Shown here one piece after another: positions 1 to 64,000 of a stretch of 64,000 bases of DNA. Source of the DNA: Candidatus Iainarchaeum sp. (GTDB lineage Archaea; B1Sed10-29; WALL01); NCBI GenBank assembly GCA_023129115.1, contig JAGMCR010000003.1, positions 64,001-128,000 of the forward strand, in the 5' to 3' direction. The notes below the pieces were generated by a model that worked only from the letters and a program-made list of their open reading frames with translations, did not search any database and was not told the origin of the DNA. Within the stretch, counting starts at the first letter, position 1, and every line of letters begins with the position of its first letter. Position numbers and translations under genes: made by a program.

Positions 1-136
1 CATTGCCATGGTCTTCACTGGAATGCGTCATTTCAACCACTAGCTTTCCCGTCATCTGACGGAAAAATGAAAGGTTTTTAAAGTCAATCCAACAGAAGTA
101 TAGCCCACATTCTAGCTCTACGGTAAGGGACAGCTT

Positions 137-445
137 ATGCAGGATATTGGACGGCTTATTCGGCTTGAAAACGCCCACGAGGTCAAGATAGGGGAAAAGC
201 AGGCCAAGCTCGAGGAAGGGATTACCAAAGAAATCGAGAGGGCCAAGGCTGCCATTGAAAAGGCCAAGGCCGCTGCAGAGGGGGAGGAGAAAAAAGCCGC
301 TGAAAAAGGCGCTTCAGAAGGCGCCAAAGAGGCCAAGAAAGTACAGCAGGAGTACAAGAAAAAGCAGGATTCCCTCAAGAAGGCCTACAGCGCGAACAAG
401 GCAAGCGCAGTAAAGGAGGGCCTCAGGGCCGTGCTCAGCGGGTGA
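137..445 (+). CDS. atpH: A/V-type ATP synthase subunit H (peripheral stalk)
   Basis: Short E/K/A-rich coiled coil; first gene of the ATP synthase operon, directly before subunit I. Confidence 0.7.
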   Translation: MQDIGRLIRLENAHEVKIGEKQAKLEEGITKEIERAKAAIEKAKAAAEGEEKKAAEKGASEGAKEAKKVQQEYKKKQDSLKKAYSANKASAVKEGLRAVLSG

Positions 446-451
446 TATTGA

Positions 452-2338
452 GTGTTCTCCACCGCCCCGATGCGGCATGTCACGCTCCTCGTCCCCAATG
501 CCGGGGTCGACGAATTTCTGCTCAAGCTGCACTCGAAGGGCATCTGCCAGATAAAGCAAAAAGAAGGGCCAATCCCTGAAGAGTATTCAGAGCTCTTCAA
601 GATGAGTTCCGACGTGAAGGCTTCGCGGGACCGGCTCTACAAGTACAAGCCCGCGGTCGGAAACATCGGCAAGATGCTTTTCCCCAGGCCCGAGCCCAAG
701 GTTGTTGTCGACAAGAGGCGGGACGAGGAAATAATCACTGAGACGCGGGAGAAATTCGATGGGCTCAAGGGAGGGCTCGAGACAGACATCGGCCCGCTCA
801 AGAAAAAAAAGCTTGAGCTCGAGGCGAGGATAAAGCTGCTAGACCTTTACCCGCCCGGCATTGACCTGGCGTACATTCGCAGGGGGTGGGAAATAAGCGC
901 GCACGCCGGCCTCATCCGCGCGCAGAGCGAGGCCGAGCTGAAAAAGCTGAAGGGCGTCAAGCTGCTGCGGCCGATTGACAAGAAAACTCTTTTTGTGTTG
1001 GTGTACAGCAAGAGGGCGGACGAGGAAAAGGCGCTCGCTAGGCTTCACGAGATTGGGTTCGAGGAGCTGGAGCTCCCGGCAGAAAAGGGCACGCCCGAAG
1101 AGGTGAGGCGGCAGCTGAAGAAAGAGCTCGGTGCCTTGAGGGACGATATGTCCAAGGAAAGGGCGAGGCTGCGGAAGCTGTGGGAGAGCGAGCACCTCAA
1201 GGTGGACGCGCTCACAGAAGAGTTGGAAATAGTGACCGACCGCATGAAGGCCGACACCGCAATCGAGAAGGGGTATGCGATTGCACGGCTCGAGGCGTGG
1301 GTGCCTGAAAAAGAGTGGGCGAAGTTCAAGTCACTCGTGAAGCGGAGCTTCACAGAGCACTACATATTGCCCGTGGAGCGCGAGGACGCTCCCACGCTGC
1401 TGGAGAACCCGCAGCCGATAAAGGCGTACGAATTGATTACGGGGTTGTACGGGCTCCCGAAGTACGGGAAGACCGACCCGACGCCGATTCTCGCGTTCAC
1501 TTTTGCGCTGTTTTTCGGGTTTATGCTCACCGACGCCATTTATGGGATTGTGCTGGGGCTGCTCGGGCTGCTCATGGTTGGCGGCGTGGGCAGGGTCAAC
1601 GAGGGCATGAAGAACTTTGGGGTAATCTTGACGGTAAACGGGGTTTTCACGGCGATGCTGGGCGCATTGTTCGGGAGCTGGGCCGGCTCGCTGGTCACGG
1701 AGTGGCTGGGCATACCGTTTTGGATTGACCCCATGAAAGAGGCAATGATAGTGCTGATTATTTCGCTCGTGATTGGGTTCATTCACTTGACCACAGGGTA
1801 CTTGATTGGGGTCAAGGACAAGCGCAAGAGCCTGCTCGACGCGGCGCGGCCGAGCGGCGTCATGCTCATGATGATGACTGGCATAGTGCTCATCATTGTT
1901 TCGATGATGGGGCTGGGGTACCTGCAGATGGTCGGGGTTGGGCTGATTCTGCTTTCGGTCGTCGCGAACTTTGTTGTCGCATTCAAGCAGGACGGGCCAA
2001 TCATGTCCGCGCTCTCGATTTTTGACTTCACCGGCTGGCTCGGGGACTGGTTCTCGTACGCGAGGCTGATGAGCCTTGCGCTGGGGACGGCGGGGATTGC
2101 GCTCGCGGTGAACTTCATGGCTGGCATGATGGGGGAGATGGTTCCAGTCGTCGGGCCGCTCGTCGCGGCAGTAATACTCATAGGGGGCCACGCGTTCAAC
2201 ATTGGCGTCAATGCCCTGGGCTCGTTTGTCCACAGCCTGAGGCTGCATTTCCTGGAGTTCTTCTCCAAGTTTTATGACGCCGGGGGAGTGGCCTATCAAC
2301 CATTTTATGCTAAACGCAAATTAACGGAGGTAAAATAA
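452..2338 (+). CDS. atpI: A/V-type ATP synthase subunit I (a)
   Basis: Motifs PTLLENP, YGLPKYGKTDPT, FFGFMLTDAIYG, SYARLMSL, HSLRLHFLEFFSKFY; GTG start. Confidence 0.97.
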   Translation: MFSTAPMRHVTLLVPNAGVDEFLLKLHSKGICQIKQKEGPIPEEYSELFKMSSDVKASRDRLYKYKPAVGNIGKMLFPRPEPKVVVDKRRDEEIITETREKFDGLKGGLETDIGPLKKKKLELEARIKLLDLYPPGIDLAYIRRGWEISAHAGLIRAQSEAELKKLKGVKLLRPIDKKTLFVLVYSKRADEEKALARLHEIGFEELELPAEKGTPEEVRRQLKKELGALRDDMSKERARLRKLWESEHLKVDALTEELEIVTDRMKADTAIEKGYAIARLEAWVPEKEWAKFKSLVKRSFTEHYILPVEREDAPTLLENPQPIKAYELITGLYGLPKYGKTDPTPILAFTFALFFGFMLTDAIYGIVLGLLGLLMVGGVGRVNEGMKNFGVILTVNGVFTAMLGALFGSWAGSLVTEWLGIPFWIDPMKEAMIVLIISLVIGFIHLTTGYLIGVKDKRKSLLDAARPSGVMLMMMTGIVLIIVSMMGLGYLQMVGVGLILLSVVANFVVAFKQDGPIMSALSIFDFTGWLGDWFSYARLMSLALGTAGIALAVNFMAGMMGEMVPVVGPLVAAVILIGGHAFNIGVNALGSFVHSLRLHFLEFFSKFYDAGGVAYQPFYAKRKLTEVK

Positions 2339-2841
2339 TGGGAATCAGTGAATTTCTCGCTGGAATGATAACAGGGCAGACACTGGCAATGCTTGGTGCT
2401 GCGCTGGCTTTAGGAGTAGCAGGGTTCGGCACCGCCATGGGTGTCCACGCGGCAGGAGTCTCGGCTGCTGGCGCAGTCGCGGAAAACAAGGACAACTTCA
2501 AGAACGCGCTTGTGCTGCAGGCCATGCCCCAGACCCAGACCATCTACGGCTTTATTATCGCGCTGTTGATAGCGATGGGCGCCGGGCTTCTCGGAGCTGC
2601 CAATGAGCTTACGGTCGCGCAGGGCGGCGTAATGCTCTCGGCCGGGCTTGTTGTTGCCTTGACTGGCCTTAGTGCTGCGTTCCAGGGCAAGATTTCGGCT
2701 GCAGGCATCGCGGCGACGTCCAGGAACCAGGGCGCGTTTGTCCCGAGCATCATTTTCTCGGGCCAGGCGGAGACCCCGGCAATCTTCGGGTTCGTCATCG
2801 CGCTGATTGTGCTGGTGGTCGGCCTTGGAGTGCTTGGCTGA
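2338..2841 (+). CDS. atpK: A/V-type ATP synthase subunit K (c), duplicated 4-TM form
   Basis: Hydrophobic 167 aa with MPQTQTIYG, QGKISAAG and AETPAIFG. Confidence 0.95.
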   Translation: MGISEFLAGMITGQTLAMLGAALALGVAGFGTAMGVHAAGVSAAGAVAENKDNFKNALVLQAMPQTQTIYGFIIALLIAMGAGLLGAANELTVAQGGVMLSAGLVVALTGLSAAFQGKISAAGIAATSRNQGAFVPSIIFSGQAETPAIFGFVIALIVLVVGLGVLG

Positions 2842-2850
2842 GGTGCGCGA

Positions 2851-3396
2851 ATGAAAGTTGTTGGAGACCTGCGCGGCCTCGAAAAGGCCGTGAAGCAGCG
2901 CTACCGCTCGGACGCGAAGTCCCTGGAATCAGAAGCGAGAGCCAGGACAAAGAAGATCCGGGACTGGCAGTCCGAGCAGGTCAAGGAAATCAAGCGCTCG
3001 CGAAAGGCGAGGCTTGAGTCGGTCCGCGAGACCGCGAAGCGCCGCGTGGTGAACGAGGCGCGGATGAAGGCGCGGATGGAATACCAGCGCGAGAAGGAGA
3101 AGCACATAGCATCGGTCGTCGCCGAGGCCCGCAAGGGCCTCAAGAAGCTGAGCGAATCGGAAGAGTACATGAGCTACGTCAAGCGGCACCTCCCGAAGGT
3201 GAAGGGCTACACCGCGTACTGTGGGAGCCCAAAGTACAAGGACATATTCGGGGACAAAATGAAGCCAGACAAGGCAATCACCGGCGTCAAAATAGTCGCC
3301 GGAGACACAGCGTATGACTTCACGCTGGACAGCCTCATGGACTCTAGGATAAGCGAGGTAAAGATGGCGGCGAGCAAGGCGCTATTCGAGGAATGA
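2851..3396 (+). CDS. atpE: A/V-type ATP synthase subunit E
   Basis: N-terminal coiled coil, C-terminal ITGVKI...YDFTLDS; position in operon. Confidence 0.85.
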   Translation: MKVVGDLRGLEKAVKQRYRSDAKSLESEARARTKKIRDWQSEQVKEIKRSRKARLESVRETAKRRVVNEARMKARMEYQREKEKHIASVVAEARKGLKKLSESEEYMSYVKRHLPKVKGYTAYCGSPKYKDIFGDKMKPDKAITGVKIVAGDTAYDFTLDSLMDSRISEVKMAASKALFEE

Positions 3397-3397
3397 A

Positions 3398-4459
3398 ATG
3401 GTTGTAGTTGTAGTCTTTTCGGTGGCGTTCGTCGTTGCCCTGGCAGGGTACGCCTTCCTCAAGGTGTTCCCTATGTCTGCGTACCTGTACGCGGACGCCC
3501 GGGCTAGCGCGAGGTCTGCAAGGCTGCTGAAGAAAGATGACTACAGCCGATTGGCGTCGGCGGCGTCGTTCCCCGACTTCGTGTCCGGGCTCAAGGGCAC
3601 GGCGTACGAGTGCGAATGCCAGAACGCGCGGGAGTTCCACCTCCTGCTGGAGAGGCACTACCTCGGCGAGTACGCCGAGATAGCCAAGGACACGCCAAGC
3701 GCGTACAAGGCCGTGCTCGACGCAGAGCTGATGAGGCACGAGGCGAGCTGCATAAAGCTCTTGATGAAGAGCAAGCTCAAGAGCATTGAATTGAACGAGG
3801 AGCTGACAGTGCCCGTCGGGAGCGTGACTCCCTCGCTGCTTAACAGCCTCAGGGGCGCTGAGACCGTGGGCGACATGGCCGTAATGCTGCAGCGCACGGG
3901 CTTCGCGGACCTGTTCTCGAGCGACTTCTGGAAGGACAAGTCGTGGGAAGAGGCCGAGATGGAGATAGATGGGTTTGTGACGAAGAAGATGCGCGAAACC
4001 ATTTCTGCCGCGAGGATTCCGGAGGGCAAGGAGCTTATGGCGCTGCTGGAGGGGGCCATGGTCGCAGAGGACGTGCTACTCTTGATTAGGGCGAAGCTTC
4101 GCGGGCTCGGCGAGGAAGAGCAGCAGGCGCTTGCGGAAGCCACGGAGATGGGCGGCGACGCGCGCGAGCTCGTTAAGGTTTCCCTCGAGGGCATAACGCC
4201 CGAGGCACTGCCGCCGGTCGCGGTGCTGCGCGACAACAGCGAGCTGGTGTCCGAGGGCAAAATCGTCGAGCTCGAGAAGGCGGTGGGCGAGCACATCGCG
4301 TCGAGGACGCGGCAGCTCGCGATGTTCCACCCGGAGGGTGCGTACCCGATTGCGCTTTACATAATGGAAAAGAACAGCGAGAAGAAGGCGCTCCAGCTGA
4401 TTAGCAAGGCGGTCGAGGAAGGAATGCCCACGGAGAGGGTGCTGGAGCTGATGGCGTGA
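3398..4459 (+). CDS. atpC: A/V-type ATP synthase subunit C
   Basis: YLYADARASARSARLL matches the YxYxxARxxA motif of subunit C; preceded by a hydrophobic N-terminal helix. Confidence 0.9.
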   Translation: MVVVVVFSVAFVVALAGYAFLKVFPMSAYLYADARASARSARLLKKDDYSRLASAASFPDFVSGLKGTAYECECQNAREFHLLLERHYLGEYAEIAKDTPSAYKAVLDAELMRHEASCIKLLMKSKLKSIELNEELTVPVGSVTPSLLNSLRGAETVGDMAVMLQRTGFADLFSSDFWKDKSWEEAEMEIDGFVTKKMRETISAARIPEGKELMALLEGAMVAEDVLLLIRAKLRGLGEEEQQALAEATEMGGDARELVKVSLEGITPEALPPVAVLRDNSELVSEGKIVELEKAVGEHIASRTRQLAMFHPEGAYPIALYIMEKNSEKKALQLISKAVEEGMPTERVLELMA

Positions 4460-4734
4460 TAATACTCGGGAACCCGCAGTTCGCGACGGCGATGCTGCTG
4501 GCGGGGATAAGCAACAGCCATCGCGTAACAAGCCGCGCGGAGTGGCTTGCGCGCGTGCGCGAGCTCCCGAAAGAAGAGACAATCATCGCAAACACGAGCG
4601 TCGTGGGAATCCTCCCCGAGCTCAAGGAATTCAAGAACCTGATAACGCTTCCTGACAGCGCTTCAGAGTTCGGCAGCGTCGACGACCTCAAGGAAATCGT
4701 GAAGGCTGCCGTTGGAATAGAGATAGAGGTGTGA
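4456..4734 (+). CDS. atpF: A/V-type ATP synthase subunit F
   Basis: LLAGI at N-terminus, [10 protein letters not shown] at C-terminus; lies between C and A. Confidence 0.9.
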
Positions 4735-4736
4735 AA

Positions 4737-6482
4737 ATGCCAAAGATAAAGAAAATATCCGGCCCGGTTGTGGTTGCGGACGACATAAAAGGCTCACGAA
4801 TGTATGACATGGTGCGCGTGGGCGAGGAGCATCTGATTGGCGAAATAATCCAGCTGCACGGGGACACCGCGACCATACAGGTGTACGAAGACACAAACGG
4901 CCTGAGGCCAGGCGAGCCCGTGAAGCCCACTGGCCGCCAGCTCAGCATACAGCTGGGCCCAGGCCTGCTGAAGTCGATTTACGACGGGATTGCGAGGCCG
5001 CTTGAGTCGATTGCCGACAAGTCCGGCGACTTCATCGCCAGAGGAATCGATGTGCCGTCGCTCGACAAGAAGAAGCAGTGGGAGTTCAAGCCCCTTGTGA
5101 AGAAGGGGGACAAGATTACTCCCGGGCAGATAGTCGGCGAGGTCAAGGAGACCAGCGTGCTCACCCACAGGATTTTGTGCCCGCCGGACATCAGCGGCAG
5201 GGCCGTCGACGTGAGCAGCGGCAAGCACCGGGTCGACGATGTTGTTGTGAAAGTTGAGTCAGGAAAGGCAAAAGGGGAAATCAAGCTCTCGCAGGAGTGG
5301 CCGGTCCGGGTCGGCAGGCCGTATTCTGAAAAGCTGTTCCCGGACGTTCCGCTCGTGACGGGGCAGAGGATTCTCGACACGTTCTTCCCGCTCGCGAAGG
5401 GCGGGACAGCGGCAATTCCGGGGCCGTTCGGCTCCGGGAAGACGGTGACGCAGCACCAGCTCGCCAAGTGGAGCGACGCTGACATCGTTGTGTACATCGG
5501 GTGCGGCGAGCGCGGGAACGAGATGACTGAAGTGCTCGAGGAGTTCCCGAAGCTAAAGGACCCGAAGAGCGGGAAGCCGCTGATGGAGCGGACCGTGATG
5601 ATTGCGAACACTTCGAACATGCCTGTCGCAGCGAGGGAGGCGAGCGTTTACACCGGGATTACGATTGCCGAGTACTACCGCGACATGGGATACGACGTCT
5701 CGCTCATGGCGGACTCGACTTCAAGGTGGGCAGAGGCCATGAGGGAAATCTCGAGCCGGCTCGAGGAGATGCCTGGCGAAGAAGGGTATCCCGCGTATCT
5801 CGCGTCGAAGCTCGCCGCTTTCTACGAGAGGGCCGGAAGGGTAACGGCGCTGAACAACAAGAACGGGTCAGTGAGTGTTATCGGCGCAGTGTCGCCGCCG
5901 GGCGGCGACTTCTCCGAGCCGGTGACGCAGAACACGCTTCGGATTACGAAAGTGTTCTGGGCGCTGGACGCGAGCCTTGCGTACAGGCGGCACTTCCCTG
6001 CAATCAACTGGCTGACCTCGTACTCGCTCTACGAGCGGTACCTTGAGGACTACTTCAAGAAAGAGGTCTCCCAGGAGTTTGTTGAGCTGCGCAAGGAGTC
6101 GATGGTGCTGCTGCAGAAGGAGGCTGAGCTGAAGGAGATTGTGCAGCTCGTCGGCCCGGATGCACTTCCGGCCGAGGAGCGGCTCGTGCTCGACACCACC
6201 AAGTCGATTCGCGAGGACTTTCTGCAGCAGAACGCCTACCACGACGTGGACTCGTACTGCAGCCTCGAGAAGCAGTACGGGATGCTGGGATTGATTCTGC
6301 ACTTCCACGGCGAGGCCACGAAGGCCATGGCGTCCGGTGCAAAGATTGGGAAGCTCACCACGCTGCCAATCAAGGAAAAGATTGCGCGGATGAAGTACGA
6401 CGAGGAGTTCATCAAGAACATCCCGAAGATGCGGAAAGAGATTGAAAAGCAAACAGCGTCTGCAGTGGAGGTGGTGGAATGA
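4737..6482 (+). CDS. atpA: A/V-type ATP synthase subunit A
   Basis: Walker [37 protein letters not shown]; ATG at 4737 (GTG at 4731 possible); no intein. Confidence 0.99.
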
Positions 6483-7975
6483 TAAGCGAGTACAAGTCCA
6501 TACGCGAGGTCGCCGGGCCGCTGCTGGTCGTGGACGGCATTGACGACGCGGGCTACGGCGAGCTCGTGAGGATAAAGACGGGCAGCGGCGAGCAGAAGAT
6601 GGGCCAGGTGCTCGAGACCGCGAAGGGCTACGCAGTCGTGCAGGTGTTCGAGGGCACGGACGGCATCGACACGAAGGGCACGAGCGTGCGCTTCACCGGC
6701 GAGACCGTGAAGCTGAGCGTTTCGACCGACATGCTTGGCCGCGTGTTCAATGGCAGGGGGGAGCCGATTGACAATGGGCCTGAAATCGTGCCGGACAAGA
6801 AGCTGGACATCAACGGCGAGGCGATTAACCCCTCGCGGAGGGACACTCCGCTGGACTTTATCCAGACAGGCGTCTCGACGATTGATGGCATGAACACGCT
6901 GGTGCGCGGGCAGAAGCTCCCGATTTTCTCGGGCGCGGGCCTGCCGCACAACTTGCTTGCCGCGCAGATTGCGAGGCAGGCCAAGACGAGGAAGACCGGC
7001 GAGCAGTTCGCCATAGTGTTCGCCGCGATGGGGATTACGAACGAGGAGGCGCTGTTCTTCCAGAAGGAGTTCGAGCGGACTGGCGCGCTGAGCAATGTGG
7101 TGATGTTCCTGAACATGGCGAACGACCCGGCGATTGAGAGGATTATCACGCCGAGGATGGCGCTGACCACGGCGGAGTTTTTGGCGTACGAAAAGGACAT
7201 GCACATATTGGTCATCCTCACGGACATGACGAACTATTGTGAGGCACTGCGTGAGATTGCCGCTGCCAGGGAAGAAGTCCCTGGGAGGCGGGGATACCCG
7301 GGGTACATGTACACCGACCTCTCGACTATTTACGAGAGGGCGGGGAGGATTAAGGGGAGGAAGGGCTCGGTCACGCAGCTGCCAATCCTTACGATGCCGG
7401 ACGACGACATTACGCACCCGATTGCAGACCTGACTGGGTACATTACCGAGGGGCAGATTGTGCTGAGCAGGGAGCTGCACCGCAAGGGCATCTACCCGCC
7501 AATCAACCCGCTGCCGTCGCTGTCGAGGCTGATGAAGAACGGCATTGGCTCCGGGAAGACGAGGGGCGACCACCCCGACATCTCGAACCAGCTCTACGCG
7601 GGATATGCACAGGGCATCGAGGTGCGGGAGCTGGTGGCTGTTGTCGGCGAGGAGTCGCTGGGCGAGCTTGACAAGCTCTACCTCAAGTTTGCCGACGACT
7701 TCGAGGACAAGTTCATCCGCCAGGAGTATTCCGAGGAGCGGGGCATTGAGGAGACGCTCGGCTTGACTTGGGAGCTGCTGTCGATGCTGCCTGAGAGCGA
7801 GCTGAAGAGGGTCAGGGACGAGTACATCGAGAAGTACCACCCGCACAAGGCCAAGGGCGAAGGCAAGCTGGCTGTTGAGGCAAGGGTGTCCGGGCAAATC
7901 ACGGACATTGACTTGCTTGGTGGCAATTTGGTTAGCCTCGGTGGGCTGAAGAGGAAAAAGAAGCCGAGAGTGTAA
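6479..7975 (+). CDS. atpB: A/V-type ATP synthase subunit B
   Basis: [33 protein letters not shown]. Confidence 0.99.
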
Positions 7976-7979
7976 GACG

Positions 7980-8594
7980 ATGCAGGTAAAGCCGACCCGG
8001 ATGGAGCTTCTTCGCACCAAGAAGAAGCTGAAGCTGGCCGAGAAGGGCCACAAGCTCCTAAAGGAAAAGCGGGACACGCTGGTGATGGAGTTCTTCAGCA
8101 CCCTGAAAGAGGTAAAGGAAGTGCGTGCCGGCATTGGCGGGGAGCTTGGCGAGGCAGAGGATCGGCTGTTCATGGCCGAGGCGCACATGGGCATACAGGA
8201 GATTGAGCGTGTCGCGCAGGGGCTTTCCGGCGAGACCAAGATTACCTTCAAGTCCAAGAACATCATGGGCGTGAAGGTGCCTGAGATTGACGAGCTTGAG
8301 ATTAGCCCGGAGTGGTATTCGGTGATTTCGAGCTCGACCTACCTCGAGGCGGCCGTGAACAAGTACCGGGCTTTGGCGCCGCGAATCCTGAAGCTGGCGG
8401 AGCTTGAGCTGAAGCTGAAGCGCCTGGCCGAGGAGATTAAGGCCACGAAGCGCAGGGTGAACTCGCTGGAGTACATCACAATCCCGATACTTGAGGAGAT
8501 AAAGAAGGAAGTCGCGTTCAAGCTCGAGGAGCGGGAGAGGGAGAACTTCACGCGGCTGAAGAAAATTAAGTCAAAGGCGACTGCAAATGCCTGA
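7980..8594 (+). CDS. atpD: A/V-type ATP synthase subunit D
   Basis: KPTRMELL, GHKLLKEKRD, TKRRVNSLE, LEERERENF. Confidence 0.98.
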   Translation: MQVKPTRMELLRTKKKLKLAEKGHKLLKEKRDTLVMEFFSTLKEVKEVRAGIGGELGEAEDRLFMAEAHMGIQEIERVAQGLSGETKITFKSKNIMGVKVPEIDELEISPEWYSVISSSTYLEAAVNKYRALAPRILKLAELELKLKRLAEEIKATKRRVNSLEYITIPILEEIKKEVAFKLEERERENFTRLKKIKSKATANA

Positions 8595-8712
8595 AAAGAA
8601 CGAGAAATGGGTCTTGGCGACGCTGCTCGCGGGGCAGGTCTCGTCGCTGGTCATGATTTTTGGGTTCTTTATGTTCCTGTTTTTGGTGTTTAGGTCGCTT
8701 GGCTGGCTTTGA
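8587..8712 (+). CDS. Small single-TM protein (41 aa), not in ORF track
   Basis: Translated by hand: MPEKNEKWVLATLLAGQVSSLVMIFGFFMFLFLVFRSLGWL; start overlaps the end of atpD. Confidence 0.6.
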   Translation: MPEKNEKWVLATLLAGQVSSLVMIFGFFMFLFLVFRSLGWL

Positions 8713-8754
8713 ACTACCCAAACGCATTTAAATGCGTGTTGCTTGATGGGGGTT

Positions 8755-8907
8755 ATGGAAGCCTACTGTGTCAAATGCAGGACGAAAGTTGAGATTAAGG
8801 ACGGTGAGGAAGTCATCATTGACACCAAGCGCGGCAAGAAAAAGTTTATGATGGGCACGTGCAGCGTCTGCGGGACCAAGGTATCGCGCGTCTTGGGCAA
8901 TGCTTAG
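8755..8907 (+). CDS. Small zinc-ribbon protein, DUF5679-like (50 aa), not in ORF track
   Basis: MEAYCVKCRTKVEIKD...GTCSVCGTKVSRVLG with two CxxC motifs; TTTAAA about 25 bp upstream. Confidence 0.8.
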   Translation: MEAYCVKCRTKVEIKDGEEVIIDTKRGKKKFMMGTCSVCGTKVSRVLGNA

Positions 8908-9773
8908 GTGAACAGCAGCCAAAGCAGTGTGTCGCCAACCATCAAGTTCAGCAATAGCGAAGCCAGTATGAATACTCCGAACTTCGGCAAGTTCTCCTGA
9001 ACGATAATTTGCTTGATGCCGTGCTTCCTGGCCGTCTTTTTTATCGCCTTCAGCTCCATTTCAAGGAAGGTCTTTCTGCTTCCGAGCCCCAGCTTCTTCT
9101 TCATTGATGGGCTCATTAGCTCGAGTGCTATGACGTCGTCGTCGTTGAGGTCCTTGACGGCTTTTTTCCTGACGACGTAGAGGCGCAGGATGTCTTCCTT
9201 GAACGCCATCGCGAACGTGCCGAGCGCCAGGGGGACTGCGACAATTGTCATCATCGGGCTCAAGTAGACCCAGATTACGGCAAGCGGGAGGGTCAGCGCA
9301 GAGTACAGCAGGCCGCGGAACGACTTCGCCCTGAAGTCCTTGATTTTTTTGCGGTCTTCGTGGAGGCGGCGGAGGTAGTCGATGGAGACCACTGCCATGG
9401 CCATGACCGCCGACGCGAAAAACACGCTCACGACGAATGGGTACGGGGCAATGATTGGATTGAAGCCAAGGGCCACAAGCTGGGCTGGATAGATGGGGAG
9501 CAGCAGGGCGAGTGCTGTGAACAGCTTGACGTCGCCGCCGCCGAGCTGGCCAAACGTGTAGAAGATGAAGGACGCTGCGAACACGCCGGCAGCAATCAGG
9601 TAGTATGGGACTGCAGCCTCGAGGCCGCTGTAGAGCGGCAGCAGGGCCGCGCCAAGCAGCAGCATGGCGTGGGTGTACCTGTCCGGCATATAGCCAGTCT
9701 TGAAGTCTGTGTGGGAGACCACCGCTGTCCCGATTATGGCTATTGCAACTCCCAATAACTCAAACATTGTCAT
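8904..9773 (-). CDS. A24 family prepilin/preflagellin peptidase
   Basis: TDFKTGYMPD and GGGDVKL catalytic Asp motifs; multi-TM. Confidence 0.9.
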   Translation of the reverse strand: MTMFELLGVAIAIIGTAVVSHTDFKTGYMPDRYTHAMLLLGAALLPLYSGLEAAVPYYLIAAGVFAASFIFYTFGQLGGGDVKLFTALALLLPIYPAQLVALGFNPIIAPYPFVVSVFFASAVMAMAVVSIDYLRRLHEDRKKIKDFRAKSFRGLLYSALTLPLAVIWVYLSPMMTIVAVPLALGTFAMAFKEDILRLYVVRKKAVKDLNDDDVIALELMSPSMKKKLGLGSRKTFLEMELKAIKKTARKHGIKQIIVQENLPKFGVFILASLLLNLMVGDTLLWLLFT

Positions 9774-10989
9774 GCACCTCTAGAACGTTTAATTCGACAC
9801 ACTTGCACGGCCCGAGAAAGTCGGCGAAAGACGGCTTTGTCCTCCCGGAGTCGCCGCTGATTAACTCTTTTATGTAGGCGCCCGCCTCGGCGCGGATTAC
9901 TGCGCGGAGCCGTAGCCCCTTTTTCTCCAGCTCCACGCCGTGGATTGCCCTTTTCCTCACTAGGTCGGCCCGCCGGTGCGACACCCTGTCCGGCGTGCGC
10001 TGGCTTATTTCTTTTTCTTGGAATTCATTAATTACGCTTTCGATTGCTTCGTCGGAAGCATCGTTTTCGCACTCGATGATTGCCTCGTACGTCTTGTCGT
10101 GGCGGGCGGCCTTGATGCGGCGGACTTCTTCTTTTGAGGACTTGCGCAGCTTCTGGACCTCGATTTTTCCGGTGGCGGAAGAGTTGACTTCCTTGGCCAT
10201 CTCTTCCCAGTCGAGGAACCTACGGAGGGGCTGCTGCAGCTCCAGCACGAAGGGCCGCCAACCTAAGCAGGTTGCGTCGATGTCCTCCCTGCCCGAGCCG
10301 TGGAACTTTTCCCCCTTTGCACCGGTCTTTTCCATGAACGGCTTCGCGATTATTTCCTCGACGCTCTCCTCGTACATCTTGCCAGTGAAATTGCACTCCT
10401 TGCAGCCCCGGCCCCTGCAGCGCCTGCAGAACCACTTTGTCTGGGGGATTCCGCGCAGGAGCTTCTTGTACTTGCCGTACACGAAGAGGGCGTGTATGTT
10501 CAGAGATACCTTGCCGGTCGTGAAGTCCGCGAGCGCGGTCACGTCCGGGTGCGTGAACTCCGCTTCCTTGCCCGTGGCCTTTCCCAGCTCAAGCCCAATT
10601 TGGCGCACTAGGTCCTTCTTGAGTGGCTCGCAGTGCAGCGCCCCGATTTCCACCCAGAGCTCTTCCTCCCTGCCGAGGAGCGCGCGGTCGACGCGGCAGC
10701 CGACGAGGAAGTTTTCGTAGTCCAGGCCTGCGAGGAGCTCTGCGGCTTTTTTGGCCATGGCGTCTGTCTCCAGAAAGTAGCCGCTGCAGAGCGGGCAGTC
10801 TTTTTTGAGGGCGACTTTGTCTGTCTCGCAGTGCCTTGCCTCTGCAAGTGAGTTTGACTGGCGGACCTTGGAGCCAATTGCGCCCTGGTCCATGCCCTCG
10901 AACAAGCGGTGGAACTGCCTGCCGATGCAGCGGTCGCACGCGCCGATCTCGAGCAAGTGCTTGCGTGCGGCAGAGTAGTCGAAGTCCAC
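9760..10989 (-). CDS. pus10: tRNA pseudouridine(54/55) synthase Pus10
   Basis: CDRCIGRQF, IPQTKW, FHGSGREDID, GAYIKELISGD; probable GTG start at 10989. Confidence 0.95.
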   Translation of the reverse strand: MDFDYSAARKHLLEIGACDRCIGRQFHRLFEGMDQGAIGSKVRQSNSLAEARHCETDKVALKKDCPLCSGYFLETDAMAKKAAELLAGLDYENFLVGCRVDRALLGREEELWVEIGALHCEPLKKDLVRQIGLELGKATGKEAEFTHPDVTALADFTTGKVSLNIHALFVYGKYKKLLRGIPQTKWFCRRCRGRGCKECNFTGKMYEESVEEIIAKPFMEKTGAKGEKFHGSGREDIDATCLGWRPFVLELQQPLRRFLDWEEMAKEVNSSATGKIEVQKLRKSSKEEVRRIKAARHDKTYEAIIECENDASDEAIESVINEFQEKEISQRTPDRVSHRRADLVRKRAIHGVELEKKGLRLRAVIRAEAGAYIKELISGDSGRTKPSFADFLGPCKCVELNVLEVHDNV

Positions 10990-10990
10990 T

Positions 10991-12316
10991 TCACATCCCC
11001 ATACCAAGCTTTCCCATCATCTTGGAAAGGCCCTTGGGGAGGCGCTTTCCCTTCTTGAACTTCTTGAATATCTTTTTGGTGGCATTGAACTGCTTCAGGA
11101 GCTCACGGACTGCGGACTCCGGCTTGCCCGAGCCCTTCGCGATGCGGCGGATGCGCGAGGAGTTGATTACATCAGGGTCCTCGAGCTCTTTCTCGGTCAT
11201 GGAGTCCATGATGTGCTTGTACGACTTCATCTTTTCCTCGCTCTGCTCGAGGACGTCGTCCGGGAGCTGGGCGCTCATGCCAAGCTGCTCAAAGACTTTT
11301 GAGAGCGAGCCCATTTTCTTGGTCGCCTCGAGCTGCTTGTAGAACTTCTTGAGCGTGAACTCGCCCTTCATCAGGTCTTCCGGCGAAAGGTCCTCTTCCT
11401 CGACCACTTCCTTGATGCGCTCCATCAGCGAGCCGAGGTCCGGGTAGCCCAGCAGCCGCGAGATGTACTTCTGCGGGTCGTAGGCTTCTAGGTCCTCCGG
11501 CTTCTCGCCCGTGCCAATGAAAGTGATTGGGATGCCCGCCTCGGCGCACGCCGAGAGAGCGCCGCCGCCCTTCGCGGACGAGTCCATCCTCGTCACGATG
11601 ACGCCCGTTAGCCCAATCGCGTCGTTGAACTCCTTTGCCTGCTTGCCCGCGGTCTGGCCCATGTCCGCGCCGAGAACTAAGATTTTTTGGTCGGGCTTGA
11701 GGATTGCGGACAAGTCCTTGACCTCGTCGATTAATTCCTTGTTCAGCGAGTCCCTGCCAGCGGAGTCCACGATAAGGAGGTCATGGCCCTTGACGGCCGC
11801 GATGCCCTGCTTGAGTATCTTGGCCGCGTCCTTCTCGCCCTTGATGCCAAACATTGGGACCTTTACTCTTTCGGCCAGCTGCTCGACCTGCTCGTAGGCG
11901 GCGGGCCTCCAGGTGTCAGTAGTGATTATCGCTGGCTTAAGGCCTCGCTTCGCGAAGTATTTTGCCAGCTTGGCCGTGGTGGTGGTCTTGCCGTGGCCAT
12001 ACGTGCCTACCAAAAGGATTTTCTGTGGCTTGACCTCTGGCTGGAACTCTTCGCCCACGAGGGAAATGAGCTCGTCGTAGACCAGCTTTATGAAGTGCTC
12101 CTTTTGTGAGATGCCTGCCGGCACTGTGGCGTCCTTCACGCGCGACTCTATCCGCTTCGAGAGCTCGAACACCAGCTTGATGTTGACGTCCGCGGAAATC
12201 AGCGTGCGCTGCAGCTCCTTAATGCTTGACTTGAGCAGCGCCTCGTCAACGACTGCGGCGCCGGATATCTTGCTGATGACCCCCCTTAGCCCGGAAGCCA
12301 ACTTGGATACTACCAT
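10991..12316 (-). CDS. srp54: Signal recognition particle protein Srp54
   Basis: GKTTT, DSAGR, TRMDSSAKGGG and M domain IMDSMT...SRIRRIAKGSG. Confidence 0.98.
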   Translation of the reverse strand: MVVSKLASGLRGVISKISGAAVVDEALLKSSIKELQRTLISADVNIKLVFELSKRIESRVKDATVPAGISQKEHFIKLVYDELISLVGEEFQPEVKPQKILLVGTYGHGKTTTTAKLAKYFAKRGLKPAIITTDTWRPAAYEQVEQLAERVKVPMFGIKGEKDAAKILKQGIAAVKGHDLLIVDSAGRDSLNKELIDEVKDLSAILKPDQKILVLGADMGQTAGKQAKEFNDAIGLTGVIVTRMDSSAKGGGALSACAEAGIPITFIGTGEKPEDLEAYDPQKYISRLLGYPDLGSLMERIKEVVEEEDLSPEDLMKGEFTLKKFYKQLEATKKMGSLSKVFEQLGMSAQLPDDVLEQSEEKMKSYKHIMDSMTEKELEDPDVINSSRIRRIAKGSGKPESAVRELLKQFNATKKIFKKFKKGKRLPKGLSKMMGKLGMGM

Positions 12317-12350
12317 TGCATACCCTTTAATCCTGCTTTGTTTTTATGGC

Positions 12351-13664
12351 TTAGCCGAAAATCCTGTCCAGCAGGTCGTCCGCGCTGAAGCGCACGAGGT
12401 CTCTGTAGGACTGGCCTATGCCGTAATAGATTATTGGGACGCCGGTCGAGCGGGCGATGCTGATGACGCCGCCGCCCTTCACGTCCATGTCCATCTTGGA
12501 AAGAATGACTCCGTCGACGCCGATTTCTGCCTTGAACTGCTCGACCCGCTCGAGCAGCGCGTTGCCGGCCAAGGCCTCGTCGAGGTAAATCAATAGGTGC
12601 GGGTTGGCGACTCGCTTGATTTTCTTCAGCTCTTCCATCAGGTTTTTGTTGGTCTCCTGGCGCCCGGCTGTGTCAATGAGCACGCAGTCGATTCCCCTGG
12701 CCTTCGCGCTCTTGATTGTGTCGAATGCGACTGCGGCGGGGTCTGCGCCGTACGTGTGCTTGACCATCTTTATCCCAAGCGCGTCCGCGTGGTACTGGAG
12801 CTGCTCAATGGACGCTGCGCGGAAAGTGTCCGATGCGGCAAAGATTGAGGACAAGTTGTTTTCCTTGAGCATGTGCGCAATTTTTGCGAGCGTCGTCGTC
12901 TTTCCCGCGCCGTTCGGTCCCAAAAACATTACCACAAAAGGCTTTTCGGACTTCTTTGCCTTTTCGACCAGGTCGAAGCTGGGCACAGAGACTATTTCGC
13001 GTATGGTGTCGCGGACCGCTGACTCTATCACTGTGCGGACGTCGCTGCCCCTCGAGAACTTCGTGGCGGCAAGGCGCTGCTTCAGCAAAGAGATTATTTC
13101 CTCGGCCACGGGCTGGGCGACGTCGGCCTCGAGGAGCGCGAGCTCGAACTCCCACATGAAGTCGTCGATTTCTTTCTCAGAAAGCGAGACTTCGGCGGCG
13201 ACCGCGCGCTTGATGCGAGTGACGAGGCCTAGCTTTGGCTTTTTCTCTTCGATTGGCTTTGCAACTGGTGGTATCGCCGGAACCGGCGATACCACTGGTT
13301 TTGGCTCGGCCGGTACTGGCTCAGTAACTTTGGGTGCCACGGGCTCGGGCTCAACAACTTTTGGTGCCGCCGGCTCTGGCTCGGGTTCTGGCTCAATAAC
13401 TTTTGGTGCCGCGGGCTCTGGCTCAATAACTTGGGGTGTCGCCGGTACTGGCGACACCCCGGGTTTTGGGGTGGGCGGCGTTGGTTTTGCTTTTGGCGCA
13501 GGCTTTTCTTTTTTTGGCTCTGGCTTGCGCTCTTCTTTCTTTGGTTCTGGTTGAGGGACTGGTTCTTCCTTTGGCTGGGTGGGCGCTTCCTCGATTTTTT
13601 CCTCTGCCTTTTTCGTTATTTTCGAGGCGAAGTCCTCGATTTTTTTCTTGAGGAATCCAAACAT
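12351..13664 (-). CDS. ftsY: SRP receptor FtsY with Pro/Glu/Lys-rich N-terminal region
   Basis: MFGFLKKK, GPNGAGKTTT, DTFRAAS, DTAGR. Confidence 0.98.
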   Translation of the reverse strand: MFGFLKKKIEDFASKITKKAEEKIEEAPTQPKEEPVPQPEPKKEERKPEPKKEKPAPKAKPTPPTPKPGVSPVPATPQVIEPEPAAPKVIEPEPEPEPAAPKVVEPEPVAPKVTEPVPAEPKPVVSPVPAIPPVAKPIEEKKPKLGLVTRIKRAVAAEVSLSEKEIDDFMWEFELALLEADVAQPVAEEIISLLKQRLAATKFSRGSDVRTVIESAVRDTIREIVSVPSFDLVEKAKKSEKPFVVMFLGPNGAGKTTTLAKIAHMLKENNLSSIFAASDTFRAASIEQLQYHADALGIKMVKHTYGADPAAVAFDTIKSAKARGIDCVLIDTAGRQETNKNLMEELKKIKRVANPHLLIYLDEALAGNALLERVEQFKAEIGVDGVILSKMDMDVKGGGVISIARSTGVPIIYYGIGQSYRDLVRFSADDLLDRIFG

Positions 13665-13665
13665 G

Positions 13666-14097
13666 TCAACCGCTTATCACTGGCACGTCAGAGGTGGGGG
13701 GCTGCCTTGCCGCGGCGAGTTTCTTCCTTATCTCCATGGACTCGGTGCGCAGCATCTTCGCCATTCCCTGGAGCTTGTCGGCGGTCTCGCGAAGGGTGTT
13801 TTCCCTCCTCTTGACTATCTCGATTGCCTCCTCGCGGCTCTTCTCCAAGACCACGCCGGAGCCAACCTCGACCTTGACCGTTGACACGTCAATCCCAACA
13901 GGGAGGTAGACGCCGCCAACCGGCACAAGCCCTTCCTTTTCGCCGCCCTTGATTTCCTCAAGGGTGGAGCGCGTCGCCATAAGCACTTCGAGTGAGCGGG
14001 CGAGCCCCTGTAGCTGCTCGCTTATCTGCCCCATCTTGGCCTCGTTGCCCCTTATCATTCCAATTGCCTGTTCTGCCGTAATTTCAACCATTTTCAT
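13666..14097 (-). CDS. pfdA: Prefoldin alpha subunit
   Basis: LVPVGG...VEVGSGVVLEKS between coiled coils; conserved position before ftsY. Confidence 0.93.
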   Translation of the reverse strand: MKMVEITAEQAIGMIRGNEAKMGQISEQLQGLARSLEVLMATRSTLEEIKGGEKEGLVPVGGVYLPVGIDVSTVKVEVGSGVVLEKSREEAIEIVKRRENTLRETADKLQGMAKMLRTESMEIRKKLAAARQPPTSDVPVISG

Positions 14098-14333
14098 TCA
14101 CCCTCGCTCAACTGCTTTACCAGCAGGGACGTCGTCTCCCCGGCAGGCACTTCCTCAACAGAGGTTATCTGGACCTCGCGGCGCTTGCACTTGTGCTTCG
14201 AGCCGATGTCCGTGTAGACCTTTTCTTTTGCGTCCTCTGGCTTGAGCGCCCGGACGTCAATCGCAAAGCCATGCTTCGCCCCTTTCTCGCCGAAAATCCC
14301 CTTCAGCCTGTAAATTTTTATCATGCCAATCAC
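14094..14333 (-). CDS. rpl18a: 50S ribosomal protein L18Ae/LX
   Basis: KVYTDIGSKHKCKR motif; synteny. Confidence 0.93.
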   Translation of the reverse strand: MIGMIKIYRLKGIFGEKGAKHGFAIDVRALKPEDAKEKVYTDIGSKHKCKRREVQITSVEEVPAGETTSLLVKQLSEGE

Positions 14334-14996
14334 CTATTTCTTGAAGAACAGCGCGTCGTCAACACGCCCCAGCTCGAATGGTGTGCTGGTCGAGCCGACG
14401 ATTGCGCCGTTGGAGTTTGCGAGTATGCACCCGCTTATGAATGGGTTTCCGTAATTGAGGGAGCCAAGTTCCCCCTCGGCCTTGAACACCTTGGAGAGGA
14501 GCCTCATCTCCTCGGCAGACGCGTTGGGGTTCGCGAGGAATCCCTTGCCCGTCACCACCACGCACGAGCCCGTTGTCTCGAGCCCGGCCACATGCACGGG
14601 TGCGGGGGTGGCGCCGAACGCCTCGCCGATTCGCTTGGTCTCCTTCTCGCTGAACAGCGGGCTCACCGCGACCCCGCTGTCGTTCGCTGCCATCATGTTC
14701 CCAACGGCCGTGAACGCCTCGACGGTCACGGTGCTGAGGTAGCTCTCCAGCGCATCGGCCTCTTCCTTGTAGGCGGTGCGCGGGAGCGCGATGCACCGTG
14801 AGTTGAGGCACGCCAACACGCCGATGAGGGGCGAGTTCGCGACAGATGCCTTCACTGCCTCGGTCTTGAGTATGTCCTCGACGAGGGTGATGAAGTCCTC
14901 GCCCGTGTTCGGGGGGAGGAACGTCACTTTGTCGTTGGTCGCCGCGAACACGCCGACGAACGCGGTTCCCAGCAAGTCACTCTGCTCTATGTACAT
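14334..14996 (-). CDS. eif6: Translation initiation factor 6
   Basis: GSLNYGNPFISGCILANSNGAIVG...TTPFEL; probable start MYIEQ. Confidence 0.95.
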   Translation of the reverse strand: MYIEQSDLLGTAFVGVFAATNDKVTFLPPNTGEDFITLVEDILKTEAVKASVANSPLIGVLACLNSRCIALPRTAYKEEADALESYLSTVTVEAFTAVGNMMAANDSGVAVSPLFSEKETKRIGEAFGATPAPVHVAGLETTGSCVVVTGKGFLANPNASAEEMRLLSKVFKAEGELGSLNYGNPFISGCILANSNGAIVGSTSTPFELGRVDDALFFKK

Positions 14997-15005
14997 GCCC
15001 TGCAC

Positions 15006-15458
15006 CTAAGCGAGCACCGCAGTGGCGCGCTTTTCCTCTTCCTGGATTTTTACCTTGATTCTCCGCGGGGGCGACTGAATTCCCTTGTTCCAGAGCGCCT
15101 CGTTGACCGACGGGTCGATGAATGCCTCTTTCCTCGTGTGCTTCTTGATGTAGCGCCTTACCTCCCTCGCCGCGTACCTCACGCGTGAGGTGCGGGGGTG
15201 GTCGAACGCCTTCCGGAGGCTGATTGTGTGGACTGACTCCTTGACTATTTTCTTTTCTTCTTTGTCGGCCTCTTCCTTCTTCTCGCCGGTTGGCTTTGCC
15301 TCTTCTTTTTTTGCCTCTGGCTTTTGGGGTGTCGCCGCCTCTGGCGCGGATACCCCGGCTTTTGGCTTTTCTTCCTTTGCCGGCTTTGGCTCAGCCTTCG
15401 GCTTTTTCTTTTCCTCTTCGGCCTTCTTTTCTTTCTTTTCTTCTTTTTTCTCAGCCAT
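15006..15458 (-). CDS. rpl31e: 50S ribosomal protein L31e with K/E-rich N-terminal extension
   Basis: HTISLR...VNEALWNKGIQSPPRRIKVK. Confidence 0.93.
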   Translation of the reverse strand: MAEKKEEKKEKKAEEEKKKPKAEPKPAKEEKPKAGVSAPEAATPQKPEAKKEEAKPTGEKKEEADKEEKKIVKESVHTISLRKAFDHPRTSRVRYAAREVRRYIKKHTRKEAFIDPSVNEALWNKGIQSPPRRIKVKIQEEEKRATAVLA

Positions 15459-15463
15459 GCCAC

Positions 15464-15655
15464 TCAGTCCTTAGCGCCCTTTTTCCTCAGGGTCTTCGCG
15501 AGCGAGTTGCGCCTCCAGTGCCTCTGCTTGGGGTTCGTGGAGACCGCGCGGTTGGTCTTGAGCATGACCCACATCGGCACGCGCTTGTTGCTCTTCCCTG
15601 CCCTTGCAAGGATTTCCTTGGTTTTTGTGTCCTTCCGGCTTGGCATCACAGTCAC
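15464..15655 (-). CDS. rpl39e: 50S ribosomal protein L39e
   Basis: [12 protein letters not shown]...RHWRR. Confidence 0.95.
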
Positions 15656-15969
15656 TTCCTCTTAATCGTTATTTCCCTTTTTTCCCCGCTTATCTTGGAA
15701 AGGAGTTGCTTCAATGTTGCGTCATCGATTTTTTGGACCCTCCCGGACTGCGCGAGGTAGATGACGAGCTTCTCGACCTGCTCCGCCAGCAATGGGTTCC
15801 CCAGCTTCAGCGTCGTGAGGCGGGACTTGGCAGCGGGCGTCAGCAATTGCTTGAGCACGGCGTCCTTCTGAAGCTCCATTGCCACCCTCGTCTCCTGCTC
15901 CGCCTGCCTGTCGGCAAGCTGGGCCTGCAGGTCTGCGGCGCGCTTCTGCCTTAGCTCATCGAGGTCCAT
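15652..15969 (-). CDS. PDCD5-like dsDNA-binding protein
   Basis: [10 protein letters not shown]...LTPAAKSRL...[10 protein letters not shown]...ITIKRK; real start ATG 15969 (the track ORF extends into rps19e). Confidence 0.93.
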
Positions 15970-15970
15970 C

Positions 15971-16729
15971 TTACTCCTTTTCCTCCTTTGGCTCTGCCGG
16001 CTTCCCCGCCTTTTTGGCTGGCTTTTCTTCTTTCTTTTCTGCCGGCTTAGCTTCTTTTGGCTTGGGCGTTGCCTCTTTCTTTTCTGGCTCAGGCGTTGCC
16101 TCTTCTTTTTCTGGCTCAGGCGTTGCCTCTTCTTTTTTGGGCTCTGCCTTCTTGGCTGGCTTTGCCTCTTTCTTTTCTGGCTTGGGCTCGGGCTCTTTCC
16201 TGGGCTTTGCCTTTTCTTTCTTGGGCTCTGCCCCTTTCTTTGGCTTAGCCTCTTTCTTGGCGGTTGGCTTCCTGGCTGGAGCTTTTTCCTTTGTAGTGGG
16301 CTTTGGCTTTGCCTCGCGGCGCGGGGCCACCTTTGCAGCTGTCTTGTCAAGGAGCGACTGGCCCTTGGCCGTTATTTTCCTGCCGTTGCCTTCTTTGGCT
16401 ATTAGGCCAGCGGCCTCGAGCTGCTGGAGGCATAGCCGGATGACCTTGCCGCCGGCCGGGTAGTGCCGCTCTGGCTTTGCGCCGCGGTTCTTCCTGCCGC
16501 CGTACCAGTTCCTGAGCTTTTGCACCCCAACGGGCCCGCGCATATAGACCTGCCTTAGCACAGAAGCCGCGCGCACGTACCACCAGTTGGGGTCGTGGGG
16601 GGGCCTCTGGGCGTGGGCGCCGGTCTTCACGAATTTTGCCCACTGGGGAGGGTTAACTATGCCCTCTTTCTTCATTGTCCCTGCCAGCTCGTCGATTAGC
16701 CGGCCAGGCGATACGTCTCTTGTTGACAT
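15971..16729 (-). CDS. rps19e: 30S ribosomal protein S19e with long K/E/P-rich C-terminal tail
   Basis: PQWAKFVKTG, WWYVRAASVLR, YGGRKNRG, LQQLEAAG. Confidence 0.97.
   Translation of the reverse strand: MSTRDVSPGRLIDELAGTMKKEGIVNPPQWAKFVKTGAHAQRPPHDPNWWYVRAASVLRQVYMRGPVGVQKLRNWYGGRKNRGAKPERHYPAGGKVIRLCLQQLEAAGLIAKEGNGRKITAKGQSLLDKTAAKVAPRREAKPKPTTKEKAPARKPTAKKEAKPKKGAEPKKEKAKPRKEPEPKPEKKEAKPAKKAEPKKEEATPEPEKEEATPEPEKKEATPKPKEAKPAEKKEEKPAKKAGKPAEPKEEKE
16065..16144. repeat. 27-bp tandem repeat x3 in the rps19e tail
   Basis: GGCGTTGCCTCTT...TCTGGCTCA units encoding PEPEKEEAT-like repeats. Confidence 0.8.
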
Positions 16730-16806
16730 CTTTTCACCTTTAACCAAAATGGGACTCGTCAGAAAATGCCTCGTTTAACGCCAGAAAAACAAGGTTTCTA
16801 GACTCG

Positions 16807-17130
16807 CTATGCTTTTTGAGTGCCTCGCTTTTTAAGCTTTTCGCCGGTTCCGTGGCGCATTTTGTGGCCGCATTCGAGGCAGGTATAGGTTATGACGCCC
16901 TTCGGGCGCCTGGGCTTGCGGACGCGGAGGTTTTTGCCGGGAACGAGGAATGCGCCGCATTTCTTGCATATCCTTTTCTTGGCGTGGGGGGGGAGGGGGG
17001 CCTTGTACTTTTTGGAGCGCTTGCGGGCCAGGGAGGCGTAGCGCCGGGACTTGGGCCCGCCTTCCTCTGCCAGGCCAAGCAATTTCCTTATCATTTCCTG
17101 CGCAGCTTTCTTTACCCAGCTAGGCCTCAT
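16807..17130 (-). CDS. rnp4: RNase P protein subunit Rpp21
   Basis: KRICKKCGAFLVPGKN...TCLECG; start MRPSW at 17130. Confidence 0.93.
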   Translation of the reverse strand: MRPSWVKKAAQEMIRKLLGLAEEGGPKSRRYASLARKRSKKYKAPLPPHAKKRICKKCGAFLVPGKNLRVRKPRRPKGVITYTCLECGHKMRHGTGEKLKKRGTQKA

Positions 17131-17182
17131 GCTGGTTTTTTCCCCCCAAACCTTTAAAAAGCCGTGTGGTTTTATTAGGGAA

Positions 17183-17482
17183 ATGATTAGCATGGTAGCT
17201 AAAAAAGACATGAAGAAAAGTGCCGAGAACTTGGCCCTTCTGGTGGCTGTGCAGATGCTTGGCTTCATAGTGCTGGAAGTCATTGTGTGGCTTCTCGTGT
17301 CAATTGGATGGTTCCCCCCACAGCTGATTCTCAGCAACTCGGGTGGCGTAGTCCTCCAGATAAACAGCGCTTACCTGATAATCGCGGGACTTATGTCCCT
17401 GCTCGTGGCTGGCTTCTGGCTTGCGATACTCACTGAGGTATTCGGCATTGTTGAGGTCGGTAGGATTAAACTGAAATTTTAG
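17183..17482 (+). CDS. Small membrane protein (paralog 1)
   Basis: Two hydrophobic segments; aligns by eye with the next ORF. Confidence 0.75.
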   Translation: MISMVAKKDMKKSAENLALLVAVQMLGFIVLEVIVWLLVSIGWFPPQLILSNSGGVVLQINSAYLIIAGLMSLLVAGFWLAILTEVFGIVEVGRIKLKF

Positions 17483-17490
17483 GTGGATAC

Positions 17491-17817
17491 ATGGCTGCAA
17501 GGAAAAAGAAGAAGAGTGCAAAAAGGAAAGTGGCACAGTCAGTGCCGAAGGTTGACCAGCTCATGAACCTGGCCCGCATAACAGCCGTCGAGATATTGGG
17601 TTTCATTATCTTCGAGGTTGTTTTGTGGCTGCTGGTGCTCGTGAACGTGGTGCCTGCCTCCATCGTCATAAAGCGCGTTGGCATGATTGAAATCAGCATG
17701 AACACTGGTTACCTTGCCATCGTCGGCCTTGTGGCTGTGCTCGTGGCTTCCTTCTGGCTTGCGATACTCGTTCAGATGGGAATCGTCAGGCTCGAGCAAG
17801 TCGACTTCGAGCTATAA
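17491..17817 (+). CDS. Small membrane protein (paralog 2)
   Basis: Shares LGFIxxEVxxWLLV and FWLAIL with the previous ORF; AGGTGG SD upstream. Confidence 0.75.
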   Translation: MAARKKKKSAKRKVAQSVPKVDQLMNLARITAVEILGFIIFEVVLWLLVLVNVVPASIVIKRVGMIEISMNTGYLAIVGLVAVLVASFWLAILVQMGIVRLEQVDFEL

Positions 17818-18236
17818 GGCTGGGATTAAAAAAAGCGCAAACTTGGGTAGCGGCAGCCAAACTATGCCTATTTGCGGGGCTTCACGCCCCGCTTTAGTCT
17901 GCGGTTGGTCCAATCGCAACTGGACAAATGGGCCCGCCCGTATCAGCTGAAACTCAGCTGGCACGTTGTCCGTGCCCCCCCTGGCGCTGGCCAGCGGACA
18001 AACAACAAAAAACTGCGAGCGTCAGCGAGCTCTTACCCACTCACCTGGGGGGATGCTTCCCATTTCGGCGATTTCGTATCGCCTTATTTCGGAAATTTCG
18101 GCGACTTTGTCGCCTTATTACGATAATCAAAGTCGCCAGAAATGAGTTAATCTTTGATTAACGTAATCGCCAGAAATAAGGGAATCCGCGATTCCCGAAA
18201 GGGTAGCGGGGGGCTGTGCCCCCCGAGACGCTGGAA

Positions 18237-18311
18237 TGGGCCCGCCCGGATTCGAACCGGGGATCCTCGCCGTGTAAAGGCGATGTCATAACCAGGCTAG
18301 ACCACAGGCCC
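18237..18311 (-). tRNA. tRNA-Val (TAC)
   Basis: Reverse complement GGGCCTGTGGTCTAGCCTGGTTATGACATCGCCTTTACACGGCGAGGATCCCCGGTTCGAATCCGGGCGGGCCCA folds as a cloverleaf; anticodon TAC. Confidence 0.97.
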
Positions 18312-18366
18312 GTGGCACAAATTCTGGGCAAAAAGCTTTTTATAGCCACATGGTTTAGACGAAGGT

Positions 18367-18720
18367 ATGCACCGAGTAATCCTCCTCCGCATAGGCGGCA
18401 AGAAGCTGCACCTGCTCAAGATGACCGGCGCGCTCATTGTTGTGGGGGCGGCGCTTGGCGTGCTGGGCACTGTCTCGTCCTTGTTCAGGCTCATCAAGCA
18501 GCTAGAGCTCGCGCAGGGCAGCACCGCAGTTGCAATCCAGGTGTTTGGCCTGCTGCCAGAGGCGCTCACGGGCGACCTGATGCTCGGCTACTTCATGATT
18601 CCCAGCGCGTGGTTCATGTTCTGGCTCGCGCTGTTCATAGTCGGTGCGATGCTTTACCGCACGGGCAGCATAATTCTGCCGATAGAGGAAGAGATTGAAG
18701 TAGAAAAGAAAAAGGGCTAA
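18367..18720 (+). CDS. Hypothetical membrane protein
   Basis: Two hydrophobic helices, host-like codon use, TTTTATA upstream. Confidence 0.75.
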   Translation: MHRVILLRIGGKKLHLLKMTGALIVVGAALGVLGTVSSLFRLIKQLELAQGSTAVAIQVFGLLPEALTGDLMLGYFMIPSAWFMFWLALFIVGAMLYRTGSIILPIEEEIEVEKKKG

Positions 18721-20075
18721 GCCATCGTGTAGATGGCTATTCCCTTCCTGTCCTCTATCTTTGCCTTCTTCAGCCCAACGATTGTGCCGACCTTCTTTTC
18801 TGCAGCCAAGTCGATGAGCCTCTGCGTTATGATGCCGTCGAACACGACCTTGTCAATCTCTTTCTTGGTCCGCATTTTGTTGACAAGCTCTGCGACCTGG
18901 ACTTCCCCGAGGGCCTTTCCGTCTTTGTTGAGGAGCACGGCCTTCATCGAGCCCTTTATCGTGTCGTAAATCTTGGACAGCTCATTGGGGACGGGCGTTG
19001 GTGCCGGCCTTTCCCGCCTCTCGCGTGGCTCGCGCCCACCGCGGTCACGGCTGCCGCGCTCGCTGCGTCCGCCACGTTCGCGGCCACCGCGCTCTCTTGA
19101 GTCGCGCCCGCTGCGCTCGCGGGGCTCACTGCGCCCACCACTGCGCTCACGGGGCTCACTGCGCCCACCACTGCGCTCACGGGGCTCACTGCGTCCACCA
19201 CTGCGCTCGCGGGGCTCGCGCCCTCCGCCGCGGAACGGCGTCCTGACAGAGCTCTTGAGCGCGAAGCGCTTGAACGGCAGGCGGTTCTTGAGGCACTTCA
19301 GGATTTCCTTTTGCGTGAGCTCCTCGACTTCCTTGCCGTCCGGCGCCTTGGCCACGTACTCCACCCTGCCGGAATCGCTGAAGTTTCGCACGACCATGTC
19401 GCCGCCGCGGTCCCCGTCAACGAACATCGTGACCTCTTTTGTCTTGGATAGCGCGACAACTGTCTTGGGTATGACCGCGCCCTTCAGCGAAATCATGTTC
19501 GTCATCCCTGCCTTCAGGAGCGTGAGCACGTCTGCCCTGCCCTCGACGACGATTATTTCGTCAGAAGAGTCGACGTCCGGGCCGGCGGGCAGCTTTTCCG
19601 GGCCGTAGAGCTTGAGCTTGGCCGTCTTTTGGCTGGCCTTGATTTCGCCCGTGAGCTCTTTGGTCTCCTTGTGCTCGCCCCCGAAGTCCTTGAGCAGTGC
19701 CTTGGCGCGATTCATCACGAAGTCACGCTTTGACGCGCGGGTGTCGTCGATGTCTTTTATCGCTATCTTGGCTGTGCACGGCCCGACGCGGTCCACTGTC
19801 TCGAGGACTGCGCCGATGAGTGCGGTCTCGCTCTTGTCGAGGCTGGACGGCAGCTCAATCGTGCCCTTGCACTTGCCCTTGTTTACCTTTATGTCGACCT
19901 CGATGCGGCCGATTTTTCCTGCCTTGAGGAGCTCGCGTAAGTCGAGCTCGTCAGTCAAAAGCCCCTCGGTCTGGCCGAAAATCGCGCCGACCACATCGGG
20001 CTTCTCGACGATTCCGTCGATTTCAATTGTTCCCTTGATTAGGTACTTTACGGTATCAATGTATGTTTTTCCCAT
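18717..20075 (-). CDS. dnaG: Archaeal DnaG primase-like protein
   Basis: VEKPDVVGAIFGQTEGLL, Toprim IVVEGRADV and DGDRGG, C-terminal DGIITQRL. Confidence 0.97.
   Translation of the reverse strand: MGKTYIDTVKYLIKGTIEIDGIVEKPDVVGAIFGQTEGLLTDELDLRELLKAGKIGRIEVDIKVNKGKCKGTIELPSSLDKSETALIGAVLETVDRVGPCTAKIAIKDIDDTRASKRDFVMNRAKALLKDFGGEHKETKELTGEIKASQKTAKLKLYGPEKLPAGPDVDSSDEIIVVEGRADVLTLLKAGMTNMISLKGAVIPKTVVALSKTKEVTMFVDGDRGGDMVVRNFSDSGRVEYVAKAPDGKEVEELTQKEILKCLKNRLPFKRFALKSSVRTPFRGGGREPRERSGGRSEPRERSGGRSEPRERSGGRSEPRERSGRDSRERGGRERGGRSERGSRDRGGREPRERRERPAPTPVPNELSKIYDTIKGSMKAVLLNKDGKALGEVQVAELVNKMRTKKEIDKVVFDGIITQRLIDLAAEKKVGTIVGLKKAKIEDRKGIAIYTMA
19111..19217. repeat. 30-bp tandem repeat (about 3.6 copies) in the dnaG linker
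   Basis: CTGCGCTC(A/G)CGGGGCTCACTGCG(C/T)CCACCA units at 19111, 19141, 19171 and partial at 19201; encode EPRERSGGRS. Confidence 0.9.
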
Positions 20076-20081
20076 TTGTAT

Positions 20082-20465
20082 TCACCTGTTTATTTCGTTT
20101 TCAAACAGGGAGGGCACGTCCTCGAACTCGGTGTAGCCGAGCAGCTTTTTGAAGCGCGTGCGGAACGATAAGTCCGGCCTAACGCATTCGTTCAAGAAAG
20201 AGTCCCGCAGTCCCTTCGCCGCCTTTTTTCCGTAGGCGTCGAAGTCAGTGAGTATTATCACTTCCTGGCATTTCCCTGCCAGCTTTTCGGCCAGCTCGCT
20301 GTAAGGCGTCCTGGACAGCTGCTCCACGCGGCCCTTCATGCCGAGCGTGCGCAAAGCGCGCTCGTCATTGGGCCCCTCGACCACTGCAATCGCCCCCGAG
20401 TCGAGGGCGGATTGGAGGTCGGCGAGCAGGCGGTTCAGCTTGTCTGCCTTTTCAACTCCAGTCAT
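20082..20465 (-). CDS. Small Toprim-domain protein
   Basis: VVEGPNDERAL and ILTDFDAYG Toprim motifs; adjacent to dnaG. Confidence 0.9.
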   Translation of the reverse strand: MTGVEKADKLNRLLADLQSALDSGAIAVVEGPNDERALRTLGMKGRVEQLSRTPYSELAEKLAGKCQEVIILTDFDAYGKKAAKGLRDSFLNECVRPDLSFRTRFKKLLGYTEFEDVPSLFENEINR

Positions 20466-20734
20466 TTTATCAGTCTTTTGACCGAGTCAGCGTCTTTTGC
20501 CGTCAGCAGCGCCTTGCGCCGCGACTTGTGACCTGAAATGATTTTGACTTCTGCGGAAAGCATCTTTCCCAGCTCAGTAACGAGTTCCTGGTTTGCCTTC
20601 CCTTCAATTGCTTTGCTTTTTACTTTGACTTTGATGTCTCCTGTCCATTCGTCCTCGCCGGCGATTTGAAATTCCTTGCTGCCGGGGACGACGCGGACAT
20701 TGATGACTGCCCCCTTCGGGGTCTGTTTTATCAC
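20462..20734 (-). CDS. DUF167/UPF0235 family protein
   Basis: VRVVPGS...GKANQELV...IISGHKSRRK; start uncertain (GTG at 20734 or 20743). Confidence 0.9.
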   Translation of the reverse strand: MIKQTPKGAVINVRVVPGSKEFQIAGEDEWTGDIKVKVKSKAIEGKANQELVTELGKMLSAEVKIISGHKSRRKALLTAKDADSVKRLIK

Positions 20735-20754
20735 TCTTATCACATTGTGAGTGG

Positions 20755-20880
20755 GAGTGTCGCCCCGCTGTAACACCCTTGGTCATGGGCCGAAGCCTTC
20801 CAGGGCTGACCCGCGGGGCTGTACTGCTCCTTGTTGACAACAACGGCATTGCCCGAAGGCTTCGAAGTGCCATCCAGAAG
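20755..20880. ncRNA. Putative structured RNA element (unassigned)
   Basis: Nested stems GCCCCGC/GCGGGGC and GGTCA/TGACC, two C(UUCG)G hairpins on the minus strand; no convincing ORF. Confidence 0.4.
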
Positions 20881-20943
20881 CAGCTGAAGGTATTGCTAAT
20901 GCTGCCCTTTATAAAGGTTCCTGTAAGGTTGTTGCAAATGGGC

Positions 20944-21654
20944 TTATCGGGGCTTCGGGGGCTTGAATCCCTTTAATTTGCCCCAGTTCTCCTCGTGGTG
21001 GTCGTGGAGCACGCCAATCTGGGCGTCTATTCGGTTTATTTCGTTTAGCCGGTGCTCCATCTCTTCTGCGATGAATGCTTCTTTTGCCTTACGCACGTCA
21101 ATGTCCCCGATTTTTTTTGCCTCGGAGAGCTTGAGCAAGTCCAGCAAAATGCCTTTTTGCTCCTTAAGGCCTATTGCCTTTTTTATCCGCTCACGCGCCT
21201 GCATGAGAAACAAAAACGATGCGCCGGTCGCGCCAACGTTGAAGATGGTATCTGATATCAACTGCGTTTCGCTGTAGGTGTCTGTCTTGAGTAGAACCAT
21301 GGGCACAACAAAAGCGGCGGCAAGGCTCGCCCCAGCCGCCACAGTGCTGGCGGCTATGCTGATCTTGTTTTTGATTATGTCTTTCTTGATTCCCTTGAGC
21401 CTTTCCTCAATTCCCTCGCCTTGCAGCGTGCCGTTGCCCACGTCGTTAAGCAAGTCATAGACGGCTTGATGCGCGTCCCTTATCTTTCTGAGGTTCTTCA
21501 TCCACTTGCTCGTGAAAAACCGGGTCTTTGGCTTCTTGCTGCAAAGCCTGTCGGTAATCTTGCTCAATCGCTTTGCGCCCTCGTATTCCTTCATCACGTC
21601 GCGCGGCAGGTATTTCTGGGGCTTGGCCATGGCAAGGATTAGGGCGAGCGGCAT
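20944..21654 (-). CDS. Hypothetical protein with two central TM helices
   Basis: Long ORF; central hydrophobic hairpin flanked by charged helices. Confidence 0.7.
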   Translation of the reverse strand: MPLALILAMAKPQKYLPRDVMKEYEGAKRLSKITDRLCSKKPKTRFFTSKWMKNLRKIRDAHQAVYDLLNDVGNGTLQGEGIEERLKGIKKDIIKNKISIAASTVAAGASLAAAFVVPMVLLKTDTYSETQLISDTIFNVGATGASFLFLMQARERIKKAIGLKEQKGILLDLLKLSEAKKIGDIDVRKAKEAFIAEEMEHRLNEINRIDAQIGVLHDHHEENWGKLKGFKPPKPR

Positions 21655-22464
21655 TTAAGCTTTTTTCGCCAGATAGGCCACGATGTCGGTCTTGGTGATG
21701 ATGCCCTTCAACTCGTTGTTGTCGATTACGACGATTGAGCCGATTCCCCGCTCGAGCATTAGCTTCGCGGCTGAGGCGGCGTCGCTCTTCGATGGGATGG
21801 TGTAGAGCTCTTGTTGCATCAGGTCCTCTACGATTGCGGGCTTGAAGTACACGGCCCGTGACTTGCCCTTGTCGCGCGGGTAGACCAGCTTGTCTGGCCG
21901 CAGGCCGTAGGTCGAGAGCGCGAGGTCGCGCGCCGTGAGGATGCCGATGGGCTTGCCGTCTATTACGACGAGGCGGCCGATGTCGTGCTCCTCCATCTCC
22001 TTGGCCGCGCGGAAAATCGAGTGGAACTTGCCGATGGTCTGGACGCTCGTTTTCATCAAGTCCGCGACAGCTGCTTCGCCTGGATAGTTCTTGACAAAGT
22101 AGCTGGTGAGGTCGGTCTTCGTGATTATGCCGAGGACCTGCTTGTTCTCCGAGTCGAAGACTATGACGGCGGGGGAGTTCGTGTCGGCAAAAAGCCCTGC
22201 CACTTCTTCCGGGGTGGTGTTCGGCCCGGTGAGCGCAACGTCCTCCTGCATAATCTCGGATGCCTTGACCGCGTCAATGGGCTCGTGCAGGCGGTAAAGC
22301 GCGTCGCTGATGCCGCGCTCGGTGACGACGCCGATGACTGTGCCCTTGTCGATTACGGGCAGCGTGGAAATCTTGTGCTGCACCAAGTGCCTGCGCACGT
22401 GTGCCACAGTGTCTTCAGGCCCGACGAAGTAGACGTCGCCCGTCATTATGTCCATAGCGTTCAT
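21655..22464 (-). CDS. CBS-domain protein (4 CBS)
   Basis: Repeated motifs LPVID...GVVT, GIITKTD, GRLVV...GILT. Confidence 0.93.
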   Translation of the reverse strand: MNAMDIMTGDVYFVGPEDTVAHVRRHLVQHKISTLPVIDKGTVIGVVTERGISDALYRLHEPIDAVKASEIMQEDVALTGPNTTPEEVAGLFADTNSPAVIVFDSENKQVLGIITKTDLTSYFVKNYPGEAAVADLMKTSVQTIGKFHSIFRAAKEMEEHDIGRLVVIDGKPIGILTARDLALSTYGLRPDKLVYPRDKGKSRAVYFKPAIVEDLMQQELYTIPSKSDAASAAKLMLERGIGSIVVIDNNELKGIITKTDIVAYLAKKA

Positions 22465-22470
22465 GCTGGC

Positions 22471-23007
22471 TCACTCCCTGCACTCTGGGCACTTCAGCAC
22501 GCCTTGCATATTGACCAGCTCCTCGGAAAACGCGTTGCACGTCTCGCACACGCCAGAAATCTTGCGCACTTCCTTTTCGGGGAGGCCGCAGCGCATCTCG
22601 ACTGCCTCTGCGACGAGCTCGAAGAGCGCCGGCGAGACCGCGATTATGTCTGTTTCGGTCACGATGCCGACCAATTTGTTGTTGTCGACGACTGGGAGGC
22701 GCTTGATTTTCAGGTCGCGCATTACCTGGCTCGCCTTCTGCAGGTCAACGGTGGATTCAATTGTGCGGATTGGGTGGCTCATCACTTCCTTTATCAGGAT
22801 TTTTTTTGCGTCCTTGTGGTCGTAGAAGACGCGCTCGAGGAGGTTGCTGTCCGTCAGGATGCCGATTGGGTTGTGGTCCTCGGCCACAATGACCGAGCCT
22901 ATGTCGAGTTCGACCATGTACTTCAGGGCTTTTTCGCAGTTGTCGCCCGGCTTCACCGTGACGACGCTTTTTCGCATCACGTCAGCTATTTTGACTCCAA
23001 TTTGCAT
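22471..23007 (-). CDS. CBS-pair protein with C-terminal zinc ribbon
   Basis: IGSVIV, KRLPVVD...GIVTETD, then GVCETC...KCPEC. Confidence 0.93.
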   Translation of the reverse strand: MQIGVKIADVMRKSVVTVKPGDNCEKALKYMVELDIGSVIVAEDHNPIGILTDSNLLERVFYDHKDAKKILIKEVMSHPIRTIESTVDLQKASQVMRDLKIKRLPVVDNNKLVGIVTETDIIAVSPALFELVAEAVEMRCGLPEKEVRKISGVCETCNAFSEELVNMQGVLKCPECRE

Positions 23008-23011
23008 TTGC

Positions 23012-23119
23012 TCACTCCTTTCCCTCTTTTTCCTTGAGCTCTTTCTCGCAGCGGCGGCAGATGCCGTTCTTGAGCTTGGCGTACTTGCCGCAGATGGAGC
23101 AGTTGGCCTGGACCTTCAT
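23012..23119 (-). CDS. Small zinc-finger protein (35 aa), not in ORF track
   Basis: MKVQANCSICGKYAKLKNGICRRCEKELKEKEGKE; TTATATA about 25 bp upstream (leaderless); ends 4 bp before the CBS gene. Confidence 0.7.
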   Translation of the reverse strand: MKVQANCSICGKYAKLKNGICRRCEKELKEKEGKE

Positions 23120-23236
23120 AACTGAGTATAGGGGAAGGAGGTATATAAGGGTAGTGTGGGGCTACTGGTGCAGGCTGGCGCCCTAGTGTGCCCACCGCGT
23201 GCAAATCCTAAGGGCCACGTTTGGGCCGGGCACTTT

Positions 23237-23740
23237 TTACCTCACCATTGACTGCAGGTTATGGAGCTCTTTTGGGTGGGGCTCTTCGTCTGGGTAGCCG
23301 AGTGCAATCAGGCAGATTGGGAAGATGTTTTCCCCGACGCCGAGCGCCTTTTGGATTTTGGCGCTGAGTGGGGAGTCGTCATAGCGCATCGCTATCCAGC
23401 ACGCGCCGAGGCCGAGGGCGTGCGCCGCGAGGAGCATGTTTTCGGCCGCGATTGCGCCGTCTGCAATCCAGCGCCTGGGGGACTTTGAGAGGTCGACGCA
23501 GACGCCGACGAGCACTGGCGCGTCGACCATCCAGTGTGAGGGGTGCGGCTTCTTGAGCGTGGAAAGCTCTTGTTTTTGCTTGCGGTCCTTCACTATGACG
23601 AATAGCCATGGCTCGCCGTCACACGCAGAAGGGGCGTGGCGCGCGCAGTCAAGGACTTCGTTCAGCAGCTCTCGCGGCACCGGCTTCGGCTTGAACTTGC
23701 GGATTGAGCGGCGGGTTTTTATGCACGTGATTGCGTCCAT
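23237..23740 (-). CDS. Nitroreductase family protein
   Basis: RRSIRKF, APSA...PWLF, AENMLLAAHALGLGACW. Confidence 0.95.
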   Translation of the reverse strand: MDAITCIKTRRSIRKFKPKPVPRELLNEVLDCARHAPSACDGEPWLFVIVKDRKQKQELSTLKKPHPSHWMVDAPVLVGVCVDLSKSPRRWIADGAIAAENMLLAAHALGLGACWIAMRYDDSPLSAKIQKALGVGENIFPICLIALGYPDEEPHPKELHNLQSMVR

Positions 23741-24040
23741 TCAAAACGCCTGCTGCGGGGCTGCTTCCCCGCCTTGGGGGGATGCCGCCGGCTTCGCCGC
23801 AGGCATCCCCCTGGTTTCTGCTTCGGGACCGGGCGCTTCTGCCTTTTCTATGCAGCGGATGTTCGAGAACGGAATGAAGCACGTTCGCTTTTCCTCTTCA
23901 CTGTCCTCGAAAGAGACAGTGACCCCAGCGTCGTTCACGCCGAGCAGGTCGGCGTAAATGCGCACGGGCTCTTCGTCGTCAATTGGCGCTTTCAAAACAA
24001 CAATTGCGTTTCCTGTAAAACCAATGTCCATGCTTTTCAC
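23741..24040 (-). CDS. Hypothetical small beta-rich protein
   Basis: Abuts neighbours; FIPFSNIRCIE is reminiscent of Sm/SH3-like folds. Confidence 0.65.
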   Translation of the reverse strand: MKSMDIGFTGNAIVVLKAPIDDEEPVRIYADLLGVNDAGVTVSFEDSEEEKRTCFIPFSNIRCIEKAEAPGPEAETRGMPAAKPAASPQGGEAAPQQAF

Positions 24041-24510
24041 CTGTTGATAACTTTTGGCAGGTCTTTGCTTGCCCCTGTCTTGACTATGTTGAGAAATTTG
24101 GTGAGGATGGCCCTGTTGGCCGCGGGCAGCTCCACTCTCAAGACGTGGAGGGTGTCGTGTTCGCCTGCCGCCACCTCGACCGTCGCGGTGGTTTTCTCGC
24201 CATTATACCGCTCTACCAAATTTTTTGCCTGGGCCTGGAACGTGTTTCTTGCTTTCTCGCTTGTGAAATACAATTCAATTGTGTGGATTCCCTCATTGTT
24301 GTGCATGACGTTCACGTGAGAAAAGTCGCGCAAGTACGAAAACTCGCTTTCCCCGAACTCCTTTAAAGACTCGCGTGTGGGCAAGTAGTTGTCGACCCAA
24401 AGTTTCCTTCTTTTTCCTTTGACGTTGAACCAGAATTTTTCTCTCGGCCTGCTGACCAAAAACCCGGCTTCTCCCCGGGTTCTTATGTCCACCAACTCTG
24501 GCTTCTTCAT
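24037..24510 (-). CDS. Hypothetical protein
   Basis: Fills the gap in a co-directional gene run. Confidence 0.65.
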   Translation of the reverse strand: MKKPELVDIRTRGEAGFLVSRPREKFWFNVKGKRRKLWVDNYLPTRESLKEFGESEFSYLRDFSHVNVMHNNEGIHTIELYFTSEKARNTFQAQAKNLVERYNGEKTTATVEVAAGEHDTLHVLRVELPAANRAILTKFLNIVKTGASKDLPKVINR

Positions 24511-24516
24511 AACGAA

Positions 24517-24864
24517 TCACAAAAGCTTGTATTTTGAGAAGAACTTGTCGATTTCAATCTCAGGCGCTGGGCCTACGCCGAGCGCGGTCAGCGTGCCGGG
24601 CGGGATTTGGGTGTGGCCCGCGTCAGTGATGAGCGTGGAGGGGATTAGGTTCTTGACTTCCTCGAATAATTCAGTAAGCTCTTCCTTGGAGCCGACGCGC
24701 AGCACAATTTTCTTCATTCCCTCTGCGAGCCAGAGTGTGGCCCACTCCGGCTTTTTCTTGGCGGTGCGGAGGTAGGCCTCGATGGAGGCGTGCGCCCCCT
24801 GGGCAACGAGCTTGCCCTTGCCCATTTCGAGGTCCGTGCGCAAAACAATTGCTTGCTTGAACAA
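24517..24864 (-). CDS. pth2: Peptidyl-tRNA hydrolase Pth2
   Basis: KQAIVLRTDLEMGKGKLVAQGAHAS, DAGHTQI; TTG start with AGGTGG SD. Confidence 0.96.
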   Translation of the reverse strand: MFKQAIVLRTDLEMGKGKLVAQGAHASIEAYLRTAKKKPEWATLWLAEGMKKIVLRVGSKEELTELFEEVKNLIPSTLITDAGHTQIPPGTLTALGVGPAPEIEIDKFFSKYKLL

Positions 24865-24866
24865 TG

Positions 24867-25535
24867 CTACCACCTGTTGAACTCTCCTAGGTAAGTGCCG
24901 TCGATGAGTGTGAGCTTCGCGCCCTCGAGGTCGACCCACTTTTCGTCGATTTTGTTGAGTGTGACGCCGCCGAGCAGCCTATTGAACGATGGCATGATTA
25001 ATAAAGGCTTGCCGAACGCGTGGGCCTCGACCCACATCTTTTCAGTCGTCCTCCCGCCGACAGAGTCGCGGAACTCGAACACCGGGTGCCAGTGCGACGC
25101 GACGAGGTGGGACGCATTTTCCACGTCACTGCGGAGCGGCCTGGCGTGGCCGTGGAACAATAAGTGGTCGCGGTAGGTGAAGCCGCGCGAGCCATAGACC
25201 TCAAGCCCCTCGAGCAATGGCTTCAGGCCCGCGTCGTGGTTGCCGAGGACGATGCGGAGCTCGGTGAGGCGGGAGAGGGTGGAGAGCAGCAGCGGGATTT
25301 CCTTGGCCTCCTGGCTGCTCAGGCTGGCGATGCGGTGCTTCAGGTCGCCGAGCACGAACAATTTTTTGGCGCGCGTCTGCTCGATGAGGGCGGTTATGTC
25401 GGACAGCATGCGCTTCGTGAGCGAGGGCAGGCGCACGCCCTTGGCGTGGAGCTCCTGCTCCAGGCCGATGTGCAGGTCGGCGATTACGAGGGCGTCGCGA
25501 ATCAAAAGCGCGGGCTTGCCGGGAACGAACTTCAT
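24867..25535 (-). CDS. Calcineurin-like metallophosphoesterase (ICC-like)
   Basis: ADLHIG, GDLKH, GNHD, HGH, HWHP, MPSFN. Confidence 0.93.
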   Translation of the reverse strand: MKFVPGKPALLIRDALVIADLHIGLEQELHAKGVRLPSLTKRMLSDITALIEQTRAKKLFVLGDLKHRIASLSSQEAKEIPLLLSTLSRLTELRIVLGNHDAGLKPLLEGLEVYGSRGFTYRDHLLFHGHARPLRSDVENASHLVASHWHPVFEFRDSVGGRTTEKMWVEAHAFGKPLLIMPSFNRLLGGVTLNKIDEKWVDLEGAKLTLIDGTYLGEFNRW

Positions 25536-25620
25536 TGGATAATTGGGGGTTGGGGGAGTATAAAAGGGTTTTTCGGGTGATGGTATTTATTGGCTAAAAG
25601 CAATAAGTATAGTGAGTTAA

Positions 25621-26856
25621 ATGCCGAGGAAAAGAGGAGGCAAAGGGCGCGGGGCGCGATACGAAAAGGAGCGAAAAGAAGAACGGAAGGACTATAAAGA
25701 CCGGGTAGAGTGGACAGAGTATAAAGAGGGGGTGAAGTGGGAGAAGCCCAAACGCGGGGCGCTGGAGCCACGGGGCCTGGCAGAGGCTAGAAAAGCCAAG
25801 GAAAAGGCGAGGGCGGCTTTAATCAAGGGCGTTACTGGGGAGATTAAGAAAGACTTCGAGAAAGAGGGTATGGAAATTGAGTGGGAGGCGCCGGAAGGCG
25901 AGCTCCGAGAGGGCTGGAGAAAGGACTTCCAGGAAAAGATGAGGGCGGGGGTGACCGAGAAGGTCATGGAAGAGATTGAGAAGGATATTGAGGCGGACCT
26001 CGAGGGAGAGCAAAAATGGGACGAGCCGGAGTGGATTGACAAGGAAATCCGGGCGCCGGAAGAGCCGGGAGTCGAGCGGGAGGAGCCGGGTGGAATCCTC
26101 GAAAACTTCAAAAAAACCATTGAACAGGACTTGGAATCGGGTGGGGGGAAGTTTGGCAGTTTTTTCCACAGCGGTGTTGACTACGGGCAAGTCGAGGAAA
26201 GCGTCAAGGAAGCGTTTAAAGACCACCCGGATTACCCTGCGTCGGGTAGTGGGTACCGACATGTGGATGTCAAAAACATAAAAGAGCCGAAGGTCGGGAC
26301 ACCGACGGCGAATCGGACTGAGCACGACCCCGGGAACCCGGAGCCGAGGCCCGGGACACGGGTGGAGCGGTTTGAAGGCAATTTAGAGCACGGCGACATA
26401 AGGATTGCCCACGGCAAGCTGACGGACGCGAATAACAAGCCGATTAAAATGGAGCAGATTCTTGAGAACGTCCATGATGGGTATAAGGGGCAGAATGCAT
26501 ATATGATAAATGTTATACGGAAAGTAAGGCCTAGCCTGGCTGAGCGCGAAAACTTCAGGACAGACGAGAATCATGGCGACAGGACAGTTAACGCACAAGT
26601 GGCAATTGTGCTGCCCGAAAGGGAGTACTTGAGGGTGAAGGAAGCGCTTGACGAGAACCCGATGGCCGCGCAGGAGCTGTTGGCCGACGTCCACGCAGAC
26701 TGGCAGAAAAAGCAGGACCCGGGGGTGGAGCCAAAGACAATGGAGCTCCAGACCGGAGAATTGCAGATGGCAACAATTAACTTTGTGGCAAAGAAAGAAG
26801 AGTTTGGGTCGCCCAAAAAGAAGGGGCTGCTCTCCCTTTTCAAGAAGAAAAAATAG
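25621..26856 (+). CDS. Hypothetical charged protein with C-terminal amphipathic helix
   Basis: 411-aa ORF; E/K/W-rich N-terminal half; ends KKKGLLSLFKKKK. Confidence 0.75.
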   Translation: MPRKRGGKGRGARYEKERKEERKDYKDRVEWTEYKEGVKWEKPKRGALEPRGLAEARKAKEKARAALIKGVTGEIKKDFEKEGMEIEWEAPEGELREGWRKDFQEKMRAGVTEKVMEEIEKDIEADLEGEQKWDEPEWIDKEIRAPEEPGVEREEPGGILENFKKTIEQDLESGGGKFGSFFHSGVDYGQVEESVKEAFKDHPDYPASGSGYRHVDVKNIKEPKVGTPTANRTEHDPGNPEPRPGTRVERFEGNLEHGDIRIAHGKLTDANNKPIKMEQILENVHDGYKGQNAYMINVIRKVRPSLAERENFRTDENHGDRTVNAQVAIVLPEREYLRVKEALDENPMAAQELLADVHADWQKKQDPGVEPKTMELQTGELQMATINFVAKKEEFGSPKKKGLLSLFKKKK

Positions 26857-26913
26857 CTTCTCGGCAAGCCATAGGACGGCGGTTTTTAAAGGCTTTTCGC
26901 GTAGTATAACGCA

Positions 26914-27939
26914 GTGGCAGTGGAAAAGCTAATCAAGTACTTGGGCGCGAAGTACGACGAGACCAAGCTAGTGCCCCCAACGACCATGAAGTCGACCGAG
27001 AGCAGGGAGTACAAGCTTTATCCGCTTGGCGCGGAGAGCTTTGTTAATTATGAGCCCAAGGAAATAAGGGGAAAGTTCACTGTGCTCGCCGTGGACAGCG
27101 GGAGCACGGCGCTGTTCGACACGCCGTACTGGGGGGTTGGCCTGCTGAAGCTCAAGGCGAGGCTGATTGAGTTTGACCCCGCGAGGAAGCGGGCGGACAC
27201 AATAAATCAGGACTCGAGCGAGCGGTTCTGCTTGTTTCTCGAGGACGACGGCGACGGGGGGGACATTGTTACGCGGGAGTTCTGGGAGAAAGGAAATTAC
27301 CTGAAGAGGGAGGAAATGGGCTTTGTGCGCGAGCAGCTCGGGAAGAATTGGCTTGGGGACGAAGACCTGCTCTTGATTGACGGCGCGCTTAGCATCCAGA
27401 CCGCGTACGAAAAGGAAATTGTTAGGGCACACCCAAATGTTGTTGGCGTGAGCAAGCGCAGTGGGCTTCGGATTAACCGGTATTCTGCGTCGAGCTTTTT
27501 GATGATGCAGGCGGTCCAGCACGGCAAGTCGGCAAGGCCGTGGTTCTGCCACCCGCTTGTGAAGGAGTACCCCGGGAAAGAGCCGGTCGCGGAAGTCATG
27601 TTCGCGTCGTTCACTCCCAACAGCAGGTATGCGTTTAGGGTCGACTTTCCGTTCCAAATAACTGAGCTGAACCCCAGCGAGCAAGAGAAGAGGATTGCGG
27701 GGGAATTGTCGAAGATTGGCTTGTTTTCGCTGGACCCGAAGTACCGGGGGTACCCCTATCCTTTGGGCGCGGTGCACACTGACTCGGTCACGCGGCCCAT
27801 TGACCGGGACCGGGCGCGGGTTTTCGTGCAGCAGACGCTCGAGGAAGCGGATTTGCCTGGTGAGGCGTATGAGTTGATAAAGAAAGACATCGAAAATGAA
27901 TACTGGTACGACAAGTTTCGGAAGAGGAGCAATAAATGA
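26914..27939 (+). CDS. nurA: NurA-family nuclease
   Basis: LAVDSGS, LLIDGAL, VGVSKRS, FRVDF, GYPYPLGAVH. Confidence 0.85.
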   Translation: MAVEKLIKYLGAKYDETKLVPPTTMKSTESREYKLYPLGAESFVNYEPKEIRGKFTVLAVDSGSTALFDTPYWGVGLLKLKARLIEFDPARKRADTINQDSSERFCLFLEDDGDGGDIVTREFWEKGNYLKREEMGFVREQLGKNWLGDEDLLLIDGALSIQTAYEKEIVRAHPNVVGVSKRSGLRINRYSASSFLMMQAVQHGKSARPWFCHPLVKEYPGKEPVAEVMFASFTPNSRYAFRVDFPFQITELNPSEQEKRIAGELSKIGLFSLDPKYRGYPYPLGAVHTDSVTRPIDRDRARVFVQQTLEEADLPGEAYELIKKDIENEYWYDKFRKRSNK

Positions 27940-28373
27940 AAGGCGGAGAACCGGTGTGGCACGGTACAGTCAAGGGCCGAAGGGGGAAAATGAAAATAAA
28001 AGTGGTTCGCACGCGAGTTAAAGCAAAAGAGACATTTGACGACCACGAACACTTCAAGTTGGTGGTAACTAGGCTAAGAGGGGAAAAAATACTCGCGACA
28101 GCAGAATATGGCTACAATCCAATCAACGCATATTTGTCAGATTTTGATGTCACAAAAAACTGCCGGGGTAGGGGGATTGGCACCAAGCTCTGCAGGCTCG
28201 CTGTCGAGCATATTGAAGAAGTGATGGAAACGCGACCGCCGGCGCAACTGGGGATATTCGCCCCCCTCCACCCAACTGAAGAAATGGTGGAAGTGCTATC
28301 AAGAATACTTGGTAAACACGGCTTCAGGCCAGAGGATTATGGCTGGAGAAAGCCGGCTAAAGACGAGGAATAA
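27936..28373 (+). CDS. GNAT-family acetyltransferase
   Basis: Motif A VTKNCRGRGIGTKL; ATGA overlap with nurA. Confidence 0.75.
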   Translation: MKGGEPVWHGTVKGRRGKMKIKVVRTRVKAKETFDDHEHFKLVVTRLRGEKILATAEYGYNPINAYLSDFDVTKNCRGRGIGTKLCRLAVEHIEEVMETRPPAQLGIFAPLHPTEEMVEVLSRILGKHGFRPEDYGWRKPAKDEE

Positions 28374-28375
28374 AC

Positions 28376-29938
28376 ATGAAGGTCGGGAAAGTCGATTACT
28401 TCGACGGTGACAAGAGGAAAGTATATTTTTTTGTAGAGGGAATGGTCGAGGAAGAGGGCTTCTACAAAATCCGGAGCGACGGCAAAGTGTTCTACATATT
28501 CGTGACCAGCCTGAGTGAGGTGCCGATGGACTCTGCGCTGCGGGCTAGGTACAGCGAGGAGGACTACTCGTTCGACCAGGAGGAACGGTACTTGATGTAC
28601 GCCACGGCGAGCGTGCTGATGGAGTACCGCGTGGACGGCGGGCGGAAGATTGTTGGGTACAAGACCATTCCGAGGCACAACGACGCGGTCGAGCTGCTGG
28701 AGCACGACGACTTCGACGTCCTGGGCCTGCCGAAGCTGGACTTCGCGTACGTGAGGAGCGGGAGCGAAAAGCTGGACACGACCGTGGGGTTCGACAGGAA
28801 GGCGTACATAACGCACTGGCTGCTGTGCGGGTGGACGAACAGCGGGAAAACCAATGCCGCGAAGGTCTTGCTGAACGTTACGCTGAAGGGCGACGGCGAG
28901 CCGTTCGCCGGCGGCATAATCATTGACCCGCACGGCGAGTATTATGGCGATTTAAAGCACTTCAACCAGGTCGGCGCGCCAAGGGTTTTTCATTATACTG
29001 TGGGGGCAAACGCGGGCGACCCGCACGAAAAGGAATTGGAAGTGTCGTTCTACAATATTTACCCTGGCTACCTCATGGAGGTGTACGACTTCAGGGAGGA
29101 CACACAGCTGAGCTTCATGAACATCTGCCGCAGGCAGAAGGGCGGGAAGTGGATTCCGTACATCATGAACAACGAGGCGGAAGGAATGAAGGCTGGGCTC
29201 GTCGGCGCCGACAGGATTCCAGGAATTGACCTGATAATCGGCGCGACGAGGGGGCGTGTCAGCAGCATTTTCCGCGATGACGACATCTGGGTCAAGGAGC
29301 CGAACGGGTTCCTGAACAGCGTGATGGACGGGGTCGCGCGCGGGAACTGGTACATTATCGATGTTTCCGCTGTTGGGAACAAAAGCGCAAAGATTGTGAC
29401 GAGCATGCTGGCGCGGTCAATGTTCAGGAAGTACAAGCACGCATGCACCAAAAAGAAAAAGGAGTGGGAAAAGTACAAGCCCGCCGGGATATTGGTCGAG
29501 GAGGCGCACAACTACCTGTCGCCTGAAGAGACGAGCAAGGGCAACATCATCGCCAAGATTGCGAAGGAGGGCAGGAAGTTCAAGGTGTTCACAATCATTG
29601 TCGAGCAGGACCCAAGCGGAATCGACCAGCGGATACTGAAGCAGGTGCACAACAAAGTTATTTTGCAGCTGATTCCGAAGGACGCGAGGGCGATTTGCGA
29701 GACAACGCCGTACGTGGCAGAGCTCGAGAAGAAGATTCCGTACTATAGCATTGGGGAAGGCGTGTTCGTGTCGACGGGCTCGTTCAACTTCGCGCTGCCA
29801 GTCAAGTTCCCGACCGTGGGGGAGTGGGTCGAGGGCAACGGCGGCAAGTGCAGGAAGTGCGGAAAGCCCACCATGGGCAAGGAATGCGTGGAATGCCAAG
29901 TCTCTGGCGCCACGCGGGACGCCGCGGCTTTTCTCTAG
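28376..29938 (+). CDS. herA: HerA-like ATPase with C-terminal zinc ribbon
   Basis: Walker A GWTNSGKT, IIDPHGEY, Walker B LVEEAHNY, AKEGRKF; C-terminal CRKC...CVEC. Confidence 0.88.
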   Translation: MKVGKVDYFDGDKRKVYFFVEGMVEEEGFYKIRSDGKVFYIFVTSLSEVPMDSALRARYSEEDYSFDQEERYLMYATASVLMEYRVDGGRKIVGYKTIPRHNDAVELLEHDDFDVLGLPKLDFAYVRSGSEKLDTTVGFDRKAYITHWLLCGWTNSGKTNAAKVLLNVTLKGDGEPFAGGIIIDPHGEYYGDLKHFNQVGAPRVFHYTVGANAGDPHEKELEVSFYNIYPGYLMEVYDFREDTQLSFMNICRRQKGGKWIPYIMNNEAEGMKAGLVGADRIPGIDLIIGATRGRVSSIFRDDDIWVKEPNGFLNSVMDGVARGNWYIIDVSAVGNKSAKIVTSMLARSMFRKYKHACTKKKKEWEKYKPAGILVEEAHNYLSPEETSKGNIIAKIAKEGRKFKVFTIIVEQDPSGIDQRILKQVHNKVILQLIPKDARAICETTPYVAELEKKIPYYSIGEGVFVSTGSFNFALPVKFPTVGEWVEGNGGKCRKCGKPTMGKECVECQVSGATRDAAAFL

Positions 29939-30000
29939 CCCCAAACCCCAACGCTTATAAAGGGCTTGTTTTACAATTGAATCGCTTTCGGGGTGAGCAT

Positions 30001-30165
30001 ATGGAATACACGAGGTTTGAGGAAGCCAGGATACTGGGCGCGAGGGCGCTGCAGCTCGCGATGGGCGCGCCGCCGCTCGTAAAGCCAAAGGATGGGATGA
30101 GCCCCCTAAAGCTGGCGACTTCCGAGCTGGAGGGCGGGAAAATCCCGATAACTGTCATAAAGTGA
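30001..30165 (+). CDS. rpoK: RNA polymerase subunit K (Rpo6)
   Basis: YTRFEEARILGARALQLAMGAP; ATG at 30001 with GGGGTGA SD. Confidence 0.96.
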   Translation: MEYTRFEEARILGARALQLAMGAPPLVKPKDGMSPLKLATSELEGGKIPITVIK

Positions 30166-30374
30166 TGTCCATGGGCAAGCAGACGACCGGCATACTCAAA
30201 AAGAAGGCGGAAAAGCTGTACTCGATGTACCCAATCGAGTTCGGCAACGACTTCGAGAAAAACAAGGAGATACTCAACTCGACCGGCCTGTTCGACTACT
30301 CCAAAAGCGACCGGAACATCGTCGCCGGCTACATCTCCCGGCTCGCCACCGAGCAAATTAAGAAAGAAGACTGA
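30162..30374 (+). CDS. rps17e: 30S ribosomal protein S17e
   Basis: DFEKNK...SKSDRNIVAGYISR. Confidence 0.93.
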   Translation: MMSMGKQTTGILKKKAEKLYSMYPIEFGNDFEKNKEILNSTGLFDYSKSDRNIVAGYISRLATEQIKKED

Positions 30375-30377
30375 GCC

Positions 30378-31079
30378 ATGATTTCCGTTGTCGTGCCTGC
30401 ATATAACGAGCGGAAAACTATTTCTAAATGCCTTTCGGCGATACATCCACAGGACTGCGAGCTGATTGTTGTTGCGGGTGGGAGCGATGGGACTGCGAAG
30501 GTCGCGAAGAAGTACGGCAGGGTAATCAAGGACACTAAATGCATCGGCGCTGGCGCGGCGAGGAACATTGGCGCTGCGGCGGCAAAGGGGAGCGTTGTGC
30601 TGTTCACGGACGGCGACACGGTCGTGCCGCCGGGCTGGGTTGAGGCGTACAGGGAAGTGTTCAGGGACAAGCAGGTCGTGGCCGCGGGCGGGGTTGTTGA
30701 GCCGCTCGGTGGGGGCGTCGTGGACGGCTTTGTCTTCAAGCTCAACCAGGACTGGCTCTACCGGTTCACTGCGGTGTTTGGGCTCTACCAATTAAGTGGG
30801 AACAACTGCGGCTACCGGAAGAATGAATTCCTCGCGGAAAAAGGGTTCGATGAGGGAATGAGCATGTTGGAGGACACCGAGCTCCCCATGCGCATGAAAA
30901 AGCGGGGAAAAGTGGTTGTGGACAGGGGGATTTGCGTGCGGACTTCGCCGCGTAGGATGCGGGAGAATGGGTATCTGGCTACGGGGATTGGCTTCGTGAA
31001 GGAGTACTTCAGCTGGCTTGTGCTCGGCAGGAAGCCGAGGCGGGGGTACTTCGCCAGCGCAAAGGCGAAAAGTTATTAA
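30378..31079 (+). CDS. Glycosyltransferase family 2
   Basis: ISVVVPAYNE, ARNIG, FTDGD, GFDE...EDTEL, TSPRR. Confidence 0.94.
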   Translation: MISVVVPAYNERKTISKCLSAIHPQDCELIVVAGGSDGTAKVAKKYGRVIKDTKCIGAGAARNIGAAAAKGSVVLFTDGDTVVPPGWVEAYREVFRDKQVVAAGGVVEPLGGGVVDGFVFKLNQDWLYRFTAVFGLYQLSGNNCGYRKNEFLAEKGFDEGMSMLEDTELPMRMKKRGKVVVDRGICVRTSPRRMRENGYLATGIGFVKEYFSWLVLGRKPRRGYFASAKAKSY

Positions 31080-31102
31080 ACGCGCCTTCGTAGGCGTTAG
31101 GC

Positions 31103-32278
31103 ATGAGCTTCTTGCTTGAGCTGGGCCTGCTCTTGCTTGGCGCAAAGGTGCTGGGCGAGCTGGCAGAGAGGGTTCACCTCCCGAGCATACTTGGCTACAT
31201 AATGGCAGGCATATTCCTTGGGCCGGTGCACCACATTGTGCACGCGAGCCCCGAGATTTCTGTGTTCGGCCAGCTCGGCGCGCTTTTGCTGTTGTTCGTG
31301 GCGGGGCTGAAGGAAATTCGGCTCGAGGACATAGTCAAGAACAAGCTTGGGACGTTGGGGGTCTCGTTCTTGGGCTATTTGTTCCCGTTCATCGCAATTT
31401 TGTTCGTTGCTTCGAACGTTGGGGTGATAGTGCCGGGGATGGAGCTGGGCTTCAATGAGCTCTTGCTCATCGCCGCCGCGCTCTCGACGTCGTCCATCAT
31501 AACAACGATTAAGACGCTGATTGACCTTGACCTGCTGCACGCGGAGGGCAGCCGGCTGCTGCTTGGCTCATCCATAGTCGACTCGTTCATAGGGCTGTTC
31601 GTCTTCACGATTGTCATAACGTTTGCCACGCTGACGTTCGCCAACATGCCCCGTGCCCTTGGGGTGATTGCGCTGACAGTGGCGTTCTTCCTCATATTCT
31701 ACCTGGCCTCACGGGCAATCCCGAGGATAATCGCGGAAAGCCGGTTCCTCGAGGTCGAGGAGGCCCAGTTCACCATGGTGTTTGTGGTTATGCTTGGGCT
31801 GGTATACCTCGCTGAAGTGATTGGGCTGAACGGCATAATCGGCGCGTTCTTCGCGGGCGTTATTATTTCGAAGACCCAGCTCAGGGAAAACGTGTTCTAC
31901 GAAAAGATTGCTTCCCTTACGTATGGCATATTTGTTCCCATTTTCTTCGCGTGGGTGGGCCTCATGACCGGGCTGTTTTCCATAGAGTTCGTGCTTGTGC
32001 TTGTCGCCGCCATCGCGGCTGCGAACCTGATTGGCGCGTACGCGGGCTCGTGGCTGGGAAACCTAAGGGAAAGGGACGCGCTGCTCGTGGGCGTCGGGAT
32101 GCTGCCGCGGGGCGGCATTGACCTCGTTATAATCACTGCCGCGAAAACTCTTGGGCTGCTCGAGGGGCCGACTGGTGACTTCGTGTTCTCGGCGGTCGTG
32201 ATGGTTGTCTTGATAAGCATGGTCGTCACGCCAATCCTTCTGCACGTACTTTTCAGCCCGAAAAGGCAATACGCTTAA
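31103..32278 (+). CDS. Cation:proton antiporter (CPA2/Kef-type)
   Basis: Multi-TM; PSILGYIMAGIFLGP, GAFFAG, PIFF, GMLPRG. Confidence 0.92.
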   Translation: MSFLLELGLLLLGAKVLGELAERVHLPSILGYIMAGIFLGPVHHIVHASPEISVFGQLGALLLLFVAGLKEIRLEDIVKNKLGTLGVSFLGYLFPFIAILFVASNVGVIVPGMELGFNELLLIAAALSTSSIITTIKTLIDLDLLHAEGSRLLLGSSIVDSFIGLFVFTIVITFATLTFANMPRALGVIALTVAFFLIFYLASRAIPRIIAESRFLEVEEAQFTMVFVVMLGLVYLAEVIGLNGIIGAFFAGVIISKTQLRENVFYEKIASLTYGIFVPIFFAWVGLMTGLFSIEFVLVLVAAIAAANLIGAYAGSWLGNLRERDALLVGVGMLPRGGIDLVIITAAKTLGLLEGPTGDFVFSAVVMVVLISMVVTPILLHVLFSPKRQYA

Positions 32279-32309
32279 AAAGGGCTCCCAATAGAAAAGA
32301 AGGCGCAAA

Positions 32310-32384
32310 AGCGGGGTGGAGTAGTTAGGAGTGCTCGTCGGGCTCATAACCCGAAGGTCATCAGTTCAAATCTGGTCCCCGCTA
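32310..32384 (+). tRNA. Initiator tRNA-Met (CAT)
   Basis: AGCGGGG...TCGGG CTCATAA CCCGA...TTCAAAT...CCCCGCTA; A1:U72 and three G-C pairs in the anticodon stem. Confidence 0.96.
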
Positions 32385-33114
32385 CTTTCTTTTTATTTCT
32401 CTCAAAAGCCAGCTTGGCTTTTGCCAAGTGTTTCTGGTTTCTAAAACCAATCTTCTCTAACCAGAGGCCGAGGTTTCTTAAGCCATAAACGCAGAGGTGA
32501 TGGGATATTACTTCTTTTTCTATTCTTTTATCATAAAACGATAAATCTAAACACAAGGAATAAGTGAAACCCTCTTCATGCAGTGCCTCTGCCACTTCTT
32601 GTATTATGTGTTTAGATGCTGTGTTTAGTTCAATTACTGGGTAATACTGAATATTCTTTCCTCTCCTTTTCAGTGCAACACAAAAGTCTGTGTCGGCGAG
32701 CCCCGCTATGAAGGCAGGTAGGAGGGGCCGTTCTTCCTTGATTGCTTGGGGGATTCGTAGTTTCTCGTATTTCCTACCACATGGCAGCCCAACCCCAACC
32801 AAAAATTGGACTAAGGACTTGGACCAAATTCGGAACCCGTACGTTGTGCCCCCATCAACAAGGTGGGGGAGGATATCCAAATTAAAGAGTTTTTTTATGA
32901 GAGGTATAAGCACTTCGTTGTAAAATGGCTTTTCGTCTTTTGGGTTGCCAACACACTTTACTTCGTAATCGGTCCCGTTTTTCTTCCTCCTTGAGACGAG
33001 AGCCCCGTCCCCTGCAAGAACACCAATAAAATAAGCGAGGTCCCTGTCGAGGGTTGTTGGGAATCTAAGCCCGCGCTTTTCATCGAATTTGCTTAATGTG
33101 GGGGAGGGCAACAT
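32344..33114 (-). mobile_element. Free-standing LAGLIDADG homing-endonuclease-like gene
   Basis: Two motifs FIGVLAGDG and FIAGLADTD; AT-richer than flanks; no intein splice motifs. Confidence 0.88.
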
Positions 33115-33211
33115 CAAACAAAAGACCGATTTTCTAAATAAATGGCTTGTGGTTAGGGGTTGCCGAGAACCTCTACTAACTTTTTATGCCCAAAAGTCCA
33201 ATAACTATGTG

Positions 33212-33442
33212 ATGGGCAAGCCAGTCAGAATCAAATACCATTTGGGCGAGAAGAACCCTTTGGCCGGGCGCTTCAGCAAGGAAGCAGAGGACGCTGTACT
33301 CAAAAAGTATGGGAATCTCCCCATGGCCTATATTGTTAAGGACTGCCGGCGGAAACGCAAAAGAGTTGACGAAAAAATCAAAGAACTCGGGGGACGCGCC
33401 GAGCGGCTGGTGGGGGTTGATGCGCTCGTCGCAGAGTTCTAG
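33212..33442 (+). CDS. Small hypothetical protein
   Basis: 76-aa ORF MGKPVRIKYHLG...; TTTTTAT about 25 bp upstream. Confidence 0.55.
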   Translation: MGKPVRIKYHLGEKNPLAGRFSKEAEDAVLKKYGNLPMAYIVKDCRRKRKRVDEKIKELGGRAERLVGVDALVAEF

Positions 33443-33552
33443 AAGCGAACCGCGTGGTTTTTGCTGTTGGGACTGCGGTTCCCTTTTACCGGCACCCCCC
33501 ATTCTTCCAGTAATGTGGGTGTCGGGGCCCATCACGCGCGAAAAAACGTCAA

Positions 33553-33577
33553 ATTTACGTAAATATTACGTAATATT
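33553..33577. promoter_or_regulatory. TTACGTAA palindrome pair
   Basis: ATTTACGTAAAT overlapping the 16-bp palindrome AATATTACGTAATATT (33562-33577). Confidence 0.75.
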
Positions 33578-33794
33578 ACTTGGGAAACACCAGTGTGAGC
33601 GAGGAATTGCCAAGTTTCTTTAGCTTTACGTACTTTTTCAGCACGGGCTTCACAAAGTTGCCTGCGCGGTCGTGGTAGCCATAAAGGTAGTTGCAGACAG
33701 TTGCCGGGCTGACTTTTGACTTTCGGGCTAACTCGCGGATCCAGATGCCTCTGGGGTGTCTGCGGATTTCTGTGAGGACTGTCTCGGAATGCAT
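33576..33794 (-). CDS. Small HTH DNA-binding protein
   Basis: HPRGIWIRELARKSKVSPATVCNYL. Confidence 0.85.
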   Translation of the reverse strand: MHSETVLTEIRRHPRGIWIRELARKSKVSPATVCNYLYGYHDRAGNFVKPVLKKYVKLKKLGNSSLTLVFPK

Positions 33795-33843
33795 GGAATC
33801 ACTGTTGGGGAATCAAAAATTAATTGTTAATTATTAATTAATT

Positions 33844-33860
33844 ATTGAACACTGTTCAAT
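33844..33860. promoter_or_regulatory. Operator-like inverted repeat in a very AT-rich spacer
   Basis: ATTGAACA-C-TGTTCAAT upstream of the small HTH gene. Confidence 0.55.
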
Positions 33861-33907
33861 TATTACTTATTACTTACTTAATCACTTATTAAACTTTTGG
33901 TTTTGCT

Positions 33908-34555
33908 TCACTCACTACCTTTCCCAACAGCTAATTCGCTGAGGAATCCCTTTGCCTCGTCAACGCTTGGCCGGAAGGGGAACTTAATTTCCCTAAACTC
34001 ATAGCCGAAGTCAAGCACGTGCTCCAAAAACTCAATTTCCCTGTAGTCAAAGGGGAGTACGTACAGGTGGAGGCGGAGGTCATCCTTTTGCTTGGCGTCT
34101 GAGGCAGCCATCAGCAGGTTCAGCATTTCCCAAGTATAATTCGCGGGCTTTGGGAAATGGTATAAGAGCGCATTCGCCTCAAAGTTCATTTCGCCGCCAG
34201 GAACCGGCAAGCTAATGATTGGGGGGTGGGAGTCGTACGAATAGAGGAAGTTTGTCTGGTAGAGCTCGCCCACCTTGCGGGGCACCGGATTTCCTGCGGC
34301 GCGGTTGCCCTTTGTAGTCATCTCCCTAGCGCGTTCCCAACAGCTGTTTTGCGGCGTATACTTAATTAAAAGCCCTGCAGACAGCAGTGGCGCCACGAGT
34401 GAGCGCACCGGCTTCCCTAGCTTTTCGCCGGGGGTCTTTGGGTAGAAGCCCGGGAGGGTCTTCAGGTGCCTCGCAATGCCTGCCACGGTCCTTGGGACTT
34501 GCCCGGAGCAATACACCAGCACTTCCCTCCGGGCTATCCCCCCATCAAAGCCCAC
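33908..34555 (-). CDS. Hypothetical protein, possible N-terminal wHTH
   Basis: PRTVAGIARHL...LLSAGLL; 215 aa. Confidence 0.65.
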   Translation of the reverse strand: MGFDGGIARREVLVYCSGQVPRTVAGIARHLKTLPGFYPKTPGEKLGKPVRSLVAPLLSAGLLIKYTPQNSCWERAREMTTKGNRAAGNPVPRKVGELYQTNFLYSYDSHPPIISLPVPGGEMNFEANALLYHFPKPANYTWEMLNLLMAASDAKQKDDLRLHLYVLPFDYREIEFLEHVLDFGYEFREIKFPFRPSVDEAKGFLSELAVGKGSE

Positions 34556-34652
34556 GCACAGCCCCCATCAAAACCATTGGACTATTGTAGTTTAAGCACT
34601 AATATAAACTTTTATGTAAACAGAACGGTGACTTAAAACCATTTTTTTTGGT

Positions 34653-35825
34653 TTAGAGTTTTTGGGCGGATTCCTCAATTCTGTCAAAGGCTTGCTTGAT
34701 TAGTGAGTATTCTGTGGCATAGCTCAGGCGTATGAATCCTTCACCGTAGCGGCCGAATTCTGTGCCTGGGACAGCCAGGACCTTAGCGTCTTTGAGCAGG
34801 AACTCGCAGAATTGGCCGGAAGTAAGCTTTTTGCCACGTTTCTTGAAGTGTATGCTTGGGAAGGCATAAAACGCGCCGTCTGGCTCGACTAGCTCAAACC
34901 CCGGGATAGCGCCTAGGCGCTTCACCACGAGCTTTCTGCGGCGGTCGTACTCCCTCCGCATGCGCTCTACGCAGCCCTGCGAGCCCGTGAGCGCGTGGTA
35001 GCCTGCGATTTGGCTCATTGTGGGGGCAGTAAGCGTGGTGTAAGTGTGCAGCCGTGTCATTGCCTTGATGAGCTCCTCTGGCCCAACTGCGTAGCCGAGG
35101 CGGTAGCCAGGCATGGCATAGCTCTTGGAAAAGGTCTGGAAGGTGACGCAGTGGTTTTCCATGCCGTTCAGTGAAGCCATTGAGTGGTATTTGCCCTCGT
35201 AGACCAGCTTTTCGTACGCCTCGTCCATGAAAACAAGGAAGTCGTGCTCGATTGCGATGTCGGCAAGCTCCTCAAGGCGTTTTTTCTTGAGCACTGTGCC
35301 GGTGGGGTTACTCGGCGACGACAGCACTATTGCCCGGACGCGCTTCGGGTCCTTGATGGCGGCTTCAATCGCGTCTGTGTAGAGCTGGAACCCGTCCTCT
35401 TCCTTCAGCGGGATAGAGATAGGGTATGCGTTGAACGCCTCAACCGTCGGGATGTAGCTCAGGAAGCAGGGGTCCGGGACAAGCACTTCTTCGCCGGGGT
35501 CGAGAATGCTCATGAGCCCGAGGAAGATGGCCTCGTTCGAGCCGCACGTGACAATGATGTTTTTGTCGGGGTCGATGCCCACGCGGCGGTCTTTCCTAAA
35601 CTTTTTGGCTATTGCCTCACGCAGCTCGGGCCTGCCGGCCATTGAGGAGTAATGGGTTTTTCCCGCGTCAAGCGCGTTTTTCGTGGCCTGGCGGATGAAC
35701 TTGGGCGTGTCGAAGTCTGGCTCCCCCGGCCCGAGGGAAATCAGGCCCTTGGCTTCGGCGGCCAGCCGCAGGATTCGCACGAAGTTGCTGTCCCGCAGCA
35801 GCAGTTGCCTTTCAGCGATTTGCAC
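34653..35825 (-). CDS. PLP-dependent aminotransferase class I/II
   Basis: GEPDF, PSNPTG, DEAY, TFSKSYAMPGYRLG; probable GTG start at 35825. Confidence 0.96.
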   Translation of the reverse strand: MQIAERQLLLRDSNFVRILRLAAEAKGLISLGPGEPDFDTPKFIRQATKNALDAGKTHYSSMAGRPELREAIAKKFRKDRRVGIDPDKNIIVTCGSNEAIFLGLMSILDPGEEVLVPDPCFLSYIPTVEAFNAYPISIPLKEEDGFQLYTDAIEAAIKDPKRVRAIVLSSPSNPTGTVLKKKRLEELADIAIEHDFLVFMDEAYEKLVYEGKYHSMASLNGMENHCVTFQTFSKSYAMPGYRLGYAVGPEELIKAMTRLHTYTTLTAPTMSQIAGYHALTGSQGCVERMRREYDRRRKLVVKRLGAIPGFELVEPDGAFYAFPSIHFKKRGKKLTSGQFCEFLLKDAKVLAVPGTEFGRYGEGFIRLSYATEYSLIKQAFDRIEESAQKL

Positions 35826-35862
35826 GCACAAATAAATACATGGGGTGTTAATAAAGGTTATT

Positions 35863-36606
35863 ATGAGGGCTGCACTGCTTTCGACCCCAAAGTTCAAGAA
35901 CCTCGCCGAGGTAAAGCGAATACTGGAACTAAGGGGGTGGTCCCTTGTCAAAGCCAACCCCGATTACGTAATCACAGTCGGCGGGGATGGCTCCATCCTA
36001 TACGCAGAGTCAAAATACCCCGGCGTCCCCATAATCTCACTGAATGCGGGCGAGCTCGGTTTCCTGGCCTGCAACGAGATAGATATGCTTGAAGAAGTAC
36101 TCAGCGCCGTGGAGAAGGGCAAAATGCTTGTGGATAAGCGGGAGAAGCTAGAATTCACAGTAAAAGGCAAAAAGCGGCGCGCTTTGAACGAGGTTCTTGT
36201 GACGAGCTCCACCGCGGGCAAGGCCCTCAGGCTGAACATTGAGATAGACGGCGAGCCCCTGGGCTTCTTTGTGTGCGACGGCGTGCTTGTATCGACGCCA
36301 ACTGGCTCCACAGGCTATAACCTGAGCTGCGGTGGGCCAGTGCTCGAGCCAGGGAGCGGGGCAGTGGCGATTACGCTCATCAGCCCCCACCTGTCAAGGG
36401 TGAACAGCGTTGTGGTGTCAAGCAGCAGGAAAATCACTGTCTCGTTCGCCAGGGAAAACCCGGGCATAACCGTGGTTGCTGATGGCCTGGAGTCAGTCAA
36501 AATAAGCCACAGCGAAAAAGTGCTGATTACACGGGCTAAAGGCAAGGCTAAGCTGGTAAAGCTTTCCCGCAACTACTTCTCTCGCCTCGAAAAGCTGTTC
36601 ACTTAG
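35863..36606 (+). CDS. nadK: NAD+ kinase
   Basis: GGDGS, GELGFL, ALNE, DGVLVSTPTGSTGYNLSCGGP. Confidence 0.96.
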   Translation: MRAALLSTPKFKNLAEVKRILELRGWSLVKANPDYVITVGGDGSILYAESKYPGVPIISLNAGELGFLACNEIDMLEEVLSAVEKGKMLVDKREKLEFTVKGKKRRALNEVLVTSSTAGKALRLNIEIDGEPLGFFVCDGVLVSTPTGSTGYNLSCGGPVLEPGSGAVAITLISPHLSRVNSVVVSSSRKITVSFARENPGITVVADGLESVKISHSEKVLITRAKGKAKLVKLSRNYFSRLEKLFT

Positions 36607-36910
36607 TCCTTCCGAGAAGGCTCCTTCGTGGGGTGTAGCTGGGCTTGGCCTCAGCCCCTCCTTCTTCAACGACCCCACTGCTCGCGCCGAGTATTACGAT
36701 GTCCCCGACCGCAGAAACGTTCTTGTAAAGGACGCTCTTTTCCTTGAGCACTTCCTTTGCCTTTTCCTTCGAGACAGAACGGAGTGGCTCAGTGGTGAGC
36801 CGGACAATCTTCCCGGTCTCGAGGTTAAGTATGATGTCGTTTACCTTGCCCACGTACTTCGCGCCCTCGGAGTAAATGTCAATGCCGTATAGCTCTGAAA
36901 TGTGCATCAT
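36599..36910 (-). CDS. PRC-barrel domain protein (CdpB-like)
   Basis: ISELYGIDIYSEGAKYVGKVNDIILN...YKNVSAVGDIVI. Confidence 0.9.
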   Translation of the reverse strand: MMHISELYGIDIYSEGAKYVGKVNDIILNLETGKIVRLTTEPLRSVSKEKAKEVLKEKSVLYKNVSAVGDIVILGASSGVVEEGGAEAKPSYTPRRSLLGRTK

Positions 36911-36985
36911 TCCCATGCGCCTCCAATGCAAAACAATATAATGCCTGCCCCATTAAATAAGCGAAGGGGGTTTATAAAGGTTATC

Positions 36986-37621
36986 ATGGCGAAAATCGAG
37001 CGCTTCAAGACAAAAGACAAGGCAATTTCAATAGTGGGCACGGGCCATGTCCTCCGAAAGTCGCTCCAGGCGGTCAAATCCGAGATACAGGACTTCGCGC
37101 CGGACGCGGTCGCCCTCGAGCTGGACCTGGGGCGCTTCCTCGCCCTGACCCAGCGCACGAGGCCGCGGCCCAAGGGCTTTGTAGAGGTGCTGCTGTTCGA
37201 GCTGCAGAAGCAGGCGGGCAAGACCACCGGCGTTAAGCCGGGGGCAGAGATGGTCGCGGCTGCGCGCGAGGCCAGAAAACATGGCATCCCAGTCGTCCTC
37301 GTGGACCGCGACATCCGCGTCACGCTCAAGCGCGCTTTACGTAATATGACGCTTTCAGAAAAGGTGAAGCTCTTGACCGGAATCATCGGCGGCTTCTTTG
37401 AGGTGAGGGACAAGGCCAGGCTCAACACCCTGATTGACCAAAAGGACGAGCTCATGGTCGAGTTCAAGCGCGAGCTCCCGTCTGTCTACAAGGCGTTGGT
37501 CACCGAGCGCGACGCCTATATGGCAAAAGCAATTTCTTCGCTTCCCTACAGCAAAGTCTTGGCAGTTGTCGGCGCCGGGCACATCGCAGGAATAAGGAAG
37601 CGGCTCGAATACCGGAAGTAA
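36986..37621 (+). CDS. TraB/GumN family protein
   Basis: IVGTGHV, VALELD, PGAEM, DRDI, ERDAYMA, VVGAGH. Confidence 0.93.
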   Translation: MAKIERFKTKDKAISIVGTGHVLRKSLQAVKSEIQDFAPDAVALELDLGRFLALTQRTRPRPKGFVEVLLFELQKQAGKTTGVKPGAEMVAAAREARKHGIPVVLVDRDIRVTLKRALRNMTLSEKVKLLTGIIGGFFEVRDKARLNTLIDQKDELMVEFKRELPSVYKALVTERDAYMAKAISSLPYSKVLAVVGAGHIAGIRKRLEYRK

Positions 37622-37633
37622 GGGGGTAAGGGT

Positions 37634-37720
37634 TTATGTAATATTACGTAATATTGCGCAACTTTACGTAATATTACGTAATGTGGCTTAGTTGACGCGT
37701 AAAGTTTACGTAAACTTTAC
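37634..37720. repeat. 10-bp-phased TTACGTAA array plus 22-bp palindrome
   Basis: TTATGTAATA TTACGTAATA TTGCGCAACT TTACGTAATA TTACGTAATG (37634-37683) and GTAAAGTTTACGTAAACTTTAC (37699-37720). Confidence 0.9.
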
Positions 37721-37728
37721 CAATGCCA

Positions 37729-38412
37729 TCACAGCTCTTTCAGGAGCCGGTATTTGGTTTTTCTCCCGCTTTTCACGGATTCCACGTAACCCGCCGCCTG
37801 GAGTGCCTTTAGGCGGCCCCAGATGTACTGCCGCGTCAGCCCTATCTCCTCTGCGAGGCCGATGGTGCTCAGCTCACTCTCCCCCAGCGCGTTAATTATC
37901 TTCTCGTCGCACTCCAGGAGATCGATTTTTTCATCTATCTCGTCAAGTGCTTTCACCTGACGCGTCAACTCATGCCTTGACGTGTCAACTTGACGCGTCA
38001 ACTCACCCCTCGTTGCCCGTAAATCTTCGAGTTTGTCGCCCAGGCCGTCAATCCCTACCAAAACGCGGTCTCCCTTGGAAATGTCTTCGTGGACCATGGC
38101 CTTCAGGTCGTCTATATCCTGTTTCGTGGCTACTTTGCCGTCTATCACTATAACGCGGTCGTTCATGGACTTATAAATCTCTTCGAGCTTGGATATCCGG
38201 TCCTGAATCGTCAAAAGGGGGTGCTCGACAGCCGGGCTGTATACCCTGGGGGCCTGCACCTCCATACTCTCCATTAGCATAGTGGCTTCTGGCGTGTTTT
38301 TTTGCTCGTGCCTCTTGGAAAGCGTCTTCTTCAGCTCAGACTCTTCCAGCGTTGGCTTTGCCTTTGTCTTTTTGCTCTTCTTGCGTAAGAAGTCGAACAT
38401 GCCCATGCCCAC
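37729..38412 (-). CDS. Amphipathic-helix / coiled-coil / C-terminal wHTH protein
   Basis: N-terminal MFDFLRKK, central heptads, C-terminal LSTIGLAEEIGLTRQYIWGRLKALQAAGYVESVKSGRKTKY; start may be ATG 38400 or 38406. Confidence 0.85.
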   Translation of the reverse strand: MGMGMFDFLRKKSKKTKAKPTLEESELKKTLSKRHEQKNTPEATMLMESMEVQAPRVYSPAVEHPLLTIQDRISKLEEIYKSMNDRVIVIDGKVATKQDIDDLKAMVHEDISKGDRVLVGIDGLGDKLEDLRATRGELTRQVDTSRHELTRQVKALDEIDEKIDLLECDEKIINALGESELSTIGLAEEIGLTRQYIWGRLKALQAAGYVESVKSGRKTKYRLLKEL

Positions 38413-38435
38413 TTCTTATAAATGTTCTCAAATAA

Positions 38436-38465
38436 ATACGTTATGTTACGTAATGTGACGCGTTG
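38436..38465. promoter_or_regulatory. Three 10-bp-phased ACGT/ACGCG sites just upstream of the wHTH gene TATA box
   Basis: ATACGTTATG TTACGTAATG TGACGCGTTG; minus-strand TTTATAA at about 38416-38422. Confidence 0.7.
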
Positions 38466-38539
38466 TTTACCAGCCACTTGACGCAAATCAGCCCCTTTTT
38501 TGGTGAGAGCGGGAAAACCCTACAGGATTTCCCAGCACC

Positions 38540-39240
38540 GGCTCTCACAACACAAACCCTCACTTTTTCACTATTTTGATTAAAACTATAACACCCACTC
38601 ACTTTTTGTTTTTCAGCTTATGGGGGGCCGCCAATTGGCGGCCCCCCGTTGGCGGCCTCTCACGTTTGCCCTTCCGCCAGTAACCACTCCCTTTTTTGGT
38701 TTTCTCAAGTCACCAGCCGGCCCAAATCCGCTGCCTCTCACTTTTCAGCTGTTGGGAGTTGCATTGGGTACAGCCCCCACAACTGCCTGGCCCGCCAATG
38801 GTCCAACCCTCACTTTTGCTTTTTTGGCCTTTGTGGAAGCCAGCCCCCCGTGCGGCCAGGCGCAGGCCCACTCCCAACACGCACTTTCGTGTTTTCAGCA
38901 CTAAGGGGGGTCGCCAATCGGCGGCCCCCCAAGTTTCTTTTGCTGGCCCCGCCTGGGACCCACTTTTTGGCCTTATTTACCCACTCTAACTCACTCCCAA
39001 CACCCATTTTGCCCCCAACCCCCTTATTCTCACTTTCTGGCTTCAAAACCCTTTTTTGATGTTTGGTTTCCCGGTTTTTTGCCTGGGGAGGGGGGTTTTT
39101 TCGCTGGCCCACACTTTTCCCGGTTTTTTGATTCCACGAGCCCGAACTCTCACTTTTCCTTAATCCTCAATTCAACTCCAAAATATATTTTATAAAATAT
39201 AAAATACGTAATATGTTACTCCAATATTATTGCACATCTT
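38540..39240. repeat. Non-coding block with about 12 same-strand CTCACTTTT-like repeats, GC palindromes and an AT-rich end; candidate origin-like region
   Basis: Copies near 38557, 38596, 38657, 38735, 38807, 38960, 39028, 39110, 39147; CACTCCCAACAC at 38869 and 38992; AT tract at 39181-39230. Confidence 0.6.
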
Positions 39241-39300
39241 CGAAACACCGAAATAGAAAAGGTTAAATAGCTGTTCCAACACATATTTTCCAGTGAAGTG

Positions 39301-39570
39301 ATGCACATGGAGCCGAGTTTGTTCTTGCACGAAAAGCCCGTCAGGGCCATTGTAGCGCTGTCTGACACGAAGAGGACGTGGTACGCCCATTTGCTTTCCA
39401 AGGAGATTGACTGCAGCTATGCCCATCTGGCGAAGGTGCTGGACCAGTTCGAGGAGAATGGGCTGGTCGAGTTCCACAAGGAGGGGCGCGTGAAGCTCTT
39501 GAGCATGACCAAAAAGGGCGAGGAGCTGGCGCACGACCTCGAGACCGTGCTGATGCGGCTGTCAAAGTGA
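39301..39570 (+). CDS. Small wHTH (MarR-like) DNA-binding protein
   Basis: LSKEIDCSYAHLAKVLDQFEENGLVEFHKEGRVKLLSMTKKG. Confidence 0.9.
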   Translation: MHMEPSLFLHEKPVRAIVALSDTKRTWYAHLLSKEIDCSYAHLAKVLDQFEENGLVEFHKEGRVKLLSMTKKGEELAHDLETVLMRLSK

Positions 39571-39623
39571 CCGGAAAAGAGTTTGGTCTTCCCCCAAAGA
39601 ATTTGTCAGAAGATTGCTGCAAT

Positions 39624-40094
39624 TTATACGCCTAGTGCGAGCACTGCCATGAGCAGCATTTCCTCGTCGTCCTTGGTTATGCCGGTGTATTCGCCTTCTA
39701 TGCCCTTCCCGAGGTTGGAGAGGATGGGGATATAGACGCCTTCAGGCCTTATGACGCCGACCTGCTTGCCGTCCTTGACTATCTCAAAGTGCTGCTTGAA
39801 GAGGGTCTCGCGCTCCTTGATTTCGAAGGATTTCTTGGCCTTGTGGTAGACGTCGAAGTGCGTCATGAAGCCAATTTTTTCCTCTACTTTGCCAATGTAC
39901 TCGTTTTCGCGGTAGACTTTGGCGCCGCGGATTACGAGGCCAGAGCGGACTATGGTGTAGTGGGTGGGCCCCCAGTCGACGTCGAGCACGTCCTTGTAGA
40001 AGGGCCTGATTGCGTGTATGGTTTCGTCGCCGGTCTTCCTCCTTACCTTCAGCCGCGCCTTGCGCAGCTCCGAGAATAGGCTAAAGCTTGCCAT
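39624..40094 (-). CDS. Hypothetical protein, LURP-one/tubby-like beta barrel
   Basis: Repeated strand units (YIGKVEEK, FEIVKDGKQVGVI) ending in a hydrophobic helix LLMAVLAL. Confidence 0.6.
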   Translation of the reverse strand: MASFSLFSELRKARLKVRRKTGDETIHAIRPFYKDVLDVDWGPTHYTIVRSGLVIRGAKVYRENEYIGKVEEKIGFMTHFDVYHKAKKSFEIKERETLFKQHFEIVKDGKQVGVIRPEGVYIPILSNLGKGIEGEYTGITKDDEEMLLMAVLALGV

Positions 40095-40095
40095 G

Positions 40096-40443
40096 TTAAC
40101 TCCTCCACCTGTTGACGAATGCCTGCCAGATGTCCGCCATTTCTTGGCAGCGGTTGCCGAACTGCTCGCTCATTATCCAGTCGCCGCTCCTCTTGGTGAT
40201 GAGGCCGGCGTCCCTGAGCTTGGACAGCATGGTGTAGTACTCCTGGTGCGTGGAGCCGAGTTGTTTCTGCATCTCGGCCCATTCTGCGTCCGGAATGCGC
40301 TTCCTCTCGATGAGCGCGTAGACGAGCTTCTCCGCTTTTTTGGACAATTCGGGCTTGCGGTAGAACAGGTTCTCGAGGATTGTCCGCAGGTCCGGCACGC
40401 GCTCCCGCGCCTTGATTTTGATGGTTGTCTCGTACTTCACCAT
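40096..40443 (-). CDS. wHTH-domain protein
   Basis: QLGSTHQEYYTMLSKLRDAGLITK; real start probably ATG 40443. Confidence 0.8.
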   Translation of the reverse strand: MVKYETTIKIKARERVPDLRTILENLFYRKPELSKKAEKLVYALIERKRIPDAEWAEMQKQLGSTHQEYYTMLSKLRDAGLITKRSGDWIMSEQFGNRCQEMADIWQAFVNRWRS

Positions 40444-40709
40444 TTGCCTAGCCCTTAATGCGCCAGTATATTTATCCATTTCGGTATCACCCCGGAACAG
40501 TCCTCGCACCCGCCAGCGAGCACGCTTTCCCCGGTCTAGCTCTTGCCGTAATACACCGGTTCCGGGCTCGGCTAAGCCTGGTTGCCGGCGAAAACACCAC
40601 GGAAAAGCACAACCACGCATTCCAGTCCGGCATCATGCCGTAATCCCATCCCGCAGGAAGAAAGCTTTTTTATTCTCGCCCGCCACAACTTATTCACTTG
40701 GTGATATTC

Positions 40710-41483
40710 ATGGCAGGCAAGAAAGGCTCTGGCAAAAAAGGCTCTGGCAAAAGGAGGGTAAGGGATCCGATCACCTTCTACGTTGATTTGGTGGGCCGCA
40801 AGACCGCGAAGAGGGCAACAACCAATCTCCATAAGGACCTGAAGAAAATCAGGGGGCGGGTCAAGAAAATAGTCCGCGAGCATAACAAAGAGAGGAAGAA
40901 GCTCGCGAAAAACGACTTGAAGGGCCACATAGACCTGGTCCAAAACACCCTGCTCTACCTCTACGTCGCCAAGGCGTTCCAGGAGGGCCTGGTGGGGGAT
41001 GCCCAGATCCACGTAAAGCAACAGAAGGAGCGTGACGAAGGATTTGAAATGCCCAAGCCATTCACAACCAACCTCAATCTGCTTTCTGTGAAGCTCGGGA
41101 ACCACATCATGGAGTTCGAGACGCACAAAGAAACACTCAACCAGAAGGCTGAAGAGCTTGAGCAGATGCTCGCGGAGCTGAATGCGTCTGCCGAAGAGAT
41201 CGCAGAGATGCAGGAAGCAAAAGAGGAGTACGAGCCGCACCCCCGGGGCAAACTCGGCGGCCTCCCTGTTAGCCCAAGCGACATCCGCAAGACGATGGTC
41301 GAAGAAGCGCTCAGGTCTGGCAAGTCACCCGAAGAAATCAAAAAGATTACCGCCCAAACCGGATATTCAGGCATAAAGCTCCCAAGAAGGTATTCGGACA
41401 CGAACTTCAAGAAGATTGCGTCACGCGTTAGGAAAATGGTTAAAGACGAGCAAGAGAAAAAATTGTATAAAAACAAGAGATAA
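40710..41483 (+). CDS. Hypothetical basic coiled-coil protein
   Basis: Long ORF with GGTGA SD; no recognised motif. Confidence 0.7.
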   Translation: MAGKKGSGKKGSGKRRVRDPITFYVDLVGRKTAKRATTNLHKDLKKIRGRVKKIVREHNKERKKLAKNDLKGHIDLVQNTLLYLYVAKAFQEGLVGDAQIHVKQQKERDEGFEMPKPFTTNLNLLSVKLGNHIMEFETHKETLNQKAEELEQMLAELNASAEEIAEMQEAKEEYEPHPRGKLGGLPVSPSDIRKTMVEEALRSGKSPEEIKKITAQTGYSGIKLPRRYSDTNFKKIASRVRKMVKDEQEKKLYKNKR

Positions 41484-41486
41484 GGT

Positions 41487-41888
41487 TCACTCGACCCGCA
41501 GCCTCGCGGGGAAGTGCTGCTGGTCAGTGATTTTGTCGAACCTTTCGTCGTGCTCGCGCACGATTACGTCGAAGTCGTAGAACCCCGGCGTTATGTTGAA
41601 CTTGCCGTAGATGCTGAACTTCGCCTCTTTTTTCTTTGTGGGGTCCACGTTCTTGATGCGTATGCGGTGCTCGCGCATCAATCCACTGCGGTCGAACCCA
41701 AACGCGAACGGCACCTTGACGCTGACGCTGTAGCTCTTGGTCTGCCTCCCACGGTTCCTTACCTCCACGCCCAGCGACACCGGCTCCTTCTGCCCCACAA
41801 TCATCCTGATTGGGAGAAAGGAGGTCCGCACGTACATCCCGTTGTCTTTTTGCTCTTCCACATAAACACCGTACATTAATATACTCAC
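41487..41888 (-). CDS. Hypothetical Ig-like beta-sandwich protein
   Basis: Alternating strands; VEVRNRG...PGFYDFDV pattern. Confidence 0.7.
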   Translation of the reverse strand: MSILMYGVYVEEQKDNGMYVRTSFLPIRMIVGQKEPVSLGVEVRNRGRQTKSYSVSVKVPFAFGFDRSGLMREHRIRIKNVDPTKKKEAKFSIYGKFNITPGFYDFDVIVREHDERFDKITDQQHFPARLRVE

Positions 41889-41907
41889 TGCGAGAATAAA
41901 TACTTAC

Positions 41908-42354
41908 ATGGTGCCTGAAAAAGAGCTAATCAAGCGGGAATACACGGTGCGGGGCATGCGCCTCCCGAACGAGACCAAGCTCACGCGCCAGTCCCTATTG
42001 CGCTGGCTCTGCCTCTCGCTCGGCCTCTTGTCGCCGGACGAGTCACGCCAGAGCGTGCTCCCAATCATGGACTCTTTCCTCGAGCTCCAGTTCTCCGGGC
42101 AAAAGCCAACGGTCGCTGAACTGTCAGAGAAAAGCGGCCAGCCAGAAAAAGCAGTGCGCTACCACATGCACCGGCTCATGGCGATGGGCCTGGCCCAGGA
42201 AGAGAAGCGCCACTATTCTTTCGTGCTCGACTCGTCGTCCGACTCACTCTCGCTGCCAAAGACATTCCGCGAGCATTACGCGGAATCCCTCTTGGCAAGC
42301 CTGTTTTCAATCGAGGGCGCGCTCAAGGAATTGCAGCGCTCGTACGAGGGCTAG
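41908..42354 (+). CDS. wHTH-domain protein
   Basis: RWLCLSLGL...PTVAELSEKSGQPEKAVRYHMHRLMAMGL. Confidence 0.85.
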   Translation: MVPEKELIKREYTVRGMRLPNETKLTRQSLLRWLCLSLGLLSPDESRQSVLPIMDSFLELQFSGQKPTVAELSEKSGQPEKAVRYHMHRLMAMGLAQEEKRHYSFVLDSSSDSLSLPKTFREHYAESLLASLFSIEGALKELQRSYEG

Positions 42355-42359
42355 GTTAA

Positions 42360-42780
42360 CCAGCGGGTTTCCCCCCACGAAACCACACAAAATTCAAAGC
42401 CATTCCCAACAGTTATTCCGCAAAACAAGCCCGATTTAACCTTGTTTCCCTGTTGGGAGTTGCATACCTCACTCCCAACACCAAAAACCACTTTCTCGTG
42501 CCCCTTCTCCTATCTCCTTCCCTCTCCGACCATAACTCGCTTTTCTCGGCAAGAAATAGCCACTGGAAACTATACTCTAAAACCATTATTATCAACAATA
42601 CACTCCAAAAACTATAAGTAACAAACTATCAATCACAAACTATATTTTATTGTTTATACTTCTTGCCGTGGCCACTCACTTTGCCCCCCACACATAAACA
42701 CCTCAACCGCCACAACACCGCAAAACCGCGTGCCACAGCGCTTTCCAGCCCCCCCTCCACCCAAAAACAAACATTAATCG
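42360..42780. repeat. Second non-coding block sharing motifs with 38.5-39.2 kb
   Basis: TGTTGGGAGT-N10-ACTCCCAACA inverted repeat (42451-42480); CTGTTGGGAGTTGCAT identical to 38749; mini-ORB-like CCACTGGAAAC at 42560; AT-rich 42575-42660. Confidence 0.55.
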
Positions 42781-42785
42781 AAAAG

Positions 42786-43376
42786 TTATTGCGAAGGGGC
42801 GGTTTTTGATTTGATTTCGTCCATCAACTTATCATCCAAAAAGGTAAGAACATTGAGTGGGTATTTTTCCAGGTAGTCAAGGGTGTTGTCCCAAACATCA
42901 TGTTTGGCCCGTATGCTCTCTATCAGTTCTTTTTGGTGTTGCCTGAATTCTTCTAGTTCGATTAGTTTCATTCTCCGTCTTTCTTCAGCTGTTGGCTCGG
43001 GTTCTGGCCCGTACTCCTCAAGGTCAACGCTTTTGGCTTCCACTACGTTGTTGCGGATGCCGTTTAATGTTTTTTCTGCTGTTTTTTTTAATTCCACCAA
43101 GGTAGCATGGACTTCCTTCCATTCTTCGGTTGTGCCCCCTGTTCCCCCCATTTTTTCGAACTGGCCACTCAATTCGGCTTCGGCGTACTTCAATTTGTTT
43201 TGCAGGCGCTCGTGATGGCGGAGCAGTTGTGCGTAGGGGTCGATCCCACGGTTTTTAAATATCCACCCCCCCAGCTCTGGCTTAAACGGCTGGAATAACT
43301 CCATGACGTGGCTTTTTATTTTACGCATTTCGCCTATCTTGTTTTGGCTGTGGGCTTCGGAGGGCTTCAGCTCCAT
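42786..43376 (-). CDS. Hypothetical coiled-coil protein
   Basis: 196-aa helical ORF, lower GC than core genes. Confidence 0.65.
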   Translation of the reverse strand: MELKPSEAHSQNKIGEMRKIKSHVMELFQPFKPELGGWIFKNRGIDPYAQLLRHHERLQNKLKYAEAELSGQFEKMGGTGGTTEEWKEVHATLVELKKTAEKTLNGIRNNVVEAKSVDLEEYGPEPEPTAEERRRMKLIELEEFRQHQKELIESIRAKHDVWDNTLDYLEKYPLNVLTFLDDKLMDEIKSKTAPSQ

Positions 43377-43574
43377 ACACCCATTTACACGCCACGCCTA
43401 TAAAAACATCAGCACTCCCAACCCCCCAGTGGTGTTCAAGGCCCCCCACCCCCGGGTAAACGCCCTTTCTGGAGAGCGTTTCGAGGCAGCCACCACTGTC
43501 CAGGAAAAGGCCTTCGCCCGCACCAAAAGGTACTGGGCTTAGTTTTTTAAACCCTCTTTCCGTTACCAACCAGC

Positions 43575-43730
43575 ATGCCCGACTTTATCGGCTACCACAT
43601 GGACCTGAAGCAGTTCACGACTCCAGAGCTAAAGAAAGTCCTCCGCGAGAAGAAGTACTTGAACGTGTGGTCTTATTCCAGAATCCAGGACGAGCTCCTC
43701 CGCCGCGGCGAGGGGTATTACCGGGACTAG
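43575..43730 (+). CDS. Small hypothetical protein (51 aa), not in ORF track
   Basis: MPDFIGYHMDLKQFTTPELKKVLREKKYLNVWSYSRIQDELLRRGEGYYRD; TTTTTAAA about 25 bp upstream; host-like codons; stop abuts the aCPSF1 stop. Confidence 0.65.
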   Translation: MPDFIGYHMDLKQFTTPELKKVLREKKYLNVWSYSRIQDELLRRGEGYYRD

Positions 43731-45641
43731 CTACTTCAGCCTAATCGAGTCCAAATTCCTGGGCGTGTTCGTCTCGACCCTGCTGGAGTACCCCAGCGTC
43801 TTCGCGAGCGCGGTGCAGCTCTTTTCGTCGCCGTGCACTGTAATCACCCTCTCTGGCCTGGGCGCCAGTTTCTTGAAGAAATTAACTAGTTGGTTCCTGT
43901 CGCTGTGGCCCGAAAAGCCCTCAATCGTCTCAATCTGCATCTTGACCTCGACGGCTTTGGTCCTGCCGCCGATGTTCAGCGGAATGGTCTTGCTGCCCCC
44001 CATCCTCCGCATTCCAATAGTCTGTATCTTCCTGCCGAGCGAGCCCTCGCCCTGGTAGCCGACAAAAATTATCTTGTTCTGGGTGTTCTCGCAAAGGTTC
44101 TTGAAGTACTCGACCGACGGCCCGCCGCTCATCATTCCCGAGGGCGAGAGGAACACGCTGCTCTTCTCGTCCGCGAGGCCCTCGCGCTTCGTCTTGTCGA
44201 CCTCAATGAAAATATCAGAGTCGAACGGCGAGTTGTTGTGCAGAATCCTCTTCTTGACATTGCGCCGCATGAACTCCGGGTAAGCAGTGTGTATCGCGCT
44301 CGCCTCGCGTGTCATGCCGTCGATGTAAATAGGTATGTCCCAGCTGTTGCGCTTCGCGTACTCCTCGAGCACCAGCATTATTTCCTGCGCCCTCCCAATC
44401 GCGAACACTGGAATAAGCACTGACCCGCCGCGCTCGCACGTCTGCTTGATGCTCTGGATGAGCCGCTTGTCCGACACGTACCTCGGCGGCATTATGTCCC
44501 TCGGCCCGCCGTACGTCGACTCAATAATAAGCGTCTCCAGCCGCGGGTACCGGGTGTGCACATTGTCGAACAATTTCGTGTACCCGAACTTGAAGTCCCC
44601 GGTGTACAATAAGTTGTGCACGCCCTGGCCGATGTGCAGGTGCGCGCTCGCCGAGCCCATGATGTGCCCGGCGTTGTGGAGGGTGAGCCGCATGTCTGGC
44701 GAGATGTCCGTGACCTCGCCGTAGTCCCTCGTAATCACGTACTTCATGGTTTTCTTGACGTCCTTGTCCTTGTAGGGCGGGTCAATCCCCTCCTTCTTCA
44801 GCACGCTGATGTAGTCGAGCTGCAGCAGCGCCATCAGGTCCCGGGTCGGCGCAGTGCAATAAGTCGGCCCGCTGAACCCGTACTGGTAGAGGTACGGGAC
44901 AAAGCCCGAGTGGTCGAGGTGCGCGTGCGAGACAATCACAGCGTCCAGCTCGTCAATCGCGAAGTTAATCGACCCCAGGTGCGGATACGCGCGGTCCCTT
45001 GACGCAACATTAATCCCGCAGTCCAGCAGTATCTTTGACTCGGGCGTCTCCAGCAGGAAGCAGCTCCTGCCGACTTCCCTCGCGCCGCCGAGGGGCGTGA
45101 GCCTGACCCAGTCAGTGCCCTTGGTGTCGTTGCGGTAGATGCGCGACGCGGTCTCCTTGAGGAACTTGGCCCGCTCCTTGTTCTCCTTGAGCAGTGTGTA
45201 CCTGATTCCCTTGATTACGGGGGAGGGCTGCGTCGGCACCCGCAGTATCCTTGGGTACCACCCAGTCTCAATCGTTATCGCCTTCAATGTAGACCCATGC
45301 TTCCCAATTACGAGCCCGGGCTTCTTGGCCTCAATCACGACTTCGTTGAACTCGCTGTCGAACCCGAGGTCATCAATCCCCGCCTCGCGTGGGACCAGCT
45401 CCTGCATCCTTTTCTTGGCTGCCTCTGGGTCCATGAGCATGGAGTTGTCCGAGCGGATGTGTACCCGCTTCTTGAGCTGCCCCGCGAGTGACTTCACGAG
45501 CCCCTCTGTCTCCAGGAACAGCCTCATGTTCCGTGTGTACACGACGACCTCTGACGCAAGCATGGCTACCTTTGTGACCATGGCGTCCGCTGGCACTATT
45601 TCCTGGACTTTTTTCTCCATTTGCTTGGCGATTTCTGACAT
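43731..45641 (-). CDS. Beta-CASP ribonuclease aCPSF1 (FttA)
   Basis: N-terminal KH (PGLVIGKHG), SHAHLDH, NAGHIMGS, ESTYG, GFSGHSD, VHGD. Confidence 0.97.
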   Translation of the reverse strand: MSEIAKQMEKKVQEIVPADAMVTKVAMLASEVVVYTRNMRLFLETEGLVKSLAGQLKKRVHIRSDNSMLMDPEAAKKRMQELVPREAGIDDLGFDSEFNEVVIEAKKPGLVIGKHGSTLKAITIETGWYPRILRVPTQPSPVIKGIRYTLLKENKERAKFLKETASRIYRNDTKGTDWVRLTPLGGAREVGRSCFLLETPESKILLDCGINVASRDRAYPHLGSINFAIDELDAVIVSHAHLDHSGFVPYLYQYGFSGPTYCTAPTRDLMALLQLDYISVLKKEGIDPPYKDKDVKKTMKYVITRDYGEVTDISPDMRLTLHNAGHIMGSASAHLHIGQGVHNLLYTGDFKFGYTKLFDNVHTRYPRLETLIIESTYGGPRDIMPPRYVSDKRLIQSIKQTCERGGSVLIPVFAIGRAQEIMLVLEEYAKRNSWDIPIYIDGMTREASAIHTAYPEFMRRNVKKRILHNNSPFDSDIFIEVDKTKREGLADEKSSVFLSPSGMMSGGPSVEYFKNLCENTQNKIIFVGYQGEGSLGRKIQTIGMRRMGGSKTIPLNIGGRTKAVEVKMQIETIEGFSGHSDRNQLVNFFKKLAPRPERVITVHGDEKSCTALAKTLGYSSRVETNTPRNLDSIRLK

Positions 45642-45684
45642 AAGCTAGCCTCTACTAACCCTTGTCCGTGGGTTGGCTGGAGCC

Positions 45685-46293
45685 TTATTTTAGGTATGGC
45701 GCTGGGTCGATTTTCTTGTAGCCGCTCTTGGTAATTGCCACTAGCTTGATGTTGTTGCCGGAGAAGGCGTCCCTCTCCAGAGCAGACTTTATCGCCTTAA
45801 CGGCGACTGGAACATTTTCGTCCACGGTCCCGCCCTCGCTGTACTGTGCCTCAAGCAATCCATAGGCAAACGGCGAGCCGCTGCCCGTCGCAACGACTTT
45901 TTCCTCGAGCGCGCTCCCCACTGCGTCGAGCGAGTACAGCCTCGGCCCGGTATCGTAGCCGCCGATTAGGAGCTGCACCCAGTACGGGAACCACTTGTTG
46001 CCGTGGAGTATGTTGGACAGCAGCGACACTGCCGCGTCCACTTTCATGGGGTGGTCCCTCTCAATCTGGTAGAGGTTGGTCTCCACCTGCATGATGCGCA
46101 CCAGCTTCTGGGCGTCGGCCACGCTCCCCGCGGTCGTCATCCAGATGTGGTCCTGTAGCCGGAATATCTTGGGCGTATCCTTGTTGGCAATGAGGTTGCC
46201 CATGGTCGCCCGGCTCTCGGACGCGAGAATAACCCCGTCCTTGCACTTGAGGCCCAGGGTCGTGGTGCCATGCTTCGTGTTTTCTTTGTCCAC
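45685..46293 (-). CDS. psmB: Proteasome beta subunit
   Basis: Propeptide then HG-TTTLG, AGSVADAQ, TGSGSPFAYG. Confidence 0.97.
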   Translation of the reverse strand: MDKENTKHGTTTLGLKCKDGVILASESRATMGNLIANKDTPKIFRLQDHIWMTTAGSVADAQKLVRIMQVETNLYQIERDHPMKVDAAVSLLSNILHGNKWFPYWVQLLIGGYDTGPRLYSLDAVGSALEEKVVATGSGSPFAYGLLEAQYSEGGTVDENVPVAVKAIKSALERDAFSGNNIKLVAITKSGYKKIDPAPYLK

Positions 46294-46360
46294 TAACTAC
46301 TCACCTTTAATGACTAAAAGAACAAGACCAGCCTATTGTTGGTCTCACCATATAAAAACA

Positions 46361-47029
46361 TTATGCCTTTTTGTACTCTTCTACGAATTCCACGCTCATT
46401 TCGGGCAACCTGCTGGTCACCTGCGTGATGAAGTACGCCTTTGCCTGGCCATACCTCTTGGTGGCCAGCAGCTCGGTTTTGGGCGTTGCGATGACTTTTT
46501 TGCCCTTCAGCTCGAGCTTGAGGTCTTTCTCCCCGAAGAACTGGCTGGCGAGGGCCCGGACCTTTTCCTCTGTCTTGGCGAGCACGTCAACAAGCTTTAT
46601 CTCGAAGTCAAGCGTCCTGCCGGCGAGCTCGTGGTTGAAGTCCACCCTCACCCTCCCGCCGGAAACGCTCTGCACCCTCGCGGTCATATTATCTAATTGA
46701 ACCGGCATGCCCGGGAACGGGTTCAGCTTATTGTCGGTGAAGATTTTGAGGGGCACAATCTTGATGAGCTTTGGGTCCCTCGGGCCGTACGCCTCCTCTG
46801 GCGGAATCGTGAGCTTCTTCTCCCCGCCCTTTTCCATGCCAATCAATGCATTGTCCAGCCCGGGGATGAGGTCCCCCTTTCCGGCGACTATGACGAGTGG
46901 CTTGTACACTTGCTCCTTGATGTAGATGCTGTTCTTCTTCGCAGCGCCTTCCACGGTGGTGTCGAAGACTTTGCCGTCCGTGCTTCCGGTGTAGTCCAGG
47001 AGAACAAAGTCGCCTTCTTTTACGCCCAT
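46361..47029 (-). CDS. slyD: FKBP-type peptidyl-prolyl isomerase (SlyD-like)
   Basis: FDTT, IPGLD, PEEAYG, VDFNHELAG. Confidence 0.94.
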   Translation of the reverse strand: MGVKEGDFVLLDYTGSTDGKVFDTTVEGAAKKNSIYIKEQVYKPLVIVAGKGDLIPGLDNALIGMEKGGEKKLTIPPEEAYGPRDPKLIKIVPLKIFTDNKLNPFPGMPVQLDNMTARVQSVSGGRVRVDFNHELAGRTLDFEIKLVDVLAKTEEKVRALASQFFGEKDLKLELKGKKVIATPKTELLATKRYGQAKAYFITQVTSRLPEMSVEFVEEYKKA

Positions 47030-47085
47030 GCGGCTCCTATTCTGCATGATAACCTATTTAAACGTTAGCCCCCACAATCCAGCGC

Positions 47086-47685
47086 ATGGTTTCGCGGGCG
47101 CAGCTAATTGTCGTAACAGCCATAGTGGCCATCGGCCTAATGGGCCCAATGGCTTTCATCGCGCAGGAGGCCGCGAAGAACCCGGCGGAAGAGGCGGCAG
47201 AGGCCACGAAGCCGGTGCAGCAGACAGTCCAGCTGTCCCAGGTCATAGAGCTTGAGGCAATCGTGACCGCAGAAATCACCCGAGTCGACCCCATACTGGT
47301 CGCGGTCGTGGCATCGGATTTTGGGGACAACGAGACCGTCGCCATTCTCTCCAACCTCTCAAGCGCCGGGCTCGACTCAATTGATGGCGAGGGCCATGTC
47401 TTCCGCGCGGTTTTCATGCTCGCCGACCCCACAGAATACTCCATTGTCCTCGGCGAGCTCGCCGGCCTGAACATGACTGTGGTGGACCAGGGCATGACCG
47501 CACAAATCATTCTCCCCAAGACCTATACCGCGTACCGCGGCGGCCATGAGTACACTCTTTCCACGCTCCCGTCTGACGAGGTCACTGCAATCATTTCGGG
47601 CGAGGCACAGTCCGGCCCCGCAGAGTTCAGCCTCAAGATAACCAAATCGGGCGAACAGAAAAAGATTGTGGCTGTCGAGAACTAG
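47086..47685 (+). CDS. Hypothetical secreted or membrane-anchored protein
   Basis: N-terminal hydrophobic segment followed by an acidic domain. Confidence 0.65.
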   Translation: MVSRAQLIVVTAIVAIGLMGPMAFIAQEAAKNPAEEAAEATKPVQQTVQLSQVIELEAIVTAEITRVDPILVAVVASDFGDNETVAILSNLSSAGLDSIDGEGHVFRAVFMLADPTEYSIVLGELAGLNMTVVDQGMTAQIILPKTYTAYRGGHEYTLSTLPSDEVTAIISGEAQSGPAEFSLKITKSGEQKKIVAVEN

Positions 47686-48008
47686 CCCTTCAGCGCCATT
47701 ATCGCTTCGGCGATGTCTCCACTGCTTTTTTCCAGCGCGGCCCTGGCCTTCTCCTCGTCGGCCCCGGCCTGCTCCATCACCATCTTGACGTCTTCTTCTG
47801 ACGGGCCAATCCCCCTTTCACTAATGTCGCCCATCACCTGAAACGTCTTGGTGCCCTGCATATCGATTTCGATGACCTTGGGGTTCGAGACAACGATTTC
47901 CCTGCCCTCGGCCTTTATCACCACTTCGTCTGCGTTGATTTCCTTCTGCTTTATGCCCATTGCCTTCATGGCCTGGGCCATTTTCCTTGGGTCCATTCCT
48001 GGCATCAT
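47682..48008 (-). CDS. nac: Nascent polypeptide-associated complex protein
   Basis: GMDPRKM...MGI...EVVI...C-terminal UBA GDIAEAIM. Confidence 0.96.
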   Translation of the reverse strand: MMPGMDPRKMAQAMKAMGIKQKEINADEVVIKAEGREIVVSNPKVIEIDMQGTKTFQVMGDISERGIGPSEEDVKMVMEQAGADEEKARAALEKSSGDIAEAIMALKG

Positions 48009-48062
48009 GGTCTATCCTTTTACACAAAAGCTATTAAATACCTTCCGCGTTAGTTTCCCACA

Positions 48063-48707
48063 ATGGCCATTACCATCGGCAGCTTCGCCGAGTTCAAAAA
48101 GCTCGTCCCCAAGGACATGGCTGACTCCCACTCATCGCGCCAGGCGGCGGTCGAGACCTACCTCGCCATGGGCGGAGTCACCAAGTTCAAGAAGACGGGT
48201 GGCTTCCCGGTCCTCGTCTACCCAACGCCGAAGCGGCTCGGGGACCAAATCCGCGAGGCAGAAAAGAAAATCGCGGGCTGGGACAAGTCCCTCGGCGACT
48301 GGCACCGCAGGCACAAGCACCTGAAGACAGATAAAATCACTGACGTGGCCAAGCGCGCCGCCGACCCCCTGTACTGGGAGCACCGCGCCAAGCTCCTGAC
48401 CGACCCGGCGTACCGCGCGACGCACGACCTGGTCCGCCCGCCGATGCACCTGCTGCACCGCGAGAAGTGGCGCAAGCGCCTAAAGCTATTCATCCGCTCC
48501 AAGGAATACCGCCTCCGCCTCCACGAGGCACGTGTCTCTTCCATCGGAAAGAAGCGCGCCCCCATGACAGAAGAAGTCGAGGCGCGGCTGGACTTCAACC
48601 GGCAGATGGCCCAGAACGAGCTAAAGAAAATTGAGGAAAAGCGCAACAAGCTAAAGAAAAAGCTCGGCGCGATGAAAACGCTGCTCGCCTGGTCAAAATC
48701 GGCTTAA
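48063..48707 (+). CDS. Hypothetical basic protein
   Basis: 214-aa ORF with host-like codon use and C-terminal coiled coil. Confidence 0.7.
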   Translation: MAITIGSFAEFKKLVPKDMADSHSSRQAAVETYLAMGGVTKFKKTGGFPVLVYPTPKRLGDQIREAEKKIAGWDKSLGDWHRRHKHLKTDKITDVAKRAADPLYWEHRAKLLTDPAYRATHDLVRPPMHLLHREKWRKRLKLFIRSKEYRLRLHEARVSSIGKKRAPMTEEVEARLDFNRQMAQNELKKIEEKRNKLKKKLGAMKTLLAWSKSA

Positions 48708-48708
48708 A

Positions 48709-48931
48709 CTAAGCCGGCACGTTGGACTAAAGCGGAGGCAAGCCTCCGCAAATAGGCAGGCTACAACAAAGCGGAAAAGCTCGGCCAAATCAGCGCCAAA
48801 AATGGCTTGAGCTAAGCCGGCACGTTAGACTTGGGGGGCGCCAATTGGCGCCCCCCAGAGGCAGGTCCCCGCCAATAGGCTGGTCATAACAAAGCGGCGA
48901 AGCCCGGCCAAATCAACGCCAAAAACGGCTT
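48709..48931. repeat. Degenerate tandem duplication carrying GC-rich hairpins
   Basis: CTAAGCCGGCACGTT(G/A)GACT at 48709 and 48812; perfect palindrome TGGGGGGCGCCAATTGGCGCCCCCCA at 48832-48857. Confidence 0.75.
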
Positions 48932-49105
48932 CTGCTCGAACGTGTATGCAAGCACTTCCAGCAGCGTCGGTATCCCAATCGCGAGCAGGAAGGGCACCAT
49001 GGGCATCTTTTCCAGGCCATAGCCCTTGCCCTCGTCAATTATCGCGAGCACCACCCCCCACACCAGCACGTTCAAAAGCCACGAAAGCACGTAAGTAAAT
49101 GCCAT
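48884..49105 (-). CDS. Small membrane protein
   Basis: 73 aa with hydrophobic helices. Confidence 0.65.
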   Translation of the reverse strand: MAFTYVLSWLLNVLVWGVVLAIIDEGKGYGLEKMPMVPFLLAIGIPTLLEVLAYTFEQKPFLALIWPGFAALL

Positions 49106-49192
49106 GAGCCAACTATACGCCCAAGCTTAATATTCTTTCTCGGCAACCCGTAACGCCCCTCCTTTTAAAGCCCCCGAACCCCAACTTTTGCC

Positions 49193-52100
49193 GTGCTCAA
49201 GCAGTTGGGAATCGACAAGCTCAACCCCGTGCAGGAAGAGGCGCTAGCCACGCGGTTCATCGAGAACCGCACCAACCTCGTCGTTTCCTCACCAACCGGC
49301 TCGGGCAAAACCCTAATTTCTTTGCTTGCGGCTTTGGAAGTAATCAAACAAGGCAAGAAAGTATTGTACCTATGCCCCCTACGCGCGCTCGCCTCAGAGC
49401 ACTACGACACATTCAAAAAAGTTCCAGGCCTGAGGGTTGCCTTATCAACCGGCGATTTGGACTCTCGTGACCACCACTTACAAAACTATGACCTAATCAT
49501 CACTACAACAGAGAAAGCCGACTCCCTCATGCGCCACAAGTCCAAGTTCGTGCCAGGCGTCGGCCTCCTGGTCGCGGACGAAATACACCTGCTCGACACC
49601 AACCGCGGCGCTACGCTCGAGACCATCATCACGCGCTTCCGACAGCTCCTCCCCAAATGTCAAATCATCGCCCTCTCTGCCACGGTCCCGAACGCAAAAG
49701 AAATAGCGGACTGGCTCGGCGCAGAGCTCGTCGAGAGCGACTGGCGCCCCACCCGGCTTACCAAAGGGGTCTACTACGAAAACATTATCGAGACCGACGC
49801 CGGAACAATCGAGGTATCCTCGACAGCAAAAACGCCCGTCCTCCAATTGGTCGAGGACACCGTCGCCCGCGGCGGCCAATCGCTCGTGTTCGTGAACACG
49901 CGCCGCTCCGCAGTCGCCGAGGCCCGCCGCATCGCGTCAACACTCAACCTCAACAACGAAGACCTCGCCGACAAAATCCTTTCCGCGCTGGAGTCCCCCA
50001 CCCGCCAGTGCAAAGAACTGGCAGACATAGTCCGAAAGGGCGCCGCGTTCCACACCGCCGCCCTCGTCGCCGAACAAAGAAAGCTAATCGAGAGCGCCTT
50101 CCGCGAAGGAAAAATCAAGGCCATCGCCGCCACGCCCACTTTATGTTTACCTCCCGACACCAGAATTTTGCTGTCGGATGGTAGCTACACACCAATAAAA
50201 AAAGTTGGAGTTGGAATGTCAGTTAAATCCCTAGACCCCAAGACTCTTAAACTGGTTGACAATAAAGTTGTTTCAACAGGCAAACGAAAAACAAGTGGGT
50301 TGGTTAAACTAGTAACTCGAACAGGAAAAAAGATTGAGTTGACTAGTAATCACCCTATTTTGGTCAATGAGTTTGGAGAGCTCAAATGGATTCAAGCAGG
50401 TAAACTAACCAAAGACATGTGGGTGGCGACTCCTCGTCTAGTAGAAAAAGATCCTGTTGACGTGTTTACTTTGGATGTTCTTCCGCATGATAAATTAAAA
50501 GTAATTGGTTCTGAGAGAGTGTTTGGACGGGTGGTTGATTCTCTTTTACCTACATATAAAACAAAGAAAACGATGTATGAGCGTTACGGTATAAATGAGA
50601 ATAGTTTTTTCAATTACTTGCGGGGGAAGACATCCATTCCTTTAGATCTGTTATTGGGCATGGCTGAGGATGCGGGTCTTAAACAAGAGGGAGTGTACAA
50701 GGGAATAAAGAGGGTGCTTTATTCTAGGTCGCCACATCTGAAAGACGCTTTAAGGCTACCTCTCTATATCAATAAAGACTTGGTCAAATTCATAGCTTAT
50801 ATGCTTGCTGATGGTTCTGTTTCGAGAAAACTGTCGTGGTGGGTGGGTCATTCTTATGTTATTTCTTTTACTTCATCAGATAAAGCAAAAATAAAGGAAT
50901 TTCAAGCGGTTGTCCGCAGAGTGTTTGGCTTGAACAGTAAAGTGGTAGAAAGTTATTTTGATGATGGGGTCTCACACGTGAGGATTACATCAAAAACTCT
51001 TGGTTTGTTGCTTGAATGTTTTGGGGTCACCCCGGGAAGAAAAGCACACATCATAAGGATTTGCCCGTTTTTTTTCTCTTTGTCAAACGAGTTGATTTTA
51101 GAATTCATCTTTTCTTTGATTGAATGTGATGGTTGTTTCAGGGTTCAGGATAATGCCATAGAATATTATACCTCAAGCAAAGATTTTGCCACAGACCTAC
51201 AATCATTATTACTGAGCCAGGGGGTCATCTCTTCCATTTATCTGAAGAAAAATGATGGGGTCCGAGAGTTCCATAACCAGTTTATTGTTGCCAAGCACCC
51301 GCATTACCGTTTAGTGATAACTGGCAAGTCCGCAAAAAGATTGTTTAATCGTTTTGGAATTAAGACCAATCAAACAAAGACAACTTATGAAAAAGACCAG
51401 ATTCCCCTGTCCATGAAGCTGCTTGAATTAAGAAAGAAACTTGGTATCTCAACATATGAAGCAAGGCAGTTGTCTGGTGTAGATTTTTGGGTTGCTGAGA
51501 ACACACATAGAGTACTGACAAGAAAGACGGTGAAGAAAATTTGTTCAGTTCCCGCGTTAAGTTCGCCACCATTAGACGACATAAAAAGATTGGCGTTCTC
51601 CGATATTTACTGGGAAGAAATAAAAGATATCACTAAACAAAAAAAGAAAACAGATGTTTTTGATTTAAGTGTTGAATCAACCCATAGTTTCGTAGCTAAT
51701 AACATTATTGTTCATAACTCAATGGGCGTTAATTTACCAGCGGACACTGTAATCGTCCGCGACCTCTCCCGCTACACCGAGAACGGCCTCTCCCCAATCA
51801 GCGTGCGCGAGTACCTCCAGATGTGCGGCCGCGCGGGCCGCCCCAACTACAGCAAGGACGGACTCTCGGTCTGCGTCGCCAAGGACCTCGCCGACAAGGA
51901 CACATTCTTTTCCGACTATGTCATGGGCAAGCCCGAAAAAGTGTATTCCCAATTGGGGTTCGAGCCCGTGCTCCGCACCCAGCTCCTCGCGAGCATCGCG
52001 GTCGGCTTCACGCCGACGCGCAAGAAGCTCGACGAATTCCTCCTCAATTCCTTTTACGCCTTCCAGTACGGCGAAATCGACTCCATCCGCCGCAAGGCAG

Positions 52101-52849
52101 ACGGCATCCTCCGCGAGCTCGAGGACTGGGGCTTCGTCACAACTGGCAACCACCTCCTGCCAACCCCGCTCGGCCGCCGCGTCTCCGAGCTCTACCTAGA
52201 CCCCTTCTCTGCCTACACAATCCTGAAGGCGCTCCGCGAGCGCTCGATGGGCGAGCTCGGGCTCTTGTACATGCTCACGGCGACGGACGAGCTCCGCCCC
52301 TACCTGCGCGCCCGGTCTGGCGAGGAGTCCACCCTGTGGGCCAATGCCTATTCCCACGAAAAGGAACTGGGGATTGACTGTGTGAACGTGGGGTTCGAGG
52401 ACTACAACTTCCTTGACAAGTACAAGACCACCTTACTCCTCCGCGACTGGCTCGAGGAATTGCACGAGGACTCCTTGCTGGAAAAGTACGGCGTGGCGCC
52501 GGGCATCCTCCGCGCCAAATTGTCGAACTGGAACTGGGTTTCCTATGCAGCCATCGAGCTGGCCAAGCTCGAGCACCTCCCACTAAAGGAGCTCCGGCGC
52601 GTGGAGCGCCGCATCAAGTACGGCGTGCGCGGCGAATTACTCCCGCTGGTAGAGCTAAAGAACATCGGTCGCGTGCGCGCACGCAAATTGTTCAGTGCTT
52701 CCATAAAGTCTATCCCGGACCTGGAAAAGATGCCTGCGCAGGACTTGGCGCGCGTCCTTGGCCCGCGCGTCGCCGTGTCAGTAAAGAAGCAGCTGGGCGA
52801 GGAGGTCTCGCTGTCCACGCCCAGGTCCGCCCAGTCAAAACTGGAATAA
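49193..52849 (+). CDS. hel308: Hel308/Ski2-like SF2 helicase, intein-containing
   Basis: SPTGSGKT, DEIH, LSAT, ATPTL|SMGVNLP, QMCGRAGRP, C-terminal IGRVRARKLF. Confidence 0.95.
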   Translation: MLKQLGIDKLNPVQEEALATRFIENRTNLVVSSPTGSGKTLISLLAALEVIKQGKKVLYLCPLRALASEHYDTFKKVPGLRVALSTGDLDSRDHHLQNYDLIITTTEKADSLMRHKSKFVPGVGLLVADEIHLLDTNRGATLETIITRFRQLLPKCQIIALSATVPNAKEIADWLGAELVESDWRPTRLTKGVYYENIIETDAGTIEVSSTAKTPVLQLVEDTVARGGQSLVFVNTRRSAVAEARRIASTLNLNNEDLADKILSALESPTRQCKELADIVRKGAAFHTAALVAEQRKLIESAFREGKIKAIAATPTLCLPPDTRILLSDGSYTPIKKVGVGMSVKSLDPKTLKLVDNKVVSTGKRKTSGLVKLVTRTGKKIELTSNHPILVNEFGELKWIQAGKLTKDMWVATPRLVEKDPVDVFTLDVLPHDKLKVIGSERVFGRVVDSLLPTYKTKKTMYERYGINENSFFNYLRGKTSIPLDLLLGMAEDAGLKQEGVYKGIKRVLYSRSPHLKDALRLPLYINKDLVKFIAYMLADGSVSRKLSWWVGHSYVISFTSSDKAKIKEFQAVVRRVFGLNSKVVESYFDDGVSHVRITSKTLGLLLECFGVTPGRKAHIIRICPFFFSLSNELILEFIFSLIECDGCFRVQDNAIEYYTSSKDFATDLQSLLLSQGVISSIYLKKNDGVREFHNQFIVAKHPHYRLVITGKSAKRLFNRFGIKTNQTKTTYEKDQIPLSMKLLELRKKLGISTYEARQLSGVDFWVAENTHRVLTRKTVKKICSVPALSSPPLDDIKRLAFSDIYWEEIKDITKQKKKTDVFDLSVESTHSFVANNIIVHNSMGVNLPADTVIVRDLSRYTENGLSPISVREYLQMCGRAGRPNYSKDGLSVCVAKDLADKDTFFSDYVMGKPEKVYSQLGFEPVLRTQLLASIAVGFTPTRKKLDEFLLNSFYAFQYGEIDSIRRKADGILRELEDWGFVTTGNHLLPTPLGRRVSELYLDPFSAYTILKALRERSMGELGLLYMLTATDELRPYLRARSGEESTLWANAYSHEKELGIDCVNVGFEDYNFLDKYKTTLLLRDWLEELHEDSLLEKYGVAPGILRAKLSNWNWVSYAAIELAKLEHLPLKELRRVERRIKYGVRGELLPLVELKNIGRVRARKLFSASIKSIPDLEKMPAQDLARVLGPRVAVSVKKQLGEEVSLSTPRSAQSKLE
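50144..51718 (+). mobile_element. Intein (525 aa) with LAGLIDADG endonuclease in hel308
   Basis: Starts CLPPDT; block B LTSNHP; YMLADG and LIECDG; ends IVHN before Ser; sharply AT-rich. Confidence 0.95.
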
Positions 52850-52879
52850 TTATATACTCCAGCATTCCCTATTAGTGCG

Positions 52880-53227
52880 ATGTTCCAGTGGATTACTTTT
52901 GGGAAGGTCAAGTACGACAACAGCGTGTTCAGCCAGGACATCGTGATTTCGACTGACGGCGACGTCTACCAGCGCCAGGCGGGCGACCCGCTGAGGGTGA
53001 CTGCCGAGGAGCTTGACGCGAGCATCGACAGCAACACCAAGACAGTTGTCGTCGGCACGGGCCATTACGACATAGTCAAGCTAACCCCCGAGGCCATGAG
53101 CTACCTGAAGGACATGAAGATTGACCTCGTGGAAAAGCACACCCCTGAAGCGATTGACTACTACAACAAGCGCATGAAGGTCAAGGGCCGCAAGCCCGCC
53201 ATAACCGCGATTATCCACGTGAAGTAA
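52880..53227 (+). CDS. Mth938/DUF498-like protein
   Basis: FGKV, VVVGTG, TPEAIDYYN, IIHV. Confidence 0.88.
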   Translation: MFQWITFGKVKYDNSVFSQDIVISTDGDVYQRQAGDPLRVTAEELDASIDSNTKTVVVGTGHYDIVKLTPEAMSYLKDMKIDLVEKHTPEAIDYYNKRMKVKGRKPAITAIIHVK

Positions 53228-53228
53228 A

Positions 53229-53567
53229 ATGTTCGACTCTTTTTCCTTTGGCTGTATTACCTGGGACGGCGAGGCCTGCCACTACGACGTCGTGGTCGCC
53301 AACTCCCAACTCCGCGAGCGCGGCCCCCGGCCAGAAAACCACTTGCTCGAGGCAGCCGAACTCCAGAACTACCTCACCCCAAACACAAAAAAAGTGATTG
53401 TCGGCACCGGCGCGTCTGGAGTCCTGCAGGTAGCCGACGATGCGAAGCAGTTGATGAAAGAAAAAGAAATAGAATTACTTGCGTTTCCGAGCGCCGAGGC
53501 AATCCAGCTCTACAACAAAGAAGCAGACAAAGCCACCGTGGTCGCGGTCATCCACTCTACTTGCTAG
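53229..53567 (+). CDS. Mth938/DUF498-like protein (tandem paralog)
   Basis: FSFGCI, VIVGTGASG, AIQLYN, IHSTC. Confidence 0.9.
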   Translation: MFDSFSFGCITWDGEACHYDVVVANSQLRERGPRPENHLLEAAELQNYLTPNTKKVIVGTGASGVLQVADDAKQLMKEKEIELLAFPSAEAIQLYNKEADKATVVAVIHSTC

Positions 53568-53603
53568 GCAGCACAAACTTGAGCGTGGCTTGACGAAGTA
53601 AAC

Positions 53604-55385
53604 CTATTCTTCAGGGGAAGGACGCTGTTCCAGAAATTCCTTGAATGGCCCCTTCTTTTTTGAGAGCTCGTTGAATTTGCCTTCTTGGACAATCCTGCCT
53701 TTGTCAAAAACAACGACCCTGTCGCAGTTCTTTAGGGTTGTCAAGCGGTGGGCAATGGTTATCATAGTCTTGTCTGAAAATATTTTTTCGAGGTTTCTTT
53801 GGATTATCACTTCGTTTGTATTGTCCAATGCAGAAGTCGCCTCGTCAAAGATTAGGACATCAGGTGACTGAAGAATAAGCCGTGCCAATGCAAGCCGTTG
53901 TTTTTGGCCGCCACTTAGGTTGTTTCCGTTTTCTGCGACTCTTCCACCAAACCCGCCAAGTTTGTTTTTAATTTCATTATAAATATTGGCTTTTTTAGCA
54001 GCGTTAACCAAGTCTTCCTGATTTACTCTTCTTGAGCATCCGTACGTAATATTTTCTTTTATTGTTCCAGAAAATACGTAAGTCTTTTGTGGGATGTAGG
54101 CAATCCGCTCCGCGATTTCTTTCCTGGTCAATGACTTCAGGTCTTTCCCAAGGAGGGATATCCACCCACTATAACTATGAATTAACCTAAGCAGAATCTT
54201 GACAAACGTTGTCTTGCCACAGCCGGATGCACCCACGACCCCAATTTTTTCCCCCCGCTTTATCTTGATGTTCACGTTGTTTAAGACATTATCAGACTTG
54301 TTGGAATAAGCAAATGAAACGTTTTTCAGCTCCAGAACATCAGCGGATTCTTTTGATTGCTGGGGGATTGCCTTGAACGATTCGTCCAGTGGCTGTGTTA
54401 TTAAGCCGTGCAAGTCCATTACTTTGATGGAGCTTTCGTGGGCCTCATCCAGTATCCTATGAACCTCCCTCAGCGGCCGGATAACACTTACAAACAGGAT
54501 GGAGTAAGTGAGTATGTCACCCTTTGTGATGATTCCGTTCACAGCAAAATAAATTGAAATGCTGACAACCAGCACGTAGAAAAAGGCTTCATTCAAATAT
54601 TTGGCGGCGTCGTACAGCGCCATCCAGATGTGGTGCCCTATCTCTATTTTTCTTAGTTTTTCGGCGATGTTTTCCACTTTTTTGACTTCTAACTCACCAG
54701 TGTTCGCTACCCGGATTGTTTCCAATCCCCCCATCATTTCGACGACTTTCCCATCAATCTGTTCTTTGCCCCGCAATAAAGCCACTCTAATGCCTTTTTG
54801 GGAAGAGATTTGCTTGATTACGATGAATAAACCCATGGGCACCACTAGAATCATGAAAGAGGCAAGCAACGGTTTTTGGTAGAAAGCTATTCCAAGAGCC
54901 GCCAGGGCAGAAAAAAAGACGGGGAAAAAGTCCAGAAACCCGAGCTTAAGCAGTTTGATGAGGCCTTGTATTGAACGGAATATCTTGCCGTGCAATGCCC
55001 CAATTTGATATTTGTTGATGAATTCGTTAATGTCTGTTTTTAGCAGCCGGCTAATCACCCTCACAGTCAGTTTCTTTTCAGTTTGTGTTGCTACGTTCTC
55101 CACCAAATATTTTCGGATGACCGTTAAAACTGCGTGGAAAAATATTATCGCAATAACCATCACTAAGAATGGAACCGCCATTTCAAAAGATGGGGCTTCC
55201 AACACAATCATCTCGTCAACAAATTTGCCGAGGATTACAGCCGGGAGGTTTGTCAAGAAACCAGTGACGAGCATTATTGCTGTGGCAAGAAACAAGGACC
55301 GTTTTTCTTTTTTGTCCATCAATTGAGATACTGTGCTAAAGCCCCGCCGTATCTCCCGGAATTCTTTGAACAATCCCGCCATCAC
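53604..55385 (-). CDS. ABC exporter, fused permease-ATPase
   Basis: TM domain plus GASGCGKT, LSGGQKQR, DEATSALD, IAHRL; AT-richer than host genes. Confidence 0.95.
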   Translation of the reverse strand: MMAGLFKEFREIRRGFSTVSQLMDKKEKRSLFLATAIMLVTGFLTNLPAVILGKFVDEMIVLEAPSFEMAVPFLVMVIAIIFFHAVLTVIRKYLVENVATQTEKKLTVRVISRLLKTDINEFINKYQIGALHGKIFRSIQGLIKLLKLGFLDFFPVFFSALAALGIAFYQKPLLASFMILVVPMGLFIVIKQISSQKGIRVALLRGKEQIDGKVVEMMGGLETIRVANTGELEVKKVENIAEKLRKIEIGHHIWMALYDAAKYLNEAFFYVLVVSISIYFAVNGIITKGDILTYSILFVSVIRPLREVHRILDEAHESSIKVMDLHGLITQPLDESFKAIPQQSKESADVLELKNVSFAYSNKSDNVLNNVNIKIKRGEKIGVVGASGCGKTTFVKILLRLIHSYSGWISLLGKDLKSLTRKEIAERIAYIPQKTYVFSGTIKENITYGCSRRVNQEDLVNAAKKANIYNEIKNKLGGFGGRVAENGNNLSGGQKQRLALARLILQSPDVLIFDEATSALDNTNEVIIQRNLEKIFSDKTMITIAHRLTTLKNCDRVVVFDKGRIVQEGKFNELSKKKGPFKEFLEQRPSPEE

Positions 55386-56572
55386 GCAAACCTCTTCTCG
55401 ACCGCTGCCTTGACTTTTCCGGGCGGGAAGGACAATTTAATCAGCCTCGTGTTCCCCCGTATCCCTGGCCCGCTCATGGTCATCGTAATCAATCCCATCA
55501 TGTCGAGCTCGTTGAGGTATTCCCTGAACCACCTCGCGCTCCTCGCCATGGTCTTCCACTTCTTGCACAGGCTTTCGTAGCCCTCATACGCTTCTCCGGA
55601 AAACAGCAGCCGCTCCCCGTTGTCGGTCAGCCTCCGGTACTTGCTCCCCTCCGCAGTAAGGTTGGCAATCGCGTAGAGCACGATGCTCTGGTGCTCGGGC
55701 AGCGTGTTAATCAGCTCAATGACAATGTCTTCCTCGACCGCGCTCCTCGCCTTCTTCACGTACTCTTCAGTCGCTTTCGTGTCCTGTGCGTCAGCGAACT
55801 CGCCCGCCTTCAGCAGGAGCCGCAGCGCGTACCTCGCGTCGCCGCTTTCCTGCGCGGCGAACGCGGCGGCCAAGCCAATCGCGCCGTCTGTGATGTAGCC
55901 TTTCCTGAACCCTTCTTTCGCGCGGTCGGCGAGTATGGCGCTCAATTGCTCCGCGTTGTACGGCGCGAAGACCATTTCGTCCTGGCACAGCGTCGACTTG
56001 CTCCTCGGGTCAAGCTTTTCCTTGAAGTTAATCTTGTTGCTTATCCCGACCAGCGCGATGTGCCCCTTCTTCAAATCATCATTCGCACGCGTCAGCGCGT
56101 ACACCAGGTCGTCCAGATCTTTTACCTTGTCGATTTCGTCCAGCACCACGATGAAGACAAGCCCCTTGTCGACGTATTCCACGAACTTTTCGTAGAGGTG
56201 CGTGGACGACAGCCCGAGGAAGCTCTCGTTCGGCTCGGCGCGCTGCGCGAGCTTCAGCAGGACCTGGTACTTCGTGTTGTGCGTCCTGCAGTTCAGGTAA
56301 ATCGAGTCGACCTGTGCCTCGTACTTTTTCTTGGTCTCGTCGAGCTTTTCCATAACGTGCTTCACGACCGCCGTTTTTCCAACCCCGGTCTTCCCGTACA
56401 GGAAAAGGTTCGACGGCCTCTTCTGCGAGAGCGCTGGGGCGATGACCTTCATCACCTTGGTTATCTCTTCCTCCCGGTACGGCAGCTGGTCCGGCAGGTA
56501 GTGCGGGCTGAGAACGTTCCTGTCCTCAAAAATAGTTGAGCGGTTGATCTCTTTCTCGAACAGGTTTTCCAT
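55382..56572 (-). CDS. cdc6: Orc1/Cdc6 replication initiator
   Basis: LSPHYLPDQLPYRE, GKTGVGKT, VLDEID, PYNAEQL, GDAR, C-terminal wHTH. Confidence 0.97.
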   Translation of the reverse strand: MENLFEKEINRSTIFEDRNVLSPHYLPDQLPYREEEITKVMKVIAPALSQKRPSNLFLYGKTGVGKTAVVKHVMEKLDETKKKYEAQVDSIYLNCRTHNTKYQVLLKLAQRAEPNESFLGLSSTHLYEKFVEYVDKGLVFIVVLDEIDKVKDLDDLVYALTRANDDLKKGHIALVGISNKINFKEKLDPRSKSTLCQDEMVFAPYNAEQLSAILADRAKEGFRKGYITDGAIGLAAAFAAQESGDARYALRLLLKAGEFADAQDTKATEEYVKKARSAVEEDIVIELINTLPEHQSIVLYAIANLTAEGSKYRRLTDNGERLLFSGEAYEGYESLCKKWKTMARSARWFREYLNELDMMGLITMTMSGPGIRGNTRLIKLSFPPGKVKAAVEKRFA

Positions 56573-56714
56573 CCCGGCACCTCGCGGCTGACGATTATGG
56601 GAAGTGCCCTTTATAATGTTTTCTTCCGGTATTTTTTTGCATTAAACAGAGGCTTTTTATTACCCAAAAATTATAATCGGTCTTGCTTTTCAAGCTGTTA
56701 ATGGAGGCTTACGA

Positions 56715-57074
56715 ATGGTGGGATTTCTTAAAAAACTAACTGGCACGCCTGGTGCCGAGGAAACGGAAGTCGAGGAGTATTTGGACACACTCGGCCTAGA
56801 GAACGAGGACTTCATGGAAGAAGAGGCGGACGTGTGGATCAAGCCATTCATCCTTGAGGACGTTGGCGATGCCACTGTTGTTCAGGACGAGCTGAGCAAC
56901 GGGAACATTGTGCTGCTTAACATCGAGCCCCTCATGAAGAGGAATGCCATCAAGCTGAAGCAGACAGTCAACAAAATAAAGAACGCGGCTAAGTCGCTTG
57001 ATGGGGACATCGCGAGGCTCAGCGAGTACAAGCTCCTCGTGACGCCCAAGGGCATCAAGGTTTCGCGGAAGTAG
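56715..57074 (+). CDS. sepF: Cell division protein SepF
   Basis: N-terminal amphipathic GFLKKL, GNIVLLNI, GDIARL...LVTP. Confidence 0.9.
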   Translation: MVGFLKKLTGTPGAEETEVEEYLDTLGLENEDFMEEEADVWIKPFILEDVGDATVVQDELSNGNIVLLNIEPLMKRNAIKLKQTVNKIKNAAKSLDGDIARLSEYKLLVTPKGIKVSRK

Positions 57075-57080
57075 AGGCCA

Positions 57081-57842
57081 ATGCTTCTGGACGCGCCCGC
57101 GCTTCAGGTGCGATACACCCTTAAGGACATTCTTGGCATCGTGGAGAGCGTTCTCAAGAGCCGCCACTGGCGCAAGTTCGACATCGAGAGCACTAGCCTT
57201 GTCTATGTCCCTCACTGGTTCTTCAACTTCGACGTCTACCAGGAGGCCGAGGGCAAGTCCCAAACTTACGCCTCCCAGATGGCAATCGACGCGGTCACGG
57301 GCAAGCTTAACCCGCTTATCGTCCAGATAATGCAGAGCGTGCCGACGAAGCGCGAGCGCGAGACCACGCACGGCATCGAGTGCGAGGCCCGGATCCCATC
57401 GGTCCAGAATAAAGAGGTCAAGGACATAGCGGCCATAAAGGTCGCGGGCGAGATGAACCTGTCCAAGGAAGTCGTTACCGTCACGGGGGTGAACCTGCTT
57501 TACATCCCGTACTGGCAGGTGTGGATCCGCCTGCCGAGCGGCACGAAGCGCATTGACCTCGACGCAATCTCTGGCTCCCCGGTGTTCATTTCCGACGTGC
57601 CGGAGCGGGAGCGCGGCTCAATCGAGGTCACGATGGACATGCTGGAGGACCTCAAGACCCCCGCGGGCTGGGTCGACTACTCCAAGAAGGCCTTCGACTG
57701 GGGCTTTGGCGCTGCGGCGACCGCGGGCCAGGGCATCATGGGCAGTATTGCGCCCTGGATGCTCGGCACCCGCGTCGGCCAGTACACGCTCCTGGGCCTC
57801 GTAATACTGTTTCTCGTCATCTATTACTTCTACCTAGGCTAA
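57081..57842 (+). CDS. Hypothetical protein with duplicated domain and C-terminal TM
   Basis: Two repeats LVYVPHW...IDAVTG and LLYIPYW...LDAISG; 6 bp after sepF. Confidence 0.75.
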   Translation: MLLDAPALQVRYTLKDILGIVESVLKSRHWRKFDIESTSLVYVPHWFFNFDVYQEAEGKSQTYASQMAIDAVTGKLNPLIVQIMQSVPTKRERETTHGIECEARIPSVQNKEVKDIAAIKVAGEMNLSKEVVTVTGVNLLYIPYWQVWIRLPSGTKRIDLDAISGSPVFISDVPERERGSIEVTMDMLEDLKTPAGWVDYSKKAFDWGFGAAATAGQGIMGSIAPWMLGTRVGQYTLLGLVILFLVIYYFYLG

Positions 57843-57881
57843 GGCGTAACTATTTTATAGTCCCCCTGTGTTGCCCCACCT

Positions 57882-58355
57882 ATGGGCAAATGTGTGTTCT
57901 GTGACCTCAAGAAGGACGACGTAATCTACGCAAATGATGCCTTCCGCTCAACGTTCGACGCATTCCCGGTCTCCCCGGGCCACTCCCTCGTCATTCCGAA
58001 CCGGCACGTCACAACCATCGCCGAGCTGAAGGACGGCGAGTGGGCGCTGCTGAAGCCCGCAATCCTGAAGACCATCATGGTAATCGAGTCAACGGACTTC
58101 AGCGAGTTCTACAGCGGGTTCATCCACACGCCCGACGAGAAGACAGCTGTCTTTTCCGGCAAGATGCTTGAGCACACCGGCATAAGCAAGAAGCCGGACG
58201 GCTACAACATTGGCGTGAACCTTGGGCCTGCCGCGGGCCAGACAATCGAGCACCTGCATCTGCACATAATCCCGCGCTACCTCGGCGACACCGAGGCGCC
58301 AGCCGGGGGCATCCGGCAGATAGTGCCCGAGCTTGGGGACTACACAAAGCTCTAG
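57882..58355 (+). CDS. HIT family hydrolase
   Basis: CVFC, PVSPGHSLVIP, AGQTIEHLHLHIIPR. Confidence 0.95.
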   Translation: MGKCVFCDLKKDDVIYANDAFRSTFDAFPVSPGHSLVIPNRHVTTIAELKDGEWALLKPAILKTIMVIESTDFSEFYSGFIHTPDEKTAVFSGKMLEHTGISKKPDGYNIGVNLGPAAGQTIEHLHLHIIPRYLGDTEAPAGGIRQIVPELGDYTKL

Positions 58356-61300
58356 AAAAAGTCGGCAAGGTTGTACTGCTTGCTTTTGTCGTTGATGAAA
58401 ACAGAGTCAATGTTGCTCTCGACGAGCTTCAGCCTCTGCGCCATGTACTCCGGCAGCCCATATTTCTCGACAATCCCCTTGCTTATCTCGACGTACTTCC
58501 TCACCGAGCCCTCGGCAATCGTGAGAATGACTTTCCCGCCGCACTTCGTGCACTTCCCGACCAGCGGCACTCGCCTATACTTCGCGTTGCAGTCGACGCA
58601 CCTGAACTTCTGCTCGCCAAAAGCCCTGAGGTTCCCATAAATGTCCCTGAAGAAGTGTGAGTTGAGCAGCCTCTCGGCCTCGTCCTTCTCGTCCACCGCG
58701 CGGATTATTCTCCCGAGCTCGAGCTGGGCCTTCACCTTCTCCGGCATTGAGCCGAGCTTCGTGTACATGGACTGGATGACTCCATTGTCGAGGCGGCCCG
58801 TACCGTGCGTGTAGCCAAACCCAGAGTACTGGCCCTCTTCCCCAAGCCGCTCGCCCACCAGCTCTATCCTGTACGCCCCCGGCTTCCGCAGCTCGTGCGA
58901 AGTCCGGTAGAACTCCAGCGGGTACTCCCACGCCACGTCCATCTCGTGCACCTGGTCGTCGACCTGCGATGGGTCCAGCGCAAGGGTAAGCACCAGCGGC
59001 GCGTCCATCGACCCACCCCTCGTCGAGGGCAGGTACCACTTCGAAAAGTTAATCAGCGCGTCCACCAATAGCATGACCGCGTCCTCGTCGCCGTCGCATT
59101 GTTTTGCAGTAACACCAGAAACCACTGCGTTATGTGTTTTTTCCACTGTGAAATTGTACAGGGACTGGGGCTTTTTTTCAGTCACTCTCTTCCTAACAGC
59201 AACAATTGCAGAGCCTTCTTTGAGCTTCACGCGCTTCGCCTTAAATGAATGCCCCCGCATTATACGCCTGGCTTTTTCTTTCTTTCCCGGCCACCAGAAG
59301 CCTATTTTCTCGCAGAAATCCTTTGTAGTCGCCCCGTGCATGCGCAACTTGTAGCACGTCCAATTGAATGTTTTTCCTTTCTTTTTATAGAACTCGGCAA
59401 CTTTCCCCACACTAATCTTTCTTTCGTCTTTCTGCCACGAGCACAGCAGCCCAAACCGAGTCAACAAGAATTCTATGTCGCGGAGAAGCAGTTTACTGGC
59501 GGAAGTGCAACTGACCTCAGGGCTTGAGCCCCCACGGCTTGGCTTGCTTATGCCGCCATCCCCCTCAAAGTATCCTTGCAGGAACCACGCCACTTTTTTC
59601 ATGGGCAGCGAAAACACAACTGGTGGAACCCTCTTGTTTTTTGCGTGTGTGCCCGCTTCCAAACCGATAAATAAGTTGTATGCCAACCGCGAGCAAATTG
59701 TGACTCGTTGCTTGCCTTCTGAAGCGCCAACCCCAAACACTCGATTGATAGCACCCTTCACCAACGGTTTTTCTTTGGTTACAGCGAAATCAACTTGGTA
59801 GCAAGAGCCCTCTCTTTTCCTGGAATGCCCTTCTGCGACATAAAGCCCAAGAAGCCTCATAAAGTCTTTCCCAACCCTTATTTTCCTTGGCAGAACAGCT
59901 GTGTCCCACTTCTCCTTGAGGCGAACATTTTTTGGAATGCGAATGCCAAGCTTGTGTGCCAGCCAAACCGGAACAGAATCGCGCATAACATAGTTATACA
60001 ACGTGCTTTTGTTCATTCCAATCTCGTCAGCGGTTTTTCTCACACCCCCCTCTTCTAGACAATCCTTTAGCTTCTTCCCAATTCCCACAACCATGGTGTT
60101 TTCATCAGCATAGTCCAGCAAGTCCAAGCATTCAACATCCTTTTCAGCTATATTAAAGCGCGTTGGGATAAGTGCTTCCGTTGTCTGGAACGCCCGCGTT
60201 TTCGTACTTTTAGAGTCAATAAACGGGTGCATGCCGCTAGTGGTTATTTTGCGCCCAGTCTCCAGTTCAAGGGTAACGACATGGTCTTGCATCGGGTGCT
60301 TTGAAAACGCTGTAATTGGCATTAATTCATATTCACCGTTTCCATTAAGGGACAAGGTGCTATACCCCCTAGTCTCTACTACCTGGTCACCCATCTCAGT
60401 GGCGTGGAATTCTTTCTCCTTCAGCAAGCTTTCCACGAGTTCCCCAATCCGCACTATCCTCCACTCACGGCCGTTGAACACTGGAAGCGTTTCGCCAAAA
60501 GCAAAGCAGTCCCTCCTACACGCCGCGTGGAAATACGGGTGCGCGTAGCACCCCCGCGCCTTCGAGAACCCGATTATCCTCCCCAGCACTCCCGCGCTGG
60601 TGTGCGGCGCCAGCCCGACCACAAGCTGCCCAACCAAGTCCTTTGGCGTCCGGCAGTTGTAGTACGCCTCCTGCCCGTACAGGCCCTGCAGCAGCTCGTC
60701 AACGAACCGCGACACCCTGAACAGGTACTCGCCACCGCGCTCCGCGGGCACCACGTCCTGCGGGAACAGCTCGATGACCTGGTCGTCCCTGAGCAGCTCC
60801 CCGCCTTTCGCGTCTCTGCTGTAGCCCATTTCCTTAAGCTTCTCGACCGAGGTCCCTATCTCCTTCGGCGTGAAGTGCGTGAGCGGCAGGTTTGTCGAGT
60901 CAAACCTGATTGTCCCGTCCTTGAAGAGGTAGACCTCATGCCTCGACCTCAAAATGCCCTTCTCGAGCGGCTCTGCAATGCGGTGCGCGCTCATCAATCC
61001 CTTGACGCCCTTGAGCTTGGGGTCTGGCTTGCCGACTTTCTTGATGGCCTGTTCCATGGCCTCCTTGAGGTTCACGACCCTGCTGTCGTGCGCGACGCCT
61101 TCTGTGCCACACGCATGGCACTTCCTGCCCTTCCTCCCGCAGCGGGGGCAGACGTAGTCGAGCTCACCCCTCCCACCGCACTCGCACATCCTGCTCATCG
61201 AGAGCCGCCCGCACTTAGTGCATCGGTAGCGCGTTATGGTGACAGTGATGCTCCCCTGCGCGCTCGCCTTCAGCACCGAGCGGGTTGCCCCGCCGTAGTT

Positions 61301-63028
61301 GCCGACCGGGAAAAGCACGTGGGGCGCCGGGGTCATCAGCCTCTCCCTCGCCTTTTCTGGCCTGCCCATCCTCGCGCCGACATAAATCGGCGCCTTCGGC
61401 ATTATCTTGACGGGCGACAGCGCGTTGACGAACTCCATTGTGTCCTCGGTCTCAACCCCACTGCCGCCGAGCGTGGTCGCCAGCACTTTTTTGACCTCTG
61501 GCTCGATGTAGACGTAGTCGCCCTTCAGCCTGTGCGGCACCAGCAGCTTTTCAAGCGTCCGCTTCTCCGGGCCGTTCTCCATCCCGGTGTCCAGCCACTT
61601 GATGAGCTTCTTCATTTCTTCGACAGTGGCGTCGTGATAGTTATATGTGTACTTCGGGTGCAGGGGCACTCCGTGCCTCTCGCTGATTTCCAGCGCCTCC
61701 TCGAAGCTCTCTGCCTTTGCCTCAACCCCTTTTTCCTTGAGCTCCAGCCCCCACCACTCCTCGACCCAGGGCGAGGCAATAATCGGGTGGTTGCTGTGCA
61801 GAAAGTCACCAAAAGAGACGAGCAAATCCCCGGTGAACAGTATCTCCGCAATATCGCTATCCAGGTCCGTGGCCTGCTCGGCGCTCTCCACCTCCAGGAC
61901 CTCGCCGCTCTTGAGCCGAACGACCGGGCCGCCAATGGTGTCCACGGGCACGACCGTCATTCCCTTGCCCGGCCTCTCGACCTTGAGCTGCGTGCCAATC
62001 GCCGGGAAGCCCCCGAGCACGGTCATGGTCGCGGGGTGCAGTCCCTTGCTCATCAGCCCGGTGTTCCTCGCCTTGCCGTACCTCAGCCTGAACCCCCCAA
62101 CCCGTGAGGGGTACGCAAATATCGGCCTCCCCGCAACAACGTCCTTTATGTAGGTGTCTATCGGCTTCAGCTCCCTGACGCCCTCGGTGTCGCCGCCCTT
62201 GATTATTGACTTCAGCCACCCCCAGTCCAGCCCGAACTTCTCGGCGTACGCGACAACTTTCCTCGCCTTCTGGGCGATGCCCTCGCTTATTACGAGGCAC
62301 ATGCCGCCGCGCACCCGGTTCGTGGGTATCCGCTTCAGGTCCTTGTAGACGTCGACCTCGACTTCCGCGGTAGGGTCACCGTTTACGCACACCGGGCAGT
62401 TCCGCACAATCAGCCGCACTTCATCGTCCGTGGCCCGGTACTGCAGCCTGCTCACGGCGTTGTGGTAGAGCGCCACTTCCTCGACATACCTCTCGACCTC
62501 GCTGTCCGTCGGCCTGTAGCCGCTCAGCCCAAGCAGGTTGCTCGTGTAGTGCGCAATCAATACCGCGAGCGCCTGCGCGGTCCCGCCCGCGCTCCGTATT
62601 GGCCCCGCAAAAGAAACACTAAGATAATCACTGCCGTCCGGGTTCTCCTCGATGCTCGCCGCAGCGACGCCGTCGATTGGCGCTGCCACCACGCCCTCTG
62701 TCAGCAGCGCGAGCGCCGTGCGTATGCACTGCTCCGCCCGCTCGTTCCGGTCCTTGCAGCCGAACTTCCCTCCAATTATCCAGTCGCATACCTTTAGTGC
62801 GGTCTCTTCGCGGTCGTGGCCCTTCATGTATTCCCGCATCGCCTCGGCGATGCCTTCCGGCCCGACCAGCCCCTCCACCCGGTCGCAGATGTCGGCGGCC
62901 AGCGCGATTTCGACTTTGGTTTCGGGGTCGTACCCCTTCTCCCGCGCAGCGGCGGCAACCCCGTACGCCCGCGTGGTCTCCTCCTCCAGCAGGGAGTAGT
63001 ACGCCTTGATGCCTTCGCAGGCAATCAT
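58352..63028 (-). CDS. polC: DNA polymerase D large subunit DP2, intein-containing
   Basis: AGPIRSAGGTA, GFRLRYG, DGTIRFD, RRD|CDGDED, C-terminal CVDC/CTKC. Confidence 0.97.
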   Translation of the reverse strand: MIACEGIKAYYSLLEEETTRAYGVAAAAREKGYDPETKVEIALAADICDRVEGLVGPEGIAEAMREYMKGHDREETALKVCDWIIGGKFGCKDRNERAEQCIRTALALLTEGVVAAPIDGVAAASIEENPDGSDYLSVSFAGPIRSAGGTAQALAVLIAHYTSNLLGLSGYRPTDSEVERYVEEVALYHNAVSRLQYRATDDEVRLIVRNCPVCVNGDPTAEVEVDVYKDLKRIPTNRVRGGMCLVISEGIAQKARKVVAYAEKFGLDWGWLKSIIKGGDTEGVRELKPIDTYIKDVVAGRPIFAYPSRVGGFRLRYGKARNTGLMSKGLHPATMTVLGGFPAIGTQLKVERPGKGMTVVPVDTIGGPVVRLKSGEVLEVESAEQATDLDSDIAEILFTGDLLVSFGDFLHSNHPIIASPWVEEWWGLELKEKGVEAKAESFEEALEISERHGVPLHPKYTYNYHDATVEEMKKLIKWLDTGMENGPEKRTLEKLLVPHRLKGDYVYIEPEVKKVLATTLGGSGVETEDTMEFVNALSPVKIMPKAPIYVGARMGRPEKARERLMTPAPHVLFPVGNYGGATRSVLKASAQGSITVTITRYRCTKCGRLSMSRMCECGGRGELDYVCPRCGRKGRKCHACGTEGVAHDSRVVNLKEAMEQAIKKVGKPDPKLKGVKGLMSAHRIAEPLEKGILRSRHEVYLFKDGTIRFDSTNLPLTHFTPKEIGTSVEKLKEMGYSRDAKGGELLRDDQVIELFPQDVVPAERGGEYLFRVSRFVDELLQGLYGQEAYYNCRTPKDLVGQLVVGLAPHTSAGVLGRIIGFSKARGCYAHPYFHAACRRDCFAFGETLPVFNGREWRIVRIGELVESLLKEKEFHATEMGDQVVETRGYSTLSLNGNGEYELMPITAFSKHPMQDHVVTLELETGRKITTSGMHPFIDSKSTKTRAFQTTEALIPTRFNIAEKDVECLDLLDYADENTMVVGIGKKLKDCLEEGGVRKTADEIGMNKSTLYNYVMRDSVPVWLAHKLGIRIPKNVRLKEKWDTAVLPRKIRVGKDFMRLLGLYVAEGHSRKREGSCYQVDFAVTKEKPLVKGAINRVFGVGASEGKQRVTICSRLAYNLFIGLEAGTHAKNKRVPPVVFSLPMKKVAWFLQGYFEGDGGISKPSRGGSSPEVSCTSASKLLLRDIEFLLTRFGLLCSWQKDERKISVGKVAEFYKKKGKTFNWTCYKLRMHGATTKDFCEKIGFWWPGKKEKARRIMRGHSFKAKRVKLKEGSAIVAVRKRVTEKKPQSLYNFTVEKTHNAVVSGVTAKQCDGDEDAVMLLVDALINFSKWYLPSTRGGSMDAPLVLTLALDPSQVDDQVHEMDVAWEYPLEFYRTSHELRKPGAYRIELVGERLGEEGQYSGFGYTHGTGRLDNGVIQSMYTKLGSMPEKVKAQLELGRIIRAVDEKDEAERLLNSHFFRDIYGNLRAFGEQKFRCVDCNAKYRRVPLVGKCTKCGGKVILTIAEGSVRKYVEISKGIVEKYGLPEYMAQRLKLVESNIDSVFINDKSKQYNLADFF
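59099..60508 (-). mobile_element. Intein (470 aa) with LAGLIDADG endonuclease in DP2
   Basis: Starts CFAFGE; block B TSGMHP; YVAEG and YFEGDG; ends TAKQ before the Cys of CDGDED. Confidence 0.93.
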
Positions 63029-64000
63029 TTTATCTCCTCCCCGAACTTGAGTATGGTTATCTTCCCGGACCTCAGGCTCACGAGCGGTAGCACGCCCGGC
63101 GTCGGGTGGTGGCCCAGCTTAATCTGGTACGGCGTCACGCTCTGCCAGCACCCGCTGTTTATCCCGATGGCCCCACGGTAAGTGACGTAGCCGTTCCTGT
63201 GCACGTCGCCGACGTGCAGCAGGTCTGGCACCTTCCGCATCACGAGGTAGTCCCTCTTTTCCGGCACTATCGGCGGCTTTTCGCCGTACACCGGGTGCAA
63301 GTGCCTCCTCTTCAGCCACTCGGTTATAACCGTTTCAGGGTGCTCATAATTCACGTTGTTCGTGTGCGGCACAATGCCGTGTATCGAGGCGCCGTGGTAG
63401 AGCATCACCTCGAACCCGTGCAGCGAGACGTATCCCGGCGAGCCCATGCACCTGAAGTTGTCGAGCGACCCGAGCGGGCCAAGGACTTCCTTGGGCAGCG
63501 CGGGCTGGGGCTCGGCAATCCTCACTGCGTCGTGGTTGCCCGGGATTGCAATCATTTCTATGTAGTCCGGCACCTGCTGCAGGTAGAAATGCAGCTGCTC
63601 GTACTGCTTGAAAATATCGTCCGTTGCCAGCTCTTCTTCCTGGCCGGGGTATACCCCAACCCCGTCCACCAGGTCCCCCGCAATCGTGATGTACTTGACT
63701 TTCCCGGCCAGCTCACGTTCCTTGCCCTCGCCGTTGAGCCACTCAATGAACTTATGGAACCGCTTTTCGAGGAACAGCTTGGAGCCGACGTGCATGTCGG
63801 AAATCAGGGCGACGTAGATGTCTTCCTCTGCGCGGTTGGGCTCGCGCATGGCGACGTCGGGCCGGTATATCTGCTTCGCGATGAACAGCTCTTTCGACAT
63901 CCTTCCCTCGACCGCAATCACTTCGTCGGGGATGATGTTCTGCGAAACGTCAATCATTGTCTTGTCGCTCTTCGGGAACAGCACCTTGAGCGACCCCGTG
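63025..64000 (-). CDS. polB: DNA polymerase D small subunit DP1 (5' part outside window)
   Basis: SDMHVGS, AGDLVDG, PGNHD, YHG, RRHLHP, NSGCWQ. Confidence 0.95.
   Translation of the reverse strand, partial: TGSLKVLFPKSDKTMIDVSQNIIPDEVIAVEGRMSKELFIAKQIYRPDVAMREPNRAEEDIYVALISDMHVGSKLFLEKRFHKFIEWLNGEGKERELAGKVKYITIAGDLVDGVGVYPGQEEELATDDIFKQYEQLHFYLQQVPDYIEMIAIPGNHDAVRIAEPQPALPKEVLGPLGSLDNFRCMGSPGYVSLHGFEVMLYHGASIHGIVPHTNNVNYEHPETVITEWLKRRHLHPVYGEKPPIVPEKRDYLVMRKVPDLLHVGDVHRNGYVTYRGAIGINSGCWQSVTPYQIKLGHHPTPGVLPLVSLRSGKITILKFGEEIK

Follow-up and report, generated by a model that had tools for sequence, protein, structure and literature searches.

Why do copies of one 8-base palindrome gather, in this archaeal genome, about a single gene that encodes a putative DNA-binding protein? 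Within the window, the whole 64-kb stretch of DNA analysed here, TTACGTAA occurs nine times, always between 33555 and 38453, the same nine copies that an initial annotation had counted. The whole genome (1,247,405 bp, 19 contigs) holds 13 copies, nine of them inside 4.9 kb (binomial P = 1.6e-19), while 100 dinucleotide-preserving shuffles of the window gave a mean of 0.16 and a maximum of 1, none reaching nine (0/100). The sites are clustered at one locus, and the genome-wide count suggested by that annotation reveals a single sharp cluster and no dispersed regulon. Three of the four outlying copies lie within coding frames; the fourth, at C13:164007 on DNA outside the window, is flanked by convergent genes and has a second PRC-barrel gene as a neighbour. 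Palindromes grouped round one gene for a tip-bearing DNA-binding protein, beside origin-like signals, suggest a device that pins a chromosome site to the membrane. The explanation we favour, at a probability of about 0.45, is a membrane-tethered protein that would coat one chromosomal landmark, much like RicO, RacA or Noc. The features at and around the gene are these:

37729..38406, minus strand: target gene, 225 aa, with conserved N-terminal tip, linker, helices and ArsR-like winged helix
37634..37713, no strand: array of TTACGTAA-type units directly after the target-gene stop codon, in a convergent intergenic gap; units at 37634 (TTATGTAA), 37644, 37654 (TTGCGCAA), 37664, 37674, 37693 (TGACGCGTAA) and 37706
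38433..38464, minus strand: target-gene promoter block, with TTACGTAA at 38446-38453, half a TGACGCGT motif and a TATA-like run
37958..38000, no strand: three TGACRYGTCA palindromes (37958, 37978, 37991) within the target's own coding sequence
37337..37352, no strand: composite site TTACGTAATATGACGC, within the TraB coding sequence

The starts of the array units at 37634, 37644, 37654, 37664 and 37674 are spaced 10 bp apart; the unit at 37634 departs from TTACGTAA by one mismatch, and 37706 is a further exact copy. Phased arrays had been described on both sides of the gene: the downstream one is there, whereas upstream we find the single exact copy at 38446. The composite 16-mer at 37337 has its sole other exact genome copy at C13:164007. 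Three of the six genome copies of TGACRYGTCA lie inside the target gene, and at least one is present in 7 of 10 orthologous coding sequences, kept across two reading frames (LTRQ and IDAS/VDTS) and, in AT-rich relatives, encoded with rare CGT codons; these intragenic sites are conserved at the DNA level. Both genome copies of TGACGCGTCA are likewise within the target ORF. Half-site spacing is not the same in the 8-bp as in the 10-bp palindromes; a single rigid dimer would not easily fit both, and this counts against a single tethering protein.

The gene first delimited as ORF 37729-38412 stands, with its start moved to the ATG at 38406 (MGMFDF...) on an alignment of 19 homologues. Its product begins with the tip MGMFDFLRKKSKK, and MG followed by four or five hydrophobic residues and a Lys/Arg run recurs in 19/19 aligned homologues, with a net charge of +2 to +7 in 18 of them; by this alignment, the hydrophobic and polybasic tip is conserved. 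The resemblance to SepF and FtsY that had been pointed out is real at the level of the tips, since the window's SepF (56715, plus strand) starts MVGFLKKL and a putative FtsY-like 440-aa ORF (13661, minus strand) starts MFGFLKKK; in SepF the N-terminal helix is a membrane anchor, according to the available text of PMC8178401. When the tip was checked as proposed by AlphaFold and helix analysis, the AF2 model gave a helix of only five residues at pLDDT below 50, and the hydrophobic moment was moderate (0.22-0.61), which speaks against the tether. Beyond the tip, the expected linker and C-terminal winged helix were recovered: a linker disordered up to about residue 60, helices at residues 65-91 and 97-178, and an ArsR-like winged helix at about residues 165-223 (Pfam HTH_24, E 4.6e-7, 29.8 bits against a cut-off of 21.9). 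The AF2 model has a mean pLDDT of 75, with residues 1-60 below 50, and matches SmtB/CzrA/ArsR in Foldseek (E about 2e-4); the PDB sequence match is 2oqg (6.7e-7). An HPLLTIQD motif is invariant among the 19 homologues.

Target orthologues occur in one order of small archaeal genomes, probably DPANN, and the gene is present in 12 of 41 related genomes. In 10/10 complete orthologous loci, the window's included, an exact TTACGTAA lies no more than about 200 bp beyond the gene's 3' end, so that homologues do carry their own flanking palindromes, a point that the initial annotation had asked to have checked; an exact upstream palindrome within 100 bp is found at 5 of 11 loci. Tandem TTACGTAA pairs occur in 6 of the 41 genomes, all at the target locus, and in 0/29 genomes without the gene. 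Each of the six genomes checked has a single TTACGTAA cluster; the locus holds 6 of 11 copies in G001, 3 of 8 in G004, 3 of 7 in G006, 6 of 15 in G007 and 5 of 10 in G010, off-locus copies in these genomes being singletons except for a pair 1.7 kb apart in G006, and the reversed control word is commoner (12-64 per genome). Gene and palindrome co-occur, in counts that are not independent because the relatives are kin. Wherever the motif is TTACGTAA, neither the recognition helix TRQY.W.R nor the wing GR.TKY varies. In the stretches examined of same-class genomes with wHTH90, PRC, orf215 and a divergent analogue of the target, TTACGTAA has 0 or 1 copy; there the analogue has a different recognition helix, and another repeat is present.

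The neighbourhood comprises the following:

33576..34555, minus strand: conserved genes HTH72 (33576-33794) and orf215 (33908-34555)
36599..36931, minus strand: PRC-barrel gene (Pfam PRC, E 7.2e-9), a conserved neighbour
38465..39297, minus strand: non-coding spacer, about 830 bp long, with purine-rich repeats AAAAGTGAG(R)G
39298..39570, plus strand: wHTH90, a divergent 90-aa winged-helix gene conserved class-wide

HTH72 and orf215 matched no Pfam or NCBIfam family; their synteny is conserved order-wide, and orf215 class-wide. Besides the target, the cluster holds four other winged-helix or HTH-like genes whose products could bind some of the motifs, a point against our explanation. The PRC-barrel gene, reported near the target and confirmed by Pfam, belongs to a gene cluster conserved throughout the class; a link to cell division might be drawn from haloarchaeal work only, in which the PRC-barrel proteins CdpB1-3 act with SepF (available text of bioRxiv 10.1101/2023.03.28.534520). 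On its minus strand the spacer carries AAAAGTGAG(R)G at least five times (38559, 38598, 38737, 38809, 39149; 24 in the genome), and it also contains two 26-nt palindromes rich in GC, one of them perfect and the other nearly so. Compared with G002, the AAAAGTGAG motif islands are kept and the remainder has diverged, the palindromes being unconserved; the spacer matched no Rfam family, and in family f3 orthologues its motif is found in frame, as KSERS repeats within the linker. No ParA-type gene adjoins the locus. The earlier statement that the window has none needs qualifying, as there is a weak CbiA-family match at 11564-11998 in addition to those on contig C12.

Chief among the rivals is a local autoregulator, possible but rather doubtful in our view: a transcription factor that would repress or activate its own gene, the PRC-barrel-orf215-HTH72 unit and the divergent wHTH90, its tip serving turnover or partner binding, say, and its arrays acting as high-occupancy operators or roadblocks. 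The winged helix is of ArsR/MarR type, the protein atlas returned generic archaeal regulator clusters only (all scores below 0.9), and the exact promoter site lies just upstream of the TATA-like run in a block whose 32 nt are identical in G000 and the same-genus G002 while the flanks have diverged. At L016 and L018 the array separates the target gene from a co-directional PRC-barrel gene and is upstream of the latter; these arrays and the promoter site fit an ordinary repressor or activator too, and to that extent weaken the tether. At five loci (the window's, L013, L014, L015 and L017), however, the array has no promoter role because it lies between convergent genes, as does the outlying composite site. 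Sites are also present within three coding sequences, they number up to 12 per 1 kb, far above the needs of an operator, and an autoregulator would leave the conserved hydrophobic and polybasic tip and the 50-residue linker without a role.

The palindromes are accompanied by a 20-nt ORB-like element, D:

37607..37626, plus strand: D3 (GAATACCGGAAGTAAGGGGG), separated from the array by 8 bp and overlapping the final codons of TraB
35918..35937, plus strand: D2, followed 26 bp on by TTACGTAA (35964-35971), within the NAD-kinase coding sequence
33495..33573, minus strand: D1 (33495-33514), then a TTACGTAA pair (33555, 33566) immediately beyond the 3' end of the 72-aa HTH gene
33800..33905, no strand: most AT-rich stretch of the window, a candidate DNA unwinding element

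D has four genome copies, three of them in the cluster, each with palindromes 8-44 bp off. D1 is inverted relative to D2 and D3, and two inverted copies bracket the window's most AT-rich 100 bp (lowest GC of the 64 kb, 18%, starting at 33811); the palindrome TTGAACACTGTTCAA (33845-33859) in this stretch has one copy genome-wide. In G003, too, a pair of inverted D copies, here 400 bp apart, encloses an AT-rich spacer together with this palindrome. A D3-type element follows the array also in the TraB-less loci L016, L018, L019 and L021, a D2-like copy lies at the corresponding relative place in G001 (L013), and an inverted copy is found beyond the HTH72/orf215 genes in L016, L018, L019 and G003. 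D also adjoins the PRC-barrel gene in 4 of 7 further same-class loci without a TTACGTAA array.

Strand asymmetry switches at the locus. Orientation-independent GC skew is +0.09 (third positions +0.12) over 98 kb on one side and -0.09 (third positions -0.11) over 66 kb on the other, a change from positive to negative that gives a cumulative maximum. In bacteria, such a maximum is the sign of a terminus. Weak same-direction sign changes occur at the G020 D locus and the G015 cluster. The genes orc1-sepF and PolD lie 17-25 kb from the locus (sepF at 18 kb; PolD DP2 at 58352-63028). Because ORB-like elements, intragenic sites, a purine-rich repeat spacer and the asymmetry switch, all absent from the initial annotation, come together here, the locus would be a replication landmark, beyond a mere centromere. 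That landmark is either an origin or a terminus: the skew sign is terminus-like, whereas the ORB-like elements, nearby orc1 and PolD are origin-like, a conflict that tells against our explanation.

Taking the origin side, the locus could be oriC, with D elements as Orc1/Cdc6 sites and the adjacent protein controlling initiation by sequestration, occlusion or stimulation, membrane contact being secondary or absent; we consider this improbable. The palindromes keep close to all three cluster D elements, which show the TTCC/GGAA core and terminal G-run of archaeal ORBs, few genome copies and inversion round an AT-rich stretch. In the portions of the sources at hand, D contains ACTGGAACT against AGTGGAACT in the Pyrococcus mini-ORB TTCCAGTGGAACT (PMC1904270), and, like a haloarchaeal ORB-like element with G-string (PMC3528665), takes the form CGGAA-N-GGGG. 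In G000, G002 and G005 a D copy also closely precedes the MCM gene, the orc1-sepF intergenic region has the D core minus only its last base and the G-string, and the distance between orc1-sepF and the cluster is 16-43 kb in G000, G005, G007, G015, G019 and G020. However, orc1, adjacent at most archaeal origins described in the accessible text of PMC4010727 and PMC3528665, is not so here, and the skew-predicted origin of a related Diapherotrite reportedly adjoins cdc6 (PMC5905446, likewise). D is a candidate site only, 17-20 kb from orc1, its copies 0.4-2.4 kb apart with intervening genes and one in the MCM promoter; about 100 bp upstream of PRC-barrel genes in same-class genomes, it could be an ordinary promoter element, and the skew maximum again has the wrong sign.

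MatP-matS links Ter to the divisome. A comparable terminus organiser, holding converging forks at the membrane or division site, would suit the skew switch with its weak counterparts in G020 and G015, the PRC-barrel neighbour with its CdpB1-3 precedent and sepF nearby, but is very improbable given the ORB-like elements, orc1 and PolD, a skew sign uncalibrated in this lineage (two complete archaeal genomes, tried as calibration, had no replication-type skew beside orc1) and our knowing of no archaeal terminus system for comparison.

Precedents for a tethered landmark exist. In RacA-ram of B. subtilis and in ParB-parS, a coiled-coil HTH protein binds clusters of sites close to the origin, and a parS site lies within parB (spo0J) itself, as the TGACRYGTCA sites lie within the target's own gene. 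RacA reaches the membrane via DivIVA, without a helix of its own, whereas we propose the target's own N-terminal tip; ParB works with ParA, for which the target has no adjoining gene. In TubR-tubC, the type III plasmid partition system, a winged-helix protein binds close-packed repeats beside its own gene, an arrangement like that of the target; to our knowledge TubR lacks a membrane tip, and its structure (3m8e, E 4.7e-3, rank 47 among the Foldseek matches) reflects only the generic winged-helix fold. Staphylococcus aureus RicO, as far as the available text describes it, combines a specific DNA-binding domain, a coiled coil and a membrane-binding amphipathic helix, and bridges DNA to membrane at few sites near a replication landmark (bioRxiv 10.64898/2026.03.06.710092). 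Compared by description only, the module logic of DNA-binding domain, helix and membrane-seeking tip is alike, but RicO is bacterial, has the reverse order (DNA-binding domain N-terminal, helix C-terminal), and has nine sites over about 700 kb as against about 5 kb. Bacillus subtilis Noc likewise joins an N-terminal membrane-targeting helix to palindromic DNA sites and forms large membrane-associated nucleoprotein complexes (PMC8429893); it is, however, a ParB-family CTPase with sites spread round the chromosome, whereas the target has no ParB domain in a Pfam search and its sites form a single cluster.

Three points of the protein-tethered palindrome locus originally proposed have held up: gene and sites travel together, the tip is conserved, and the sites form a single sharp cluster. 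In the tethered-landmark explanation, the 225-aa protein would be a sequence-specific winged-helix binder of palindromes built from T(T/G)AC half-sites (TTACGTAA and TGACRYGTCA), which gather over 5 kb at its own promoter, in its own coding sequence, in the close-packed array after its stop codon and at three ORB-like elements. Many copies, joined via the long helix into putative multimers, would coat a platform of about 1 kb and its satellite sites, and a flexible 50-residue linker with a hydrophobic and polybasic tip may attach the complex to the cytoplasmic membrane. If the locus is a replication landmark, the system would therefore anchor that landmark to the membrane.

Nine exact copies of the 8-bp palindrome TTACGTAA had been read by eye around the target gene, and our whole-window count recovered all nine at exactly these positions and no copy in the rest of the window. 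In 100 dinucleotide-preserving shuffles of the window, the palindrome occurred 0.16 times on average and 0/100 shuffles reached nine. Extending the count to the whole source genome (1.25 Mb, 19 contigs, ~56% GC), as the initial annotation had proposed, revealed one sharp cluster, with 9 of the 13 copies falling within 4.9 kb (binomial P 1.6e-19). The four outlying copies comprise three inside coding frames and one between convergent genes, at position 164007 of C13, the contig that holds the window at 64001-128000; this last copy adjoins a second PRC-barrel gene, and an exact 16-mer, TTACGTAATATGACGC, is common to it and to the palindrome site at 37337. In the surrounding region (C13:163398-164966, outside the window), this sole outlying intergenic copy is embedded in a longer near-palindrome, CGTCAAATTTACGTAATATGACG, where the second PRC-barrel gene faces a convergent 312-aa ORF. 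The 10-bp phasing described downstream of the target gene holds for the unit starts (37634, 37644, 37654, 37664 and 37674), although two of the five units are degenerate. A further palindrome, TGACRYGTCA, is found six times in the source genome, and three of these copies lie within the target coding sequence.

Features of the target locus (window coordinates unless a contig is named; D is a 20-nt element resembling the origin recognition boxes, ORBs, of Orc1/Cdc6)
33495-33514, D1, inverted relative to D2 and D3
35918-35937, D2
37607-37626, D3
37634-37713, palindrome array, directly 3' of the target stop codon
37693, array unit TGACGCGTAA
37706, array unit, further exact TTACGTAA
37729-38406, minus strand, target gene
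38465-39297, non-coding spacer between target and wHTH90
38620-38645 and 38905-38930, GC-rich 26-nt palindromes in the spacer, the perfect GGGGGGCCGCCAATTGGCGGCCCCCC and a near-perfect close variant
C14:54693-54713 of the source genome, fourth D copy, just upstream of the MCM gene and followed by the TATA-like run ATTTTAAATAT

The target gene was matched in 12 of 41 related genomes; 11 of the 12, among them the source genome, fall into four families within a single order. In 8 of 11 loci fetched from relatives TTACGTAA is the top palindromic 8-mer, as it is at the window's own locus, and the expectation that homologous loci carry their own sites was borne out: all 10 complete loci have an exact copy within ~200 bp 3' of the gene, and 5 of 11 loci have one within 100 bp upstream. 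Tandem pairs of the form TTACGTAA-N2-3-TTACGTAA were detected in 6 of the 41 genomes, all six of them gene-bearing and with every match at this locus, and in 0/29 genomes without the gene. The locus accounts for 6/11, 3/8, 3/7, 6/15 and 5/10 of the genomic copies in G001, G004, G006, G007 and G010, respectively; off-locus copies in these five genomes are singletons, bar two that lie 1.7 kb apart in G006, and the reversed control word is commoner than TTACGTAA, with 12-64 occurrences per genome. Because the relatives are kin, these co-occurrence counts are not independent.

TGACRYGTCA variants are interleaved with TTACGTAA in the relatives' arrays, and at least one copy recurs at the same place in 7 of 10 orthologous coding sequences, where it is read in two frames, as LTRQ and as IDAS/VDTS. 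AT-rich genomes encode the motif with CGT codons that are rare elsewhere; at one relative's locus (L014), the gene contains 17 Arg codons and both CGT ones fall within the motif. Since two frames and rare CGT codons are used, the pattern points to selection on the DNA of the intragenic motif and not on the peptide alone.

Alignment of 19 homologues retained the gene annotated at 37729-38412 and moved its start to the ATG at 38406 (MGMFDFL..., 225 aa). The N-terminus opens with an invariant Met-Gly, continues with 4-5 hydrophobic residues and then has a run of Lys/Arg, and the tip carries a net charge of +2 to +7 in 18 of the 19 proteins. An amphipathic N-terminal helix had been postulated here; the hydrophobic/polybasic tip is kept in 19/19 homologues, while the helix itself would lie within residues 1-60, which are modelled by AF2 at pLDDT <50. 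The tip gives way to a variable charged linker and then to an invariant HPLLTIQD. The AF2 model (mean pLDDT 75) further contains helices at 65-91 and 97-178 and agrees with the proposed C-terminal wHTH, as residues ~165-223 form a winged helix of three helices and a two-strand wing at pLDDT >90. Within this region, residues 169-211 match Pfam HTH_24 (PF13412) with 29.8 bits, above the cut-off of 21.9, and the recognition helix TRQY.W.R and wing GR.TKY are invariant among the aligned homologues. The NCBIfam HTH_metalloreg model, with 26.7 bits, did not reach its cut-off of 55. Foldseek matched SmtB, CzrA and ArsR at E ~2e-4, and both Foldseek and PDB sequence searches aligned such ArsR/SmtB-type regulators over the C-terminal winged helix only, returning no structural relative for the N-terminal 160 residues, a part that is unrelated to metalloregulators.

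Searched with a profile, 1.84 billion representatives yielded 65 proteins at E <=1e-3, 17 of them below 1e-30; the distant homologues that we inspected also keep the N-terminal tip. Homologues of the target with a named source come from Diapherotrites-type DPANN archaea. A protein atlas returned generic archaeal winged-helix clusters only, with every score <0.9. Similar tips were seen on a 598-aa ORF judged by eye to be kinase-like (MGLLDLFRKKGK; C14:55320-57116, minus strand) and on small ORFs at C14:34021 (MGLFDKL) and C13:159155 (MGLLDKV), and one N-terminal targeting motif may be common to proteins of this lineage.

One D-bearing locus of the same class has a 194-aa analogue at the target's position, with the same architecture and a different repeat. 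The two proteins align over 79 C-terminal columns (hhalign probability 90%, E 1.8e-6). The spacer and 3' region of this divergent analogue (L045:6640-8230, from G021) carry TTAGGCACTACAYGTGAG repeats, and its coding sequence has GTCGCGAC-type repeats where the target has TGACRYGTCA.

The neighbourhood is syntenic across the order, running orf174, orf156, wHTH90 (divergent), long spacer, target, array, (TraB) and PRC barrel, followed by (NAD kinase), (aminotransferase), orf215, HTH72, palindromes and a K+ antiporter. Of the 24 copies of the repeat AAAAGTGAG in the source genome, 5 lie in the spacer. Islands of AAAAGTGAG are kept in a same-genus genome while the sequence between them diverges; a 32-nt promoter block with its upstream palindrome is identical there, and the GC-rich 26-nt palindromes are absent from it. 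Orthologues of family f3 carry the AAAAGTGAG DNA motif in frame, as the KSERS repeats of the linker. No Rfam family was found in the spacer or the arrays, and the single match, to RsaE, was dismissed as chance (23 bits, E 0.47; gathering score 79). On the other side of the locus (32310-33117), a plus-strand tRNA-Met (32310-32385) overlaps the 3' part of an opposite-strand 257-aa ORF that shows, by eye, LAGLIDADG-like motifs. Inteins with a LAGLIDADG domain were seen in a Hel308-type helicase (49193-52849) and in the PolD large subunit DP2 (58352-63028). The link between PRC barrels and cell division comes from haloarchaeal work only (bioRxiv 10.1101/2023.03.28.534520).

The four genomic copies of D give the consensus (G/T)(A/T)A(T/C)(A/T)C(C/T)GGAA(C/G)(T/A)A(A/T)GGGGG, and three of the four lie at the cluster with palindromes 8-44 bp from each (P 1.5e-7). 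Compared with the sequences in the accessible parts of PMC1904270 and PMC3528665, D has both the TTCC...GGAA core and the terminal G-run of an ORB. The Pyrococcus mini-ORB TTCCAGTGGAACT (PMC1904270, in part) contains AGTGGAACT against ACTGGAACT in D, and the haloarchaeal ORBs in the excerpts of PMC3528665 and PMC4010727 have a CGGAA...GGGG form with a terminal G-run, likewise present in D. D1 points the opposite way to D2 and D3, and the window's most AT-rich 100 bp (18% GC) and a genome-unique palindrome lie between them. This agrees with an ORB arrangement, although the 2.4-kb spacing with genes in between is atypical; in G003, an inverted D pair 400 bp apart surrounds HTH72 and the same AT-rich, palindrome-bearing spacer. 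Of 41 genomes, 15 contain a 17-nt D core pattern and none contains the reversed control of that pattern. Among seven D-bearing stretches of the same class, all lacking a target match, four have D beside the PRC barrel and orf215; three of these four also have wHTH90, and the fourth stops at a contig end. D is directly upstream of MCM in three genomes (the source genome, G002 and G005; L100:2316 and L101:181), which may reflect an Orc1-MCM regulatory link. No orc1/cdc6 gene directly adjoins D in the window, where orc1 (55382-56572) is 17-22 kb from the D copies; in relatives it is 16-43 kb away or on another contig. The orc1/cdc6 (minus) and sepF (plus) genes diverge across a 142-bp gap (window 55382-57074) that holds TTCCGGTATT, which is the D core minus its last base and the G-run.

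Along the 168-kb contig, cumulative GC skew reaches its maximum at the target locus (96-100 kb). On the low side, plus- and minus-strand genes both have positive skew (strand-independent term +0.089, third positions +0.123; 92 ORFs), and genes of either strand are negative on the high side (-0.090, third positions -0.114; 56 ORFs). As genes separated by strand give the same sign, the switch is not an effect of gene orientation. Across the source genome, the strand-independent term is ~+0.1 on C4, C19 and the left of C13, ~-0.1 on C9, C16, C18, the left of C14 and the right of C13, and ~0 on C1, C3, C5 and C15 (about 326 kb); other minima lie at ~58 kb on C14, near MCM and FEN1, and at ~51 kb on C5, near a weak second Cdc6-like ORF. 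Skew in the AT-rich relatives is almost wholly transcription-linked, and plain GC skew in G005, G006, G007 and G009 is noisy, with gene orientation as its dominant component. At the G020 D locus and the G015 cluster, the strand-independent term shows a weak sign change in the same direction as in the source genome; in G007 it is flat near zero. A repeat-density scan of G015 singled out no origin, and calibration of the skew sign on two complete archaeal genomes with known orc1 position (G033 and G036) found no replication-type skew there.

In bacteria, the cumulative skew maximum marks the terminus. For our locus, we consider a terminus about as likely as an origin. Speaking against a terminus are the ORB-like elements at the locus, PolD DP2 at 58352-63028, the main orc1 at 55382-56572, whose divergent pairing with sepF is kept in G007, G015 and G020, and the distance of 16-43 kb between orc1 and the cluster in six genomes. 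In one Diapherotrite, the skew-predicted origin is adjacent to cdc6, according to the available part of PMC5905446.

The most economical reading is that the target protein would bind T(T/G)AC-type palindromes, coat the region of its own gene together with the sites next to the D elements, and be taken to the membrane by the tip on its flexible linker. The locus would then represent the first chromosome-membrane anchor described from archaea, in which a winged-helix protein and its own centromere-like sites beside Orc1-type boxes pin a DPANN-like origin (or terminus), a tentative proposal to which we assign a probability of roughly 0.35. Its main rival makes the target a local autoregulator, as would suit the palindrome in the target's promoter and, at two loci, the position of the array upstream of the PRC gene. 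Such a role is argued against by the arrays that lie between convergent genes, by the occurrence of sites within coding sequences, by how many sites there are and by the conservation of the N-terminal tip. We placed the target outside the Noc/ParB-type families because it lacks a ParB domain (Pfam and NCBIfam gave no ParB-family match at E <=0.01, whether to the N-terminal CTP-binding domain or to the ParB-type HTH) and an adjacent ParA gene. The earlier statement that the window lacks ParA holds for the vicinity of the target and has to be qualified by one weak CbiA-family match at 11564-11998, all other matches being on contig C12; with no ParA-type ATPase gene in the conserved neighbourhood, the locus lacks this component of SegAB/ParABS-type systems. 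An integrated element at 32.4-34.6 kb (tRNA-Met, LAGLIDADG-like ORF) was discarded in view of the order-wide synteny of HTH72 and orf215.

Among known systems, RicO combines a DNA-binding domain with a coiled coil and an amphipathic helix, binds nine sites close to oriC and serves as an anchor of the origin, as described in the accessible text of bioRxiv 10.64898/2026.03.06.710092. The three predicted modules of the target would follow the same logic in reversed order, and 9 of its 13 putative sites lie at the skew switch, in agreement with RicO-type sites near a replication landmark. By analogy, and as far as the available sources describe it, the module logic of Noc also resembles that predicted for the target. 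Our search of the literature on archaea found no archaeal counterpart of the bacterial DNA-membrane tethers Noc, RacA and RicO.

To our knowledge, chromosome positioning and segregation in FtsZ-dividing archaea are largely obscure. The locus offers a compact pair of protein and sites that is testable in vitro and, for an uncultured lineage, a candidate replication landmark that carries ORB-like boxes. It is also an unusual case in which sites are kept, in two reading frames, within the coding sequence of their presumed binder. If the anchoring reading is true, oriC of these archaea would be placed away from orc1.
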